Of a DNA stretch of 59,094 bases, positions 1 through 59,094 are shown one piece after another. The position numbers were made by a program, and so were the translations under genes. The DNA lies in sequence record SRR20825019_1943; one strand, 5' to 3'. The notes under the pieces were generated by a model. That model had not been told where the DNA came from. It was given only the letters and a program-made list of their open reading frames with translations, and did not search any database. Position 1 is the stretch's first letter. Each line of letters opens with the position of its first letter.

Positions 1-657
1 AGCTACGAGCTGGCGCACTTCCCTCTGGGTGCCAGCCTTGGACAATGCTGTGGTGGTAGCGTGGCGGTCCTGCTGGAGGCCCAGTCCGGCGGCGATGCCC
101 GCCTTGTGGTCTTTGGCGCGGGTCACGTCAGCCATGCCCTGATGCGTATCGTGGGTGATTTGCCCTGGCAGATCACCTGGGTCGACTCCCGGCAGGAATG
201 TTTTCCGGACAGGACGCCCGACAACACCACGGTTCATTGCACCGACGACCCGGTTGGGGACGTTCCCGAACTGTGCAGCAACGCCCATGTACTGATTCTG
301 ACCCACAACCACGCACTGGATTATGACCTCTGCCAGGCGCTGCTGAAACGGGACGATGTGCGCACGATCGGCCTGATCGGTTCGCAGACCAAGGCGGAGC
401 GTTTTCGCCAACGCCTTGCTCACCGCGGGTATACCGAAGCCGATATCGACCGCATCCGGTGCCCCGTCGGGCGCAGTGACATCCCGGGTAAGCGGCCCAT
501 GGAAGTCGCGGTGTCCATTTCCGCCGAGCTTCTTAGCCTGGTCGCTTCCGACACGGCCGAGAAACCATCAAAACGAGGCCTCTCCTGGGGGGCTCTCAAA
601 GCGCTTACGAAAGAAGTTAAACCTAACGAGGTTGAAGTCGCGGGCCAGAAAACGTAA
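1..657 (+). CDS. xdhC: Xanthine dehydrogenase accessory protein XdhC (5' truncated by window edge)
   Basis: Frame is open from base 1 (SYELAHFPLGASLGQCCGG); LGQCCGG, VFGAGHV, LTHNHALD, IGLIGSQTKAERF and RCPVG..GKRPMEVAVSI are XdhC motifs. Confidence 0.93.
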   Translation, partial: SYELAHFPLGASLGQCCGGSVAVLLEAQSGGDARLVVFGAGHVSHALMRIVGDLPWQITWVDSRQECFPDRTPDNTTVHCTDDPVGDVPELCSNAHVLILTHNHALDYDLCQALLKRDDVRTIGLIGSQTKAERFRQRLAHRGYTEADIDRIRCPVGRSDIPGKRPMEVAVSISAELLSLVASDTAEKPSKRGLSWGALKALTKEVKPNEVEVAGQKT

Positions 658-688
658 CCCAGCAGACAACCTGACATCGCTGCCAACC

Positions 689-720
689 CCGGGCCGGCGC
701 CCGTTTGAGCGCTGGCCCGG
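689..720 (+). terminator. GC-rich stem-loop after xdhC (possible terminator or processing hairpin)
   Basis: ccgggccggcgc / gcgctggcccgg inverted repeat with one G-U pair; no clear U tract. Confidence 0.4.
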
Positions 721-763
721 CAAACACCCTGTCATTAAAAGTTCAATTTGCTCACAATTTTTA

Positions 764-813
764 TTGACAAGTAATACATATTTGTACGAAGTTATCGGTC
801 ATAATGTATACAA
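764..813 (+). promoter_or_regulatory. Putative promoter/operator of the deaminase-permease operon
   Basis: TTGACA at 764-769 in an AT-rich gap; palindrome TGTATACA at 805-812 resembles GntR/FadR-subfamily operators. Confidence 0.45.
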
Positions 814-828
814 CGAAGAGCTGTAGGA

Positions 829-2184
829 ATGACCGAAACAGACCACAGATTATGGATTCACAATCCGCTTGCCTGCTCTGACCCAGGCGCAGCCGGCGGT
901 ATTGTCGTCACGGGAACAAGAATTGTGGAAAAAGTGGCCAGGGGGCAGCAACCTCACCAGCCCGTTAACGAGACCTTTGATGCTTCCGGGCATGTCCTGT
1001 TACCCGGCTTGGTAAATACCCACCATCACTTCTACCAAACCCTGACCCGAGCCTATTCCCCCGCGCTCAATAAAGAGTTATTTCCCTGGCTGACCACGCT
1101 TTACGATGTCTGGGCCAATCTCAACGACAGCCAGATGGCCCTGGCCAGCGAGTTGGCGATGGTCGAGCTGCTGATGTCGGGATGCACCACCGTAGCGGAC
1201 CATCATTACGTCTTTTCCGGTGCCTTGGTAAACGCGATTGACTGCCAGGTCGAAACCGCCCAGCGCCTCGGCGTTCGAGCGGCACTGACTCGCGGGTCCA
1301 TGAGCGTCGGGCGCGACGATGGCGGTCTGCCGCCACAGACCGTGGTGCAGGACGAGCAAACCATTGTCGATGACAGCCAGCGTCTTATCGACCGTTACCA
1401 CCAGCGTGCTGAAGGGGCCATGACCACCATCGCCCTGGCGCCTTGTTCACCGTTTTCAGTCAGCCGGGCATTGATGCGCGAGAGCGCGCGGCTTGCAGAG
1501 AACAACGACGTTCGCCTCCACACCCATCTTGCCGAAACCGAAGATGAGACCGCTTACTGCCAGAAGCTGTTTGGCATGCGCCCGCTGGATTATCTCGAGG
1601 ACAGTGGCTGGCTCACCGATCGCACGTGGCTGGCCCATGGCATTCATTTCAATGACGACGAAATTCAGCGCCTTGGCCGTGCAGGCACGGGCATCGCTCA
1701 CTGTCCCTCGTCAAACATGGTTCTGGGCTCAGGGCTGTGCCGGACCCTGGAACTCGAAGCGGCGGGCTCACCGGTCGGATTGGCGGTCGATGGATCAGCA
1801 TCGAGCGACCACTCGAACCTTGCCTCGGAAATGCGTCAGGCACTGCTTCTGGGCCGCCTGCGTTACTCGCCGAGCCAGGTAACACACGAAGCCGTCATCC
1901 GCTGGGCAACGCAAGGCTCGGCCCGTTGCCTGGGACGAACCGATATCGGTGGACTGGAGCCAGGCCAGCAGGCTGACCTGGCGCTGTTCAAACTTGATGA
2001 GCCGCGTTTCTCAGGCGCGGAGAATCCACTGGCGGCGTTGCTGCTGTGTGGTGCACAACGCGCTGACCGGGTCATGGTCGCCGGGCGCTGGAGAGTGACC
2101 GGCGGCCTGCCCTGCGACGTCGATCTTGACGCGTTGATGGCACGCCATGATGAAGCAGCCCGCCAACTAAGGAGAGCTATTTAG
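829..2184 (+). CDS. 8-oxoguanine deaminase-like amidohydrolase
   Basis: PGLVNTHHHFYQTLTRA (HxH metal motif), DHHY, LAPCSPFSV, HTHLAE, HCPSSNM, GLAVDGSAS; purine context. Confidence 0.85.
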   Translation: MTETDHRLWIHNPLACSDPGAAGGIVVTGTRIVEKVARGQQPHQPVNETFDASGHVLLPGLVNTHHHFYQTLTRAYSPALNKELFPWLTTLYDVWANLNDSQMALASELAMVELLMSGCTTVADHHYVFSGALVNAIDCQVETAQRLGVRAALTRGSMSVGRDDGGLPPQTVVQDEQTIVDDSQRLIDRYHQRAEGAMTTIALAPCSPFSVSRALMRESARLAENNDVRLHTHLAETEDETAYCQKLFGMRPLDYLEDSGWLTDRTWLAHGIHFNDDEIQRLGRAGTGIAHCPSSNMVLGSGLCRTLELEAAGSPVGLAVDGSASSDHSNLASEMRQALLLGRLRYSPSQVTHEAVIRWATQGSARCLGRTDIGGLEPGQQADLALFKLDEPRFSGAENPLAALLLCGAQRADRVMVAGRWRVTGGLPCDVDLDALMARHDEAARQLRRAI

Positions 2185-2254
2185 AAAATCTTTGTAGAGC
2201 TATTGGTAGTCAACAGTCAGGCATTCCTACAAAAACAACACCTAGGAGAGACTC

Positions 2255-3652
2255 ATGACAACAAGTACATCCGAACGGCCAGATACCGGTCCAGGTGACC
2301 GTTATAGCACCCGCGACGTTAATTCCATGCCGCCCTTGCGCCGTGCGATACCGCTGGGCATTCAACATGTTCTGGCGATGTTCGTTAGCAACGTGACCGT
2401 GCCAATCATCATCGCCGGGGCGGCGGACCTGCCTCCCGATCAGACGGCTTTTATGGTTCAGGCCGCGATGTTTGTCGCTGGCATCGCTACTCTGTTGCAG
2501 TCCCTGGGCCTGGGGCCCATCGGTGCTCGTCTTCCTATTGTTATGGGGACCAGCTTCGGATTCGTACCGGTCCTGATTCCCATAGCCATCGGCATGGGGT
2601 TGCCCGCCGCCCTTGGAGCAGCGTTGTGCGGTGGCGTCGCGATGGCGCTAATGGGGTTGTTTCTTCCCTGGTTCCGGTTTTTGTTCCCGCCAGTGGTGAC
2701 TGGAACCTTTGTCGTGATGCTGGGCATTCTGTTGATGCCCGTTGGTCTTGCCTACGCCGGTGGTGGTTTCGGCGTGTCGGATTTCGGCGCCCCCCATCAC
2801 ATCGGACTGGCCTCGCTTGTTCTCGTCGTCACCGTGGGGCTTCACCAGTTCGGCCGAGGTATCTGGAGTGAAGTTGCCCCACTGGCCGGTTTGCTGGTTG
2901 GCTTCGTTGCTGCCGCGGCTTTTGGCTATGTCGATTTCTCCAAGGTGGGCGATGCCGACTGGGTGACGTTCCCCACCCCGCTGGGCATTGGTATCGAGTT
3001 CCATATGGCCGCCATCATCCCCGTGGTGGTGCTGTCGCTGGTCACCGTGGCCGAATCCATCGGCGATATAGTGGGCACCACCGCGGGCGGGCTGAACCGT
3101 GAACCCACCAAGAAGGAACTCTCCGGCGGCGTCATGGCCGATGGCATCGCGAGCGTGTTTGCCGCTGTTTTCAATGCGTTCCCCCAGATCAGTTTCAGCC
3201 AGAACGTAGGCATGGTTGCATTGACGGGCGTCGTTAGCCGCTATGTGGTGGCGATTGGCGGCGGATTCCTGGTGTTGGCCGGCCTGTTGCCAAAGCTCGG
3301 CGGTCTCGTTTCCAGTATTCCTAACGCGGTGCTCGGCGGTGCGGTACTGCTGATGTTCGGTATGATCGCCAGTGCCGGCATTAAGATGCTCAGCCAGGTG
3401 CCGTTCGACAAGCGCAACATGCTGATCATTGGCACCTCGCTGACCATCGCGGTGGGTTTTCCGGCGCAAGAAGGGCTCTATGCCAACCTGTCCGAAAACC
3501 TGCAAGCGATGATCGAATCCGGTTTGATCCCCGGGGCCATTACCGCCATCGCGCTGAACCTTATTCTTCCCAAAATCCCAAACCCGGTGCCCGATAGCTC
3601 TGAATGCCCTGAAAGCTCCAAGAGCACGGAAATGAGGCCGGACTCACTTTGA
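2255..3652 (+). CDS. NCS2/NAT family xanthine/uric acid permease
   Basis: LGIQHVLAMF (QH motif), NAT signature QNVGMVALTG, many hydrophobic segments; RBS aggagag. Confidence 0.92.
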   Translation: MTTSTSERPDTGPGDRYSTRDVNSMPPLRRAIPLGIQHVLAMFVSNVTVPIIIAGAADLPPDQTAFMVQAAMFVAGIATLLQSLGLGPIGARLPIVMGTSFGFVPVLIPIAIGMGLPAALGAALCGGVAMALMGLFLPWFRFLFPPVVTGTFVVMLGILLMPVGLAYAGGGFGVSDFGAPHHIGLASLVLVVTVGLHQFGRGIWSEVAPLAGLLVGFVAAAAFGYVDFSKVGDADWVTFPTPLGIGIEFHMAAIIPVVVLSLVTVAESIGDIVGTTAGGLNREPTKKELSGGVMADGIASVFAAVFNAFPQISFSQNVGMVALTGVVSRYVVAIGGGFLVLAGLLPKLGGLVSSIPNAVLGGAVLLMFGMIASAGIKMLSQVPFDKRNMLIIGTSLTIAVGFPAQEGLYANLSENLQAMIESGLIPGAITAIALNLILPKIPNPVPDSSECPESSKSTEMRPDSL

Positions 3653-3713
3653 ATATCTGGGTGATTGAGGGCCGGACGGCCATGTTTCCCAGCGATAAAC
3701 CAAGGATAACTCG

Positions 3714-4133
3714 ATGAAAACAAAACCAGTGCTAGGCTTAACAGACGTCAATCTGATTCTCGACGCGGCTCAGAAGGAGGCCGACGCCAACGGCTGGCCG
3801 GTGACCATCGCGGTAGCGGACGATGGCGGCCATGTCCTGGGGCTGCGTCGGCTGGACGCAACGGCGCCATTCACCGCGCATGTCGCCATGGAAAAGGCCC
3901 GTAGCGCCGCCATGGGCCGAAAAGAGACACAGATTTTCGAAGACATGATCAACAATGGGCGAAATGCTTTTCTTTCAGCACCGCTCCAGGGGCTTCTCGC
4001 CGGCGGCGTGCCGGTGATCCTGGACGATCAGGTGGCCGGAAGCGTGGGAGTCTCCGGCGTCAAACCCGATCAGGATGTGCGGATAGCCAAGGCTGGCATT
4101 GAGGCGATCACCTCACCCGTGAATCGCCTTTGA
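3714..4133 (+). CDS. GlcG/HbpS family heme-binding protein
   Basis: VTIAVADDGGH..LRRLD, EKARSAA, GGVPV...GSVGVSG pattern. Confidence 0.88.
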   Translation: MKTKPVLGLTDVNLILDAAQKEADANGWPVTIAVADDGGHVLGLRRLDATAPFTAHVAMEKARSAAMGRKETQIFEDMINNGRNAFLSAPLQGLLAGGVPVILDDQVAGSVGVSGVKPDQDVRIAKAGIEAITSPVNRL

Positions 4134-4181
4134 AAAGTGGATTGCCCCATTAACCACTGAAGCCATCGCACTGGAGTATCC

Positions 4182-6104
4182 ATGAGCATTCGCCTAAAGC
4201 TAATCATCGGCATGGGGGCAGCACTGCTTGCCAGCACGTTGCTGTTGGTTTCCCTTAATATCGTCCAGATGCGCGGGCTTCTTGATCGATACCTGCTCAA
4301 CTCCGCCCTGCCATCCAGCCTGGAGGCCATAGCAAATTCCGTTGAGCGTGACCTCCAGGCGCCTATTACAGCGTCACGGCTGATCGCGGGGAACAGCTAC
4401 CTCAAAGAGTGGATAGGCGACAACGAACCACAGCAGGGGCTCGCCCCCGCCACCCGGTATCTCGAGGGGGTCAGACGCAGCCAGGAGGCCGCCTCCGCAC
4501 ACTTCGTGTCGGTAAACACGGGCAACTACTACACCCATCAGGGCATCGACAGGGTGGTGACTCCCCAGGCGGACCGCTGGTTCTATAATTTCCTGGAAAG
4601 CGGCGAGACGATGGAGCTATCGCTGGACGTGGACAAAGCGACGGGTAAACCTACCCTCTTCATCAATGCCCGCATGGAGGATGGCGGCGAGGCTATCGCA
4701 GTAACCGGCGTTGGAATCGGGCTTGATCAGATGGCTGAGCGAATCAGGGAATTCCGCTTTGGTGAAACCGGTATCGTTTACCTCGTGTCTGAAACCGGCC
4801 AGGTCAACATTCATCCTGACCTGCAGCAGACAGATCAGCCCCTATCGAAGGTTATTTCTCCAACAGCCGCCGCCGAACTGTTGAAAGACCCGACATACCA
4901 TCTGACCGAGTTTGATCGTGATGGCCGTCGCTTCATCGCCGCCAGCCTGCCTCTGTCGATCACGGACTGGCGTGTCGTTGTAGAGGTTCCGTCTACCGAG
5001 ATCTACGGCGAAGCCAGCCGGGCCAACCAGACCTCCTTGCTCGTCGGCGTCCTCGTGGCTCTTGTTTTCCTCGGCATCATAGCTTTGGTCGCCACTCGCA
5101 TGACGAAGCCACTGACGAAAATCACTCGGGCGTTGACCGAAATTGCCAAGGGTGGCGGCGATCTCACCCAGGAACTGGCGGTTGAACGCAAAGACGAGCT
5201 GGGCCAATTGGCGACCGGGTTTAACCAGTTTGTCGGGGCACAACGAGAGATGGTTCGGGGTCTTTTGGAGACGGCAATCCGGCTCAAGGCCTTTGTCGAT
5301 CAAACCTCCACCGTGATGACGGCCAACACCGACCGGGCCAAGGAACAAAGCAGCCTGACGGACTCCGTCGCCACGGCGGTGTGCGAGATGGAAGCCACGG
5401 TTCAGGAGATTGCCAAAAGCGCCACGGAAACGGCAAACCAGCTGGAGCAGGTCGGCAACAGCGCCAGTGACATTCGTGAAGGCATGTCGCGTTCCATCGC
5501 CCAGGTCGAGGGAATGGCGAATAACATCCGCGAATCGGCCTCGGCGATCCAGCAGTTGGCTACCGAAGCGCGGGATATTGGCCAGGTGATCGAAGTGATC
5601 AATGCCATATCCGATCAGACCAATCTACTGGCTTTGAACGCAGCGATCGAAGCAGCCCGGGCCGGTGAACATGGGCGCGGGTTCTCGGTGGTCGCTGACG
5701 AAGTTCGCAGCCTTGCACAGAAGACGCAATCATCTACCAAGCAAATTCGAACCATTATCGAGCGTTTGCAGGAGGGCTCCGAGCGTGCGGTCGAGACGAT
5801 GGCCACAAGCGAGAAAGCCACCGAAGAAACCGTCAGTACCTCCGCCAGCATGGGCAAAGCCCTGGATGGAATCGGCGAGAACGTGGACCGGATTGTAGAG
5901 ATGAGCCACCAGGTGGCTGCAGCAACCGAAGAACAGAGCTCCGTCACCGAGGAGATCAGCTCAAACGTTCAGGACATCTCTCATCTCAGTGCACGTTCGA
6001 GTGAGGACATGACGGCAGCCAGCCGTGAAATTGAAGAATTACGTGCGATGGCGGAAAAGCTTGAAGCTCAAATGAAAGCGTTCCGGCTCGACCGTGAAGA
6101 CTGA
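4182..6104 (+). CDS. Methyl-accepting chemotaxis protein, dCache sensor, McpH-like (probable purine receptor)
   Basis: TM-dCache-TM-HAMP-signalling domain ([31 protein letters not shown]); sensor segments [35 protein letters not shown] resemble P. putida McpH as remembered. Confidence 0.9.
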
Positions 6105-6171
6105 CTTAATGAAGAAAAGATTCGGGCGCTATACAGCTCATCCAACAACGACTAACTAGAGGGAGCCATCA

Positions 6172-6984
6172 GTGAAACAGATATTCGCCGCCTGCCTGCT
6201 GTTTGCCTTGACCGCCCAGGCAACTGCGCAGACATACGTGGTTGGAGTGGAACAGGGAAACTTCCTGCCCCATTACGGGGTTGACGAACAAGGCCAATAC
6301 AATGGCTTCGCCCGTGAACTACTGGACCTTTTCGCCGAACATGCCGGTGTAACCTTCATCTATAAACCCTTGCCGGTCGATGAATTGATGCCGGCCCTCG
6401 TCGAAGGCGAGGTGGACTTCAAGTACCCGGATCATCCCGACTGGGCCCGTTCGGCAAAAACTGAGGACAGGATCAGCTACAGCCGCCCCATCGTGGAATA
6501 TGTTGACGGCGTTCTGGTGTCTCCGCGGCGACTCGGCCTGGATGGGGACCACCTCAAACGCATCGGCCTTGTCGATGGCTGGACGGCCCGGGGATACGAG
6601 GAAAAGATCGAAGCCTCACAGATACTTCCGGTGCCCAGCGACAGCCTGCCCGAAATGATTCACCAGGCGTTGCTGAAGAACAGCGACGGCGCTTACTACA
6701 ACGTGGTGGTCGCCCTGCACCACATCAACAATGTTCGGGTAAGACCGGGCGTTCTCGTGTTCGACCCCAACCTCCCGCATACCCGAAGCTCCTACCGGCT
6801 TTCAACGATCAGGCATGGGGATTTGCTGCCACGCTTCGACAGTTTCCTTGATGAGCGCCACGAACAGGTCGCGGCGATCAAGGCCAAGCATCGGGTAGAG
6901 GCCAACATTGGCACCGAGTACTTTGGCATGGAGCAATGGAAAGTGGACTTTCTCAAACGGCAAAAGGCGAAAAACACTCAGTGA
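6172..6984 (+). CDS. Orphan periplasmic substrate-binding protein (family 3-like)
   Basis: GTG start with RBS gagggag; signal peptide ending ATA-Q; YNGFARELLDLFA, VDFKYPDHPDW. Confidence 0.8.
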   Translation: MKQIFAACLLFALTAQATAQTYVVGVEQGNFLPHYGVDEQGQYNGFARELLDLFAEHAGVTFIYKPLPVDELMPALVEGEVDFKYPDHPDWARSAKTEDRISYSRPIVEYVDGVLVSPRRLGLDGDHLKRIGLVDGWTARGYEEKIEASQILPVPSDSLPEMIHQALLKNSDGAYYNVVVALHHINNVRVRPGVLVFDPNLPHTRSSYRLSTIRHGDLLPRFDSFLDERHEQVAAIKAKHRVEANIGTEYFGMEQWKVDFLKRQKAKNTQ

Positions 6985-7025
6985 CACTGACCCTCTCGCC
7001 GTATTCTGGCCCGAACTGATCACGG

Positions 7026-7628
7026 CTACTGAGGGCACAGCTCCGTTTCCAGCCAACGGCGCACTTCATGCCGGTGACGCCTGCGGTTGAGCTGTTCACT
7101 GTGGATATCGCGGGGGAAAATTTCCGATGCACCGTCATGTCTTAGCCAGAAACGCCGGCGTACACCCACGGCATAGCGGCTGGGGCCGTGAACCACTGCG
7201 GCCCGAATTTCTACAGCAGTAACATCCTCGAACAGGTAGTCGCTGTCACTGTCGCTATCGTCACTTCGGCGGCCCAGGATGATGTTGCGGAACGACCCCA
7301 GCACCAGGTAGCCACCTGGCTGCAGCGGCCCCTGCCGCAGAACCTGGTGTACATTGCTGTCGTCTGCCCCAACCCGGCGATACTCGGTAACGGTCAGGGT
7401 TCTCTCTTCACCGCTACGGGTTTGCAGCACCACCTGCACACACTGCACATGGATGGTTTCCTTGCCCATATTCACCAGCAGACACAGGGCGTCCGGGTTC
7501 TCGTTCTGGGCATGGTGAATAACCATATAGGGGCGATTATTACGCTGATACTGGATCAGGAACAACTGAAAATAGACGATCCAGATAACCGCCATGACGG
7601 CGCTGCTGATGGGGCTTATGTATTCCAT
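7026..7628 (-). CDS. Hypothetical protein with N-terminal transmembrane helix
   Basis: RBS aggag, 200-aa ORF with hydrophobic AVMAVIWIVYFQLFLI; fills the gap between its neighbours. Confidence 0.75.
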   Translation of the reverse strand: MEYISPISSAVMAVIWIVYFQLFLIQYQRNNRPYMVIHHAQNENPDALCLLVNMGKETIHVQCVQVVLQTRSGEERTLTVTEYRRVGADDSNVHQVLRQGPLQPGGYLVLGSFRNIILGRRSDDSDSDSDYLFEDVTAVEIRAAVVHGPSRYAVGVRRRFWLRHDGASEIFPRDIHSEQLNRRRHRHEVRRWLETELCPQ

Positions 7629-7708
7629 TTGCTCTCCTGGTTCAGCCGACTTATGCGCTTACACGTTCTGTCGATACACCAGGATTTCAACCCCATCTCC
7701 GAAACAGA

Positions 7709-9016
7709 TCACCCCTCGCTACTCAACCGCGCCACCACCGCCGCCAGATCCGTCATGCCCTTTTCCACCTGCTGAATACCGGTAGCAATGCCGGAGATTT
7801 CGTCCGAGCTGCGGCGTGAAAGCGTTGACACCCCGTCCATATTCGCGCGCAGGGACTCAATCAAGTGGCTGTTCTTGCCCACCACTGTGGAAATTTCTTC
7901 CAGGGATTCAGCAGTCTTTGCAGCCAGTTTACGCACCTCGTCGGCCACCACCGCGAACCCCCGCCCCATTTCGCCGGCACGGGCGGCTTCGATCGCAGCG
8001 TTCAGGGCCAACAGGTTGGTTTGCTCTGCCACAGTGCGAATGGTGCTGACAATACTGCCAATCTGCTCGGCCTGAATTTCCAGATCCCGACTGACTTCAG
8101 TGGCGCTAGCCACCTCTATCAGTGCCGACTCCGAGGTTTCTACCGCAAGGTTGAGAGCTCGAGTGGCTTCAGCAGCAATCTGTGACGTCTCCTCGGAAGT
8201 GGCGGCGGCAACGTCGGCCGCCTCACGGGCATTGTTCACCCGCGCGGTAATGTCCGAGGCGAATTTGATCACCTTGTATACCTGCCCGCCAGCATCCAGC
8301 ACAGGGCTGTAGGTGGCTTCCAGCCAGATACTCTTGCCGTTCCTGTCCCTGCGCTCAAACTGCCCTGAAAAACTCTCACCACGGGCCAACCGCTTCCAGA
8401 AGTCAGGGTTATCGCGATAGAAATCATCAAAGCAGAACATCCTGTGGTGCTGATGGATGATCTCGTCCTTGGCGTAGCCGGTGGTGGCCAGGAAGTTCTC
8501 GTTGGCCTCCAGTATCGTGCCGTCGGGCGTGAACTTGATGACGGCCATGTAGCGGTCGAGGGCATCAAGCATGGCGGTATCATCCGCCACTTTGTCCTGG
8601 GCGGCAGTCGCGTCTGTTGCCAGTTTGATGACCTTGAAGACTTTCCCGTCCTCATCGGTGACGGGGAAATAGGTGGCCTCCAGCCAGACACGCCGACCAT
8701 CCTTGGCAAAGCGGGGGAATGTGCCCTGTTTCTTGATACCGCGCCCGAGATCCTCCCAGAAGTGCTGGTATTCCAACGACGCCGTATAGCTTGAGTCACA
8801 CAGCGCCCGGTGGTGCTTGCCAATGACCTCCTGGCGCTCGTACCCGACAATGGATAGCAGGATATCATTGGCAGACTCTACAATTCCCGAAGGGCTGAAC
8901 TCGATATACCCGATCTGGGAGGCAATGGCATTCAGGGTTTGCTGAATCCTCTCCTGTTCGCCCCTGGAGACCGTTAACTGATCCGTCAATTCCGCAATAC
9001 GATGGCGCCCAAACAT
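7709..9016 (-). CDS. Cytoplasmic PAS-PAS chemoreceptor (BdlA-like)
   Basis: Two PAS/PAC repeats ([60 protein letters not shown]) plus MCP signalling motif; no TM helix; start at ATG 9016 after RBS agggag. Confidence 0.9.
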
Positions 9017-9300
9017 GACATTCTCTCCCTGATGGATGAAGCAGCACATTGCTCAATATATGCTCAACCCATCGGGGAAATAAGTAGCTTAAGGTACAGT
9101 TAAGGCAACGAACTGTAAGAAACAATTGCAGTACATTTTTAGCTCAGTTACCGGCTATTGTCAGCGCACTGCTGAATGCCCGTCTTCCCCTAGTTGGTCA
9201 CGGATCTGGAACAGGGCACACAGGGCGTCCAGAAGGGGCCGCTCCAGGGTGTGGCGTCGCGTTCGTTGACGGTTTGCTGGCACGAGGGTGGTATACACCT

Positions 9301-10173
9301 TCAGCGGTAGATATCAGAGCTTTGAGTAGGGTAGACGTCTATCGTCCTGTGATACTGGCTTGGTGAGGCACCAATATGTCGTCGGAAAAAGCGGGTGAAA
9401 TGCCCCTGACAGGAAAAGCCCAGAGTATCCGAGAGGTTGCCAAGCGTACACGAGCGGTTTTCTGAAAGCCATTGGAAAGCCAGCTGCATCTTCCCAATGT
9501 TGGCCAACATCTGGGGCGTCATGCCAGTATTCTTCCTGAAGAGGGCGAAAAACTGGGCCCTGGACAAGCCGCACTCACGGGCGATAGCCTCCATGTCAAG
9601 ATCACCCTGGGGCTTGTTCAGAATAAGCTCTTTGGCTTTCCGGATTCGCGCATCGTGGAAGCCGCCAGCGGAAGATACCCTTAAACGGGACAAATGGATC
9701 CAGTCTGAATACCTCTCAATAATACTAATCATCAGATCAAAGAGCATACCCTCCAGCCGCTGAGACTGAATAGTATCGAATGACAGCACGTCCGATATCA
9801 GCAGATCCGCTTTGGTACGGATAGACGGCGTCAGCTGGATACAGGGTTGAGAGAAAAAATCAGAACGACCACTGAGCGACAATGTGTCCTTCAGAGCCGC
9901 AAGCCAGTTCGGATCGATATACAGGGCCAGGATCACGGTGTCGTCGGAGCCATGTTGATGGTCGTAGGAATGCGGCTCCCAGGCATTGACCAGAACGGCG
10001 GTATGGTCGGTCAGTGGCTGCTGCCGATTCCGGACCGAAAAGAAGGTATCGCCTCCTGACGCTTTCAGAAGAACATGGCATTCTGAGTGAGCATGTGGGA
10101 CGAGCGACTCATCCATTCCGAGCAACGCAACCCGCCCGAATGCCCCGTGAAAGATTCGGAGAGCACGTGACAT
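9301..10173 (-). CDS. AraC family transcriptional regulator of the furoate cluster
   Basis: Cupin-like N-terminus (HAHSECH), C-terminal double HTH (LSRAQFFALFR, LGFSCQGHFTRFFR); start at 10173 or 10191. Confidence 0.9.
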   Translation of the reverse strand: MSRALRIFHGAFGRVALLGMDESLVPHAHSECHVLLKASGGDTFFSVRNRQQPLTDHTAVLVNAWEPHSYDHQHGSDDTVILALYIDPNWLAALKDTLSLSGRSDFFSQPCIQLTPSIRTKADLLISDVLSFDTIQSQRLEGMLFDLMISIIERYSDWIHLSRLRVSSAGGFHDARIRKAKELILNKPQGDLDMEAIARECGLSRAQFFALFRKNTGMTPQMLANIGKMQLAFQWLSENRSCTLGNLSDTLGFSCQGHFTRFFRRHIGASPSQYHRTIDVYPTQSSDIYR

Positions 10174-10330
10174 AACCAGGACCTTAACCATGTGGCATCT
10201 TTTCGAGACTACCACCTCTTGATTTTGTTTACTAATAGCTTGCGTTGTACCGCTCAGTAGATTCTGGAAGGACCGCATCCCTGCGGCCCAATTGGTTAGA
10301 GCTGGTACGAATATTGCCGTCTCGCTCTAC

Positions 10331-11584
10331 TTACTTTGCTTTATTTTCCGACGGTTTCTCCGACAACATCAGGGAGACCAGAATCCCGAAAACCAACGCC
10401 CAGAAAGGAGAGCTGATACCAAAGAGACTGATACCGCTCATTGCAACCAGCAACGCAACCATGGCACCGATCTGATGGCCAGCTGCTTTCGAAAAAGCGT
10501 GTTGGAAAGCCGCGATCAGGACACCAATCATAGCCAGGCCCGCGACGGCGCCGATCAGCGCCTTGGGTAAGGCGAGAATAAAGGGAACGGCCGCCCCGGC
10601 AAAAAGACCGAAGGCGCAGAAAAGGACGCCATTGACCACGGTTGCACCGTAGCGTTTGGATTTGTCGTCTCCCGCCTGCTCGGACGAACAGATCGCGGTC
10701 ATTGGGCCAGCAATATTGGCGTTGTGACCACCGATTGCACCGGCAATCATGCCGCCAATACCGCTAATGGTGGTCATTGCGTTGATGGGTGGACGATAAT
10801 CCTCGGCCATCAGGACACCCATCGCCTGGGCGTTTTCCGCACCGATCACCAGGGCCGCCAATGGAATAGAAATAGCAAGCAGCCCATTCAGGGTAAAGGT
10901 CGGCATGGTCAGCTCCGGCGCGACAAAGGCAATGTTCACATCGGCCGGCTGTATGGAGCCCATCGCAAGTGCAATGCCGAAACCGACGATGGCCGCCGTC
11001 AGGACGGGTGGTACGGCCTTGGTGAGGCGGGCGGAAAGGAAGAAAGCCACGGCGGCCGAACCGGCAATCAGTGGCATGCTTTCCACTGACTGAACCGCCC
11101 CAGTGCCAAACCGGATCAACGCGCCAGCGATCATTGCCATGACAATGGGCATCGGCAGCCAGTTCATGATGCGGCCGATAACGCCGCTTACTCCGAGCAA
11201 CAGCACGATGGCGCCGCTCATGATGAAAGCCCCAACGGCCTCGGTAAAGGGAATTGTAGCCAGCGCTCCGATCATGATGGCTGCGCCGGGAATTGAGTAG
11301 GCCCCGGTGATGGGCTGGCGATAGCGAAGCGCCATGACGAGACTGATCAGCCCACCCACAAAGTAGATGGCGAGCAGCCAGGCCACGGTCTGCCCGTTAC
11401 TCAGATTACCTGCTTCGGCGGCACTGATAACGATCAACGCCGGTCCCGAACAGCCAAATAGCGCGGCCACAACCCCCGCGCTGACGGACTTGACGTTCAG
11501 GGCTTGCATCAGGCTCTTCAACCACGGAGCGGATGGATCAGCGGCAGGAGATGTATCCGGATTTTCGAGTGTTTGATTTTGCAT
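10331..11584 (-). CDS. benE: BenE family benzoate/aromatic acid:H+ symporter
   Basis: RYRQPITGAYSIPGA, GGHNANIAG, LPKALIGAVAGLAMIG, FGISSPFWALVFG; start at ATG 11584. Confidence 0.85.
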   Translation of the reverse strand: MQNQTLENPDTSPAADPSAPWLKSLMQALNVKSVSAGVVAALFGCSGPALIVISAAEAGNLSNGQTVAWLLAIYFVGGLISLVMALRYRQPITGAYSIPGAAIMIGALATIPFTEAVGAFIMSGAIVLLLGVSGVIGRIMNWLPMPIVMAMIAGALIRFGTGAVQSVESMPLIAGSAAVAFFLSARLTKAVPPVLTAAIVGFGIALAMGSIQPADVNIAFVAPELTMPTFTLNGLLAISIPLAALVIGAENAQAMGVLMAEDYRPPINAMTTISGIGGMIAGAIGGHNANIAGPMTAICSSEQAGDDKSKRYGATVVNGVLFCAFGLFAGAAVPFILALPKALIGAVAGLAMIGVLIAAFQHAFSKAAGHQIGAMVALLVAMSGISLFGISSPFWALVFGILVSLMLSEKPSENKAK

Positions 11585-11651
11585 AACCTGTCTCTCATTG
11601 TTGTTGGATGTCAGGTATTTCGATGACTGATATCGTGTACTTACATCAGGT

Positions 11652-12455
11652 TCATTTACCCCGGAATTCAGGCTTACGTTTCTCCTGAAAGGCTTCCACT
11701 CCCTCACGGAAATCCTCGGAGGAACGAAGGCGGCTGTAGCAGTGCCCCTCCATCTCAATGGCGACCGACAAGGTGGCGTCCTCATTGTCATTGATCATCC
11801 GCTTGGCCGTACGCTGTGCCAGTGGGGAGAAAAACCGCAACTCTTTCACCAGCGCATCCGTTGCCCTTTCCAGCTCATCATCGGCAACACATTCAGTCAC
11901 GAAGCCCCACTCAAGAGCCTGGGAGCCGCTGATTCGCCTGGCACGCATTACCATGTCCTTGGTGCGGGTGATGCCGATGGTTTTTTGTAGCCGGGCCGAA
12001 CCACCCGAACCGGGTATTTGCCCCAACTTCTGCTCTGGCAATGCATAAAGGGTTGTTTCCGATGCAATGCGAAAATCGCAGGCCAGGGACAGTTCGAAGC
12101 CAACCCCGAAGGTGTAGCCACGGTTAGCAGCGATCACCGGCTTGCTGCAACGAGCCGGTGCCGCAACGTTGTCTGCCAGTTTCGATACATGTTCTGGTGA
12201 AGCTTCCAGGAAGCCCCGGATATTACCGCCGCTGGAGAAATGCTCCCCAACACCGCGCAGCACGATGACCCGGACGTCCGAAAGCTCGTCCAGAGCCTCG
12301 AAGACCGAGCGCAACTCATCACGCTGGTTCATCTCTATAACGTTCAGAGGCGGGCGGTTAAGCACGATATCCGCACGTTCCCCGGCAGGATCAAGATGGA
12401 CCTCGAAGCCGTCGAAGCCCGAGGACAGGAATTCCTTCAATTCATTCTCTTTCAT
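11652..12455 (-). CDS. hmfE: Crotonase-family protein, HmfE (2-oxoglutaroyl-CoA hydrolase)
   Basis: FSSGGNIRGFLEASPEHVS, APARCSKPVIAANRGY, LPEQKLGQIPGSGGSARLQK, EGHCYSRLRSSEDFREG match HmfE as remembered; conserved gene order. Confidence 0.85.
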   Translation of the reverse strand: MKENELKEFLSSGFDGFEVHLDPAGERADIVLNRPPLNVIEMNQRDELRSVFEALDELSDVRVIVLRGVGEHFSSGGNIRGFLEASPEHVSKLADNVAAPARCSKPVIAANRGYTFGVGFELSLACDFRIASETTLYALPEQKLGQIPGSGGSARLQKTIGITRTKDMVMRARRISGSQALEWGFVTECVADDELERATDALVKELRFFSPLAQRTAKRMINDNEDATLSVAIEMEGHCYSRLRSSEDFREGVEAFQEKRKPEFRGK

Positions 12456-12475
12456 GGCAGTATGTCCTGTAATGG

Positions 12476-14005
12476 TCACTGGTTGTTGGTGGTGGAGGGC
12501 TCCTGCTCTCGCAGTACCCGACGAAGAATCTTGCCCACCGGCGACTTGGGAATTTCGTCGACGAAGACATAACGACGAGGTCGTTTGAACCGGGTCAGCT
12601 CACGCTCAATACAGTGACGGTCGAGTTCTTCCTCTTTGATCGGTGCCCGGGGTTTCACAAAAGCGGTGACGATCTTGCCCCAGCGTTCATCAGGCAGGCC
12701 TACCACCACAACTTCTTCTACCTGGGGGTGCAGGGAAAGAACGTCTTCGATCTCCACCGGGCTGACGTTCTCGCCGCCGGTGATAATCAGATCATCAACC
12801 CTCCCGGTCACAAAAAGGTCACCGTCGGCGTCGAAATAGCCAGTATCACTGGTGAAATACCAGCCCTGTTTTAGGGCCTTTTGGTCGGCATCCGGTCGTT
12901 GCCAGTAACCCTGAAAGGCTTCGTCACCGTTCATGTCGGCAATGATTTCGCCTTCCTCGCAAACGGGCATTTGCTCGTCGGGTGTGTCGGCTCCAATCCG
13001 GACGACGCGAATGCGCTGATTGAGGGAAGCACGCCCAGAGGAGCCGGGCTTTTGGCTGGCGTTCTGGTCGATGGTGAAGGTGTAGATCTCGGAACTGCCG
13101 TAGTGATTGACGAACAGACTGGGATTGAAAGCGGCCTCTACACGGGCGATCAGTCCAGCGCTCATGGGGGCGCCAGCATAGCCGAGCTTGTCAACACTCC
13201 CAACACGCCCCGGGTCGAAATCCGGATGTTCGATCAGCATGTGGTAGAGCGTTGGCACCAGGTAGAGATTACTGACCTGCTCACGCTCAATCGCATCGAG
13301 CGTTTCCTTGGGGTCAAACTTCGGTATGCATACGAATTTGCCATCAACCAACGCCATGGAGAGCAGCGAGCGCACTCCCATGGTGTGATAGAGCGGCATG
13401 ACACCGAGCGTGCACTCATCGTGTCGATAAAGATTCTGCGCCACATGGGCCAGCGCCGCCGAACGCTCTGCCCGGTGCACCCGGGGCACGCCCTTGGGTT
13501 TGCCACTGGTGCCCGAGGTATAGAGCATCAGCGAAAGATCCTCTGCCGTGGCCCGCAGTATGGTGTCACCCCGGGTGCCCAGAAGACTGTTGAAGTCATG
13601 GGCGTCCGGGTCCTTGATCTGGCCAGAGGTAATGCGCACAAGAGACCGGGCAGACGAGCAGTTTTGCACCGCTTCGCTGGCGGATTCGTCGTAGGCGACA
13701 ACACGTGCCTCGGTATCGGTGATCAAGAATTCAAGATCCTGGGCGGTCGAACGCCAATTTACCGGAGTCACAATGATACCGGCGAACTGGCATGCCCAGT
13801 GCAGCGTCGCCATCTGCCAGCGGTTCTGCATGATGACCAGCAGGCGGTCTCCTTTACTCAGACCAAACCCTTCGAGGCATCGGGCGACGCTCTGGATGTC
13901 CTGGAACCAGGTCTCATAGCTTTTGCGCAGGGTTCCGTCCGCAATCGCTGTCGCCTGGGGGCGGCGCTCCACAGACGCAAGAAAACTTCGACCAAGATCA
14001 AACAT
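12476..14005 (-). CDS. hmfD: 2-furoate--CoA ligase HmfD
   Basis: MFDLGRSFLASVER, QNRWQMATLHWACQ, YTSGTSGKPKG (AMP-binding), AALAHVAQNLY, MPLYHTMGVRSLL, VNHYGSSEIYTF; RBS caggag. Confidence 0.87.
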   Translation of the reverse strand: MFDLGRSFLASVERRPQATAIADGTLRKSYETWFQDIQSVARCLEGFGLSKGDRLLVIMQNRWQMATLHWACQFAGIIVTPVNWRSTAQDLEFLITDTEARVVAYDESASEAVQNCSSARSLVRITSGQIKDPDAHDFNSLLGTRGDTILRATAEDLSLMLYTSGTSGKPKGVPRVHRAERSAALAHVAQNLYRHDECTLGVMPLYHTMGVRSLLSMALVDGKFVCIPKFDPKETLDAIEREQVSNLYLVPTLYHMLIEHPDFDPGRVGSVDKLGYAGAPMSAGLIARVEAAFNPSLFVNHYGSSEIYTFTIDQNASQKPGSSGRASLNQRIRVVRIGADTPDEQMPVCEEGEIIADMNGDEAFQGYWQRPDADQKALKQGWYFTSDTGYFDADGDLFVTGRVDDLIITGGENVSPVEIEDVLSLHPQVEEVVVVGLPDERWGKIVTAFVKPRAPIKEEELDRHCIERELTRFKRPRRYVFVDEIPKSPVGKILRRVLREQEPSTTNNQ

Positions 14006-14531
14006 TATTGTTCTCCTGTTCTTTGTCGGTTGGTCCTGAAACCTCGTGATCACGCGTTTCGGCGACCTCAAGGATGGCGTTGACGATGCCCGTGTAGCCT
14101 GTGCAACGACACAGGTGCCCCGATAACATGTCGCGGACCTGCGTCTCGGTGGGTCTCGATACCCGGGTCAGGAACTCGGTACTGGATATCAGGATGCCCG
14201 CGGTACAGAAGCCGCATTGCAGGGCATGGTGTTTGCGAAACGCCTGCTGGAGATCATTCAGCGTCTCTTCGCGGGCGAGCGACTCGACCGTCTGCAAATC
14301 CCTGCCCTGAGCCTGTACCGCCAGCATCAGACAGGAACGGCTGGCCCGACCGTCGACCAGTACCGTGCAGGCACCGCATACACCGTGCTCACAGCCCACC
14401 CGCGTGCCGGTGGCGCCCAGTTCGTGGCGCAGGAAATCACTGAGCAGTGTGCGCGGCTCTGCATAACCGGCGCGTTCCCGGCCATTGAGAGTGACAGTGA
14501 CACGGTGCCGTGTATCAGCCTTGAGGTGCAT
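13998..14531 (-). CDS. hmfC: 2-furoyl-CoA dehydrogenase 2Fe-2S subunit HmfC
   Basis: GCEHGVCGACTV, SCL, LQCGFCTAG, GHLCRCTGY (CoxS-type); start at 14531 or 14540. Confidence 0.85.
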   Translation of the reverse strand: MHLKADTRHRVTVTLNGRERAGYAEPRTLLSDFLRHELGATGTRVGCEHGVCGACTVLVDGRASRSCLMLAVQAQGRDLQTVESLAREETLNDLQQAFRKHHALQCGFCTAGILISSTEFLTRVSRPTETQVRDMLSGHLCRCTGYTGIVNAILEVAETRDHEVSGPTDKEQENNNV

Positions 14532-15360
14532 GGGTGTCATCCTTCTGAGCGGAACATTCATCTATCAGGCGAGAACCCAGCTCACGTACCAGATGGCGAC
14601 GATAGACAGCCGAGGCGTGGGCGTCGTCCTGAGCATTGAGGGACCAGGCAAAGTGATTGAGCCATGACGCCCGGGCATCATTACCGGTCATGCTTCGACG
14701 AACCGGCCGGTCGGCAACACCGCCGACCGTCAGGTCAGTTCTGTCCTCGCAAATCCTGACAGCCAGGGCAACAATGGCGAAGTCACCATGGCGCATTGAG
14801 ACCTCGCGGAAGCGGTAACGTTCGTTACCCTGGCCGAGTGGAAAACGCACTTCCGTAATCAGTTCGTCCGGGCGTTTTGCCGTGGTCAGAATCCCCTGAA
14901 AAAATTCGTGAGCGGGTAATTTTCGGGTTTTGCCCTTACGGGCTTCCAGAACGACCTCGCCTCCGAGAGCGGTCAGACACAAGGGCAGTTCGGCACTGGG
15001 GTCGGCATGAGCAATCGACCCGCACACAGTCCCGCGATTGCGCGTCTGGGCATGACCAATCCAGGGCATGGCCTGGGCGAGAAGCGGCACCTTTTCGGCA
15101 AGACCGGGATGCTCCAGCAGTTCTGCCTGGGTAATACCAGCACCGACTGCGAGATAATCCCCGCGATCCTCGATGTAATGCAGGTCCTGAATCCCGGCAA
15201 TGTCGATCAAAAGCCCGGGCTGGGCAAACCGCATGTTCAGCACCGCCATCAGTGACTGGCCACCGGCGATAAGCCGTGCATCATCACCAAACTCGTGCAA
15301 GAGGTCACAGGCCTCCCGCCGGGTGCCGGGCCGGGTATAATCAAAAGCGGCCGGTTTCAT
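14515..15360 (-). CDS. hmfB: 2-furoyl-CoA dehydrogenase FAD subunit HmfB
   Basis: MKPAAFDY, AGGQSL, RNRGTVCGSIAHADPSAE, RHGDFA (CoxM-type); ATGA overlap with the hmfA stop. Confidence 0.85.
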   Translation of the reverse strand: MKPAAFDYTRPGTRREACDLLHEFGDDARLIAGGQSLMAVLNMRFAQPGLLIDIAGIQDLHYIEDRGDYLAVGAGITQAELLEHPGLAEKVPLLAQAMPWIGHAQTRNRGTVCGSIAHADPSAELPLCLTALGGEVVLEARKGKTRKLPAHEFFQGILTTAKRPDELITEVRFPLGQGNERYRFREVSMRHGDFAIVALAVRICEDRTDLTVGGVADRPVRRSMTGNDARASWLNHFAWSLNAQDDAHASAVYRRHLVRELGSRLIDECSAQKDDTHAPQG

Positions 15361-18359
15361 GACGGTCCTCCTTTCCCAGTAAGCAGTGCCCGGATTTTCT
15401 GCCATAGCTTCTGCAGAAATAGGAACCGGGATGAACCGCCACCCATCAGACGGGAGAACCGCGAGAACACCTGGCCAATGATCATTTTTGACGCACTCTG
15501 CAACATGCGGCCGCCAACCGAAGCGATCCTGCCCCCGACTGTTGCCTCGTAGTCGTAGTCCAGCCGCGTCCGATTGCCTTCGAGCGCTGTCAGGGTGACG
15601 GTAGCGAATGCTTCCGCCGAGCCCATGGCACTGCTGCCGGAGCCACGCAGTTGAAGGCTGTCCGGAGGGTTCAGGTCGTGAAGGCTGACCCGGGCATCAA
15701 AACGGGCACGTATCATACCCACACCAACCGTGACATCGGCCCGGTATTCGTTTTCTCCAGTCATCTCCAGGCCGTGACATCCGGGGATGATGGCAGCCAG
15801 TGTTTGCGGATCCAGGAGAGCATCGAAAACCTCACGGGGGGTGCCGGGCAGTTCGACTGAATCCCTGGCCCTGAGTCTAGAGCCGCTGCCAGGGGTAGCT
15901 TCGATTTTTGGCTCACCCACACCTTCCGGACGGGGCGGCTCTTCGATGCCCATAAGTGTGCGTACTTTCGATGGCGTCAGAGGAAGCTCGACATCGCTGG
16001 TCCCGAGCGCATCGGCAACGGCATTGGCGATGCAAACCGGTGTGCTCATGTTATTCCCCTCGCCAACGCCTTTGGCGCCGAGAGGCGTAAAAGGAGACGG
16101 TGTCTCCATGTGGAGGATAACCGGCTCCGGGACCTCAACACTGGTGGGGATCAGGTAATCGGCAAGTGTACCCGACTGGAAGTTACCATCAGCGCCATAA
16201 ACAAACTCTTCCATCAAGGCAGCGCCCAGAGCCTGGGCAAAGCCGCCGCGAATCTGGCCATCCACCAGTTGTGGGTTGAGCATGCGGCCAGCGTCATGAA
16301 GGGTCACATAACGATCTATGCGGACGGCACCAGTGATGGCATCAATCTCTACCCCGCAATAATCAAAAATGAAGCCATAACACAGGGAACTGTTGATCAA
16401 CTCATCGTCACCGGGAGCCGCCAGTTCCGGAGGAGTCCAGAACGCCGTTTCCCGAAGGCCACCCGGCTCGCTTTGGGGTGTTGTTCCCGGAGACCAGTGA
16501 GTGGCGCCTGCCAGGCGGTGGAAAGAAGACGACTGGTCCGTACCCTCCACATAAACCCGGCCCTCCGAGAACCGGATATCGTCGCTATCGATATTCCATT
16601 GCTCCGCGGCAAGGGCGGCTAGTCGAGCACGGACCTTTAGGGCCGCCTTGTAGACAGCCCCGGCTACGGCGCCGGAAAATCGGCTGGAGTAATTGCCGGA
16701 TGCAATCGACCAGGCGTCTTTACCGGTGTCCAGTTCCACGTTGACGCTGATGGATTCCAGTGGAACACCCAGCGTTTCTGCCACGATCTGTGCAGCGACG
16801 GTTTGATGGCCCTGCCCCTGGGGAGTGGACGAAACATGCACGCTGACACTGCCAAGCGGATCGACACTAATCGTTGCCGTGCTGACGGCACCATTCTTGG
16901 GGCCTGCCCGTTTACGTTCCTCGGGAGTGAACGCCATGGTGATATAACCCATGTTCGAGATGGACGGCTCGACAGCGGCCGTGTAACCGATCCCGTAGTA
17001 ACGCCCCTCACGCCTTGCCTCATCACGCCGCTGGATGAGTTCTTCCAGGCCCCCTTCCCTGACGCCTTTTTCCAGGCCTGCCGGGTAATCCCCGGAATCC
17101 AGTAGTGAACCGGCTGCCGAGCGATAAGGGAACGCGCCTTTGGGGACGAGGTTGGTACGAATGACGTCCAGTGGGTCCAGATCTAGCTCAACGGCAATAC
17201 GCTGCATCAGCCGTTCCAGCGGAAAATACACCTGCGGCCCACCGAACCCGCGGTTGAGCCCGGTCGGCGTTTTGTTGGTCATCACAATTCGGTTGCGCAC
17301 GGCAAGGTTGCGAATGGCATAAGCGCCGGTCAGATTGCCATGCATCCGGTAGGTGGTAGCCGGTTCCGGCGCTCGCAGGTAGGCGCCGCAATCATCTAGC
17401 TGGTCCAGACGCAGGGCCGTTACCCGGCCCTCTCGCGTTACCGCGGCTTCGAGCGTACTGACCCGGTTGGTTCCCGAAGAGGCGCCCTGAAGGTGTTCCA
17501 GACGGTCCTCAACCCACTTGACCGGCGCGCCGACTTTGCGCGCGGCCAGGCCCATCATGACGACATACGGGAAAACGCCCTGTTTGATGCCAAAGCTGCC
17601 GCCTGAGTCCGGCGGGGTGCGAAGTCGAAGACGATTCGCGGGTACTTGAAGAGCCCGGCACATGACCGAGTGAAGCGCATAAGGCCCCTGAAAGTTGGAC
17701 GTTATATCAAAAGCAGCGTTGGCCGGATCGAATTGAGCAAGCACCACGTAGCACTCGATCGGCATGCAGGAACTGCGAGGGAAACGAACCTTGATCGAGA
17801 CCTGTCGGTCGGCCTCGGCAAACGCAGTCTCGGGATCGCCATAACGGAATGTGCGGTCGCTGACGACATTTCCGCCAACCTTCTCGTGAAGGACGGCAGC
17901 GTTTGACTCAATGGCAAGCTCGGTGTCGACAGCCACCGGAAGCGTTTCATAGTCAACCGTCACTCCGTTTAGAGCATCTTCAGCCAGATATCGATTTTCA
18001 GCGATAACCACGGCAACTGGCTCACCAACATAACGCACCTTGTCCACAGCCAGACACCAGTGCTCCATGGGCTGACGCACGCCCACCGGGAATGGCAAAG
18101 CCCACTGGCGGACATCTTCACCGGTCAGTACACCATGAACCCCATCCATTTCCAGCGCCCGGGACGAATCCACGGCTTTGAGCCGGGCATGGGGATGAGG
18201 CGAGCGCACAATGGCGGCGTATAAGGTTCCCGGTGGGGTCGGCACTTCATCGCCATAGCGCCCCTGGCCACGCAAGAGGACCTCGTCTTCGATCCGCGCC
18301 TGGCGTGTACCGATATACTGCTTTTCATTTGTTGTTGTCATTGACGGAGCCAAACTCAT
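15357..18359 (-). CDS. hmfA: 2-furoyl-CoA dehydrogenase molybdopterin subunit HmfA with C-terminal CoxG/SRPBCC domain
   Basis: Xanthine-oxidase-family large subunit (GGSFGIK, NRGFGGPQ, QGQGHQT, GQIRGGFAQALG, GAKGVGEG); about 170-aa C-terminal CoxG-like region (LLDPQTLAAIIPGC, VGGRIASVGGRML); RBS gagga. Confidence 0.87.
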   Translation of the reverse strand: MSLAPSMTTTNEKQYIGTRQARIEDEVLLRGQGRYGDEVPTPPGTLYAAIVRSPHPHARLKAVDSSRALEMDGVHGVLTGEDVRQWALPFPVGVRQPMEHWCLAVDKVRYVGEPVAVVIAENRYLAEDALNGVTVDYETLPVAVDTELAIESNAAVLHEKVGGNVVSDRTFRYGDPETAFAEADRQVSIKVRFPRSSCMPIECYVVLAQFDPANAAFDITSNFQGPYALHSVMCRALQVPANRLRLRTPPDSGGSFGIKQGVFPYVVMMGLAARKVGAPVKWVEDRLEHLQGASSGTNRVSTLEAAVTREGRVTALRLDQLDDCGAYLRAPEPATTYRMHGNLTGAYAIRNLAVRNRIVMTNKTPTGLNRGFGGPQVYFPLERLMQRIAVELDLDPLDVIRTNLVPKGAFPYRSAAGSLLDSGDYPAGLEKGVREGGLEELIQRRDEARREGRYYGIGYTAAVEPSISNMGYITMAFTPEERKRAGPKNGAVSTATISVDPLGSVSVHVSSTPQGQGHQTVAAQIVAETLGVPLESISVNVELDTGKDAWSIASGNYSSRFSGAVAGAVYKAALKVRARLAALAAEQWNIDSDDIRFSEGRVYVEGTDQSSSFHRLAGATHWSPGTTPQSEPGGLRETAFWTPPELAAPGDDELINSSLCYGFIFDYCGVEIDAITGAVRIDRYVTLHDAGRMLNPQLVDGQIRGGFAQALGAALMEEFVYGADGNFQSGTLADYLIPTSVEVPEPVILHMETPSPFTPLGAKGVGEGNNMSTPVCIANAVADALGTSDVELPLTPSKVRTLMGIEEPPRPEGVGEPKIEATPGSGSRLRARDSVELPGTPREVFDALLDPQTLAAIIPGCHGLEMTGENEYRADVTVGVGMIRARFDARVSLHDLNPPDSLQLRGSGSSAMGSAEAFATVTLTALEGNRTRLDYDYEATVGGRIASVGGRMLQSASKMIIGQVFSRFSRLMGGGSSRFLFLQKLWQKIRALLTGKGGPS

Positions 18360-18584
18360 ACTTTCCTCCGCGGCCGAAAATAGGGGTAATGGGCCAACTT
18401 GCAGAAAGTCTATAGAGCGGTTCCGGCAGTGTCGTTACCCCGGGAAATTGCTTATTACGCCGCCGTACGGGTTTTTACCCGAGAGTCTGATTTGCACTGA
18501 ATTCCCCGGATGTGGTGCGGACAATGAATCGAACACTGTGGGAGAATCAGGACATCCTCCTCAGTAAGGTTGTCCACAATAACC

Positions 18585-19565
18585 ATGAGATCCCTCGAAC
18601 ATCTGATCACAGACTTCATCGCTCACCGGGAAGACGGCCAACGTGTGGCGCTGGTCACCCTGATTGCCAATACCGGTTCATCGCCGCGGCCTCTGGGAAG
18701 TCAGATGGTGGTCTCCGAGGACGGCCGCTCGGTGGGCTACCTGACCGGTGGGTGTGCCGAATCCGTCATTGTTTCCGAAGCCGTTGCCGCCCTCGAAGCC
18801 CAGGCCAACCGACAGATCCGTCTGGGGGTTGGCTCTCCCTACATGGATATTCAGTTGCCCTGTGGCGCAGGGATCGACATTTATATTGACGTGACGTTGT
18901 GCGACGAAACGGCACGGCAGATCAACTCGTATCTCAGGTCCCGGACTCCCGTTGCCCTGGATACCTGTCTCGAAACCGGTAGACACCAGACGGTGATAAA
19001 CCATGACCAGCCTGTGAACAATGGCGTGTTCAGGCGCTGGTATCTGCCACGACGTCGCTTACTGATTATAGGAAAAGGGCCCAATACCGCAGCGCTCGCC
19101 AGCCTAGGCGCGGCAACGGATTATGAAGTGGACGTACTATCACCGGACCGCAAAACCCGTGAGGACTGTTATTCGGAGGGGATCGAAGCGAGCGCCCTGA
19201 CGAGCCCGGAAGTGATTGACGCGGCCCAGGTGGATGCCTGGACGGCTGCCGTCCTGCTATTCCATGAGCATGACTGGGAACCGGCTATTCTAAAGGCATT
19301 ACTGACCTCGGATTGTTTCTATATTGGCGCTTTGGGCAGTCGCAGCACCCACGAAGACCGCATCTGCCAGCTTGAAGGCCTGGGGCTCGGGAAAGAGGTA
19401 GACAGGATTCATGGCCCCGTGGGCCTGGATATCAAGGCGATGACGCCGACAGAAATTGCAATTTCCATTCTCGCTGAGATCACATTCGCCTACCGCTCGG
19501 AAAACTCTTTGCCATCACTGATGTCGCGCCGCTCATGCTCTTCACACGCTTCGTCACTCACCTGA
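18585..19565 (+). CDS. XdhC/CoxI family molybdenum-cofactor insertion chaperone (divergent from hmfA)
   Basis: GSSPRPLGSQM, GYLTGGCAE, IQLPCGAGI, FHEHDWE, FYIGALGSR, RIHGPVGL, TPTEIAISILAEI. Confidence 0.9.
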   Translation: MRSLEHLITDFIAHREDGQRVALVTLIANTGSSPRPLGSQMVVSEDGRSVGYLTGGCAESVIVSEAVAALEAQANRQIRLGVGSPYMDIQLPCGAGIDIYIDVTLCDETARQINSYLRSRTPVALDTCLETGRHQTVINHDQPVNNGVFRRWYLPRRRLLIIGKGPNTAALASLGAATDYEVDVLSPDRKTREDCYSEGIEASALTSPEVIDAAQVDAWTAAVLLFHEHDWEPAILKALLTSDCFYIGALGSRSTHEDRICQLEGLGLGKEVDRIHGPVGLDIKAMTPTEIAISILAEITFAYRSENSLPSLMSRRSCSSHASSLT

Positions 19566-19743
19566 AGAGCCAGTTCTGACGTAGGCCACCTTGTGTTATC
19601 CAGCGCAATAGCTGAAGTTACAAAACTATGCATTCGCATCGAATGCTGGAAGTTCAATGAACTTTCGCCAATTATCTATGCGAAAAGATCGTTTTTTAGG
19701 CATCTGTGCGGGCGGATTGGTCCGGGTTATCTCCCAATCACAA

Positions 19744-20634
19744 TCACCTCCAATCCAGAAACGCATCCTTCACATGCCCGGCCAGCGCATCGTTGACCGG
19801 GTTGCTGCCACTACGCACGAGTGCGATCTGATACTCCGACAGCGGCGGCAACCCTTCCCGGTCGAGTTTTCGTAGCGGCGGGCGCACCAGGCTGACGGGG
19901 AACGGTGCAACCGCCAGGTCCGACAACATCGCCGCTTCCTGGCCGAAGCAATTATCGCAGGTGTAGGCAACCCGATAGGAAATATGGGCGTCATCCAGGG
20001 CCGTCAGCGCGGCCCGGCGCCATACGCAACCATGGCTGGCAAGCGCCACCGGCAGGGGTGACCGGTTGGCGGCGACACCCCCTTCGCGGCCGGCCCACAC
20101 CAACGGTTCGGTGTGTACAACTTCACCGCGTCGCTCCTGCCCCTCATTGCCAATGGTGACCAGCACCATATCCAGCTCTCCCGCATCGAGCCGGTCCAGG
20201 TTCTGCTGACTGGAGCCAACCACCACATCCACCTGAACCGCCGGATACGAGCGCGCGAACTGCGCCAGTACGCCCGGCAGGATACGGCTCCCCACATCGT
20301 CTGAAGTGCCCAAACTGACCCGGCCTTCCAAAACGGGAGAGAGGAACTGCCGGATAGCCTCCTCGTTCAATCGCAGCAGTCGCCGGCCATACCCCAGCAA
20401 CACTTCTCCCTCGGGCGTCAGCCGGACGCGACGGGCTTCGCGTACAAAAAGGACATGACCGAGAATTTCCTCGAGCCGTTTGATCTGCATGCTCAGGGCC
20501 GAAGGAGTGCGAAAAACCTGCTTCGCGGCCCGGGTGAAACTTCCACTCTCGGCAATGGCCACGAAGGTTCTCAATACGTCGGTATCCAGTAGCGGGCCAA
20601 CCTCGCGGTTAGGCGCAAGTTCGGTACTGTTCAT
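19744..20634 (-). CDS. LysR family transcriptional regulator (LrhA-like)
   Basis: LDTDVLRTFVAIAESGSFTRAAKQVFRTPSALSMQIKRLEE HTH plus LysR substrate-binding domain. Confidence 0.95.
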   Translation of the reverse strand: MNSTELAPNREVGPLLDTDVLRTFVAIAESGSFTRAAKQVFRTPSALSMQIKRLEEILGHVLFVREARRVRLTPEGEVLLGYGRRLLRLNEEAIRQFLSPVLEGRVSLGTSDDVGSRILPGVLAQFARSYPAVQVDVVVGSSQQNLDRLDAGELDMVLVTIGNEGQERRGEVVHTEPLVWAGREGGVAANRSPLPVALASHGCVWRRAALTALDDAHISYRVAYTCDNCFGQEAAMLSDLAVAPFPVSLVRPPLRKLDREGLPPLSEYQIALVRSGSNPVNDALAGHVKDAFLDWR

Positions 20635-20774
20635 AAGCCACCTTTCAATTTTTCTTAACTCAGATGTTAAATCTTTTCGTTTGTTTGATCAAAGGTGACG
20701 TTGCATGCTGATAACCATGCCCCCGCAAACACGCGAGGGCACCCATACTGATGACTGAACTGGAGATTGAAACG

Positions 20775-21095
20775 ATGAGCCATTATCAGGATTTTCGCCG
20801 CCCCCAGCTTCGTCCAGACGCCCCCGCCAAGCCCCCGGAGCTGGAGCTTTACATGCCGGCCACCCCGCCACTGGCGTTCATGGCAACGGTTGAGTTCTGG
20901 GTCAGAATCTTCCGGCGCAGGCACCATTTTCGTCGCCTGTTCCTGCCTTTGCTGAAGGAAGATGACGAGATGCTGGAGGACATCGGCTTCGAGAGGACGG
21001 ATATTCAGTGGGCGCTCAATCTCCCACTGAAAATCGACGCCCTCAAGGCGCTGGAGGCATGTCGCAGAGCGCGGGTTTGTTCAAACGTAAAGTGA
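20775..21095 (+). CDS. Small DUF1127-like protein
   Basis: Arg-rich RRRHHFRR followed by LLKEDDEMLEDIGFERTDI; RBS ggag; divergent from LysR. Confidence 0.7.
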   Translation: MSHYQDFRRPQLRPDAPAKPPELELYMPATPPLAFMATVEFWVRIFRRRHHFRRLFLPLLKEDDEMLEDIGFERTDIQWALNLPLKIDALKALEACRRARVCSNVK

Positions 21096-22883
21096 CTCGA
21101 TGACATCCGTATACTTCTCGTAGATGTTGCTTCTGCGCACCTTCATGGTGGCTGTCACTTCATCGTCGTCATGGTCGAGCTCTTTGGTGAGCAGGTGGAA
21201 ACGCTTGATCTGTGCCACTTGGGGTAACTGATCATTACCCCTGCTCACCTCGGCCTGGATCAGTTCATTCACCTGCGCCTGTTCTGTCAGGCTGCGGAAG
21301 GTGGTATAGGCAATCCGTTGCTGTTCGGCCCACTTGGCCACCGTGTCAAAATCGATCTGTATCAGGGCGGAAACGTATTTCCGGGCCTCACCGATCACAA
21401 TGCATTCCTTGATATAGGGGCTGGCCTTGATGGTGTTCTCAATCTCCGTCGGCGACAGGTTCTTGCCGCCGGCGGTGATCATGATGTCTTTCAGCCGGTC
21501 GACAATCTTGAGCTGGCCATTCCGCCACTCGCCTACGTCGCCGGTATGCAGCCAGCCGTCTTTCAGGGTAGAAGCAGTCGCCGCGTCGCTCTTGTAGTAG
21601 CCCTTGAACATGCTGCCACCGCGCATAATGATCTCGTTCTGATCACCGAGTTTGACCTCAACGCCGGCGATCGCGACACCCACGGTTCCCAGCTTCACGT
21701 CATCCACCGGCTGTGCGGTTGCCACGCCGGTACTTTCCGTCTGGCCATAGACTTCCAGCAGCGGAACACCAATGGTCCGGAAGAATTCCAGAATCCCGGT
21801 GGAAATGGGGGCCGCTCCGGTCATCGCGATGGTACATCGGCGCAGGCCAATGAAATTCTGCAGGGCCCGGAACACCAGCCAGTAACTGAGGCTGTACAGG
21901 CCTTTTTCTTTCAGGCTCCACTGCGCCCGGGATTTGGTCGCCATAGGCGAACACGCGCGGATGGCCCAATCGAACAATGCCCGGCGGAAACGCCCTGTTT
22001 CCTGGACCTTGATATAGATGGCGGAGTGCAGCTTCTCCCAGATTCTGGGCACGCCCAGGAAAAAGGTCGGCGCAATTTCCCGCAAATCCTCCTGAACGGT
22101 CCGCAGGCTCTCGCCAAAGCTGACGGAGCTGCCTGCGTAAACCGGCGCAATGTTGGTTACCGCCTGCTCCGCCACATGGCACAGAGGCAGGTAGGAAAGG
22201 CTAGAACCGCGATCGTCCGCCTGCAGCAATTCAATAAGACCGGGAGCGGCAGCGTGAAGATTGCCCCAACTGATCATCGCGCCCTTCGGCCGTCCGGTGG
22301 AACCGGAGGTGTAGATCATCAGTGCGGTGTCATCCATCCGCTGGCCATCCAGCAATTCATCCACCAGTCCGGGATGGTCTTTTTCATACTCCCGGCCTCT
22401 GGCCTCAATGTCCTCGAACGCCGCCGGGGGCTCTGGATAGTAGCGAAGGCCTTTCATATCAATGGCAATGGTGTGCTTCAATTGGGGCAGTTGGGGCCAG
22501 GCTTCCAGCACCTTGTCGGTCTGCTCCTGATCCTCACACACCACAATGCTTGCATCGCTGTGTTCGAGAACGTAGGCCACTTCATTCCAGGGACTGGTCG
22601 GGTACACCCCAACACAGATGCCCCGAACCATGCCAATACCCATCTGGGCAATCACCCACTCCACCCGATTTTCCGAGATGATGGCCACATGGCCGCCCTC
22701 CTCCAACCCCATGGCGCGGAGGCCAAGACCAAAATGCCGGGCGCGATTGTAGTAGTCCCGCCAGGAATAAGCCTGCCAGATACCGAAGTCTTTCTGACGC
22801 AGGGCCAGGGCATCCGGCCGCTCTTGCGCATGGGCCCGCAGCATCTGGGTCAGGGTCAGATCAGGTAGGGAAGGTGTTGTCAT
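21081..22883 (-). CDS. Long-chain-fatty-acid--CoA ligase (AMP-dependent synthetase)
   Basis: YTSGSTGRPKG, YLPLCHVAEQ, YGQTE, GWLHTGDVG, DRLKDIMITAGGKN; ATGA overlap with the upstream gene. Confidence 0.93.
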   Translation of the reverse strand: MTTPSLPDLTLTQMLRAHAQERPDALALRQKDFGIWQAYSWRDYYNRARHFGLGLRAMGLEEGGHVAIISENRVEWVIAQMGIGMVRGICVGVYPTSPWNEVAYVLEHSDASIVVCEDQEQTDKVLEAWPQLPQLKHTIAIDMKGLRYYPEPPAAFEDIEARGREYEKDHPGLVDELLDGQRMDDTALMIYTSGSTGRPKGAMISWGNLHAAAPGLIELLQADDRGSSLSYLPLCHVAEQAVTNIAPVYAGSSVSFGESLRTVQEDLREIAPTFFLGVPRIWEKLHSAIYIKVQETGRFRRALFDWAIRACSPMATKSRAQWSLKEKGLYSLSYWLVFRALQNFIGLRRCTIAMTGAAPISTGILEFFRTIGVPLLEVYGQTESTGVATAQPVDDVKLGTVGVAIAGVEVKLGDQNEIIMRGGSMFKGYYKSDAATASTLKDGWLHTGDVGEWRNGQLKIVDRLKDIMITAGGKNLSPTEIENTIKASPYIKECIVIGEARKYVSALIQIDFDTVAKWAEQQRIAYTTFRSLTEQAQVNELIQAEVSRGNDQLPQVAQIKRFHLLTKELDHDDDEVTATMKVRRSNIYEKYTDVIESLYV

Positions 22884-23689
22884 GACAGCCACCGTTTACG
22901 GCGTTTATAGTGCTTGATATCACGGTAACTGCGGGCTTCACCTTCCTTGCCACCCACACCCAGGTAGAACTCCTGAACGTCCTCGTTCGCCGTGAGCTTG
23001 TCTGCCGGCCCGTCGATCACGATTTTGCCGTTCTCCATGATGTAACCGTATGAGGCAATCGCCAGAGACACGGCCGCATTCTGCTCCACCAGAAGAATCG
23101 CGGTGCCCTGTTCACGGTTGATCCGCGCCACGATGGTAAAAATCTCTTCCACCAGCAGCGGTGCCAGGCCCAGGGAGGGCTCATCAAGCATGATCAGGTC
23201 CGGCTGGGCAATCAGCGCCCGGCCCAGAGCCAGCATCTGCTGTTCGCCACCGGAGAGGTAACCCGCCAACTGCTTGCGGCGTTCCCTCAGGCGCGGGAAA
23301 TAGTCATAGACCAACTCGTAGCTGTCACTCAACGAGGGCTTGCTGCCACTGAGTGCGTAGGTGGCGGCAACCAGGTTCTCCTCCACCGTGAGGTCTTCAA
23401 AGACACGGCGGCCTTCCATGACATGGAAGAGTCCGTTACGCACCAGTTTTTCGGGAGGCGTACCCTTTACATCCCTGCCCCGGAAACGTACTTCCCCGGC
23501 GGTCACCTCCCCGTCTTCCAGGGTCAGCAGGCCGGAGACGCTCTTCAGCGTGGTGGATTTGCCCGCACCATTGGAACCGAGGAGCGCCACAATGGCGCCC
23601 TCCGGCACCCGCAGCGACAGGCCCCGAAGAACCTGTACCGACTTGTTGTAGACCACCTCGATATTATCGATTTCCAGTAAGGCTTCCAT
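22880..23689 (-). CDS. ABC transporter ATP-binding protein (LivF-like)
   Basis: GSNGAGKST, LSGGEQQM, MLDEPSLGLAP. Confidence 0.95.
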   Translation of the reverse strand: MEALLEIDNIEVVYNKSVQVLRGLSLRVPEGAIVALLGSNGAGKSTTLKSVSGLLTLEDGEVTAGEVRFRGRDVKGTPPEKLVRNGLFHVMEGRRVFEDLTVEENLVAATYALSGSKPSLSDSYELVYDYFPRLRERRKQLAGYLSGGEQQMLALGRALIAQPDLIMLDEPSLGLAPLLVEEIFTIVARINREQGTAILLVEQNAAVSLAIASYGYIMENGKIVIDGPADKLTANEDVQEFYLGVGGKEGEARSYRDIKHYKRRKRWLS

Positions 23690-23697
23690 ACAGCCCC

Positions 23698-24906
23698 TCA
23701 GTCGAGGTGAATCCAGTCCGATACCGGCTCATAACGGCCTTCTTCAGCATTCACCCGCCAGATACGGCCGACCGGGAAGGACATGTTCCGCACGGTGACC
23801 GGAATGCCGATGATGCCGCCAGTATCCCAGTCCTCAATAGAGGCAAGAGATTCCGCCATGTTGTCTCCGGTCAGTTCTTTCCCCGCATCGAGCGTGCGCT
23901 TGACCACTTCTGTCCAGACCATGGCATTGAACCACCCCTGCATGTAGCCGGTAGGACGGTAGCCCGCTTCCGGATCGCTCTTCTCCGCCTGGGCACGGAG
24001 GGCATCAAGCATGGGCCCGCTTTCCTCGCTGTCGTAATAGTTGTAGGGCATTACGCCCATGTAGCCATCGGCATCCGCTCCCATCTTGTCGATGATCAGT
24101 TTGTCCGAGGACCAGAAGGTGCCCATGAACTGGGTATCGAGGCCCATCTGGCGCATCTGCACCATGAACTCGTTGATCGGCGACAGTACGTAGCCATGAA
24201 ACACCACAAAGTCCGGTCGCACCCGGCGAAGCTTCAAAACCTCGGCGGACACATCCACACTGCCGGGCTTGGTCACAATTTCCTCGACAACCTCGATGCC
24301 CAGCTCGCCCGCGCGGGCTTTGCCGTTTTCGATGGGGTCCTTACCGAATTCGGTATCACTGTAGACAAAGGCCACGGTAGGCATATCACCGCCTTCACCC
24401 TGGGTGGCGATGTACTCCAGAATGATGCCGAACATCTGACTATAGTTCGGGCCGGGAATGAACTGGTAAGGGTATTGCTCGTTATCCGTCAGCGCAGTGG
24501 CGAACGAGGCTCCGCTCATCAGAGTATTGCCCTGGCTATTGAGCTCAGAGGCAATGGCTTTCATGAAACCGGTGCTGTCGCCGTAATAGGTAGCCGGGGA
24601 ACTGCTACCGGAAATTTTCTTGAAGGCCGCCACCGAACGATCCACCTCATAGGCGGTGTCTTCCATCACATACTCGACCGGGTGGCCATTGATGCCCCCC
24701 TGGCTGTTGATCCAGTTGGTGTAGTCGGTCAGACCGGCGTGGATGTGAATACCGGCAAACGCGAACACGCCGGAGAGCGGTATGGAGCCGCCAAACACGA
24801 CGGGCTCCTTGTCCTGTGACATCACCGGCGCGGCGACTGTCAGCGCAGCAACCAGGCTACCAAGCCCGGCAAGCCGGCGACCTTTTTTGAGGATGTTTCT
24901 GAACAT
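23698..24906 (-). CDS. ABC transporter substrate-binding protein (LivJ/K-like family)
   Basis: Signal peptide; WINSQGGINGHPV, YSDTEFG; start 24906 chosen from RBS aggag spacing. Confidence 0.9.
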   Translation of the reverse strand: MFRNILKKGRRLAGLGSLVAALTVAAPVMSQDKEPVVFGGSIPLSGVFAFAGIHIHAGLTDYTNWINSQGGINGHPVEYVMEDTAYEVDRSVAAFKKISGSSSPATYYGDSTGFMKAIASELNSQGNTLMSGASFATALTDNEQYPYQFIPGPNYSQMFGIILEYIATQGEGGDMPTVAFVYSDTEFGKDPIENGKARAGELGIEVVEEIVTKPGSVDVSAEVLKLRRVRPDFVVFHGYVLSPINEFMVQMRQMGLDTQFMGTFWSSDKLIIDKMGADADGYMGVMPYNYYDSEESGPMLDALRAQAEKSDPEAGYRPTGYMQGWFNAMVWTEVVKRTLDAGKELTGDNMAESLASIEDWDTGGIIGIPVTVRNMSFPVGRIWRVNAEEGRYEPVSDWIHLD

Positions 24907-24965
24907 GTTCATTCTCCTTGCGGCTTCTTGTTGTTGGTGTTGCACGGGTTCCCGTGAGAGAACCA

Positions 24966-26009
24966 TTAATTCCGGAACGGCCAGAGGCGGAAAAAGCGAC
25001 GGATACGGTGCCAGATTTCCGCAAGCCCATGAGGTTCAAAAATCAGGAAGCCCACGATCAGGGCGCCAAAAATGATTTCCAGCATCGGCGACATGAACAC
25101 GGGCGCGTTGGGGTAGAACGGAGTCAGGGCCGCCGTCAGCAGTTTCAGCGCTTCCGGCACCAGGGTCATGAAAGCAGCACCGAGGATGCCCCCCAACAGA
25201 TTGCCCATGCCCCCCACGATCACCGCCGCCAGATAGAAAATGGACATGGAAAGCGGAAAGCTCTCCGGGGTAACCACACGGTAGAAATAGGCAAACAGGC
25301 CACCGGCCACGCCGGCGTAGAACGAGCTGAGCGCGAACGACATCAGTTTGTAGCGCAGAAGGTTAATGCCGAGAATCTCGGCGGAAATATCCCGGTCTCG
25401 AATGGCAATAAAGGCCCTGCCGATTCGTGTCCGGAACACATTCCGGGCCGCCAGCACCATCAGCACCGCCAGCGGCACGATGATGAAATACATCATGAAA
25501 TCACTCTGGAACGTCAGCCCGAACAGGTGCGCTGGCTCCAGGCTCAGGCCACCCATGCCACCGGTGACGGATTCCCACTCGGCAAAAATGAAGTGCAGGA
25601 ACACGCTCGCGGCCAGGGTAGCGATGGCCAGATACAGGCCTTTGACCCGCAGTGATGGCAGGCCCACCAGAATCCCGACGGCAGCAGCCATAAGCCCGGC
25701 CAGCAACAGCGTGACCGGAAACGGTAGGCCGGTGTTGATGGACAGCCAGGCCACCGTGTAGGCGCCAACGCCCATGAACCCCGCCTGCCCCAGGGAAATC
25801 AGCCCGGTAAAGCCGGTCAGGATGTTCAGGCCGGTGGTACTGATTACGGCAATGCCAACCAGGCAGCCCAGGTACAGCAGGTAAGAGTCGACGGCAAACG
25901 GGAACACCATGAGAATCAGCAGGAAAAGACCCAGCCACAGTTTTTGGGTCTGGCTGGTCCAGATTGCCTCATCGGCCTCGTAACTCTGTTTCGCGTCACC
26001 GATGCGCAT
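24966..26009 (-). CDS. ABC transporter permease (LivM-like)
   Basis: GLNILTGFTGLISLGQAGF, LRVKGLYLAIATLA, GRAFIAIRD. Confidence 0.93.
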   Translation of the reverse strand: MRIGDAKQSYEADEAIWTSQTQKLWLGLFLLILMVFPFAVDSYLLYLGCLVGIAVISTTGLNILTGFTGLISLGQAGFMGVGAYTVAWLSINTGLPFPVTLLLAGLMAAAVGILVGLPSLRVKGLYLAIATLAASVFLHFIFAEWESVTGGMGGLSLEPAHLFGLTFQSDFMMYFIIVPLAVLMVLAARNVFRTRIGRAFIAIRDRDISAEILGINLLRYKLMSFALSSFYAGVAGGLFAYFYRVVTPESFPLSMSIFYLAAVIVGGMGNLLGGILGAAFMTLVPEALKLLTAALTPFYPNAPVFMSPMLEIIFGALIVGFLIFEPHGLAEIWHRIRRFFRLWPFRN

Positions 26010-26010
26010 C

Positions 26011-26889
26011 TTACACTCGCTCTATTTCGTGGGTGCCAAAAAGGCCATAGGGGCGGATAACCAGGATCACCGCCAGCACCAGGAATGTTGCCGGCATACG
26101 GTACTCGCCCCCGAGGTAGGCACCGGCAACCGTTTCCAGCCAGCCAATGAACACGCCAGCCACCAGGGCACCGAGAATGCTGTCCAGGCCGCCAACGATC
26201 ACCACCACCAGCACACTCAGACCAATGATCCCGAACTGCGGACTGAGGCCGCCGGTGGCGGCCACCAACACACCGGCCAACGATGCCGCAAGAGAGCCAA
26301 ACACCCAGGCCATGTTGAATACCCGGCGCACGTTAATGCCCATGGAATAGGCCGCCGCCTGATCCGAGGCCGTTGCCCTCAGGGCCACGCCACCCCTGGA
26401 GAAGCGGAAATAAAGCAGATAAATAATGAGCAGGGCCGAACCGATCAGAAAGCCGTAGGCAATTTTTGGAGCGAGGTAGAGTGGGCCGATAAACACCGGC
26501 TCCCGTGGCAGAAAACGGGGCAACAACTGCGGATCGGCAGTCCAGATGAACTCCACCAGGCCCACCAGGATACTGCCGATACCGATGGTGACCATCACCA
26601 CCGAGATGGGGGACTCACCCAGCATGGGCCGGATCATGGTCTTCTCGATCACACCGCCCAGAATACTGCCGCCGATCACCGCCAGCGGCAGAGCAATCCA
26701 TGGAGATAACTCCATGCCCCCGGCAAACGCCAGAAACAGATAGGCGGCAAACATCATGATCTCGCCGATGGCGAAATTGATCACCCGGGTGGCCTTGTAG
26801 ATGATCACAAACCCCAGCGCGATAAGGGCGTAGAGCCCGCCCATGGCGAGGCCGGCCAGGCTGATTTCACCAAAGAACAGCCAATCCAT
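26011..26889 (-). CDS. ABC transporter permease (LivH-like)
   Basis: GGLYALIALGFVIIYKATRVINFAIGE, VIRPYGLFG. Confidence 0.93.
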   Translation of the reverse strand: MDWLFFGEISLAGLAMGGLYALIALGFVIIYKATRVINFAIGEIMMFAAYLFLAFAGGMELSPWIALPLAVIGGSILGGVIEKTMIRPMLGESPISVVMVTIGIGSILVGLVEFIWTADPQLLPRFLPREPVFIGPLYLAPKIAYGFLIGSALLIIYLLYFRFSRGGVALRATASDQAAAYSMGINVRRVFNMAWVFGSLAASLAGVLVAATGGLSPQFGIIGLSVLVVVIVGGLDSILGALVAGVFIGWLETVAGAYLGGEYRMPATFLVLAVILVIRPYGLFGTHEIERV

Positions 26890-27704
26890 CAGGCAACCTC
26901 CCCTTGCGGATTGAGCTTTCTTCGCAAACTGTCGATGTCGCTGTTGCCCAGATAGGCCTTGATCACCTCGGGGTTGTTCTGAACATCCGCCGGCACGCCT
27001 TCGGTAATAACCTGGCCGAAATTCAGCACCGCGATATGGTCTGATATGTCCATCACCATGCCCATATCATGTTCCACCATCAGCACGGTAATGCCCCACT
27101 CTTCCCGGATATCCAGAATAAATCGGGCCATATCCTCTTTCTCTTCCCGGTTCATGCCGGCCACCGGTTCATCCAGCATCAGCACCTTTGGTTGCATGGC
27201 TAGGGCCCGGGCAAGCTCAACCCGTTTTTGAAGTCCGTAAGAGAGGCTGGCCACCGGCTGGCGTCGTATATGATCGATTTCCAGGAAGTCGATAATCCGC
27301 TCTTCCACTTGCCTGCGAACAGCCATCTCCTCCCGCCGGGCCGGCCCGAAATAAACCAGCGCACTGAGCAGGCCGCTCTTCATGTGCACATGGGCGCCAA
27401 GCTTGATGTTGTCGAGTACGGTCATACCCCGGAACAGGGCTATATTCTGGAAGGTTCGGGCAAGGCCAAGTGCGGCTCGCCTAGGCGGCTTGATACTGCC
27501 CGGCAACTCTTGGCTCTGATAGCGAATGATGCCCTGCTGCGGTTTGTAGAAACCGGAGATGCAGTTAAAAAGCGAGGTTTTGCCAGCACCATTTGGGCCG
27601 ATAATGGTCGTGATGGTGTTTTCAGGCACCTGGAAACTGACATCCTGCAGCGCCTTGACGCCACCAAATGAGAGAGACAGGTTACTGATCTCAAGGATGC
27701 TCAC
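26889..27704 (-). CDS. ABC transporter ATP-binding protein (LivG-like)
   Basis: GTG start after RBS ggagg; GPNGAGKTS, ARTFQN, LSYGLQKRVELARAL, MLDEP. Confidence 0.93.
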   Translation of the reverse strand: MSILEISNLSLSFGGVKALQDVSFQVPENTITTIIGPNGAGKTSLFNCISGFYKPQQGIIRYQSQELPGSIKPPRRAALGLARTFQNIALFRGMTVLDNIKLGAHVHMKSGLLSALVYFGPARREEMAVRRQVEERIIDFLEIDHIRRQPVASLSYGLQKRVELARALAMQPKVLMLDEPVAGMNREEKEDMARFILDIREEWGITVLMVEHDMGMVMDISDHIAVLNFGQVITEGVPADVQNNPEVIKAYLGNSDIDSLRRKLNPQGEVA

Positions 27705-27953
27705 ATTACCTCCCGGCACCCCTGGCGCCGGGCAGACAGGCTCGCGAACACGCCCTGCTGGTACCCATCTCACGCCCGAAGATGATTGTCGTTGTTGTTT
27801 TTTCTTGTCATCGGGAGATCCCCGATCCAGATTAAAAGTAGTCCATTCAGGCAACATTGGGCAAACCCTTCTACCCTGTTACCTGTCAGACACCGAAGGG
27901 CGCTGAACAAATAATGAAGCCATAGGCCCACCACGATGAGAGAAACATCCACC

Positions 27954-28748
27954 ATGTCAGACTCATTGGTAACCACCGAATTCGACGCCGATACGGGCAT
28001 TGCAACGATGACTTTCAACCGGCCAGCAGCCCTGAACGCAATCAGTGTGCCCATGGCAGAAGCCTTCCTCGCCGCTGTTCAGGCTTTGAAAGACCGGTCA
28101 GGCCTTCGATGCATCGTTCTGACCGGCTCCGGGCGCGCTTTTATGGCGGGCGGGGATATCGCCAGTATGACCGGCTCTCCCGAACAGGCGGGCGAAGCCG
28201 TCAGCGCCATCCTGGGTGCGGTCAACCCGGCCATCCTCCTGCTGCGCAGCATGGACGCCCCGGTGATCGCGGCGGTCAAGGGGGTTGCCGCTGGTGCCGG
28301 GCTGAGCCTGGCGCTGATGGCGGACCTTGTCATTGCTCAGGAAGACACCAAGTTCCTGCTGGCCTACAACGGCATCGGCGCCGTCCCTGACTGTGGTGGT
28401 AGCTGGTTCCTGGCCCACAAGATCGGCGCTGGGCGGGCAGCCGAGTTAATGCTTCTGGGCCGAACCCTGAGTGCGACCGAAGCCAGGAACTGGGGCATGA
28501 TCACCGAGTCTGTTCCGGAAGCCGACTTTGAAAAACGAGTGACCGAGATAACGAGAAACGTCGCGAATGGCCCCACCCGAGCCTTCGGTGCCTTCCGACG
28601 GCTTACGGACGGAGCCTGTGGCGATCAGTTAGCGGCCCAACTGGAAGCCGAAAAGGAAGCGTTCCTGGAACTGACCCGGACCGGGGATTTCGCAGAAGGC
28701 GTCGCCGCGTTCCTGGCCAAGCGCCCCCCTGAATTTCACGGATCCTGA
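27954..28748 (+). CDS. Enoyl-CoA hydratase/isomerase family protein (PaaG-like)
   Basis: FNRPAALNA, AFMAGGDI, AAGAGLSLAL, PDCGGSWFL, DFAEGVAAFLAKR. Confidence 0.92.
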   Translation: MSDSLVTTEFDADTGIATMTFNRPAALNAISVPMAEAFLAAVQALKDRSGLRCIVLTGSGRAFMAGGDIASMTGSPEQAGEAVSAILGAVNPAILLLRSMDAPVIAAVKGVAAGAGLSLALMADLVIAQEDTKFLLAYNGIGAVPDCGGSWFLAHKIGAGRAAELMLLGRTLSATEARNWGMITESVPEADFEKRVTEITRNVANGPTRAFGAFRRLTDGACGDQLAAQLEAEKEAFLELTRTGDFAEGVAAFLAKRPPEFHGS

Positions 28749-28751
28749 CTG

Positions 28752-29438
28752 TCAGGATGCTACATCCTGGGCAGCCAACGCCTTGATGTCCGGGTACTCG
28801 TGTACCCGAACCTCCGATTGCGCGGGCGCCTGCTGAGCAAGCGCCGACACCTCATTGACCATTGCCCTGGCCACGGTGACCGCCTCAATACCGCGAAACT
28901 TTTCCAGTGGGCCGATCAACGCCCGGTTGATGAGGGGCATGGCTTTTATGCCCAGTGCTTCGGCGGTGCGCTGCTCGTTGCGTTCGCCCAGCAGCAGACT
29001 GGGTTGGTAGATGGACAGGCAGGGATAGCCCAGCGACTTTATGCCGTCTTCCAGTTCACCCTTCACCCGATTGTAGAAAACGGTGGAAGACGATGAGGAG
29101 GCAATGGCAGACATCAGCACGAATACCTGTGCACCGTTTGCCCGGCCAAGCTCCGCCGCTTTCATCGGGTAACCGTAGTCCACTTTACGGAACTGCTCGC
29201 GAGAGCCGGCCTTCTTGATGGTGGTGCCCAGGCAACAGACGATGGCATCCACCGCGAACAGATCACTGTGTTCATCCAGGCGGTCGAAATCCACTTCCTG
29301 CTGATGCAGTTTTTCATGGTTCAGCGGTAGCGTTCGACGCATGGGCGCAACCACCGACGACACGTCTTCCCGCGCCAACAAACCTTCGAGCACTTTGCCG
29401 CCCGTCAAGCCGCTGGCACCCAATAGCATCACTTTCAT
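28752..29438 (-). CDS. NAD(P)H-binding protein, YraR/TIP30-like
   Basis: LLGASGLTG, CCLGTTIKKAGS..FRKVDY, FYNRVKGELE, QPSLLLGER; ATGA overlap with the upstream gene. Confidence 0.9.
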   Translation of the reverse strand: MKVMLLGASGLTGGKVLEGLLAREDVSSVVAPMRRTLPLNHEKLHQQEVDFDRLDEHSDLFAVDAIVCCLGTTIKKAGSREQFRKVDYGYPMKAAELGRANGAQVFVLMSAIASSSSSTVFYNRVKGELEDGIKSLGYPCLSIYQPSLLLGERNEQRTAEALGIKAMPLINRALIGPLEKFRGIEAVTVARAMVNEVSALAQQAPAQSEVRVHEYPDIKALAAQDVAS

Positions 29439-30277
29439 AAAATTTCCCTCAGCCACGAAACAACACCCGGATATTCGATCGTATCCAACACAAACTCCTG
29501 CCCCCGCGAGGCACTTTTCAGAGTGCAATAATCCCCGTCCCGGGACCAGCGGGCGAGGTTACCGTGAAAACTCATCGCGGTGTCCGCCGAATCCGGATAG
29601 AAACACCCGGGTAATCGCCATTGCGTGGTCGAAGCGGCATCCGGTGCCGTCAGGCGTTGACGCTCATCCAGGCCTCCAAACACCCCGGCACCCGGCAGGC
29701 CGGTTGATCGCCCCTCAAGCTGCAGGGCATCGGAGGCCACATAGAGCGTATTGCCGCCATCTGGCTGACCATGGAAGTGCGGATGGTAGCGGGCCCACCG
29801 AAGGTCACGATCCGACAACTCATCAATGCGGTAAACATCGCCAATCTGGAGCCAGCCCCACAGCCCGTGAAACGGGCGGGCCTGTTTTACAAACTGCCAG
29901 CGCCTGCCCTGCTTTTCCACGTTCCGAAACAGACCGAAAAACAGGAACAGATCCCCCACCCCCACCTGCTGTTTACGGAGGTGCCCCTGTGCAGAGCCGG
30001 TTTGCCCCAGGCAGGGCCGCCAGCCGGTTTCCCGGGGATAGGCGTCAGCGATCAGGTCCGGGTCGAGGTGAGCCCTTCGGGCGCCACCACGCCGGTTGCC
30101 GGTCAGGTCCGCCACCAGCTTGCCAACATTCAGACCATGGTGATGGATATCACGGTAGGTGATCCGGGAACGCGAGTCGGGGATCGGCAGGGTATAGAAA
30201 GACCTGTCAGGGAACACCGGGCTGGGACAGCCGCCTGCGGAGGAATCAAAGCCTTTACGGCTGAGGATTAGTTTCAT
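29435..30277 (-). CDS. Nmad3-like (nucleotide-modification-associated domain 3) protein
   Basis: MKLILSRKGFDSSAGG.PSP, LPIP, AHLDPDL, GQTGSAQGHL...VGVGDLFLFFGLF, HPH, RGQEFV: pattern recognised as Nmad3. Confidence 0.75.
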   Translation of the reverse strand: MKLILSRKGFDSSAGGCPSPVFPDRSFYTLPIPDSRSRITYRDIHHHGLNVGKLVADLTGNRRGGARRAHLDPDLIADAYPRETGWRPCLGQTGSAQGHLRKQQVGVGDLFLFFGLFRNVEKQGRRWQFVKQARPFHGLWGWLQIGDVYRIDELSDRDLRWARYHPHFHGQPDGGNTLYVASDALQLEGRSTGLPGAGVFGGLDERQRLTAPDAASTTQWRLPGCFYPDSADTAMSFHGNLARWSRDGDYCTLKSASRGQEFVLDTIEYPGVVSWLREIL

Positions 30278-30389
30278 AAACGCATTTTGGAGCAAGGAAC
30301 GAAGCGCAACCATATCACGCCATTGAAAAGCAGTTTAAACTGACGACAACAACAGACTGGCCCACCCGCTGATTCAATGCCGATCGCCC

Positions 30390-31463
30390 ATGACTGATTT
30401 TGAAACCCTGAACACGCTGAAGGCAGGCCTTGAAGCCTGGTGGCGCCCGGGCGTTACCGTCCTGCTCTCAATGGCTATCACCTTTCTTGTGTACAAGGGT
30501 GTGCTGGCAACGGTTCAACGCTTAACCCGCAGCAAGACAGTTCCCCGCCTGTTTCTGGATGCGTCCTCAACCGCTCTGGGTGTTGCCATTACCCTGGTGG
30601 TACTCAACGCTATCCTGGAAGCGGCGTCCCAGGACCTGCCACTGATCAATCACTTCCGTCACGCCGCCACGCTGCTGCTGATTGTGGCGGTCACCTGGGC
30701 GCTGGTGCGCTGCACATCGGCCATCGGCGACGTCATCGTCTCCCTGAATCCCGTCCTGGAAGGCCAGTGGAAACGCGCCCGCAAGGTGGAAACGCAAACG
30801 CGCTTCCTGGTGAGGGTGCTGAACATTCTCATCGTCATCGTAGGCCTGGGCGCCGCACTGGTCACGTTCGAGCCGGTTCGTCATCTTGGCAGCAGCCTGC
30901 TGGCCTCGGCGGGCATTGGCGGCATTATTCTCGGCTTCGCCGCCAAACCGGTGTTGGGCAACCTGTTGGCGGGCATGCAGATTGCCCTCACCCAACCGTT
31001 CCGCATTGATGACGTACTGCATGTACAGGGCGAATGGTGCTGGGTGGAGGAAGTCACCGCCACCTACGTGGTGCTGAGGGTCTGGGATTTGCGGCGGCTG
31101 GTAGTGCCGCTGCAATGGTTTATCGAAAACCCGTTCCAGAACTGGTCGAGAAACGACACTGAAATGATGGGAACGGTGTTCATCACCGTCGATTATTCCA
31201 TGCCCATCGAACCACTACGAACCGAGTTTGAGAGGCTTCTGGAACAGGCGCCGGACTGGGACGGGAAGACCAAGATCGTGCAGGTGACCGAAGCCGGCGA
31301 GGCCAATATCGAGGTGCGCTTCCTGCTCAGTGCCAGGGACTCAAGCTCACTCTGGAATCTCCGCTGCGCCATCCGCGAGGGGTTGATCACCTTTATACAG
31401 GCGCAGTTTCCGGCGCATCTACCAAGGGTTCGTGCCAGGCTGGTGGAAACGCCCGACCAGTAA
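30390..31463 (+). CDS. Small-conductance mechanosensitive channel, MscS family
   Basis: LLASAGIGGIILGFAA, NLLAGMQIALTQPFRIDD, WDLRRLVVPL, PFQNW. Confidence 0.92.
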   Translation: MTDFETLNTLKAGLEAWWRPGVTVLLSMAITFLVYKGVLATVQRLTRSKTVPRLFLDASSTALGVAITLVVLNAILEAASQDLPLINHFRHAATLLLIVAVTWALVRCTSAIGDVIVSLNPVLEGQWKRARKVETQTRFLVRVLNILIVIVGLGAALVTFEPVRHLGSSLLASAGIGGIILGFAAKPVLGNLLAGMQIALTQPFRIDDVLHVQGEWCWVEEVTATYVVLRVWDLRRLVVPLQWFIENPFQNWSRNDTEMMGTVFITVDYSMPIEPLRTEFERLLEQAPDWDGKTKIVQVTEAGEANIEVRFLLSARDSSSLWNLRCAIREGLITFIQAQFPAHLPRVRARLVETPDQ

Positions 31464-31466
31464 CCC

Positions 31467-32354
31467 TCACCCCTGCTCTGCCCCGCGCAGCATGGCGTGC
31501 AGCAGCTCTTCGGCATCGAATTTGGTCAATGCCTCGTCTGCCCCCACCTGTTTGGCGTAACTCACGCTCATTTCACTGTTCAGGGAGGTATGCAGAATGA
31601 TGTACGGCTGCTTCAGGGCGTTGCCGCTGTCCCTCACATTGAAGGTCAACTCGTAGCCGTCCAGGCCGGGCATTTCGATGTCGCTCACCAGGATGTTGAT
31701 GGGTTTTCCATCGCGGTTGGCGTTCAGCATCAGGTCCAGTGCATCCTGCCCGTTGGTGGTGACAAAATAGCTCACATCCTTGCTGTCCAGGGCGTCCGAG
31801 AGCTGTTTGCGAGCCACCTGGGAGTCGTCCACCAGCAGGATATTCAGGCCTTTCAGAGTTTCCCGTTGAACGTCTGTCAGCGTGACTTCCCGGGGGTTTA
31901 CGGACTCCGGGTACACCCGTGCCAGCAACAGCTCCACGTCCAGCAACTGCACGATCTGATCATCGATATTCACCAGGCCGGTAATGAAGGCACGGTCGCC
32001 AAGACTCTTCGGCGGGGGCATCACCTTCTTCCACTCGGTTTCCACGATTTTGCGCACACTGCGCACAAGGAACCCGATTTCCTGGCGCTGAACATCGGTC
32101 ACGATGATCGAAGCGGTCTTGCGTTCTTCCGCCGTCAACGGCTGGTAACCCACGGCAGCAGCCATGTCGATCACCGGCACGGCGGAGCCACGAAAACTCA
32201 TGGTGCCGATCACCGCCGAATGGCTGTGTGGTAGCTTGGTCAGCGGAACAAAGGGCATGATTTCCCGAATTTTCAGGGTGCCCAGGCCGAATGGCCTCTG
32301 ATTGGTCAGATAAAACAACAGCAGTTTCTGGGGGTGTTTGGTACCCTCGGCCAT
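31467..32354 (-). CDS. cheV: Chemotaxis protein CheV (CheW + receiver)
   Basis: CheW domain (LKIREI, FRGSAVPVID) plus REC domain (LVDDSQVARKQ, VSDIEMPGLDG). Confidence 0.92.
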   Translation of the reverse strand: MAEGTKHPQKLLLFYLTNQRPFGLGTLKIREIMPFVPLTKLPHSHSAVIGTMSFRGSAVPVIDMAAAVGYQPLTAEERKTASIIVTDVQRQEIGFLVRSVRKIVETEWKKVMPPPKSLGDRAFITGLVNIDDQIVQLLDVELLLARVYPESVNPREVTLTDVQRETLKGLNILLVDDSQVARKQLSDALDSKDVSYFVTTNGQDALDLMLNANRDGKPINILVSDIEMPGLDGYELTFNVRDSGNALKQPYIILHTSLNSEMSVSYAKQVGADEALTKFDAEELLHAMLRGAEQG

Positions 32355-32527
32355 AACCTCAAACCTGTCAGGAGCTTTGGAAAAAGTATAACAGGCGAAA
32401 GATAACATGCCGCCCAAACCGACATTGTAAGATTTTGCAGCCCTTCGGAGGTCGCATCGGCTGCCAGTGAATCCAGCGCTTCCTCTCCCGCGTATCACCT
32501 ATACTGTTGTCATCGGGAGGCTATTCG

Positions 32528-32947
32528 ATGAAACGCGCCTTTGCACTAATATCGGTATTCCTGTTCTTCGCCGTCTTGGCCGTGGGTGGTCATGCCGACG
32601 ACGACAATATCGATGACGCCATCCAGAACACGATCCTGTCGCAGATTGAAGCCTTCGCCAATGACGACAGGCAAGCTGCCTGGGACCATGCCTCGGAAGG
32701 CATCAAGCAGCAATCCGGCTCGATAGAGTCGTTCTACGATATGGTGAAGCTATCCTATGCGCCCGTCCACCGGGCCTCGTCCATTGAGTTCATGGAGCGC
32801 ATACCCCACCCCGGTTTCCAGATTCAGGTGGTACGGTTGTTGGGGCCGGAGGGCAAACGCTGGATCGCCCACTACCATATGGTCAAGAATGGTGATGACT
32901 GGAAAATCGGCGGCGTCGGACTCAAAGAGGGTCCAAGCTCTATATAA
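32528..32947 (+). CDS. DUF4864-like exported protein
   Basis: Signal peptide; IQNTILSQIEAFANDD..AWDHAS.GI, MVKLSYAPV, WKIGGV; RBS ggagg. Confidence 0.75.
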   Translation: MKRAFALISVFLFFAVLAVGGHADDDNIDDAIQNTILSQIEAFANDDRQAAWDHASEGIKQQSGSIESFYDMVKLSYAPVHRASSIEFMERIPHPGFQIQVVRLLGPEGKRWIAHYHMVKNGDDWKIGGVGLKEGPSSI

Positions 32948-33050
32948 TCGCTGACCGGCCAATGGTTTCTGACGCCTATGTCTTTCAGCTCTGTCCGTCC
33001 GTAAGATACAGTCCATGAACCTGATTGCCGGCAGAGCCTGAACACCACCT

Positions 33051-34055
33051 ATGAAGAACCTGACCTTCTCCTCTCATTACGCCAGGGCCGTTCTTTATGG
33101 CCTGGAGAAGGCCGGTGGCTATTCCGACGAACTGCTTCGCAATAATGGCATCGACCCAGAGTTCATCCACTCGCCACGGGCACGGGTGCCCATGGAACAG
33201 TTTATCCGCCTGTTCCGGCTGGTGTGGGGCAAACTGGATGACGAGTTCATGGGCCGTACCACACAGCCCTGCCGCGTGGGGCACTTTCACCTGATGGGAT
33301 CGCTGGTGGTGCACAGCAGCAACCTGGAAGAGGTGATCCGCCAGAGCATTCGCTGCTACCGGCTGTTCTCCGATGACATGGTGATTGAGCTGGACACCCG
33401 CGGCGATGAAGTGGAGCTGAGCATCACCCACCGCCATCCGGAACTGGACCCGGACAACTTCCTGGTGGAATGGCTACTGATGGTGTGGCACCGATTAATC
33501 GGCTGGCTGATCGGACGCAAGATCGTACTCAGCCACGCCACCTTCCAGCATGATTTGCCCGGACACTTTGACGAGTACCGGTTTGTTTTCCCCTGCCAGT
33601 GTTTCTTTAACCGCGACCGCAACAGCCTGTTTTTCAGCCACAATTGTCTGGACATGCCGGTGACGCGAACGCCGGAGGAACTGGATGGTTTTATTGAGAA
33701 GTCGCCGCGCAACCTGCTGATCTGGACCGATGAGGACGACAGCCTGACAACCCAGGTTCGGCAGATTCTGGAAAACGTGGACGATGATCGCCTGCCCACG
33801 CTGGAACAGATCGCCGGGCAGTTGCATATGACCGCCTACACCCTGTCGCGCAAACTGAAGGCGGAGGGCAGTTCCTACCAGAAGATCAAGGACAACCTGC
33901 GGCGGGACCAGGCCGTGATTATGCTCACGCGGCAGAACCTGACGGTGTCGGAGATCTCATCACAGCTGGGATTTACCGAGCCCGGCGCTTTTTCCCGTGC
34001 CTTCAAGCACTGGACCGGGCTCAGCCCACTGGCCTACCGCAAGCAGGACCAGTAG
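33051..34055 (+). CDS. AraC family transcriptional regulator (OruR/ArgR-like N-terminal domain)
   Basis: ARVPMEQF, C-terminal LSRKLKAEGSSYQ..RRDQA, LGFTEPGAFSRAFKHWTG. Confidence 0.93.
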   Translation: MKNLTFSSHYARAVLYGLEKAGGYSDELLRNNGIDPEFIHSPRARVPMEQFIRLFRLVWGKLDDEFMGRTTQPCRVGHFHLMGSLVVHSSNLEEVIRQSIRCYRLFSDDMVIELDTRGDEVELSITHRHPELDPDNFLVEWLLMVWHRLIGWLIGRKIVLSHATFQHDLPGHFDEYRFVFPCQCFFNRDRNSLFFSHNCLDMPVTRTPEELDGFIEKSPRNLLIWTDEDDSLTTQVRQILENVDDDRLPTLEQIAGQLHMTAYTLSRKLKAEGSSYQKIKDNLRRDQAVIMLTRQNLTVSEISSQLGFTEPGAFSRAFKHWTGLSPLAYRKQDQ

Positions 34056-34070
34056 TTCTTCTTTCTCCGC

Positions 34071-35252
34071 TTACAGCAGTTCGATCGCGACAGCGGTACC
34101 TTCCCCGCCCCCGATACACAGGGACGCCACACCGCGCTTGAGACCACGCTGCTTCAGGGCGTTGATCAGGGTGACCATGATCCGCGACCCTGAGGAGCCG
34201 ATGGGGTGACCCAGGGCGCAGGCGCCGCCATGGACGTTGACCTTGTCGGCATCGAGCCCAAGCTCATTGATGGCGGCCAGGGTAACCACGGCAAACGCTT
34301 CGTTGATTTCGAACAGGTCGACGTCGTCGCGGTTCCAGCCGGCTTTCTTCAGTACCTTTTCGATGGCACCGATGGGCGCAAGGGTGAACTCGGCCGGCAG
34401 GCGGGCATGTGTCGCGTGGGCGACGATGCGGGCCTGGGGAGTGAGGCCGCGCTTTTCGGCTTCTTCGCGGGTGGCCAGTACCATCGCGGAGGCGCCGTCG
34501 CTGATGGAGCTGGCGTTGGCGGCGGTGACAGAGCCGTCTTTGGCAAAGGCCGGTTTGAGGTGGGGAATTTTCTCGGGTTTGGCTTTGCCGGGCTGTTCGT
34601 CGGTATCCACCACGGTGTCGCCGCCACGGCCGGAGACGGTCACGGGGGTGATTTCGTCGGAGAATCCGCCGTTCTTGATGGCCGACAGGGAGCGCTCGAG
34701 GGAGGCGATGGCGAAGTTGTCCATGGCCTCGCGGCTGATGTCGTATTTGTCGGCGGTGCGCTGGGCGAAAACGCCCATGAGGCCGCCTTCGTAGGCGTCT
34801 TCAAGGCCGTCGAGGAACATGGAATCCATGACCTGCCCGTGGCCCATGCGCATGCCGGCTCGGGCTTTTGGCAGCAGGTAAGGTGCCTGGCTCATATTTT
34901 CCATGCCGCCGGCGATCATGATGCTGTTGGTGCCGGCTTTGATCTGGTCGTGGGCCATGATGACGGCTTGCATGCCGGAGCCGCACATTTTGTTGACGGT
35001 GGTGCAGCCGCTGGAGTCGGGGATGCCGGAGGCGCGGGAGGCCTGGCGTGCGGGTGCCTGGCCGAGGCCACCGGGCAGTACGCAGCCCATGATGACTTCC
35101 TGGATGTCGGCGGGTTGCAGGCCGCTTCTTTCGATGGCGGCCTTGATGGAGATGGCGCCGAGATCCGGGGAACGCACGGAGCTGAGATCGCCCATCATGC
35201 CGCCCATGGGAGTTCTTGCTGATCCTGCGATGACTACATCGTTGCTATTCAT
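34071..35252 (-). CDS. Acetyl-CoA C-acyltransferase (thiolase)
   Basis: NKMCGSG, NEAF, GHPIGSSG, CIGGGEG. Confidence 0.96.
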   Translation of the reverse strand: MNSNDVVIAGSARTPMGGMMGDLSSVRSPDLGAISIKAAIERSGLQPADIQEVIMGCVLPGGLGQAPARQASRASGIPDSSGCTTVNKMCGSGMQAVIMAHDQIKAGTNSIMIAGGMENMSQAPYLLPKARAGMRMGHGQVMDSMFLDGLEDAYEGGLMGVFAQRTADKYDISREAMDNFAIASLERSLSAIKNGGFSDEITPVTVSGRGGDTVVDTDEQPGKAKPEKIPHLKPAFAKDGSVTAANASSISDGASAMVLATREEAEKRGLTPQARIVAHATHARLPAEFTLAPIGAIEKVLKKAGWNRDDVDLFEINEAFAVVTLAAINELGLDADKVNVHGGACALGHPIGSSGSRIMVTLINALKQRGLKRGVASLCIGGGEGTAVAIELL

Positions 35253-35268
35253 GTCTTCAATCCTCTGA

Positions 35269-36420
35269 TTAAGCCTTACCTAAAACCGACCGTGCGATGA
35301 TTTCTTTCATCACTTCCGAAGTGCCGCCGTAAATTCTCTGCACTCTGGCGTCGATAAACGCTCTCGAAATCGGGTACTCGCTGGTGTAACCGTAACCGCC
35401 GAACAACTGCAAACAACCGTCGGCCACCCGGCACTGCATTTCCGTGGCGCTGTACTTGGCCATGGAAGCTGTGGGCGCGTCGAGTTCGCCTTTTTCGTAC
35501 AACGCAATGCACTCGTCGACGAAGGCGCGGTTAACGCGGCAGTCGGTTTCCATGCGGGCGATTTCGAAGCGGGTGTTTTGCAGTTGGGCCAGCTTTTGGC
35601 CGAACAGTTCCCGTTCCTGGGCGTAGTTGATGGTCAGGTCCAGGGCGCCGCGTGCTGCGGCAACACCGAGGGCGCCGATGACGAGGCGCTCGCGGGGAAG
35701 TTCGCGCATCAGGTACATGAAGCCCTGGCCTTCTTCGCCCAGCAGCGCGGAGGCGGGGATGCGCATGTCGGAGAAGAAGAGTTCCGAGGTGTCGCCGGAG
35801 TGCTGGCCGATTTTGTCGAGGTTGCGGCCTTTGCTGTAACCGGGCAACGAGGTGTCGACCAGGAACAGGCTGATGCCACGTGCGCCGGCCTTGGGGTCGG
35901 TTTTGGCGGCAACGATGACCATGTCGGCGTGTTGGCCGTTGGTGATGAAGGTTTTGGAGCCGTTGAGGATGTAGTCGTCCCCGTCTTTCACCGCGCTGGT
36001 GCGGATGGCCTGGAGATCGCTGCCGGCGCCGGGTTCGGTCATGGCGATGGCGCCCACCGCTTCGCCGGAGACCATTTTCGGCAACCAGTACTGGCGCTGT
36101 TCTTCGTTGCCGATATGGCTGAGGTACGGGGCGACGATGTCGGAGTGCACCATGACGTTGGTGGACAGGGCGCCGAAGCCCATGCGGGCCATTTCTTCGC
36201 CCACGACGACGGAGTACAGGAAGGGCGCACCGCAGCCGCCCCAATCTTCAGGTACGTCCACGCACAGCATGCCGGCGTTGCCCAGGGTGTTCCAGAGTTC
36301 CCGGGGCACGATGCCGGAGTGTTCCCATTCTTCGTAGTGGGGGGTTACTTCGGTTTCCAGGGCCTTGATGACGGACTCCCGGAACATGTCGAGTTCTTCT
36401 TTATCAACAGCGCTGGTCAT
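35269..36420 (-). CDS. Acyl-CoA dehydrogenase (long-chain type)
   Basis: IAMTEPGAGSDL, NGSKTFITNG, ELPRERL, QLFGGYGY, RIYGGTSEVMK. Confidence 0.95.
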   Translation of the reverse strand: MTSAVDKEELDMFRESVIKALETEVTPHYEEWEHSGIVPRELWNTLGNAGMLCVDVPEDWGGCGAPFLYSVVVGEEMARMGFGALSTNVMVHSDIVAPYLSHIGNEEQRQYWLPKMVSGEAVGAIAMTEPGAGSDLQAIRTSAVKDGDDYILNGSKTFITNGQHADMVIVAAKTDPKAGARGISLFLVDTSLPGYSKGRNLDKIGQHSGDTSELFFSDMRIPASALLGEEGQGFMYLMRELPRERLVIGALGVAAARGALDLTINYAQERELFGQKLAQLQNTRFEIARMETDCRVNRAFVDECIALYEKGELDAPTASMAKYSATEMQCRVADGCLQLFGGYGYTSEYPISRAFIDARVQRIYGGTSEVMKEIIARSVLGKA

Positions 36421-36522
36421 GGGTGTCTCCCGTCGGTGATTAGTGTGGCCTTGATTGGATAACGGTCAGTCTGTCGCAGTCACGGTCTGAGCGCCATGAC
36501 ATAACCGGGCAGGAAATTTGAT

Positions 36523-36565
36523 AAAAAATAGCACCCCGGGGCTGCATCGCTGGCAGCTCCGGGGT
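36523..36565 (-). terminator. Rho-independent terminator after acyl-CoA synthetase
   Basis: accccggggctgc/gcagctccggggt stem-loop followed on the minus strand by a T tract (aaaaaa at 36523-36528). Confidence 0.7.
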
Positions 36566-36578
36566 TTATAACGCGCGG

Positions 36579-38207
36579 TCAGAGGTTTTTGGCGTCGTCC
36601 CGCAGCACGAACTTCTGGATCTTGCCGGTGGAGGTTTTCGGCAGTTCGCTGAACACAATGGTCTTGGGCACTTTGAACTTCGCCAGTCGCTCCCGGCAGA
36701 AGGCGATGATGTCGTCTTCGCTGACGTCCCCTGCTTCGGGCTTGAGGGTGACGAAGGCGCAGGGTGTTTCGCCCCACTTTTCGTCCGGCCTTGCCACCAC
36801 GGCGGCCTCGAGGATGTCGGGATGGCGGTAGAGTATGTCCTCCACCTCAATGGTGGAGATGTTCTCGCCGCCGGAAATGATGATGTCTTTCAGGCGGTCC
36901 TTGATCTCCGCGTAGCCATCCTCATGCCAGACGGCCAGGTCCCCGGTGTGGAACCAGCCGCCGCGGAATGCCTCTTCGGTGGCTTTGGGGTTTTTCAGGT
37001 AACCCTTCATTACTGTGTTGCCGCGCAGGAAAATCTCGCCAATGGTGGTGCCGTCTTTCGGCACTGCTTCCATGGTTTCCGGGTCACCCACCATCATGCC
37101 GGCCAGGGTATGGTAGCGAACGCCCTGCCGTGCCTTGATTCTGGCCCGGTCTTCCACCGGCAGGTCATCCCATTCGGATTTCCAGGCGCATACCGTGACC
37201 GGTCCGTACACCTCGGTAAGCCCGTAAACGTGGGTCACGCGAAAGCCCATGTTTTCGATGGCTTCGATGACTTTTGCCGGGGGTGCCGCACCTGCGGTCA
37301 TTGCCTGAACCGTATGGCTGAAGCTGGATTTTGCGGCGTCCGAAGCGCCCAGCAAGGTGTTCAATACAATAGGCGCACCGCACATGTGGCTGACTTTGTG
37401 TTCGCTGATCAGCTGCAGGATTTTCTCCGGCTCTACCTTACGCAGGCACACATGGGTACCCGCAAAGGCGGTGATGGTCCAGGGGAAACACCAGCCATTG
37501 CAGTGGAACATCGGCAGTGTCCACAGGTACACCGGATGCATACCCATGGACCACACCGCCTGGTTGCCCATGGCGTTCTCATAGGCACCGCGATGGTGAT
37601 ACACCACGCCTTTCGGGTTACCAGTGGTGCCGGAGGTATAGCACAGCGAAATCGCATCCCACTCATCCGCCGGCATTTGCCAGTCAAAGGCCGGGTCGCC
37701 GCTGGCCACGAAAGCGTCGTAATCCAGATCGCTCACCTGGGTTCCGGCACCACTGAATTCGGGGTCGTTGACGTCAATCACCTGTGGCGGGTTGTCGAGC
37801 ATGCCGACGGCTTCGTTGATGACGTCGCCAAACTCCCGATCGGCAATCAGCACTTTCGCCTCGCCGTGCTCCAGCATGAAGGCGATGGCTTTGGCATCCA
37901 GGCGGGTGTTCAGGGCATTGAGTACTGCCCCCAACATGGGGATGCCAAAATGACACTCCAGCATGGGCGGAATGTTTGGCAGCATGGCCGCCACGGTGTC
38001 GCCCTTGCCGACACCTTTGTCAGCCAGCGCGGACGCCAGGCGGCGACAACGCTCGTAGGTCTGCTGCCAGTTGCGGCGTGTGGCACCATGAATCACCGCC
38101 GGGTATTCCGGGTACACGCTGGCCGTGCGGGCCAGGAAATCCAGCGGTGTCAGTGTGGCGTTATTGGCGTCGGTTGGCTCTAATCCCTTGTCGAAGATGG
38201 AGTTCAT
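36579..38207 (-). CDS. Medium-chain acyl-CoA synthetase (AlkK/DmdB-like)
   Basis: LTPLDFLAR, YTSGTTGNPKGV, WTLPMFHCNGW, YGLTE, WFHTGD, GGENISTIEVE, PKTSTGKIQK. Confidence 0.93.
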   Translation of the reverse strand: MNSIFDKGLEPTDANNATLTPLDFLARTASVYPEYPAVIHGATRRNWQQTYERCRRLASALADKGVGKGDTVAAMLPNIPPMLECHFGIPMLGAVLNALNTRLDAKAIAFMLEHGEAKVLIADREFGDVINEAVGMLDNPPQVIDVNDPEFSGAGTQVSDLDYDAFVASGDPAFDWQMPADEWDAISLCYTSGTTGNPKGVVYHHRGAYENAMGNQAVWSMGMHPVYLWTLPMFHCNGWCFPWTITAFAGTHVCLRKVEPEKILQLISEHKVSHMCGAPIVLNTLLGASDAAKSSFSHTVQAMTAGAAPPAKVIEAIENMGFRVTHVYGLTEVYGPVTVCAWKSEWDDLPVEDRARIKARQGVRYHTLAGMMVGDPETMEAVPKDGTTIGEIFLRGNTVMKGYLKNPKATEEAFRGGWFHTGDLAVWHEDGYAEIKDRLKDIIISGGENISTIEVEDILYRHPDILEAAVVARPDEKWGETPCAFVTLKPEAGDVSEDDIIAFCRERLAKFKVPKTIVFSELPKTSTGKIQKFVLRDDAKNL

Positions 38208-38261
38208 ACTGGTCTCCTGGTGTTGTTATCCAACACCTGACTATAGGGCACAGCCGACGTT

Positions 38262-39647
38262 TCAGCGAGCCCCCGCAGCCGTTCGACGGGTATCCGGCTG
38301 ATCCAGCCGCGCCATTTCCGCCAGCAGCTCCGAGGTCTTTTCCTTCATCAGGGCAATGTCCCCTCGTGACTCCACATTCAGCCGCACCAGCGGCTCCGTG
38401 TTCGACATCCGGAGATTGAACCGCCAGCGTTCAAACTCAACACTCAGGCCATCAACGTGTCCCACAGATACCGCATCGGCACCATAGATCTCCTCGATCA
38501 CCGCAAGCAACCGGGCCGGATCATCCACCGTGCGGTTAATCTCCCCACTGGCGGGGAAAGCGTCAATGCGGGCGTCGATCAGCGACGATAACGGCTGCCC
38601 AGTCTGGCACAGGCGTTCGGCAACCAGCAGCCATGGAATCATGCCGCTGTCGCAGTAGGCGAAGTCCCGGAAGTAGTGGTGGGCACTCATTTCACCCCCA
38701 TACAGGGCATCTTCCTCGCGCATGCGCTGTTTGATGAACGCGTGTCCGGTTTTGCTTTCGATAGGTGTTCCGCCAGCCTTTCGAACCAACTCCTGGGTGT
38801 TCCAGGTCAGCCGTGGGTCGTGAATGATCTTGCCGCCGTCTACCTTCTGCAGGAACTGGTCCGCCAACAGGCCCACGATGTAATAGCCTTCGATAAACCG
38901 GCCATTTTCGTCAAAGAAAAAACAGCGGTCGTAGTCGCCGTCCCAGGCGATCCCCATGTCGGCCCCTTCGCGCAGAACCGCCTCAGCCGTTACCGCCCGG
39001 TTTTCCTCCAGCAGGGGATTGGGAACCCCGTTCGGGAAGTGCCCGTCGGGTTCGTGATGCAGTTGTACGAAATCAAAGGGCAGCCATCGTGACAACGCGT
39101 CGATGACCGGGCCCGCACCGCCATTGCCCGCGTTAACCACCACCTTCAGAGGGCCAATCGTGGTGCCGTCGATGTATCCCAGCAAGTGATGGATATAGTC
39201 GGCCTCCACTGACAGGCTTTCCAGGCGCCCGGGAATGGCAGCATCCATAAACGGCTGAGAGACTCTGTCACGGATGGTGTTCAGGCCGTTATCCGAGCTG
39301 ATGGGGCGCGATTCGCGGCCGACCAGCTTCATACCGTTGTGATCCTTGGGGTTATGGCTGGCCGTCACCATAATGCCGCCATCCATACTGTAATGACTGG
39401 TGGCAAAGTAGATCTGCTCGGTACCGCAAAGACCGATGTCATAGACATCTGCCCCCGCCGCCCTGAGCCCGGTGGTCAACGCTTCTGCAATCTCCGGGCT
39501 CGATAACCGGATGTCATACCCCACCACAACCCGGCGGGCACTTGTCAGCTCCACGTAAGCACGCCCGATTCGCTCTGCCAGTTCAGGATTCAACTGGTCG
39601 GGAACCCGGCCGCGCAGGTCATAAGCCTTAAAACAGGACACGTCCAT
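38262..39647 (-). CDS. manB: Phosphomannomutase (ManB/CpsG type)
   Basis: FKAYDLRG, TASHNP (phosphoserine), DGDYDR, GGEMSAHHYF, RMSNTEP; RBS ggag. Confidence 0.93.
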   Translation of the reverse strand: MDVSCFKAYDLRGRVPDQLNPELAERIGRAYVELTSARRVVVGYDIRLSSPEIAEALTTGLRAAGADVYDIGLCGTEQIYFATSHYSMDGGIMVTASHNPKDHNGMKLVGRESRPISSDNGLNTIRDRVSQPFMDAAIPGRLESLSVEADYIHHLLGYIDGTTIGPLKVVVNAGNGGAGPVIDALSRWLPFDFVQLHHEPDGHFPNGVPNPLLEENRAVTAEAVLREGADMGIAWDGDYDRCFFFDENGRFIEGYYIVGLLADQFLQKVDGGKIIHDPRLTWNTQELVRKAGGTPIESKTGHAFIKQRMREEDALYGGEMSAHHYFRDFAYCDSGMIPWLLVAERLCQTGQPLSSLIDARIDAFPASGEINRTVDDPARLLAVIEEIYGADAVSVGHVDGLSVEFERWRFNLRMSNTEPLVRLNVESRGDIALMKEKTSELLAEMARLDQPDTRRTAAGAR

Positions 39648-39731
39648 AGCTGTTTCTCCGTCTAACCTTCGATCAATGGCGCGGCCCACCCTGCTGCCCC
39701 TGGCGGTTTTGCAGAGCGGGCCGCGTTGGCC

Positions 39732-41195
39732 CTATACCTTTTCCGACATCACCGGAATCTGCTCTTCCTCCACGTCCGGGGTGGGCGCCGCGCGACCGTA
39801 CCGGTCGTCCAGGCGTTCAATGTCATCCTCGCCAAGGTAGGCGCCGGACTGGACTTCAATCAGCTCCAGGGGAATGCGGCCGGGATTGAACAGCCGGTGT
39901 ACCGCGCCGATCGGTATGTAGGTGGACTGGTTCTCGGACAGCAGGAACGTTTCCTCGTCACGGGTCACTTCGGCAGTACCCTTGACAATGATCCAGTGCT
40001 CAGCCCGGTGATGGTGCTTCTGCAACGACAGCTTCTCGCCCGGCTTGACGCTTATGCGCTTCACCTGAAAACGGTTGCCCATGTCGATGCTGTCGTAGCT
40101 GCCCCACGGGCGATACACCTGCCTGTGCGTGCGGGTTTCCGAGCGCTGGTCACCGTTCAGCCGCTTCACCAGTTTCTTGACGTCCTGCACCTTGTCCTTG
40201 TGGGCAACCATCAACGCATCTTTGGTGTCGACCACCACCAGGTCTTTCACGCCCAACATGGCCACCAGCTTGTCCGAGGTGTGCACCAGGCAGTTGTTAC
40301 TGTCTTCCAGGCAGGCATCACCCAGGATGGCATTGGCGTTCTCGTCCTTGTCGGTCACATCCCAGATCGTGGACCAGGAGCCAACGTCGCTCCAGCCTGC
40401 ATCCATCGGCACCAACAAGGCTTTCGATGTTTTCTCCATCACTGCGTAGTCAATGGAATCGTCCGGGCAATGCTCGAATATCTCGGCGGGAATACGGGTG
40501 AAATCCATGTCGCGCTCGAGGCTTCGGGCGGCCAGAAGACAGGTGTCGTAAATGTCCGGGCTGTGTTTCTTCAGCTCCGCCAGGTAGCTGTCGGCCCGGA
40601 ACATGAACATGCCGCTGTTCCAGTAGTAACCACCGGCAGACAGCAGCGCGGCGGCTTTTTCGGCGTCCGGCTTCTCGATAAAGCGGGACACCGGCCGGGC
40701 AGCGCCGGGCGCCTCTCCAGACTGGCCCGCAGCGATATAGCCGTAGCCAGTCTCCGGCCGGGTTGGCGTAATACCAAACAGCACCAACCCTCCGGACCTG
40801 GCGGCTTCCTGCCCCTGGGCAACAGCCCGCTGGAACGCCTCGACATTTTCAATGGCATGATCCGCGGGCAACACCAGCATGATGGCTTTGGGATCTTTTC
40901 GCGCCACTTCGATAGCGGCCATCGCGACCGCCGGGGCGGTGTTGCGGCCAAACGGCTCCAGCAGTATCGACAACGGTTGACGGCCTATGGCCTCCAACTG
41001 CTCTTTGACAATAAAGCGGTGCTCATCGTTGGCCACCACAACCGGCGACTCGGCGTCGTCGACCGGCAGCCGGCACAGAGTTTCCTGCAACATACTTTGT
41101 TCCCCCACCAATGGGAGGAACTGCTTGGGATAGGCCTGGCGCGAGAGGGGCCAAAGCCGTGAACCGTTACCACCTGAGAGTATGACTGGAATCAT
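39732..41195 (-). CDS. algA: Mannose-1-phosphate guanylyltransferase/mannose-6-phosphate isomerase
   Basis: ILSGGNGSRLWPLSR..PKQF, EPFGRNTAPA, WNSGMF, RPWG, cupin HHRAEHW. Confidence 0.95.
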   Translation of the reverse strand: MIPVILSGGNGSRLWPLSRQAYPKQFLPLVGEQSMLQETLCRLPVDDAESPVVVANDEHRFIVKEQLEAIGRQPLSILLEPFGRNTAPAVAMAAIEVARKDPKAIMLVLPADHAIENVEAFQRAVAQGQEAARSGGLVLFGITPTRPETGYGYIAAGQSGEAPGAARPVSRFIEKPDAEKAAALLSAGGYYWNSGMFMFRADSYLAELKKHSPDIYDTCLLAARSLERDMDFTRIPAEIFEHCPDDSIDYAVMEKTSKALLVPMDAGWSDVGSWSTIWDVTDKDENANAILGDACLEDSNNCLVHTSDKLVAMLGVKDLVVVDTKDALMVAHKDKVQDVKKLVKRLNGDQRSETRTHRQVYRPWGSYDSIDMGNRFQVKRISVKPGEKLSLQKHHHRAEHWIIVKGTAEVTRDEETFLLSENQSTYIPIGAVHRLFNPGRIPLELIEVQSGAYLGEDDIERLDDRYGRAAPTPDVEEEQIPVMSEKV

Positions 41196-41276
41196 CGTTC
41201 TGCTCCTTTGCTCTACAAAGACGTACCACAGGGACGTCCGTTGGCGTATTAATCTGGACCCTTGAACCAGGGCCCG

Positions 41277-42467
41277 TTAGAACCGTTTACTTAGGGTGAT
41301 GTTGCTGGGTGGATCCGGCTGCGCGCCCTCGGGCCACAGCGGGTCAATGCCGTACAGATAGGAAATATCGCCACCCAGACGGGTGGATTTCATCGGCCGA
41401 AGTTCATCCAAAAAGGCGGGCATTCCCTCAACAGGTCCCCAGGCGGCCTGCCAGGGTTCCATCCAGGCCAGGGACCAGGCCTTATAAAGCCCGTCGACAA
41501 TCTGCTCGTCTCCGGTGATGTCTTCAATTCGTTCCGGATCATCCAGCCCCGCGACGACATTTCCGGCCATTTTCGTAAACTGGTCCTGGTAACGCTCGTA
41601 AACAGAGTTGCCATTAACCTCGGCAAACAGCGCGATCATGGTCAGGGGCTGCATGGCGTAGTTCATGTATTCCAAGGCCCGGGTCTCCCGGCTGAGTTCC
41701 TTGGGCAGGTAACCGTCCTCATTGATCTGCCCCATGGCTTCATCGAACTTGGCCAGCGACCAGTTCCAGTCGTCGCAGTCCTGGGTTGCCACCGATGCCG
41801 ACATCACGGCCCAGGCGGCCCAGTAATCATGGTTGTTGACCTTCTTGGCTTTTCGATCCGTGTAGTAATCACGGACCCCATCACTCAAGCGCAGAAACCA
41901 GTCTTCAATTCGGCGCGCCCGCTCCAGGTCCATGGCGGCCTCCGGCGCCGACGTCCACATCCTGAGATAGGCGTTCGCAGCGGCTGCCAGTGCCCATTTG
42001 CGTACCGCCTGACCGACGTGATTGATGTCATCCGTCAACAGGGCATCCGATGACGCCCACGCGTCGAGGTTGTCCAATACGCAATCCAGCGCTTCGGGGC
42101 CATCGCCATCAACCTGGTAGTCATCGGCGGCAGCGATAACAGCCTTCTCGAAATCACGCACGTTGCTGGTGGCCTTCTTGTACTCTTCATAGGCCTGCTT
42201 GTTCAGATTGTTGCGAGCGCTGTCACTGCCCTTGTACTTACTGGTCAGCGACAGCGAGCCGACGTGCGGCTCCACCCGCTCGCAGTCGTAGTCACCGCCA
42301 TCCTTGTCTTCCGGCGTCTGGTAATAGCCCACCGGAGCACGCAGTTGTCCGTTCAGGCACTGCCCGGCGTGAACGCTGCTCACACCAAAGACGGCGGTTA
42401 TCGCCGCAGACAGCAGCACCCGGCCCCATTGTCGATGTTCAGAGCGTTGTTGGATTCGCATAACCAT
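41277..42467 (-). CDS. algL: Alginate lyase AlgL (PL5)
   Basis: Signal peptide; SKYKGSDSAR, RKWALAAAANAYL, NNHDYWAAWAV, LPKELSR, RLGG. Confidence 0.9.
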   Translation of the reverse strand: MVMRIQQRSEHRQWGRVLLSAAITAVFGVSSVHAGQCLNGQLRAPVGYYQTPEDKDGGDYDCERVEPHVGSLSLTSKYKGSDSARNNLNKQAYEEYKKATSNVRDFEKAVIAAADDYQVDGDGPEALDCVLDNLDAWASSDALLTDDINHVGQAVRKWALAAAANAYLRMWTSAPEAAMDLERARRIEDWFLRLSDGVRDYYTDRKAKKVNNHDYWAAWAVMSASVATQDCDDWNWSLAKFDEAMGQINEDGYLPKELSRETRALEYMNYAMQPLTMIALFAEVNGNSVYERYQDQFTKMAGNVVAGLDDPERIEDITGDEQIVDGLYKAWSLAWMEPWQAAWGPVEGMPAFLDELRPMKSTRLGGDISYLYGIDPLWPEGAQPDPPSNITLSKRF

Positions 42468-42494
42468 CCTCTCTATGCGTTGGATGAATGTGCG

Positions 42495-43919
42495 TCAGAT
42501 GTCCTGACGGCGACAGATTTTCGTGGTTACCGTTAAGCCTTCCGAGACCTGCTCCGGTTTCAGCGCGAGGTCCAGCGACATGAACATTTCATCGTTCCAG
42601 TTCGGCCCTTCCGGGAGCTCGAAGACAAACCGGCCAGGGGTCTCAACCCGATCGCCGTACTCCATATCCACGCGGTCCTTGCGCCCGAACACGTACCAGA
42701 TGAAGGCATCAACCTCTTTCACCCCCGGGTCACTGAACTGCAGGTCGACGACGTATTCGTTGCTCGGCATTTCGATGAACTGTCCACCGCCGTTGTAGAG
42801 CACTTCGGTGGTCCCGGCCTTGACCGGCGTGGTTTTCTGCAACACCGGCTCCTGGCTCTCACAGGCACCACTGATCATCGGTGTGACCTGCCGATAGAAC
42901 TCCGCACTGTCGAGGTTGTGGTAACCGGGCACCTCCCAGATCATGATCTTGGGTGGCGACTCCCGGAAGTTGTCGGAAAGCAGATATTCGAACATTGAGC
43001 CGTCGTAGCTACCGCCGGCAACCGCCACGTTGAGCACCTCGACACCCAGAAACTCCTGCAGCGCCCCGACAAAGTTGTAGTCCTGGGCACCCTTACTGTT
43101 ACTGGTGCCCACCAGGGTGATGGGGGGCAAGTCCTGGTCGCCAAACAGGGCGCTGGCTTCAGCGGATTGGCCGGTACCGGAGGACTCGGTGCGAAACTCG
43201 TCCACGTACTGCGAGCCGTACTCGAAACCGCATATCCGTTTAACCGCGTCCTGAAGCGACCCGTCCTTTCGGATCAACCCGGACCGACGAGTCACGAATT
43301 CCTGCTGCGACAGCGACTGATAGGCCGGCATGTCCTTGATTCGCTCCGCCACGACCTCCGCGGTCCGCCGGGCACCATAAGGTGTCCAGTGGTGATCCCG
43401 CTTAAAGAAGAAGGCGTCTTCACGTGTCTCTTCGTCCAGAAGGGGCGTCAGGTCTGGAACCACCAGCCCTGCCTGGCGAAAACGCATCAACGCGTCAGCG
43501 TAATTTTTACGGGCCACGTTCCAGCTGAACGGCACCGGCGATGTCGCGGGCAGATGATTGGGATGAACCAGGCCTTTTGTCGGCTGAAACACCATCACCA
43601 ATTCGGTACCGGTGGTTTGCTTCAGGTGCCTGGCAAAGCGCTTCAGGTGTTTCAGGCCTTCCAGGTTCGGCCCGAACTGCTCAACCAGTTCCGCTTCCGA
43701 ACGGAACAGCCAGCCGTCTTTGCCCTGAACCAGCATCTTGAAGTTCTTCAGATAACCGGTGTCGTAGCTGGATGGGTATGCCGTGAGTGGGCACAGGTCA
43801 CAACAGCGTTCGATGTTGTACTCGGGCAGCTCGGCGGCGCTGGCCTTTACACCCGCGACGCTGAGCAGCCCGAGCGCAACCAGCGCCCATAATCCACGGC
43901 CTCTGAACACCTGCTTCAT
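42495..43919 (-). CDS. algX: Alginate O-acetyltransferase AlgX
   Basis: CCDLCP, DHHWTPYGA, LVGTSNS, C-terminal CBM-like domain ending KICRR. Confidence 0.92.
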   Translation of the reverse strand: MKQVFRGRGLWALVALGLLSVAGVKASAAELPEYNIERCCDLCPLTAYPSSYDTGYLKNFKMLVQGKDGWLFRSEAELVEQFGPNLEGLKHLKRFARHLKQTTGTELVMVFQPTKGLVHPNHLPATSPVPFSWNVARKNYADALMRFRQAGLVVPDLTPLLDEETREDAFFFKRDHHWTPYGARRTAEVVAERIKDMPAYQSLSQQEFVTRRSGLIRKDGSLQDAVKRICGFEYGSQYVDEFRTESSGTGQSAEASALFGDQDLPPITLVGTSNSKGAQDYNFVGALQEFLGVEVLNVAVAGGSYDGSMFEYLLSDNFRESPPKIMIWEVPGYHNLDSAEFYRQVTPMISGACESQEPVLQKTTPVKAGTTEVLYNGGGQFIEMPSNEYVVDLQFSDPGVKEVDAFIWYVFGRKDRVDMEYGDRVETPGRFVFELPEGPNWNDEMFMSLDLALKPEQVSEGLTVTTKICRRQDI

Positions 43920-44578
43920 ACCGATGTATCCACTCGGTTTTCAGCGACAACCAGCCTCGGCTCGCCACCAACGTCGATGGCAAATACGCTGAATACCTTG
44001 CCGCGCTGCAGATTGACTTCACTGGTGGTTGCCAGCGCCTTGTTGCTTTGGAAAGCGCCCAGCGCAATGCTGACGGCGTTGATTTCGCGATTGGCCACAT
44101 CAAGGGAGCCCACTGCATCAATCACGGCTACCTTGCCGTCGGACGTCTTCAGAGTGACCCCGCTATTGCTGGTCAGGTTGTAGAATGAAAGCAGTGCCTT
44201 GCGAGGGTTGTCGAAGGCGACATCCTTCATCACTTTCATCTCACCGGAATCCAGTACAACCACGGTGTAGAACTCGTTCTTTTTCATGTTGACGGACGTC
44301 TTCTGACCGGCAACGTCCACCTGATAGTTACCCTCAGAAAGGTAAATGTAGGGGCTCGCCTCCAACGGCGATACTTCCTTGATCACCTTGTCGCCCACAG
44401 AGGCGCGAGCAATGGCGCCGCTGGCATCCGCGTTCACCACGCGAATGAAGGCCGCCCCGTCCGGTGCCTCTGCGGCATAAAGCGCGTCCTCGCCGGCCTG
44501 GGCCATGTTCATGGAGACCAGCAAACTGCTGATCAGGGCAAAAAAAGCGGTATGCATCAGTGCTCTCATTTTCATCAT
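43916..44578 (-). CDS. algF: Alginate O-acetylation protein AlgF
   Basis: Signal peptide; ALYAAEAPDGAAFIRVVN, KALLSFYNL, LKTSDGKVAVI, REINAV. Confidence 0.9.
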   Translation of the reverse strand: MMKMRALMHTAFFALISSLLVSMNMAQAGEDALYAAEAPDGAAFIRVVNADASGAIARASVGDKVIKEVSPLEASPYIYLSEGNYQVDVAGQKTSVNMKKNEFYTVVVLDSGEMKVMKDVAFDNPRKALLSFYNLTSNSGVTLKTSDGKVAVIDAVGSLDVANREINAVSIALGAFQSNKALATTSEVNLQRGKVFSVFAIDVGGEPRLVVAENRVDTSV

Positions 44579-44580
44579 CC

Positions 44581-45741
44581 TCAGGGGTTGGTTTCAGAAC
44601 GGCTATCCGCTTGCGCGGTCAGCGTGTTATCAGCCCGGCGGAACCAAGCCTGGGCCTGTTCGGACTCCAGTGGCTGTGCCAGGTAACGCTCGGGAAATTC
44701 CCAGATCACCAATTGCGGCGGTTGATCCCGGAAATCGGAAGAGTTCAGGTAATCGATCATTGGTACGATAGGGCCGTCGCCTTCTTCGGCCACGTTGATC
44801 AGGTCCTGCCCCAGGTGCTTTCGCAAGGCGCCGGGGAAATCCCACTGTTCATTGGCGCTGTAACTTGTGCCAACCAGAACGGTGTTGGTGACGTCATCGC
44901 CAAACAGGGCGCTGGCGTTCGCCTGGCCGTCGTTCTGGGCGCGCGTCGTTCTCGGTTCCAGTTGGTCAGGTGCAGGACCGAAGTCGGTAAACGCTGGCTC
45001 CACTGGAATGTAATTGAGCAGGTCACCACGGTGCTGGACCGGTTGGCCAATGGATGTCACAAAGCTCTGCTCGCCCCAGGAAAGGCCATTGAAGCGATCG
45101 CGGATGAACTCGGCAGCGCCTTTCGCGTAGAGGTTTGCGCCGTTCGGCGACCAGTGGGTGTCAGTTCTCAGGAACACCGATTCTCCATGACGTGTCGCCT
45201 GCTCCAACAACGGTTTCAGCTCCGGCGCGGGAATGCCCGCTGTCGCCAGTGACTGCTGGAACCGGTCGTACAGTGACATCATCGTCGGTTCGGGCTTCGT
45301 ACTGCCCAGCATGTCCGAATGGATTCGGGCCTTGGCGGGCACCACCAGCACAACCAGCGGAACGCCCTCGGCCAACAGATAGTCGGCGACGCGCTGTACA
45401 CGACTCAGGTTGCGATCGACCACCTCGCCGTCACGGCTGGCCGGGTAGATTTCCTCATCGGTAAACAGCCACTCGTCTTGTCCCACGACAACGCCTTCCC
45501 GGCCCTCGTCAAAGAGCGTGTAGTTGATCGCGGCCCAGAGATTGGTTCCCAGATCCTTCGCCGGGAACTGATCGTCGTAATGGCTCTCCAGGTTGCGGGC
45601 CAACTCACCGTTGACCGGGCTCAGCCCTGTTTCGGCCTGGTAACCCAGCAAGGGCCGCAAGGACAGCACACCCAGAACCAGGACCAGCGCGATGAAGAGA
45701 ACAGCTGTGATTCGTGCAGACGTTTTAGTCATCAAATCCAC
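44581..45741 (-). CDS. algJ: Alginate O-acetyltransferase AlgJ
   Basis: N-terminal anchor; NLWAAINYTLFDEGREGVVVG, FLRTDTHWS, LVGTSYSA, WEFPERYL. Confidence 0.92.
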   Translation of the reverse strand: MDLMTKTSARITAVLFIALVLVLGVLSLRPLLGYQAETGLSPVNGELARNLESHYDDQFPAKDLGTNLWAAINYTLFDEGREGVVVGQDEWLFTDEEIYPASRDGEVVDRNLSRVQRVADYLLAEGVPLVVLVVPAKARIHSDMLGSTKPEPTMMSLYDRFQQSLATAGIPAPELKPLLEQATRHGESVFLRTDTHWSPNGANLYAKGAAEFIRDRFNGLSWGEQSFVTSIGQPVQHRGDLLNYIPVEPAFTDFGPAPDQLEPRTTRAQNDGQANASALFGDDVTNTVLVGTSYSANEQWDFPGALRKHLGQDLINVAEEGDGPIVPMIDYLNSSDFRDQPPQLVIWEFPERYLAQPLESEQAQAWFRRADNTLTAQADSRSETNP

Positions 45742-45743
45742 CC

Positions 45744-47162
45744 TCAGAACTGGAAGTACAGGAACGGTGAGAAACTCTCAGCGGACAGTTTCAACACGGC
45801 GAGCGCAAACACCGGAACCAGCAACGGCGCAGCGGCGGACCGCCAGCCGGACAGGATGGGGCCAACCTCACGATGCCCGAGCCGATCCTTCAGCCCCATC
45901 ATCGCGATCACTCCGAAAGCCAACACCAGGATCGCCAGGTTCAGGTCCCGGATGCCCTGGACAAAAACATCACTCAGGCCGGCACCGTCGAAGCTGAACA
46001 TGGCACCGTAGAAACCGAAGGCCTCGGTGAGCGTGCTGGCCCTGAAGGTGACCCAGCCGAGCATCACGAACAGGAAGGTCAGCGCCCACCGGAAAAACCG
46101 GAACCCGGACGGGCTGCCCGACACACCCAGCGCCCTTTCCACCGACAGCAACAGACCGTGCCAGGCACCCCACAACAGGAACGTCCAGTTGGCGCCGTGC
46201 CAGAGGCCGCCGAGCAACATGGTGAGTAGCAGGTTGCGATAAGTTTTGACCGTACTGTTGCGGTTGCCGCCCAGGGGGATGTACAGGTAATCCCGCAGCC
46301 AGGTGGACAGGCTGATGTGCCAACGACGCCAGAACTCGGTAATGCTCTGGCTGATGTAGGGCTGGTTGAAGTTCTCGTTAAACCGGAAGCCCATCATCAG
46401 ACCCAGGCCGATGGCCATATCGGAGTAGCCGGAAAAGTCGAAATACAACTGCGCGGTGTACGCCAGGATGCCCAGCCAGGCATCCGCCGTACTGGGGTCA
46501 GACAACGCAAAGGCACTGTCCGCCAGCGGCGCTATCGAGTCGGCGATAAAGACTTTCTTGATGAAGCCCTGCATGAACCTGAACGCGCCCTCACCGAACT
46601 TTTCCATGGTATGGGTGCGGTAGGTGAACTGATCCGCCAGGTCCTTGTAACGCAGCACCGGCCCGGCAATAAGCTGGGGGAACAACGCAATGAAAGCCGC
46701 GAAATCAATAAACCGCCGGGTCGGTTCCGTATCCCCTCGATAGACATCCACCACGTAGGAAATGGCCTGAAAGATGTAGAAGGAAATGCCGATGGGCAGG
46801 ATGATATTCGCCAGTTCCAGCGGCTGACTGCCGGCGCTGACCAGCAGGTCGTTCAGGCTGTCGACACCAAAGTTGGCGTACTTGAAGTAGCCGAGCGTCG
46901 CCAGGTCACCACCAACACCGATGGCAACCCACTTGCGAGCACTCGCGGTGCCAACACCGGCGCGGTGTATTGCCAGGCCGATGAAATAGTTCCAGAAGGT
47001 CACGGCCACGAACAGCAACAGGAAATCCACCCGCCACCAGGCATAGAAGGCGTAGCTGCCGATCAGGATAACCAGTGAGCGGTGCCTGAACGGTGTCAGG
47101 TAATACAGCCCCAGGAAGGCGGGCAGGAACAGAAACAGGAAGATATTGGATGAAAAAACCAT
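45744..47162 (-). CDS. algI: MBOAT alginate O-acetyltransferase AlgI
   Basis: MVFSSNIFLFLFLP, LPIGISFY, FDFSGYSDMAIG, EFWRRWHISLS, GLWHGA, SPFLYFQF. Confidence 0.95.
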   Translation of the reverse strand: MVFSSNIFLFLFLPAFLGLYYLTPFRHRSLVILIGSYAFYAWWRVDFLLLFVAVTFWNYFIGLAIHRAGVGTASARKWVAIGVGGDLATLGYFKYANFGVDSLNDLLVSAGSQPLELANIILPIGISFYIFQAISYVVDVYRGDTEPTRRFIDFAAFIALFPQLIAGPVLRYKDLADQFTYRTHTMEKFGEGAFRFMQGFIKKVFIADSIAPLADSAFALSDPSTADAWLGILAYTAQLYFDFSGYSDMAIGLGLMMGFRFNENFNQPYISQSITEFWRRWHISLSTWLRDYLYIPLGGNRNSTVKTYRNLLLTMLLGGLWHGANWTFLLWGAWHGLLLSVERALGVSGSPSGFRFFRWALTFLFVMLGWVTFRASTLTEAFGFYGAMFSFDGAGLSDVFVQGIRDLNLAILVLAFGVIAMMGLKDRLGHREVGPILSGWRSAAAPLLVPVFALAVLKLSAESFSPFLYFQF

Positions 47163-47163
47163 G

Positions 47164-48756
47164 TCAGTTCTCCGCCTGCGTAACCTGGCCCGACACCACA
47201 GCCGTGGGCTCTATGAATACTGCACGCCCCTGGTTCCGTAGTGCGTCAAAAATCTGCATCTGGTATTTGCCAAGCACACCCTCGAAGTGGATCCCCACGT
47301 CTGACCTGGGGAATCGCATTCCAACGTCATAAATTGCGATGTAAGCAGGGTTGTCGGTCGACAGGGGGCCGCTGGCGTTGGAGGCTAATTCGCCGCCCAC
47401 CACGTTCATCGACACCTCGTAGGAGTAGAAGTCTTCTTTGAAATTACGGTCGGTGGCGGACAGGTCTTTCAACTGACCATAAATACCCCAGGTGCCGTTG
47501 AGCACCGCAACGTTGTGGTAGACATTCACATTGCTGCTGTTTCTGACACGGATGCCATTGCGCAGATTGTTCATCAACCGGTTGCCCCAGAGCAGGTTGT
47601 CCGGCGACTCGTAGAGCCCGATACCGTCACCCTGGTTGTCATAGGAAACGTTATTGGCCACCACGTTGTTGGAGCTCTGACGGTCCAGAACGATGCCGGA
47701 TAGCCCGTTGTCGTAGCTACGGTTGCCAACAATCCAGCTGTTATTTACCTCGCGGGAGATGATGATGCCGTGCTTCTCACGGGTGCCATAAACCTCGTTG
47801 TTGGCAATCAGCAGTCGGCTGGAGTAGTCATGGGGGTCGATGCCATACACGATGTTGTCTCGGTAGACGTTATCGACGATGGCAACGTCTTCCGCCTCAT
47901 AGCAGTAAAACCCGTAGTAGAGATCCTCGAAGGTGGATTCCACCAGCCAGGCATGGGGCGCGCTGCGCTGCAGACGGGCGTTGTCGTACTCAGAGTACTG
48001 GGCCACGGTAAACCCATAGGATTTACTCTGGAGATAACCCAGATTTGCCATGGTGGTGCCGAGAATAAAGTTCTCGCTACCGCCCCAGCCCACATAGAAC
48101 GGACGGAAGTTGCTTTTCTTCTGGAACGTGGCCGGGCCATTGGCCTCCTCGCGCCAGCCAATAATCTTGCTGTCAATGGCAAACAGCCAGCCGTCGTTGG
48201 CAATAAACGAACCACGCTCCTCCGACAGCCGCAGAGTCTCATCGCGCAGAACCAGGGTGGCCTCTTGTTTGACCGCCAGCGGCAAACGAATGATGTAAGT
48301 ACCATCGCCGACCTGTTCCATGTAGCGACGATCATTCACCTGCCGATAGACATCCTCCAGCGTCACCTTCCCGCTGTTAACCATAATCGCCTGAGGATGT
48401 GAAAACTGACGGATCACCCACTCGCGCGCCCGCCCTTCGTCCACGAAATCCCCCAGTGCACTGACCCCGCCCATACGTTCCACCGTTACATTCGGTGCGG
48501 AATCCTGCCGACCGGCAAGCTTTGCCTCGATGGCGTCACGGCTATAGCCGGATACATCAGGGATCTCAGGCTCAGGCAAATACAGCTCCTCGCCAGACTT
48601 TATCTCGATGCCATAGTCTTCCTCCAAGGGCGCAATCGCCGGCGGCGCATTTACCACATTGCCATCGTCGGCGCTGGCTGCAGCCAACGCATTCAGCGGC
48701 AATATGAGCGCCGTGGTAAGAAGGCAAAAAGCCCATCGGGTTTCCAGGATTTTCAT
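47164..48756 (-). CDS. algG: Mannuronan C5-epimerase AlgG
   Basis: YYGFYCYEA, YGIDPHD catalytic motif, KHGIIISREV, beta-helix repeats. Confidence 0.93.
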   Translation of the reverse strand: MKILETRWAFCLLTTALILPLNALAAASADDGNVVNAPPAIAPLEEDYGIEIKSGEELYLPEPEIPDVSGYSRDAIEAKLAGRQDSAPNVTVERMGGVSALGDFVDEGRAREWVIRQFSHPQAIMVNSGKVTLEDVYRQVNDRRYMEQVGDGTYIIRLPLAVKQEATLVLRDETLRLSEERGSFIANDGWLFAIDSKIIGWREEANGPATFQKKSNFRPFYVGWGGSENFILGTTMANLGYLQSKSYGFTVAQYSEYDNARLQRSAPHAWLVESTFEDLYYGFYCYEAEDVAIVDNVYRDNIVYGIDPHDYSSRLLIANNEVYGTREKHGIIISREVNNSWIVGNRSYDNGLSGIVLDRQSSNNVVANNVSYDNQGDGIGLYESPDNLLWGNRLMNNLRNGIRVRNSSNVNVYHNVAVLNGTWGIYGQLKDLSATDRNFKEDFYSYEVSMNVVGGELASNASGPLSTDNPAYIAIYDVGMRFPRSDVGIHFEGVLGKYQMQIFDALRNQGRAVFIEPTAVVSGQVTQAEN

Positions 48757-48765
48757 GAGTTCTCC

Positions 48766-50205
48766 TCAGAACCGCTTCGACACGTCTACAACTACCCGAT
48801 GCCTGGCGTCATCTGCGTCCTCGCCGTAGGCATCCCCTGGCATGAAAACGCCACCACGCAAACGGACATCAAACGCCGCCCAGGAGGTTGAAGCGCTATC
48901 GCCGTAGTAGCCCAATACCAGATCCACTGATTGGCCCAGGTCATCACTGCTGCCGGTAAAGCCTGGTTCGACCAGGTCGGAACGCACGGCGCCGTTCTCA
49001 TCACTCAGCCAGTAACGGTGGTACAGCAGGTTGGCGTCCCAGGTATCGCGGTCAGACAATGCGGTGTAGAAGGTCAAGACCCGGATATTGCTCCACTCCG
49101 GTTGAATGGCTTCACCAAACCGCGGCACCTGGGAGCGGGTTCCCGTAAACCTTGAGCGGTTGCTTTCCAGGCTGGTTTGCTGAAAGGCATCACTTTCGCC
49201 AGGCTCACCACCACCGGACGCAACGGCACCGTGAGCGCCGACAACCCAGCGGGGCGTATCCAGCAATTGGGCACGCGCGCCCAGGTCTGCCGCCCAACCG
49301 GAGACATCGCGTTCACGATCGCTGAAGCCATTGGGCGCACTGGGGTCTGTGCCGATCACAGTGTCCGTACCATTCACTGCCGCAACCGACGCGAAATACT
49401 GGAACGTATCGTGGGAGTGCCAATCGAAATAGCTCCGATCCGCCTGGACGGCCGTCCAGGTCAGCGAGTCCGTGAAACCTTCATCCAGCGTCTGGCCTCG
49501 CAATGCGTATTCTTCAGCCTGATCTCCGTAGCCCTGGCCATGGGTCACCAGGAAGCCCAGGTAGTGACCTTTCCGCCACTGCCAGCGTGTATGGGCAAAA
49601 AATCGAGCAATGTCCTGCTCTTCGTCCTGAAGTTCGTTGTTGTCAGTCCGCAACTCGGCGAACTTCTGGGCGACACCCACGGTGGTGTCCAGCAGCGACG
49701 TGTTGAAGATCCAGCGCGTGAGGGTAATATCGTCGTCCCACCACATACCGCTGTTTTCCTTCAGACGCTCACGGCCAAAGCGAATTGACTCCCCGGGATA
49801 GTCGCTCAGGCCGTTGTAATCCAGCCAAGCCTCCCTGAGCGCAAGAAAGCCGTCGGTGGTGGTCGTGCCGCCGATTTCGTCGCTAACATCCACCTGACCG
49901 GTTGCGCCAAACGCCTGCAGACGCAGTTTTGAGCGCCAGTGAGGTGACAGTTGCCAGACCCACTCGGGCTTGATGTCGAGGCCAGCTTCGTTGGATTTGG
50001 TCTCGCCATTGGAGCCCAGTCCAAGGCGCCGGTCGCCTTCGCTGATAAAACTGAGCTTGGACTTTATGTTCTGTTCAACCAGCCGCGGATAACTCTGGTT
50101 CGCCTCGTCTGTAGACTGCGCTACGGCGGGCGCTACGCCGAGTGATGCCAGGCAACTGACAGAGAGTGCGAGGCGAGTTAATCGATAGTTCGTTATAAGC
50201 TGCAT
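48766..50205 (-). CDS. algE: Alginate export outer-membrane porin AlgE
   Basis: Signal peptide; LALREAWLDY.GL.DYPGE..RFGR, FQQTSLESNRSRFTGTRS, GGVFMPGDAYG, C-terminal Phe. Confidence 0.92.
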   Translation of the reverse strand: MQLITNYRLTRLALSVSCLASLGVAPAVAQSTDEANQSYPRLVEQNIKSKLSFISEGDRRLGLGSNGETKSNEAGLDIKPEWVWQLSPHWRSKLRLQAFGATGQVDVSDEIGGTTTTDGFLALREAWLDYNGLSDYPGESIRFGRERLKENSGMWWDDDITLTRWIFNTSLLDTTVGVAQKFAELRTDNNELQDEEQDIARFFAHTRWQWRKGHYLGFLVTHGQGYGDQAEEYALRGQTLDEGFTDSLTWTAVQADRSYFDWHSHDTFQYFASVAAVNGTDTVIGTDPSAPNGFSDRERDVSGWAADLGARAQLLDTPRWVVGAHGAVASGGGEPGESDAFQQTSLESNRSRFTGTRSQVPRFGEAIQPEWSNIRVLTFYTALSDRDTWDANLLYHRYWLSDENGAVRSDLVEPGFTGSSDDLGQSVDLVLGYYGDSASTSWAAFDVRLRGGVFMPGDAYGEDADDARHRVVVDVSKRF

Positions 50206-50210
50206 TGAGC

Positions 50211-51587
50211 TTATCCTCCTTGTTTTGTGGTCGTTGCCGGGCCTGAAGTGCCTCCGGCGATCATCTGTCGCCGCGCGGCACGTTCCTGCCGGTACAGGGC
50301 CTCAGCTCTCTTTTCGGTGTGTTCGGGTAGCGACAGAACCATATCCACCATCAGTTCTTTGGCACGCTCAACGCCGCCCTCCACTGCCAGCAACGCGAAA
50401 CTCCAGGCATAAACACGGTTCACCTCGATGCCTTTTGCTTCCCAGTAAAGCTCGGCAAGGGCGTAATCCGCCTTTGGAAAGCCTCGGCGTGCCGCCGTCA
50501 GAAGATGCTGCTTCGCCTTTTCGGGATCTGGCTCCCCGAGATAGCCACGCTTGTAGATGCGCCCGAGCAGGTATTCCGCCGAGGGGTATTTTTCACGCGC
50601 TTCCATGGCGTACTCGATCGCCTTCTTCGGATCGGTCGGCACAATGCGGCCTCGCTCATAGGCCCGGGCCAGTGACAGCGACGCCTTCAGGTCACCATTG
50701 GCTCGCGCTTCCCGAAGCATCTCGATAACGACCTCCGGTTCAGCGAGGTAGTTGTTCTCCATGATCAACTTGGCGCGCGCCGTCAGGGCGGGCACGTAGT
50801 CGGGCGTCAACATCTGGTAGAGTTCGTTGGTGGCAGCCACCTGTTTTTGCGGGGTTTCGTCGTCCGACAACCACCGCGCGAACAGGTACAGATCGCGATC
50901 TTCAATACTGCCCTGCTCCCAGGCCTGCTTGGCCCGGTCAACAAGTGCCTTCAGATCCTCACTCCGGCCATCAACCAGATACACTCTGGCGAGCAGTTGG
51001 AAGCATTCGGGCTGGGCCTCGGCAATGGGCGCACATAGGCCTTCAATCTCGTCCGTATGATTCTCGAACTGGCCGGTCAGCAGGTAGTAACGGGCCAGCG
51101 CCACGTCGCCTTTCGGATCTCCGGCGGCGCGGGCCTGCTGAATCAGCTCAAGCGGTTTGCCGTTGGGGAACTCCCGGGGGAAATGGATGTACAGGTTGAT
51201 CAACGGGATCAACGCCGTCTTATCACCTTCCGCAAGCGCTTTGCGCAGGTAACGGGCGCCATTGGCCCGCTGCTCCGGGGTTTCCCCTTCCCGCGCATTC
51301 ATCTTGCCTATCCGGATAGCAGCTCGCTCACTACCCTGCTCCGCGGCCTTCCTGTACCAATCCAGCGCCTTCTGGCGTGCTTCCGGTGTGTCCTGCGCAC
51401 CATAAAGATCCCCCAGCTCCACCTGGGCGTCCGCCAGGCCAAACTTCGCCAGCTTTTCCAACTGCGCCCGGGCCTCCTGAACGTCACCTTCGGCAGCAGC
51501 CTTCTCAGCCCGCTGAATGTCGGGCAGGTTGCCGCAACCAGACAGCACCAGAGTGAACAGACCGGCAATGCACGCTACTCGCTTCAT
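50211..51587 (-). CDS. algK: Alginate biosynthesis TPR/SEL1 lipoprotein AlgK
   Basis: Lipobox LSG-C; LPD, SEL1 repeats, YLLGRIYKRGYLG, LLTAARRG..KADYALAEL. Confidence 0.92.
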   Translation of the reverse strand: MKRVACIAGLFTLVLSGCGNLPDIQRAEKAAAEGDVQEARAQLEKLAKFGLADAQVELGDLYGAQDTPEARQKALDWYRKAAEQGSERAAIRIGKMNAREGETPEQRANGARYLRKALAEGDKTALIPLINLYIHFPREFPNGKPLELIQQARAAGDPKGDVALARYYLLTGQFENHTDEIEGLCAPIAEAQPECFQLLARVYLVDGRSEDLKALVDRAKQAWEQGSIEDRDLYLFARWLSDDETPQKQVAATNELYQMLTPDYVPALTARAKLIMENNYLAEPEVVIEMLREARANGDLKASLSLARAYERGRIVPTDPKKAIEYAMEAREKYPSAEYLLGRIYKRGYLGEPDPEKAKQHLLTAARRGFPKADYALAELYWEAKGIEVNRVYAWSFALLAVEGGVERAKELMVDMVLSLPEHTEKRAEALYRQERAARRQMIAGGTSGPATTTKQGG

Positions 51588-51601
51588 GCTCCGCAACTCC
51601 C

Positions 51602-52783
51602 TCAACCTTCCGAAAACCGTTCAACAACCTTCTGCAGGCTCGGCATCCGGAACTGGTCGACCGTGACACCAATGGGGCGTCCGATTGCTTCAATCGGCAG
51701 CGGTTCGGCGGATTCGATAGACGCACTGATTACGTCAACCAGTCCGCCCTGAGCCTGGGAGTTCACATACAGCGACGTAATGTGCCCGGTCTGTTCCTTG
51801 CCGTTGGGGAGCCGCAATATCACCTGCTGCCCTTCTTCGAGCTTTTCACCCTGGTTAAACGGGAAGTTGGCAACAACGTGGGCGGACGAGTCCATCGGCG
51901 CCATAACCGCAAGCTGCTCACCCTTGCTCATGTACTGGTCTTCAGCCGGCCTCATGTTCACCACCTTGCAGTCACAGGGGCTGGTGATCGTTCCCCGAAC
52001 CCGCTGGTCCAACAGCTCTTCGATCTGGCCGACGCTGTAGTTGCCCTCTCCAACCAGGTCATTCACATAAGACATCATGGGCGCGTCAAAAGTAGCGATA
52101 GCCTCGCCCGCCTTAACCTCCTGCCCAGGCTTGACCAGCGTTGTGACCTTTGCGTCTTTGGGAATCCGCAGGGGAATCTGCTCCGACGCCACCATGGCGG
52201 ACTCCGCCTTGGTTACGAAGTAGATGTCCCACAGCTCGGAGACCACAAAGCTGATCGCAAACAGACCTATCAACATCACGATCAAGCTTCCGACCATGGC
52301 GCGAAGCTTGCCGAAGAATCCAAGGTCATTGCTGCCCTTGCCTTTGCGGGCCTTGGTGAAGTTTTCGCGGGACAGCGTGTTGAGCACATCGCCGGCGGAA
52401 ACCACTTCACCGCTGAGGAATGCGGTAATGAGGTATCTCAGGGCGGAAACCTCCCGGGCTCCCAGATCCTGGAACTCACACCCACAGCGATCATTCATCG
52501 AATCGAAACTGCGCGGGACAAAGTTCACGTCAATGGCAAGATCAAAGCCGTCAACCTTGAACACCAGGCGACCCTTGTAGACCCGGCCCTGGCGAAACGA
52601 CTCCAGGCCCGTGTTGACACTGAACCCGCCGGCCGACAGGTCGGCCACCGGAAAGTTGTGGGTTGAGCCACCAAGGTTTACAAACAGCTTGGCCGGAATT
52701 CTTACCCGGGCATACTGTCGCTGTGCCTCGGATTCATGGACAAACTGCGGTTCAATATCTGCCCTACTTGCTGCCATATTCAT
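51602..52783 (-). CDS. alg44: Alginate co-polymerase Alg44 (PilZ c-di-GMP receptor)
   Basis: VHESEAQRQYARV (RxxxR), DLSAGG (DxSxxG), LSRENFTKARK, ITSPCDC. Confidence 0.94.
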   Translation of the reverse strand: MNMAASRADIEPQFVHESEAQRQYARVRIPAKLFVNLGGSTHNFPVADLSAGGFSVNTGLESFRQGRVYKGRLVFKVDGFDLAIDVNFVPRSFDSMNDRCGCEFQDLGAREVSALRYLITAFLSGEVVSAGDVLNTLSRENFTKARKGKGSNDLGFFGKLRAMVGSLIVMLIGLFAISFVVSELWDIYFVTKAESAMVASEQIPLRIPKDAKVTTLVKPGQEVKAGEAIATFDAPMMSYVNDLVGEGNYSVGQIEELLDQRVRGTITSPCDCKVVNMRPAEDQYMSKGEQLAVMAPMDSSAHVVANFPFNQGEKLEEGQQVILRLPNGKEQTGHITSLYVNSQAQGGLVDVISASIESAEPLPIEAIGRPIGVTVDQFRMPSLQKVVERFSEG

Positions 52784-52846
52784 TGCTTTGATCCTTGTGT
52801 GTTGTCCCAACGATGATTGGTGTACATAAGAAAAACTCCCCTTGCG

Positions 52847-54331
52847 CTATACCAGCTTCATCACCACCGCCAGAAAGACACTGCCTGCGGATATCGTCAT
52901 CACTCTTGACGACCAACGGTTCATGCGTTGTTGGAAAGACGCGTTGTTCGCGCTGAACCGGGTTTTCTGGCGTGTCCACGACTGTCGGTCGAGCCGGAAA
53001 AAGACATAGATTTTCACCAGCGAGCCGAAGATCTGGTTGAAATAGAGAATGCACGGATAGGCTGGCCCGACCGAATGTCCGGTAGTGATAAGCAGCAACG
53101 TCAGCACCAAACGGGTAAGCCCGATCCAAAGCAGGTAGGCCACCAGCACAATACCGGAGTACTTGATGGACGCGACGATAGCCGCAGTCAGCCCCAGGAT
53201 GCTGGTCCACATTGAAATGCGCTGGTCATACAGCACGTACCAGGTAAACCATCCAAGGCGCCGGGGGCCAAGCTTGGTAGCCCGTGAATTCTGCCGCAGG
53301 GAGTTGCCATACCAGCGAAACATCAGCTGACGGGCAGAACGGATAAAGCTGGGGTCAGGTGGATGCTCCACTGTGCGAATCGTGGCGTCCGGCACATAGA
53401 AGGTGTCGTACCCCAGGCGCATCATGCTGAACCAGCTGGACTTGTCATCGCCGGTCAGAAAGCGGAATTCACCCAGCCGCCAGTGCTTCAGGGAGTCATA
53501 CTCCACGTCGCTGATGAACTCCGGGCGCGTAACCACGCTGGCCCGGAATACCGACATGCGACCGGTGAGCGTCAAAACCCGATACGACAGCCCCATCGAG
53601 CACATATTCATGTGGCGCTGGGCGAACCTCAGCTTGTGCCATTCAGACATCAGATAGCTGCCGCGCACCTCGCAAAACTCGTTGGTGGTCAGCGCGCCGA
53701 TGTTCGGCATCAACCGGAAGTAAGGGGCGGTTTTACGTACCACTCCGGGTTCCAGCACGGTATCGCCGTCCACCACGGCCACCACGGCATTCTCGTCAGG
53801 CAGATCCCGTGAAATGGCACGAAAGCCGTACGCCAGACCATCCCGCTTACCGGTCCCCGGAATGCGCACAATCTTGAGCCTGATGTGGCTGGGTGGGTCA
53901 AGCTTCCGCCACATTGCCCGCATGAGCATTTCATCGGAAAGCTCCACCACCGATGCCACCACCGTTGTCGGCCAACCACACTCAACCGCTTCGCGGATAA
54001 TAGAGTTGTAAACCATGGCCGTGGTGTCGGCATCGATACGGAAACTGGTCACCATCAGATAGACATGGGACGGAGCGGCGTCTTCGCCCAACGCCTTTGC
54101 CCGGCGCCGAATCTTGGGGAATGCCCATTTAAGGAAATACATCGCACGCAAAAAGTGGATAAACCCAACGGAGTACCGCCAGATACCAATCACCCCGATG
54201 ACCAGGAGGAAGTGGGCGCCGCCCCTCACCGTATAGGTAGTGGGCAAAGAGATCGCCAACGCCCCGAGTACGGAGAGAAAAAGCAGCCAACCGCCTGTTC
54301 TGGACACTATGTTGTCTGAGATATAAGACAT
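52847..54331 (-). CDS. alg8: Mannuronan synthase Alg8 (GT2)
   Basis: [42 protein letters not shown]. Confidence 0.95.
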
Positions 54332-54424
54332 GCCGTCCGTTCCTGAAATAACATTCCGTGCGTTTTCTGAGCGTGACGCCCCGCCCCACCAGGGCACCAG
54401 GACGTCACGCATGGGGGTGAAGAC

Positions 54425-55735
54425 TTACCAGCAGATGCCTTCCAGCACCTCGGTACTTGTGGTCTTCATGAAGCCCACAAGGTCAATCACCCGCTTGCCC
54501 TCAGGCACTTCCGAAATCACCGTTTCGAACAGCTCGTCGTTGTTGCCGACCACGATCACGTCCGCGTGATCAATCACGCCACGCAGGTCGCTGTGCATCA
54601 GGTTCGAGAGGTGCGGAATCTTCTGGTTGATGTATTCACGGTTGGCGCCGTGGGTGCGGGCGTAATCCACATTGCGGTCGAAGATCTGCAGGTCATACCC
54701 CTTGCCAATCAGCATCTCGGCCAGCTCCACCAGCGGGCTTTCCCGCAGATCGTCGGTGTTGGACTTGAAGCTCAGGCCGAGCATGCTCACCTTGCGGCAG
54801 CCATAGCCGGTGAGGATCTTGAAGGCATGAGCAACCTGCTCATTGTTGCTGCTCATGATCGAACTCAGCAGCGGGTGCTTCACGTCCATCTGATTGGCCC
54901 GATAGGTCAGTGCCCGCACGTCTTTGGGCAGGCAGGAACCACCGAAGGCGAAGCCCGGGCGCATGTAATAACGTGAAATGTTCAGCTTCTTGTCCTGGCA
55001 GACAACGTCCATGACGTCCCGGCCGTCCACGCCCATCGACTTGGCAATATTGCCGATCTCGTTGGCGAAGCTGACTTTGGTCGCGTGCCAGATGTTGCAG
55101 GTGTACTTGATCATCTCAGCCACTTCGATGGGCTTACGGATGATGGGGGCATCAAGGTCCTGGTATATCCGCGCCAGGAACTCGCCGGAGCGTTCGTCGA
55201 GCTCACCAATGACCGTCATCGGAGGGTGGTCATAATCCTTGATCGCCGTGCTTTCCCGCAGGAACTCCGGGTTCACACACACCCCAAAATCAACGCCGGC
55301 GCGTTTGCCGGACGCTTTCTCCAAAGCCGGGATGACCACCTCACGAACCGTTCCGGGCAGCACCGTGCTACGCACCGCTACCAGGTGCCAGTCGCCCTTG
55401 TCCTTCAGGGCATTACCGATATCGCCGCACACTTTCTCGACAAACTGCAGATCAAGATCGCCATTCGGCTTGCTGGGCGTGCCCACGCAGATCATCGACA
55501 GCTCACTCTCCTGGACCGCGATGTGCCCGTCGGTAACGCCGTTGATGAATCCGTTCTCGCGCCCGCTCCGGAGCAGCTCCTCCAGCCCCGGCTCCACAAT
55601 GGGAGACCTGCCGCTGTTGATCAGATCAATTTTGATGGGCGACACATCCACACCGACCACGTGATGCCCCCGCTGGGCCAGACTGGCGGTACACACCGCC
55701 CCGACATAACCCAAACCAAAAATACTGACTCGCAT
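54425..55735 (-). CDS. algD: GDP-mannose 6-dehydrogenase
   Basis: MRVSIFGLGYVGAVC, CVGTPS, NPEFLRES, FGGSCLPKD, DDLRESP, C-terminal EGICW; RBS aagga. Confidence 0.96.
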   Translation of the reverse strand: MRVSIFGLGYVGAVCTASLAQRGHHVVGVDVSPIKIDLINSGRSPIVEPGLEELLRSGRENGFINGVTDGHIAVQESELSMICVGTPSKPNGDLDLQFVEKVCGDIGNALKDKGDWHLVAVRSTVLPGTVREVVIPALEKASGKRAGVDFGVCVNPEFLRESTAIKDYDHPPMTVIGELDERSGEFLARIYQDLDAPIIRKPIEVAEMIKYTCNIWHATKVSFANEIGNIAKSMGVDGRDVMDVVCQDKKLNISRYYMRPGFAFGGSCLPKDVRALTYRANQMDVKHPLLSSIMSSNNEQVAHAFKILTGYGCRKVSMLGLSFKSNTDDLRESPLVELAEMLIGKGYDLQIFDRNVDYARTHGANREYINQKIPHLSNLMHSDLRGVIDHADVIVVGNNDELFETVISEVPEGKRVIDLVGFMKTTSTEVLEGICW

Positions 55736-55839
55736 ATCCTTTACTCCCCTGACTGTCATCCAGCGACTCCCACCCGGGAGCCGCCATGAATCCAACGACT
55801 GACTACTGGTTGACTGATGACACTCAAAAGGCTCGGTAC

Positions 55840-55867
55840 AGCGACCCCGAAATCGGAAAAGAGGTTC
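55840..55867 (-). promoter_or_regulatory. Putative sigmaE/AlgU promoter for algD
   Basis: Minus strand GAACCT-N16-GTCGCT, about 105 nt upstream of the algD ATG; -10 match is imperfect. Confidence 0.45.
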
Positions 55868-55873
55868 TTTTTT

Positions 55874-55900
55874 GAACTTTTCCCCGCGACCGGTGTCTGA
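55874..55900 (+). promoter_or_regulatory. Consensus sigmaE/AlgU promoter facing away from algD
   Basis: GAACTT-N16-TCTGA, an exact match to the RpoE/AlgU consensus. Confidence 0.65.
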
Positions 55901-56370
55901 TTACGAACAGGCACGCTCAACAGAAAACGTTGCCCTGATGCGCCTTTTGAGTATCCAGTTTGAGTTGGGGGAACACGAAGACGGACAAATCACCGGCAAG
56001 CGATCTACGTCGTCCACAGCGTTCCAACAGCCAGAAAACTATCGTAACGAAACGTTAAATGCCTGTTACGAAAAGATAATTTCAACTATAGGCAAGAGAT
56101 ACATGTCTTGATTTTTGGTGTGCACAATTGGAATACAGGAAAGACCTAGTCGCCTGACAACGCAGAAGAAATGAAAAAGGAAATCATCAGAGCATGCACC
56201 GATAAGGTACATATGAGAGAAAGGAGTGCGCTTTTCTATTTCGTAATCGCAAAAAAATAAAAATCGATATTATAAAATCGAATCAAACGCGATTTTTTCG
56301 TATGGAACCCATTTGAATCTTTCGTCGTTATACAGGGTCGTATCGAGAAAAATACCGCTCAAAGACAGTG

Positions 56371-56394
56371 AAACTCAGCCGATCACCGACTGAG
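56371..56394 (-). terminator. Putative terminator after the SDR gene
   Basis: Minus strand ctcagtcgg-tga-tcggctgag stem (G-U pairs) followed by tttc. Confidence 0.45.
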
Positions 56395-56448
56395 CCCCAC
56401 CCCTGAACCCCACCAAAGAGGTGAGATTCGTGTTAACGCGCAGCTGCT

Positions 56449-57213
56449 TTATTTAGGCGCCATGCGCAGTGCACAGTCCAGGCGGATAACCTCCCCGTTG
56501 AGGATCGGGTTGCGCACCATTTGATCTACCAACATGCCAAACTCTTCAGCCTTGCCCAATCGCTTGGGGAAAGGCAGCGTGGCCGCGAGACTGTCCTGCA
56601 CTTCCTGTGGCATGCCCGCCATCATTGGCGTCATAAAGATTCCCGGAGCAATGGTGTTGACCCGAATACCTTCCCGGGCAAGCTCGCGGGCGGCCTGAAG
56701 GGTCAGCGATACCACGCCACCCTTTGACGCACTGTAGGCTGCCTGGCCAATCTGGCCCTCGTAAGCCGCCACAGACGCCGTGTTGATAATCACACCCCGT
56801 TCGCCATCCGCATTGGGCTCCCGCTGGGCCATATCGGCCGCAGCAAGCCGCAGAATATTGAAGGAGCCAATCAGGTTGACCTGAACCACCTTGCTGAATG
56901 CCTCAAGCGGCATCACACCGTCCCGGCCCAGGATCTTTGCGGCCGGAGCAATACCCGCGCAGCTGACGGCCACGCCGCAGGGCCCATGCGCCTTACGGGC
57001 TTCGCTGAACGCAGCTTCCGCACTGTCAGAAGACGTCACGTCGCAGTAAATAAAGACGCCCCCAATGTCTTCCGCCACTTTTCTACCCTGCTCCTCCTGA
57101 ACATCCAGAATCGCCACACGGCACCCAGCTGCCGCCAGGGCACGCGCTGAGCCCTCGCCCAAGCCGGATGCACCGCCTGTTACAATCGCTGCCACATTTT
57201 TGAATTCCATCAT
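56449..57213 (-). CDS. 3-hydroxyacyl-CoA dehydrogenase type 2 (HSD10-like SDR)
   Basis: [50 protein letters not shown]; start 57213 or 57210. Confidence 0.93.
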
Positions 57214-57262
57214 TCACTCCTGTTTCACATATCTGTTGGTTGAAATCGGGCCTTAAAAATAC

Positions 57263-57278
57263 TTTACGTTTACGTAAA
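57263..57278. promoter_or_regulatory. LiuR operator
   Basis: Palindrome TTTACGT-TT-ACGTAAA matches the LiuR consensus TTTACGTwwACGTAAA, directly upstream of liuR. Confidence 0.85.
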
Positions 57279-57312
57279 CTTTATCTAACCTAAGTCTAAA
57301 AAGGAAATCTCT

Positions 57313-57759
57313 ATGGACATCAAGAAAACTTACAGCATCAGCGAGCTGGCCAAAGAGTTCGACGTGACGACACGAAGCGTACGCTTCTACGAAGATCAGG
57401 GTCTACTGCACCCCACCCGGCGCGGCCAGACCCGGATCTTCAGCTCGAAGGACCGGGTGCGGCTGAAGCTGATCCTCCGGGGCAAACGCATGGGCTTTTC
57501 CCTGGCGGAAACCAAGGAGCTTTTTGACCTGTGGGACGAAACCCTCAGCGGCAACGAAAAACAGCTCCTGCTGATGCTGGACACCCTGGCCCGCAAACGG
57601 GCGCAACTGGAGCAACAGAAAAACGACATTGCCCAGGCAGAAATGGAAATGGACACCGCAGAAGCAAGATGCCGCGAGGCGCTTGCTGACCTGCAACAAC
57701 GAAAGCGTAAACAGACAAAGGCCACCACCAAAGAGCCTGAGTCCACCGAGCAGAAATAA
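57313..57759 (+). CDS. liuR: MerR family regulator LiuR
   Basis: YSISELAKEFDVTTRSVRFYEDQGLL.P.RRGQTRI, DRVRLKLILRGKRMGFSL; upstream of the isovaleryl-CoA dehydrogenase. Confidence 0.92.
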   Translation: MDIKKTYSISELAKEFDVTTRSVRFYEDQGLLHPTRRGQTRIFSSKDRVRLKLILRGKRMGFSLAETKELFDLWDETLSGNEKQLLLMLDTLARKRAQLEQQKNDIAQAEMEMDTAEARCREALADLQQRKRKQTKATTKEPESTEQK

Positions 57760-57784
57760 CAGCAAGATCAAAAGGTAGCCAACC

Positions 57785-58951
57785 ATGAAATCACAATACT
57801 CAGAGTTCAACTTCGGCCTCGGCGAGACCCTGGACATGCTGCGCGAGCAGATCAACGGCTTTGCCGCCAGTGAAATCGCCCCCCGCGCCGAAGCCATCGA
57901 CCATGACAACCTGTTCCCCAACGACCTGTGGAAAAAGTTCGGTGACATGGGCCTGCTGGGTATTACCGTTGACGAAGCCTACGGCGGCTCCGGCATGGGC
58001 TACCTCGCACACGTCATCGCCATGGAAGAAATAAGCCGCGCCTCGGCCTCCGTGGGACTCTCTTACGGCGCGCACTCCAACCTGTGCGTCAACCAGATCA
58101 ACCGCAACGGCTCCGACGAGCAGAAAGCAAAGTACCTGCCCAAGCTCATCAGCGGTGAACACATCGGCGCCCTGGCCATGTCCGAACCCAACGCCGGTTC
58201 CGACGTCGTCTCGATGAAACTCAGCGCCAAAGACGCCGGCGACCACTATGTGCTCAACGGCAGCAAAATGTGGATCACCAACGGCCCCGACGCCCACGTC
58301 TATGTGATCTACGCCAAAACCGATCCGTCTGCCGGCCCGCGCGGCATCACCGCCTTCATTGTGGAACGCGACACCCCGGGATTCAGCCAGGCCCAGAAGC
58401 TCGACAAACTCGGCATGCGCGGCTCCAACACCTGTGAGCTGGTGTTCGAAGACGCCAAGGTACCCAAGGAAAACGTCATGGGCGGCGAAGGCAACGGCGC
58501 CAAAGTCCTCATGAGCGGCCTCGACTACGAACGCCTCGTCCTCTCCGGCGGCCCGCTGGGCATCATGCAAGCCGCCATGGACGTGGTCGTACCCTACATC
58601 CGCGAGCGCAAACAGTTCGGCCAGGCCATCGGTGAATTCGAGCTGGTCCAGGGCAAAGTGGCTGACATGTACACCTGGATGAACACCGCCAAATCCTACG
58701 TCTACATGGTCGCCATGTCCGCCGACCGCGGCAACACCACCCGCAAAGACGCCGCCGGCGCGATCCTCTACTCCGCCGAAATGGCCACCAAGCTGGCCCT
58801 CGACGCCATCCAGTTGCTGGGCGGTAACGGCTACATCAACGAGTACCCGACAGGCCGTTTGCTGCGGGACGCCAAGTTGTATGAAATCGGCGCTGGCACG
58901 TCCGAAATCCGCCGGATGCTGATCGGTCGTGAGCTGTATCTGAACAACTGA
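57785..58951 (+). CDS. liuA: Isovaleryl-CoA dehydrogenase
   Basis: [66 protein letters not shown]. Confidence 0.95.
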
Positions 58952-59010
58952 TAAAGCAGCTCAAAGCCACTGGCTCTTATAGTTTTAAAGAGGCCAGCAC
59001 CCAAAGTATG

Positions 59011-59094
59011 ACGAGGGACTGGCGGGGTGTCTTTCCGGGAATGTCTCCGGCCATGGATGGCCGGAGTCAAGCGCACATGGATGTGCTCGTAGCG
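59011..59094. repeat. Palindromic intergenic repeat element (REP/MITE-like), truncated at window end
   Basis: Two hairpins sharing a CATGGATG core: ctccggccat-gg-atggccggag (59045-59066) and gcacat-gg-atgtgc (59073-59086). Confidence 0.55.

Follow-up and report, generated by a model that had tools for sequence, protein, structure and literature searches.

A 10.6 kb genomic island in Marinobacter carrying an intact copy of the known furoate gene cluster and a divergent xdhC gene

Described furoate gene clusters

A cluster composed of hmfABCDE and benE, together with psfD, which encodes an XdhC-like protein, and araC, has been shown to work in Pseudomonas pseudoalcaligenes, though the wild-type cluster of strain CECT 5344 is described as intact yet silent and as needing the AraC change L261R (Igeno 2019, PMC6678421). 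The order of the hmf genes is described as highly conserved (Donoso 2021, PMC8091172; Wierckx 2011, PMC3223595). AraC genes, and often benE, are associated with clusters for the lower pathway only, and the binding site and inducer of the furoate AraC regulator are reported to be mostly unknown (Donoso 2021, PMC8091172). According to the same survey, Paraburkholderia xenovorans LB400 grows on furoate, and the published marker for HmfA is an identity of at least 45% to HmfA of Cupriavidus basilensis HMF14 (GenBank ADE20399.1; accession via Igeno 2019, PMC6678421).

An earlier note on the DNA analysed here had described the furoate pathway as characterised mainly in soil Burkholderiales and Pseudomonas. 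Carriage of the cluster by marine or halophilic bacteria is not new and is already in Wierckx 2011 and Donoso 2021. The marine Dinoroseobacter shibae DFL12 is among the confirmed furfural degraders (Wierckx 2011, PMC3223595), and a survey of 99 genomes, which recorded such clusters throughout the Proteobacteria, covered one from Alteromonadales and five from Oceanospirillales, with ocean and saline-spring isolates included (Donoso 2021, PMC8091172).

Gene content and arrangement

The window, the whole 59,094 nt stretch that was analysed, was said to hold a complete furoate cluster, hmfABCDE-benE-araC with a divergent xdhC, at 9301-19565. All eight genes were found intact at these positions and all eight reading frames are open. 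Likely gene starts were set from homologue lengths and ribosome-binding sites, the longest ORFs being too long for several genes. Predicted products and Pfam matches are as follows.

araC, longest ORF 9301-10278, likely 9301-10173, minus strand: about 290 aa; AraC/XylS-type protein, predicted operon activator (AraC_binding, HTH_18)
benE, longest ORF 10331-11791, likely 10331-11584, minus strand: about 417 aa; BenE-family carboxylate/H+ symporter, presumed furoate importer (BenE)
hmfE, longest ORF 11652-12479, likely 11652-12455, minus strand: 267 aa; crotonase-fold 2-oxoglutaroyl-CoA hydrolase (ECH_1)
hmfD, longest ORF 12476-14071, likely 12476-14005, minus strand: 509 aa; 2-furoate--CoA ligase (AMP-binding, AMP-binding_C)
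hmfC, longest ORF 13998-14561, likely 13998-14531, minus strand: 2Fe-2S subunit (Fer2, Fer2_2)
hmfB, longest ORF 14515-15405, likely 14515-15360, minus strand: 281 aa; FAD subunit (FAD_binding_5, CO_deh_flav_C)
hmfA, 15357-18359, minus strand: 1000 aa; molybdopterin-binding large subunit of 2-furoyl-CoA dehydrogenase (Ald_Xan_dh_C, MoCoBD_1, MoCoBD_2, CoxG)
xdhC, longest ORF 18570-19565, likely 18585-19565, plus strand: 326 aa; molybdenum cofactor insertion factor (XdhC_CoxI, XdhC_C)

A GGAGGA ribosome-binding site precedes the hmfA ATG at 18359, and the C-terminal fusion in hmfA is a CoxG/SRPBCC domain (residues 838-970, Pfam). The hmfA stop and hmfB start (15360) overlap as ATGA and, with the likely starts, hmfB and hmfC overlap by 17 nt and hmfC and hmfD by 8 nt. 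Gaps of 20, 67 and 157 nt separate hmfD from hmfE, hmfE from benE and benE from araC, respectively. The description of the run as tightly coupled is thus apt for the overlapping genes hmfA to hmfD, but applies only roughly to hmfE, benE and araC.

Relationship to known hmf genes

P. xenovorans LB400 and two other Cupriavidus species were used as stand-ins for C. basilensis HMF14. For HmfA and HmfD, the best hits in LB400 are reciprocal, with 59-60% and 57-59% identity, respectively; the next paralogue is 34% identical in both directions for HmfA, and 31% (forward) and 28% (reverse) for HmfD. HmfE was searched one way, forward, and its best hit (75-76% identity; next paralogue 35%) adjoins hmfD of LB400, so that all three best hits fall within a single LB400 hmf locus (L066). 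HmfA also shares 59-61% identity with the Cupriavidus necator, Cupriavidus laharis and LB400 proteins, and HmfB and HmfC are 78% and 81% identical to their counterparts in genome G103 and 57% and 72% to those of the LB400 locus. From HmfA to HmfE, identities between the window and LB400 are 59, 57, 72, 57 and 76%, similar in range to the published comparison of P. pseudoalcaligenes with HMF14 (64, 59, 77, 61 and 80%; Igeno 2019, PMC6678421).

Of the 80 best-matching related loci from other species, 67 have hmfA-B-C-D-E in this order on one strand. The order is conserved across classes, and the five-gene arrangement is therefore not due to chance. In the same set, benE lies downstream of hmfE in 18 loci and an AraC gene is nearby in 37. 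An orthologue of HmfF, sought with a query from a Variovorax locus (L038), was not found in G103 (best match 35%) or in the nearest of the genomes compared, G001, which is not the window's own assembly (36%); the LB400 control gave 73%. Gene content limited to the lower pathway fits the published pattern, in which such clusters go with AraC and often benE.

BenE scores above the cut-off of NCBIfam model TIGR00843 (218.8 versus 203.4 bits). None of HmfA to HmfE has an NCBIfam equivalog model of its own, and HmfA reached no equivalog cut-off, so these five names do not have the backing of a curated score threshold. The nearest solved structure to HmfD is a 4-chlorobenzoate CoA ligase. The expectation that automatic annotation would misname these genes was borne out in part: NCBI names for close relatives are generic ('AMP-binding protein', '4-chlorobenzoate--CoA ligase', 'enoyl-CoA hydratase/isomerase family protein'), but JGI labels, including those in Marinobacter, are already furoate-specific ('2-furoate---CoA ligase' for HmfD and '2-oxoglutaroyl-CoA hydrolase' for HmfE).

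Orthology and synteny support the predicted function: the cluster would encode the full lower (Trudgill) pathway, which leads from furoate to 2-oxoglutarate, along with a transport protein, a regulator and a maturation factor for the molybdenum enzyme. The region is very probably a self-contained cassette for catabolism of 2-furoic acid, corresponding to the lower segment of the furfural/HMF route; we infer its biochemical steps and its inducer. BenE would import furoate, and HmfD would convert it with ATP and CoA to 2-furoyl-CoA. HmfABC belongs to the xanthine oxidase/CoxL family of molybdenum hydroxylases and would then hydroxylate C5, with water and an electron acceptor as co-reactants. The hydroxylated product would tautomerise to a lactone, and opening of the lactone, either spontaneous or enzyme-assisted, would give 2-oxoglutaroyl-CoA, from which HmfE would release 2-oxoglutarate into the TCA cycle. 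XdhC would aid loading of the molybdenum cofactor into HmfA.

The main substrate could instead be another five-membered heteroaromatic carboxylate of marine or petroleum origin, such as thiophene-2-carboxylate or pyrrole-2-carboxylate, with furoate a side substrate. CoA activation, molybdenum-dependent hydroxylation beside the heteroatom and ring opening are chemistry that would suit the thiophene and pyrrole analogues, and substrate range is not fixed by sequence alone. Members of the BenE family transport a variety of aromatic monocarboxylates (Donoso 2021, PMC8091172). However, orthology to the clusters of furoate growers is unambiguous (59-76% identity, with the next paralogues reaching no more than 35%), window HmfA is nested in the HmfA tree (end branch 0.11) rather than set apart by a long branch, and the island lacks genes that would deal with sulphur or nitrogen. 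A different main substrate is accordingly considered very improbable.

Genomic context, distribution and the xdhC gene

The eight genes correspond precisely to a 10.6 kb insertion/deletion at 9142-19742. A close genome of the same genus (G081) has 38 unrelated bases in place of the island, and its flanks match window positions 4162-9141 (92%) and 19743-23900 (95%). This genome has no substitute genes, the best matches to HmfA and HmfD being 29% and about 30% identical, respectively. Terminal repeats, a tRNA gene and an integrase were looked for at the island and none was found. A search of 263 genomes of the family found HmfE in two, and the cassette occupies a different genomic site in the second species. 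In the HmfA tree the window groups within a Halomonadaceae clade (SH-aLRT 98). Rarity in the family, the different site in the second species and the Halomonadaceae grouping together make this a neat example of a catabolic module that has been transferred. The island has the look of a recent acquisition, and the cassette was most likely obtained from, or shared with, Halomonadaceae, the direction of transfer being presumptive.

Away from the island, the window opens with another XdhC gene (61-657), an amidohydrolase gene and a xanthine/uracil permease gene. The nearest genome has a separate XDH-like gene just upstream of the position of the window, and its product is 29% identical to HmfA.

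The xdhC gene of the cassette lies inside the island, divergent and upstream of hmfA, and predicts a protein 73% identical to that of the module copy in G103. XdhC-like genes found in 10 of 80 other hmf loci predict proteins with only 26-31% identity to it. Those located ahead of araC in Pseudomonas and Halomonadaceae loci were taken as PsfD from their position beside araC and, as judged from these comparisons, the window XdhC is not of the PsfD type. Its lineage may be one that otherwise occurs in Marinobacter, beside genes for MobA-like cytidylyl/guanylyl-transferases. A clear MocA-type cytidylyltransferase was not found in the nearest genome with the one query used (best match 31%, E = 5e-9).

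Promoter, regulator and expression

A candidate control region was recognised upstream of hmfA, with the following elements.

18407-18491, minus strand: predicted hmfA promoter/operator, three boxes with GG(C/T)AA cores about 20 bp apart
18474-18491, minus strand: operator-like box 1, ATCAGACTCTCGGGTAAA
18454-18469 and 18433-18441, minus strand: operator-like boxes 2 and 3, upstream of hmfA
18407-18412, minus strand: -10-like TAGACT of the predicted hmfA promoter

All 24 gammaproteobacterial loci examined have the box-1 octamer, with one mismatch at most, 103-144 nt upstream of the hmfA start; in shuffles the average was 1.9 and the highest value 6. The octamer occurs once in the window (0.11 expected). 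The AraC-type protein would switch on the hmfA promoter, presumably when furoate is available, by binding to the three boxes, which form direct repeats and lie immediately before a weak -10. Counted from the ATG at 10173, AraC residue 261 is the Arg of HFTRFF, at a position that does not vary among the 38 aligned homologues; this numbering was transferred from Pseudomonas homologues with the same N-terminus rather than read from BN5_2307 itself. The island was recovered on RNA-library contigs in all four runs examined, from three studies, and one contig spans 9775-18357, between araC and the initial codon of hmfA. These contigs are a weak hint of transcription, since such libraries can contain DNA. 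A full-text literature search for Marinobacter with furoic returned nothing on topic, as judged by titles and abstract openings.

That the island is carried along silently, with intact genes that go unexpressed in nature, has a precedent in CECT 5344, where the cryptic cluster needed a point mutation in AraC (PMC6678421), and would suit both the apparently recent and rare occurrence of the island (HmfE in 2/263 genomes) and the result of the single MocA query in the nearest genome. Against this, the eight frames are open, AraC keeps Arg at the position that is defective in CECT 5344, the operator-like boxes are conserved, and RNA-library contigs, which are not proof of transcription, cover the operon in 4/4 runs. 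A silent state is therefore judged very improbable.

The chance placement of a generic xanthine, CO or aldehyde dehydrogenase beside fatty-acid CoA-ligase and enoyl-CoA hydratase genes, as could be read from the best NCBIfam matches (glyceraldehyde, CO and xanthine dehydrogenase models, with long-chain fatty-acid CoA ligase and enoyl-CoA hydratase also matched) and from the nearest solved structures (CoxL and quinoline 2-oxidoreductase), can be dismissed as having next to no likelihood, as all such models score far under their curated cut-offs (TIGR02416, CO dehydrogenase, 424.4 versus 991 bits; NF040766, 473.8 versus 950; NF043082, XdhA, 341.9 versus 780), an XDH-like gene is present elsewhere (G001:C1:300431-302794), as are XdhC, amidohydrolase and xanthine/uracil permease genes at the window start, and the five-gene order is conserved across classes.

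Significance

The cluster is an ordinary intact copy of the known furoate gene cluster, in a layout that has already been published. What is new is the exact 10.6 kb indel, its rarity in the family, the grouping of HmfA with Halomonadaceae, the non-PsfD XdhC and the conserved three-box motif. The wider proposal of a mobile, self-sufficient cassette among halophilic and marine Gammaproteobacteria, in which PsfD has been swapped for another XdhC in Marinobacter and which is actively transcribed in seawater communities, is speculative and rather unlikely as a whole. If it were true that the cassette is mobile and actively transcribed, the sea would offer a real carbon source in the form of furoate, or of a similar furan or thiophene carboxylate, derived from decay of algal polysaccharide or from oil, and the conserved three-box motif would become the first operator to be defined for a furoate AraC regulator. 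This candidate operator is concrete and testable. The practical value is modest: a Marinobacter lineage joins the hosts of a detoxification pathway that is already well known, and the clean edges of the cassette (10.6 kb, eight genes) could allow it to be moved to salt-tolerant production strains.

Comparison with known systems

The five genes of C. basilensis HMF14 are in the same order (Koopman 2010, via PMC3223595), and the Trudgill chemistry is assumed to be common to both. HMF14 HmfA is 1015 aa (PMC8091172) and window HmfA 1000 aa. HMF14 is described with a LysR regulator, the MFS transporter HmfT1 and the upper genes hmfFGH (PMC8091172, PMC3223595), whereas the window has AraC and BenE. 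A relative of the LB400 MFS transporter was not found in the nearest genome.

The cluster of P. pseudoalcaligenes CECT 5344 (BN5_2298-2307; PMC6678421) resembles the window in layout, with hmfABCDE followed by benE, an XdhC-family gene and an AraC activator. Both have the lower pathway only, and the window AraC has the Arg at position 261 on which furoate growth of CECT 5344 depends. The CECT 5344 hmf genes are likewise reported to lie on a horizontally acquired island. That island is described as flanked by mobile elements, whereas none was seen at the window island, and psfD adjoins araC in CECT 5344, whereas the window xdhC is divergent, upstream of hmfA, and shares only 26-31% identity with the psfD-like genes from Pseudomonas and Halomonadaceae loci.

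The nearest hmf relatives outside the genus are in Halomonadaceae (Modicisalibacter muralis, Billgrantia and Halomonas organivorans; L001, L003, L006 and L008). Identities to the window are 75-78% for HmfA, 79-80% for HmfD, 79-81% for HmfE, 72-77% for BenE and 68-73% for AraC, and the operator boxes and -10-like TAGACT are common to both. The Halomonadaceae loci differ in carrying an XdhC-like gene between benE and araC, whereas the window has a different XdhC across the operon.

Gene content and arrangement

The genes at 9301-19565 had been described in an earlier note as a minus-strand run encoding a molybdenum large subunit, FAD and 2Fe-2S subunits, a CoA ligase, a crotonase, a BenE transporter and an AraC regulator, with a divergent xdhC, and ORF listing and domain scans bear out that description gene by gene. 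Several of the genes are shorter than their longest ORFs, as indicated by homologue lengths, ribosome-binding sites and the N-termini of AraC homologues.

Predicted genes of the hmf cluster, with longest ORF, strand, likely start and basis of the assignment
18570-19565, plus: xdhC, XdhC-family gene, divergent; likely start 18585 (homologues of 326 aa)
15357-18359, minus: hmfA, molybdopterin subunit of 1000 aa with a fused C-terminal CoxG/SRPBCC domain (ORF and domains)
14515-15405, minus: hmfB, FAD subunit; likely start 15360 (domains, ribosome-binding site)
13998-14561, minus: hmfC, 2Fe-2S subunit; likely start 14531 (domains, ribosome-binding site)
12476-14071, minus: hmfD, AMP-forming CoA ligase; likely start 14005 (homologues of 509 aa, ribosome-binding site)
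11652-12479, minus: hmfE, crotonase-fold protein; likely start 12455 (homologues of 267 aa, ribosome-binding site)
10331-11791, minus: benE, BenE transporter; likely start 11584 (domains, ribosome-binding site)
9301-10278, minus: araC, AraC/XylS regulator; likely start 10173 (N-termini of AraC homologues)

With these starts, hmfA and hmfB overlap by 4 nt, hmfB and hmfC by 17 nt, and hmfC and hmfD by 8 nt, and the gaps are 20 nt (hmfD-hmfE), 67 nt (hmfE-benE) and 157 nt (benE-araC).

Relationship to characterised furoate clusters

Reading the cluster as one for 2-furoate degradation is supported by orthology with Paraburkholderia xenovorans LB400 and by conservation of the gene order. P. xenovorans LB400 grows on furoate (Donoso et al. 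2021, PMC8091172, section 3.3), and the best LB400 matches of HmfA, HmfD and HmfE all fall within its hmf locus. In whole-genome searches in both directions, HmfA shares 60% identity with its LB400 counterpart and 34% with the next paralogue, and HmfD shares 59% with its counterpart and 31% (forward) or 28% (reverse) with the next paralogue. HmfE, searched in the forward direction only, shares 75% identity with its counterpart and 35% with the next paralogue. Comparison of the two loci gave identities of 59, 57, 72, 57 and 76% for HmfA to HmfE. These values mirror the 64, 59, 77, 61 and 80% published for Pseudomonas pseudoalcaligenes and Cupriavidus basilensis HMF14 (PMC6678421), with LB400 rather than HMF14 as the reference here.

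The window protein and 19 relatives, aligned as a set of 20 HmfE-type sequences, served to scan one genome per prokaryotic species. There were at least 600 matching stretches; 597 of 600 passed confirmation, and the 80 best loci were retained. In tblastn searches with the window proteins, hmfA, hmfB, hmfC, hmfD and hmfE were found in this order on one strand in 67 of the best 80 loci, and contig ends truncate several of the remaining 13. The hmf locus of LB400 is itself among these 80.

The expectation that automatic annotation would give these genes generic names held in part. None of HmfA to HmfE reaches the cut-off of an NCBIfam equivalog model, with BenE alone passing one, and close relatives therefore carry generic names at NCBI (AMP-binding protein, 4-chlorobenzoate--CoA ligase, enoyl-CoA hydratase/isomerase family protein). 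JGI annotation, Marinobacter included, uses the specific names 2-furoate---CoA ligase and 2-oxoglutaroyl-CoA hydrolase. No solved structure of a furoyl-CoA dehydrogenase was found; among solved chains, those closest to HmfA are CoxL, quinoline 2-oxidoreductase and 4-hydroxybenzoyl-CoA reductase, and the one closest to HmfD is 4-chlorobenzoate CoA ligase.

Predicted pathway and regulator

By analogy, the route encoded by the window cluster is most likely the one set out by Wierckx et al. 2011 (PMC3223595), in which furoate is activated to furoyl-CoA, a molybdenum enzyme hydroxylates C5 of furoyl-CoA, the product tautomerises to a lactone, opening of the lactone yields 2-oxoglutaroyl-CoA, and a thioesterase-type step frees 2-oxoglutarate. 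According to the same review, it is not settled where exactly HmfE acts in the route or which type of molybdenum cofactor is involved. BenE has been proposed to import furoate, and AraC to activate clusters that encode only the lower pathway (PMC8091172, PMC6678421).

Statements on whole-genome content rest on G001, the genome nearest to the window, which is 99% identical to it over the 19.7 kb matched. No orthologue of HmfF was found in G001 (best match 36%) or in G103, a second Marinobacter carrier of the cluster (best match 35%), and the LB400 control gave 73%. This indicates a cassette for the lower pathway only, which fits the published link of such clusters with AraC and benE. A search of G001 for a relative of the LB400 MFS transporter, run without a positive control, found none. 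A single MobA-like query gave best matches of only 31% in G001, too low an identity to count as evidence for or against a MocA gene.

Residue 261 of the window AraC, counted from the ATG at 10173, is Arg in the motif HFTRFF, with the numbering carried via Pseudomonas homologues that share the N-terminus and not via BN5_2307 itself. The same column of the AraC alignment holds Arg in all 38 homologues. In P. pseudoalcaligenes, an AraC with Leu at position 261 leaves the cluster silent, and the L261R change restored growth (PMC6678421).

An operator-like motif upstream of hmfA

A three-part motif, ATCAGACTC-N3-GG(C/T)AAA, ...GAC...G(C/T)A(A/G)A, and GGCAAGG or GGGTAAC, with cores approximately 20 bp apart, lies 103-144 nt before the hmfA start. 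It was found in all 24 gammaproteobacterial loci compared (the window, G103 and 22 selected from the gamma clade), and the surrounding sequence is not conserved among them. The first octamer occurs with at most one mismatch in 24/24 loci, against a mean of 1.9 and a maximum of 6 in 500 shuffles. Given the relatedness of the 24 loci, the pattern counts as a phylogenetic footprint and does not amount to 24 independent observations.

Predicted operator elements upstream of hmfA in the window
18474-18491: operator box (motif)
18454-18469: operator box (motif)
18433-18441: operator box (motif)
18407-18412: -10-like TAGACT, after the three boxes (motif)

Activators of the AraC/XylS family usually bind direct repeats extending as far as the -35 position. 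In the window, the 18-nt pattern is present a single time (0.11 expected). Its exact copies are one in G001, upstream of hmfA, and two in G103, the hmfA copy and one other. Matches to box 1 with one mismatch numbered 8, 14 and 12 in G001, G103 and G081 (a genome of the genus without the cluster), a small excess over the 5, 6 and 6 of a reversed-pattern control. A scan for promoters and terminators gave counts not above those in shuffled sequence.

Boundaries of the island and its probable insertion site

G081 matches the window at 4162-9141 (92% identity) and 19743-23900 (95% identity), with 38 unrelated bases between the two segments. The region 9142-19742 is thus a clean 10.6 kb indel that contains exactly araC to xdhC. 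Its ends show no convincing terminal repeats, whether direct or inverted, and neither a tRNA gene nor an integrase was found there; its GC content is unremarkable. The 38 bp filler in G081 has short similarities to the island ends, which were put down to chance.

Two further genomes, G109 and G020, bear on whether the island was gained here or repeatedly lost. There, a 200-aa ORF (7026-7628 in the window) adjoins, or lies within 1.5 kb of, the side with the LysR and FadD11 genes, and both the PAS chemoreceptor gene and the island are missing from the interval. On this evidence, gain at a variable spot is likelier than repeated loss. The chemoreceptor gene (7709-9049, minus), which predicts PAS domains and an MCP signalling domain, adjoins the island but lies outside it. 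It is present in the island-free G081 and absent at the matching spot in G109 and G020, a distribution suggesting that this intergenic spot gained DNA more than once. On the other side, the genes at 19744-28748 (a LysR regulator, a FadD11-like acyl-CoA ligase, a five-gene Liv-type ABC transporter and a divergent enoyl-CoA hydratase) adjoin the island and are conserved in relatives that lack it.

Distribution in the genus and a second carrier

With a threshold of E ≤ 1e-80, HmfE was detected in two species genomes of the 191 in the genus; across the family, the figures are 2 of 263 genomes and 1 of 21 genera. G103 carries all eight genes in a layout identical to that of the window, with protein identities of 78% (AraC), 90% (BenE), 89% (HmfE), 84% (HmfD), 81% (HmfC), 78% (HmfB), 85% (HmfA) and 73% (XdhC). 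The alignment between the two is confined to the module, and the flanks do not align. Flanking the G103 module (locus L084, G103:C1:2158000-2177900) are, on one side, a DDE transposase with an IS630-like HTH fragment and, on the other, a reverse-transcriptase gene; these elements lie at 4997-7127 and 18740-19459 of L084. TctA/TctC transporter genes and an altronate/galactarate dehydratase gene are also neighbours of this module.

An HmfA tree was built from 57 sequences, namely the window, G103 and 55 loci, with 25 of the best 80 loci omitted for short, weak or interrupted matches. The two Marinobacter copies pair (support 100) within a clade of ten, the rest of which are all from Halomonadaceae (support 98). 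The tree was rooted at the midpoint only and so shows no direction of transfer.

The XdhC of the cassette

The xdhC gene is part of both the window island and the G103 module. The window XdhC shares only 26-31% identity with the XdhC-like genes that 10 of the best 80 hmf loci carry, which argues that the cassette uses a branch of XdhC other than that of the characterised clusters. Most of the XdhC-like genes in those 10 loci lie immediately ahead of araC, the place that psfD has in P. putida Fu1 (PMC6678421). Relatives with 41-60% identity to the window XdhC are found in 11 other genomes of the genus (L087-L097), all lacking HmfE. Among the selected flanking ORFs scanned, a MobA-like nucleotidyltransferase adjoins the XdhC relative in 5 of the 11 loci, and an AMP-forming ligase does so in 5 of the 11. 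These loci may represent another Mo-hydroxylase pathway for an aromatic acid.

Presence in RNA libraries

The stretch is present, whole or in part, in 19 of the 23 public runs listed; these 19 come from 12 studies, and 6 of them are recorded as RNA. Assembled contigs cover the island in all four RNA runs examined (three studies), but RNA libraries can contain DNA, and contigs can neither prove transcription nor rank genes, nor do they reveal where transcripts end. A metatranscriptome contig (8588 nt, approximately 97% identical) spans 9775-18357 and thereby reaches from araC to the first codon of hmfA. This coverage is no more than a hint at expression of the operon in the sea. Metatranscriptome run X18 gave no cover over xdhC or the flanks, and contig depths were uneven between the two halves of the operon; no conclusion was drawn from either observation.

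Other genes in the window

Positions 61-4133 are the tail of a purine-catabolism cluster, with a second XdhC (61-657), a guanine-deaminase-type amidohydrolase, a xanthine/uracil permease and an HbpS-like protein. Directly upstream of this tail, G001 has an XDH-like large subunit (G001:C1:300431-302794) that is 29% identical to HmfA. A gene at 28752-30313 (minus) predicts an Nmad3 (nucleotide modification associated domain 3) protein and overlaps a 258-aa ORF with no Pfam match. What looks like a full alginate biosynthesis operon occupies 38262-55795 (minus), in the order GDP-mannose dehydrogenase, glycosyltransferase, PilZ/HlyD protein, Sel1-repeat protein, alginate export porin, beta-helix (epimerase-like) protein, MBOAT, two AlgX-type SGNH proteins, AlgF, alginate lyase, mannose-1-phosphate guanylyltransferase/isomerase and phosphomannomutase.

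Comparison with known systems

A full-text literature search for Marinobacter and furoic returned nothing on the subject, as judged by titles and the openings of abstracts. A marine furfural degrader, Dinoroseobacter shibae, is confirmed (Wierckx et al. 2011, PMC3223595). The arrangement of hmfABCDE-benE together with araC and an XdhC-like gene is known from P. pseudoalcaligenes CECT 5344, where it was shown to be functional (PMC6678421). Donoso et al. 2021 (PMC8091172) found approximately 900 HmfA homologues and analysed 99 genomes, including 1 from Alteromonadales and 5 from Oceanospirillales. In that survey all 44 strains with only the lower pathway had an AraC-type regulator only, and benE-type transporters were present in 39 species. 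The window system is a further member of this known, well-surveyed kind. What it adds is small: the limits of the island, its rarity in the family, the placement of HmfA among Halomonadaceae, an XdhC that is not of the PsfD type, and the operator-like motif.
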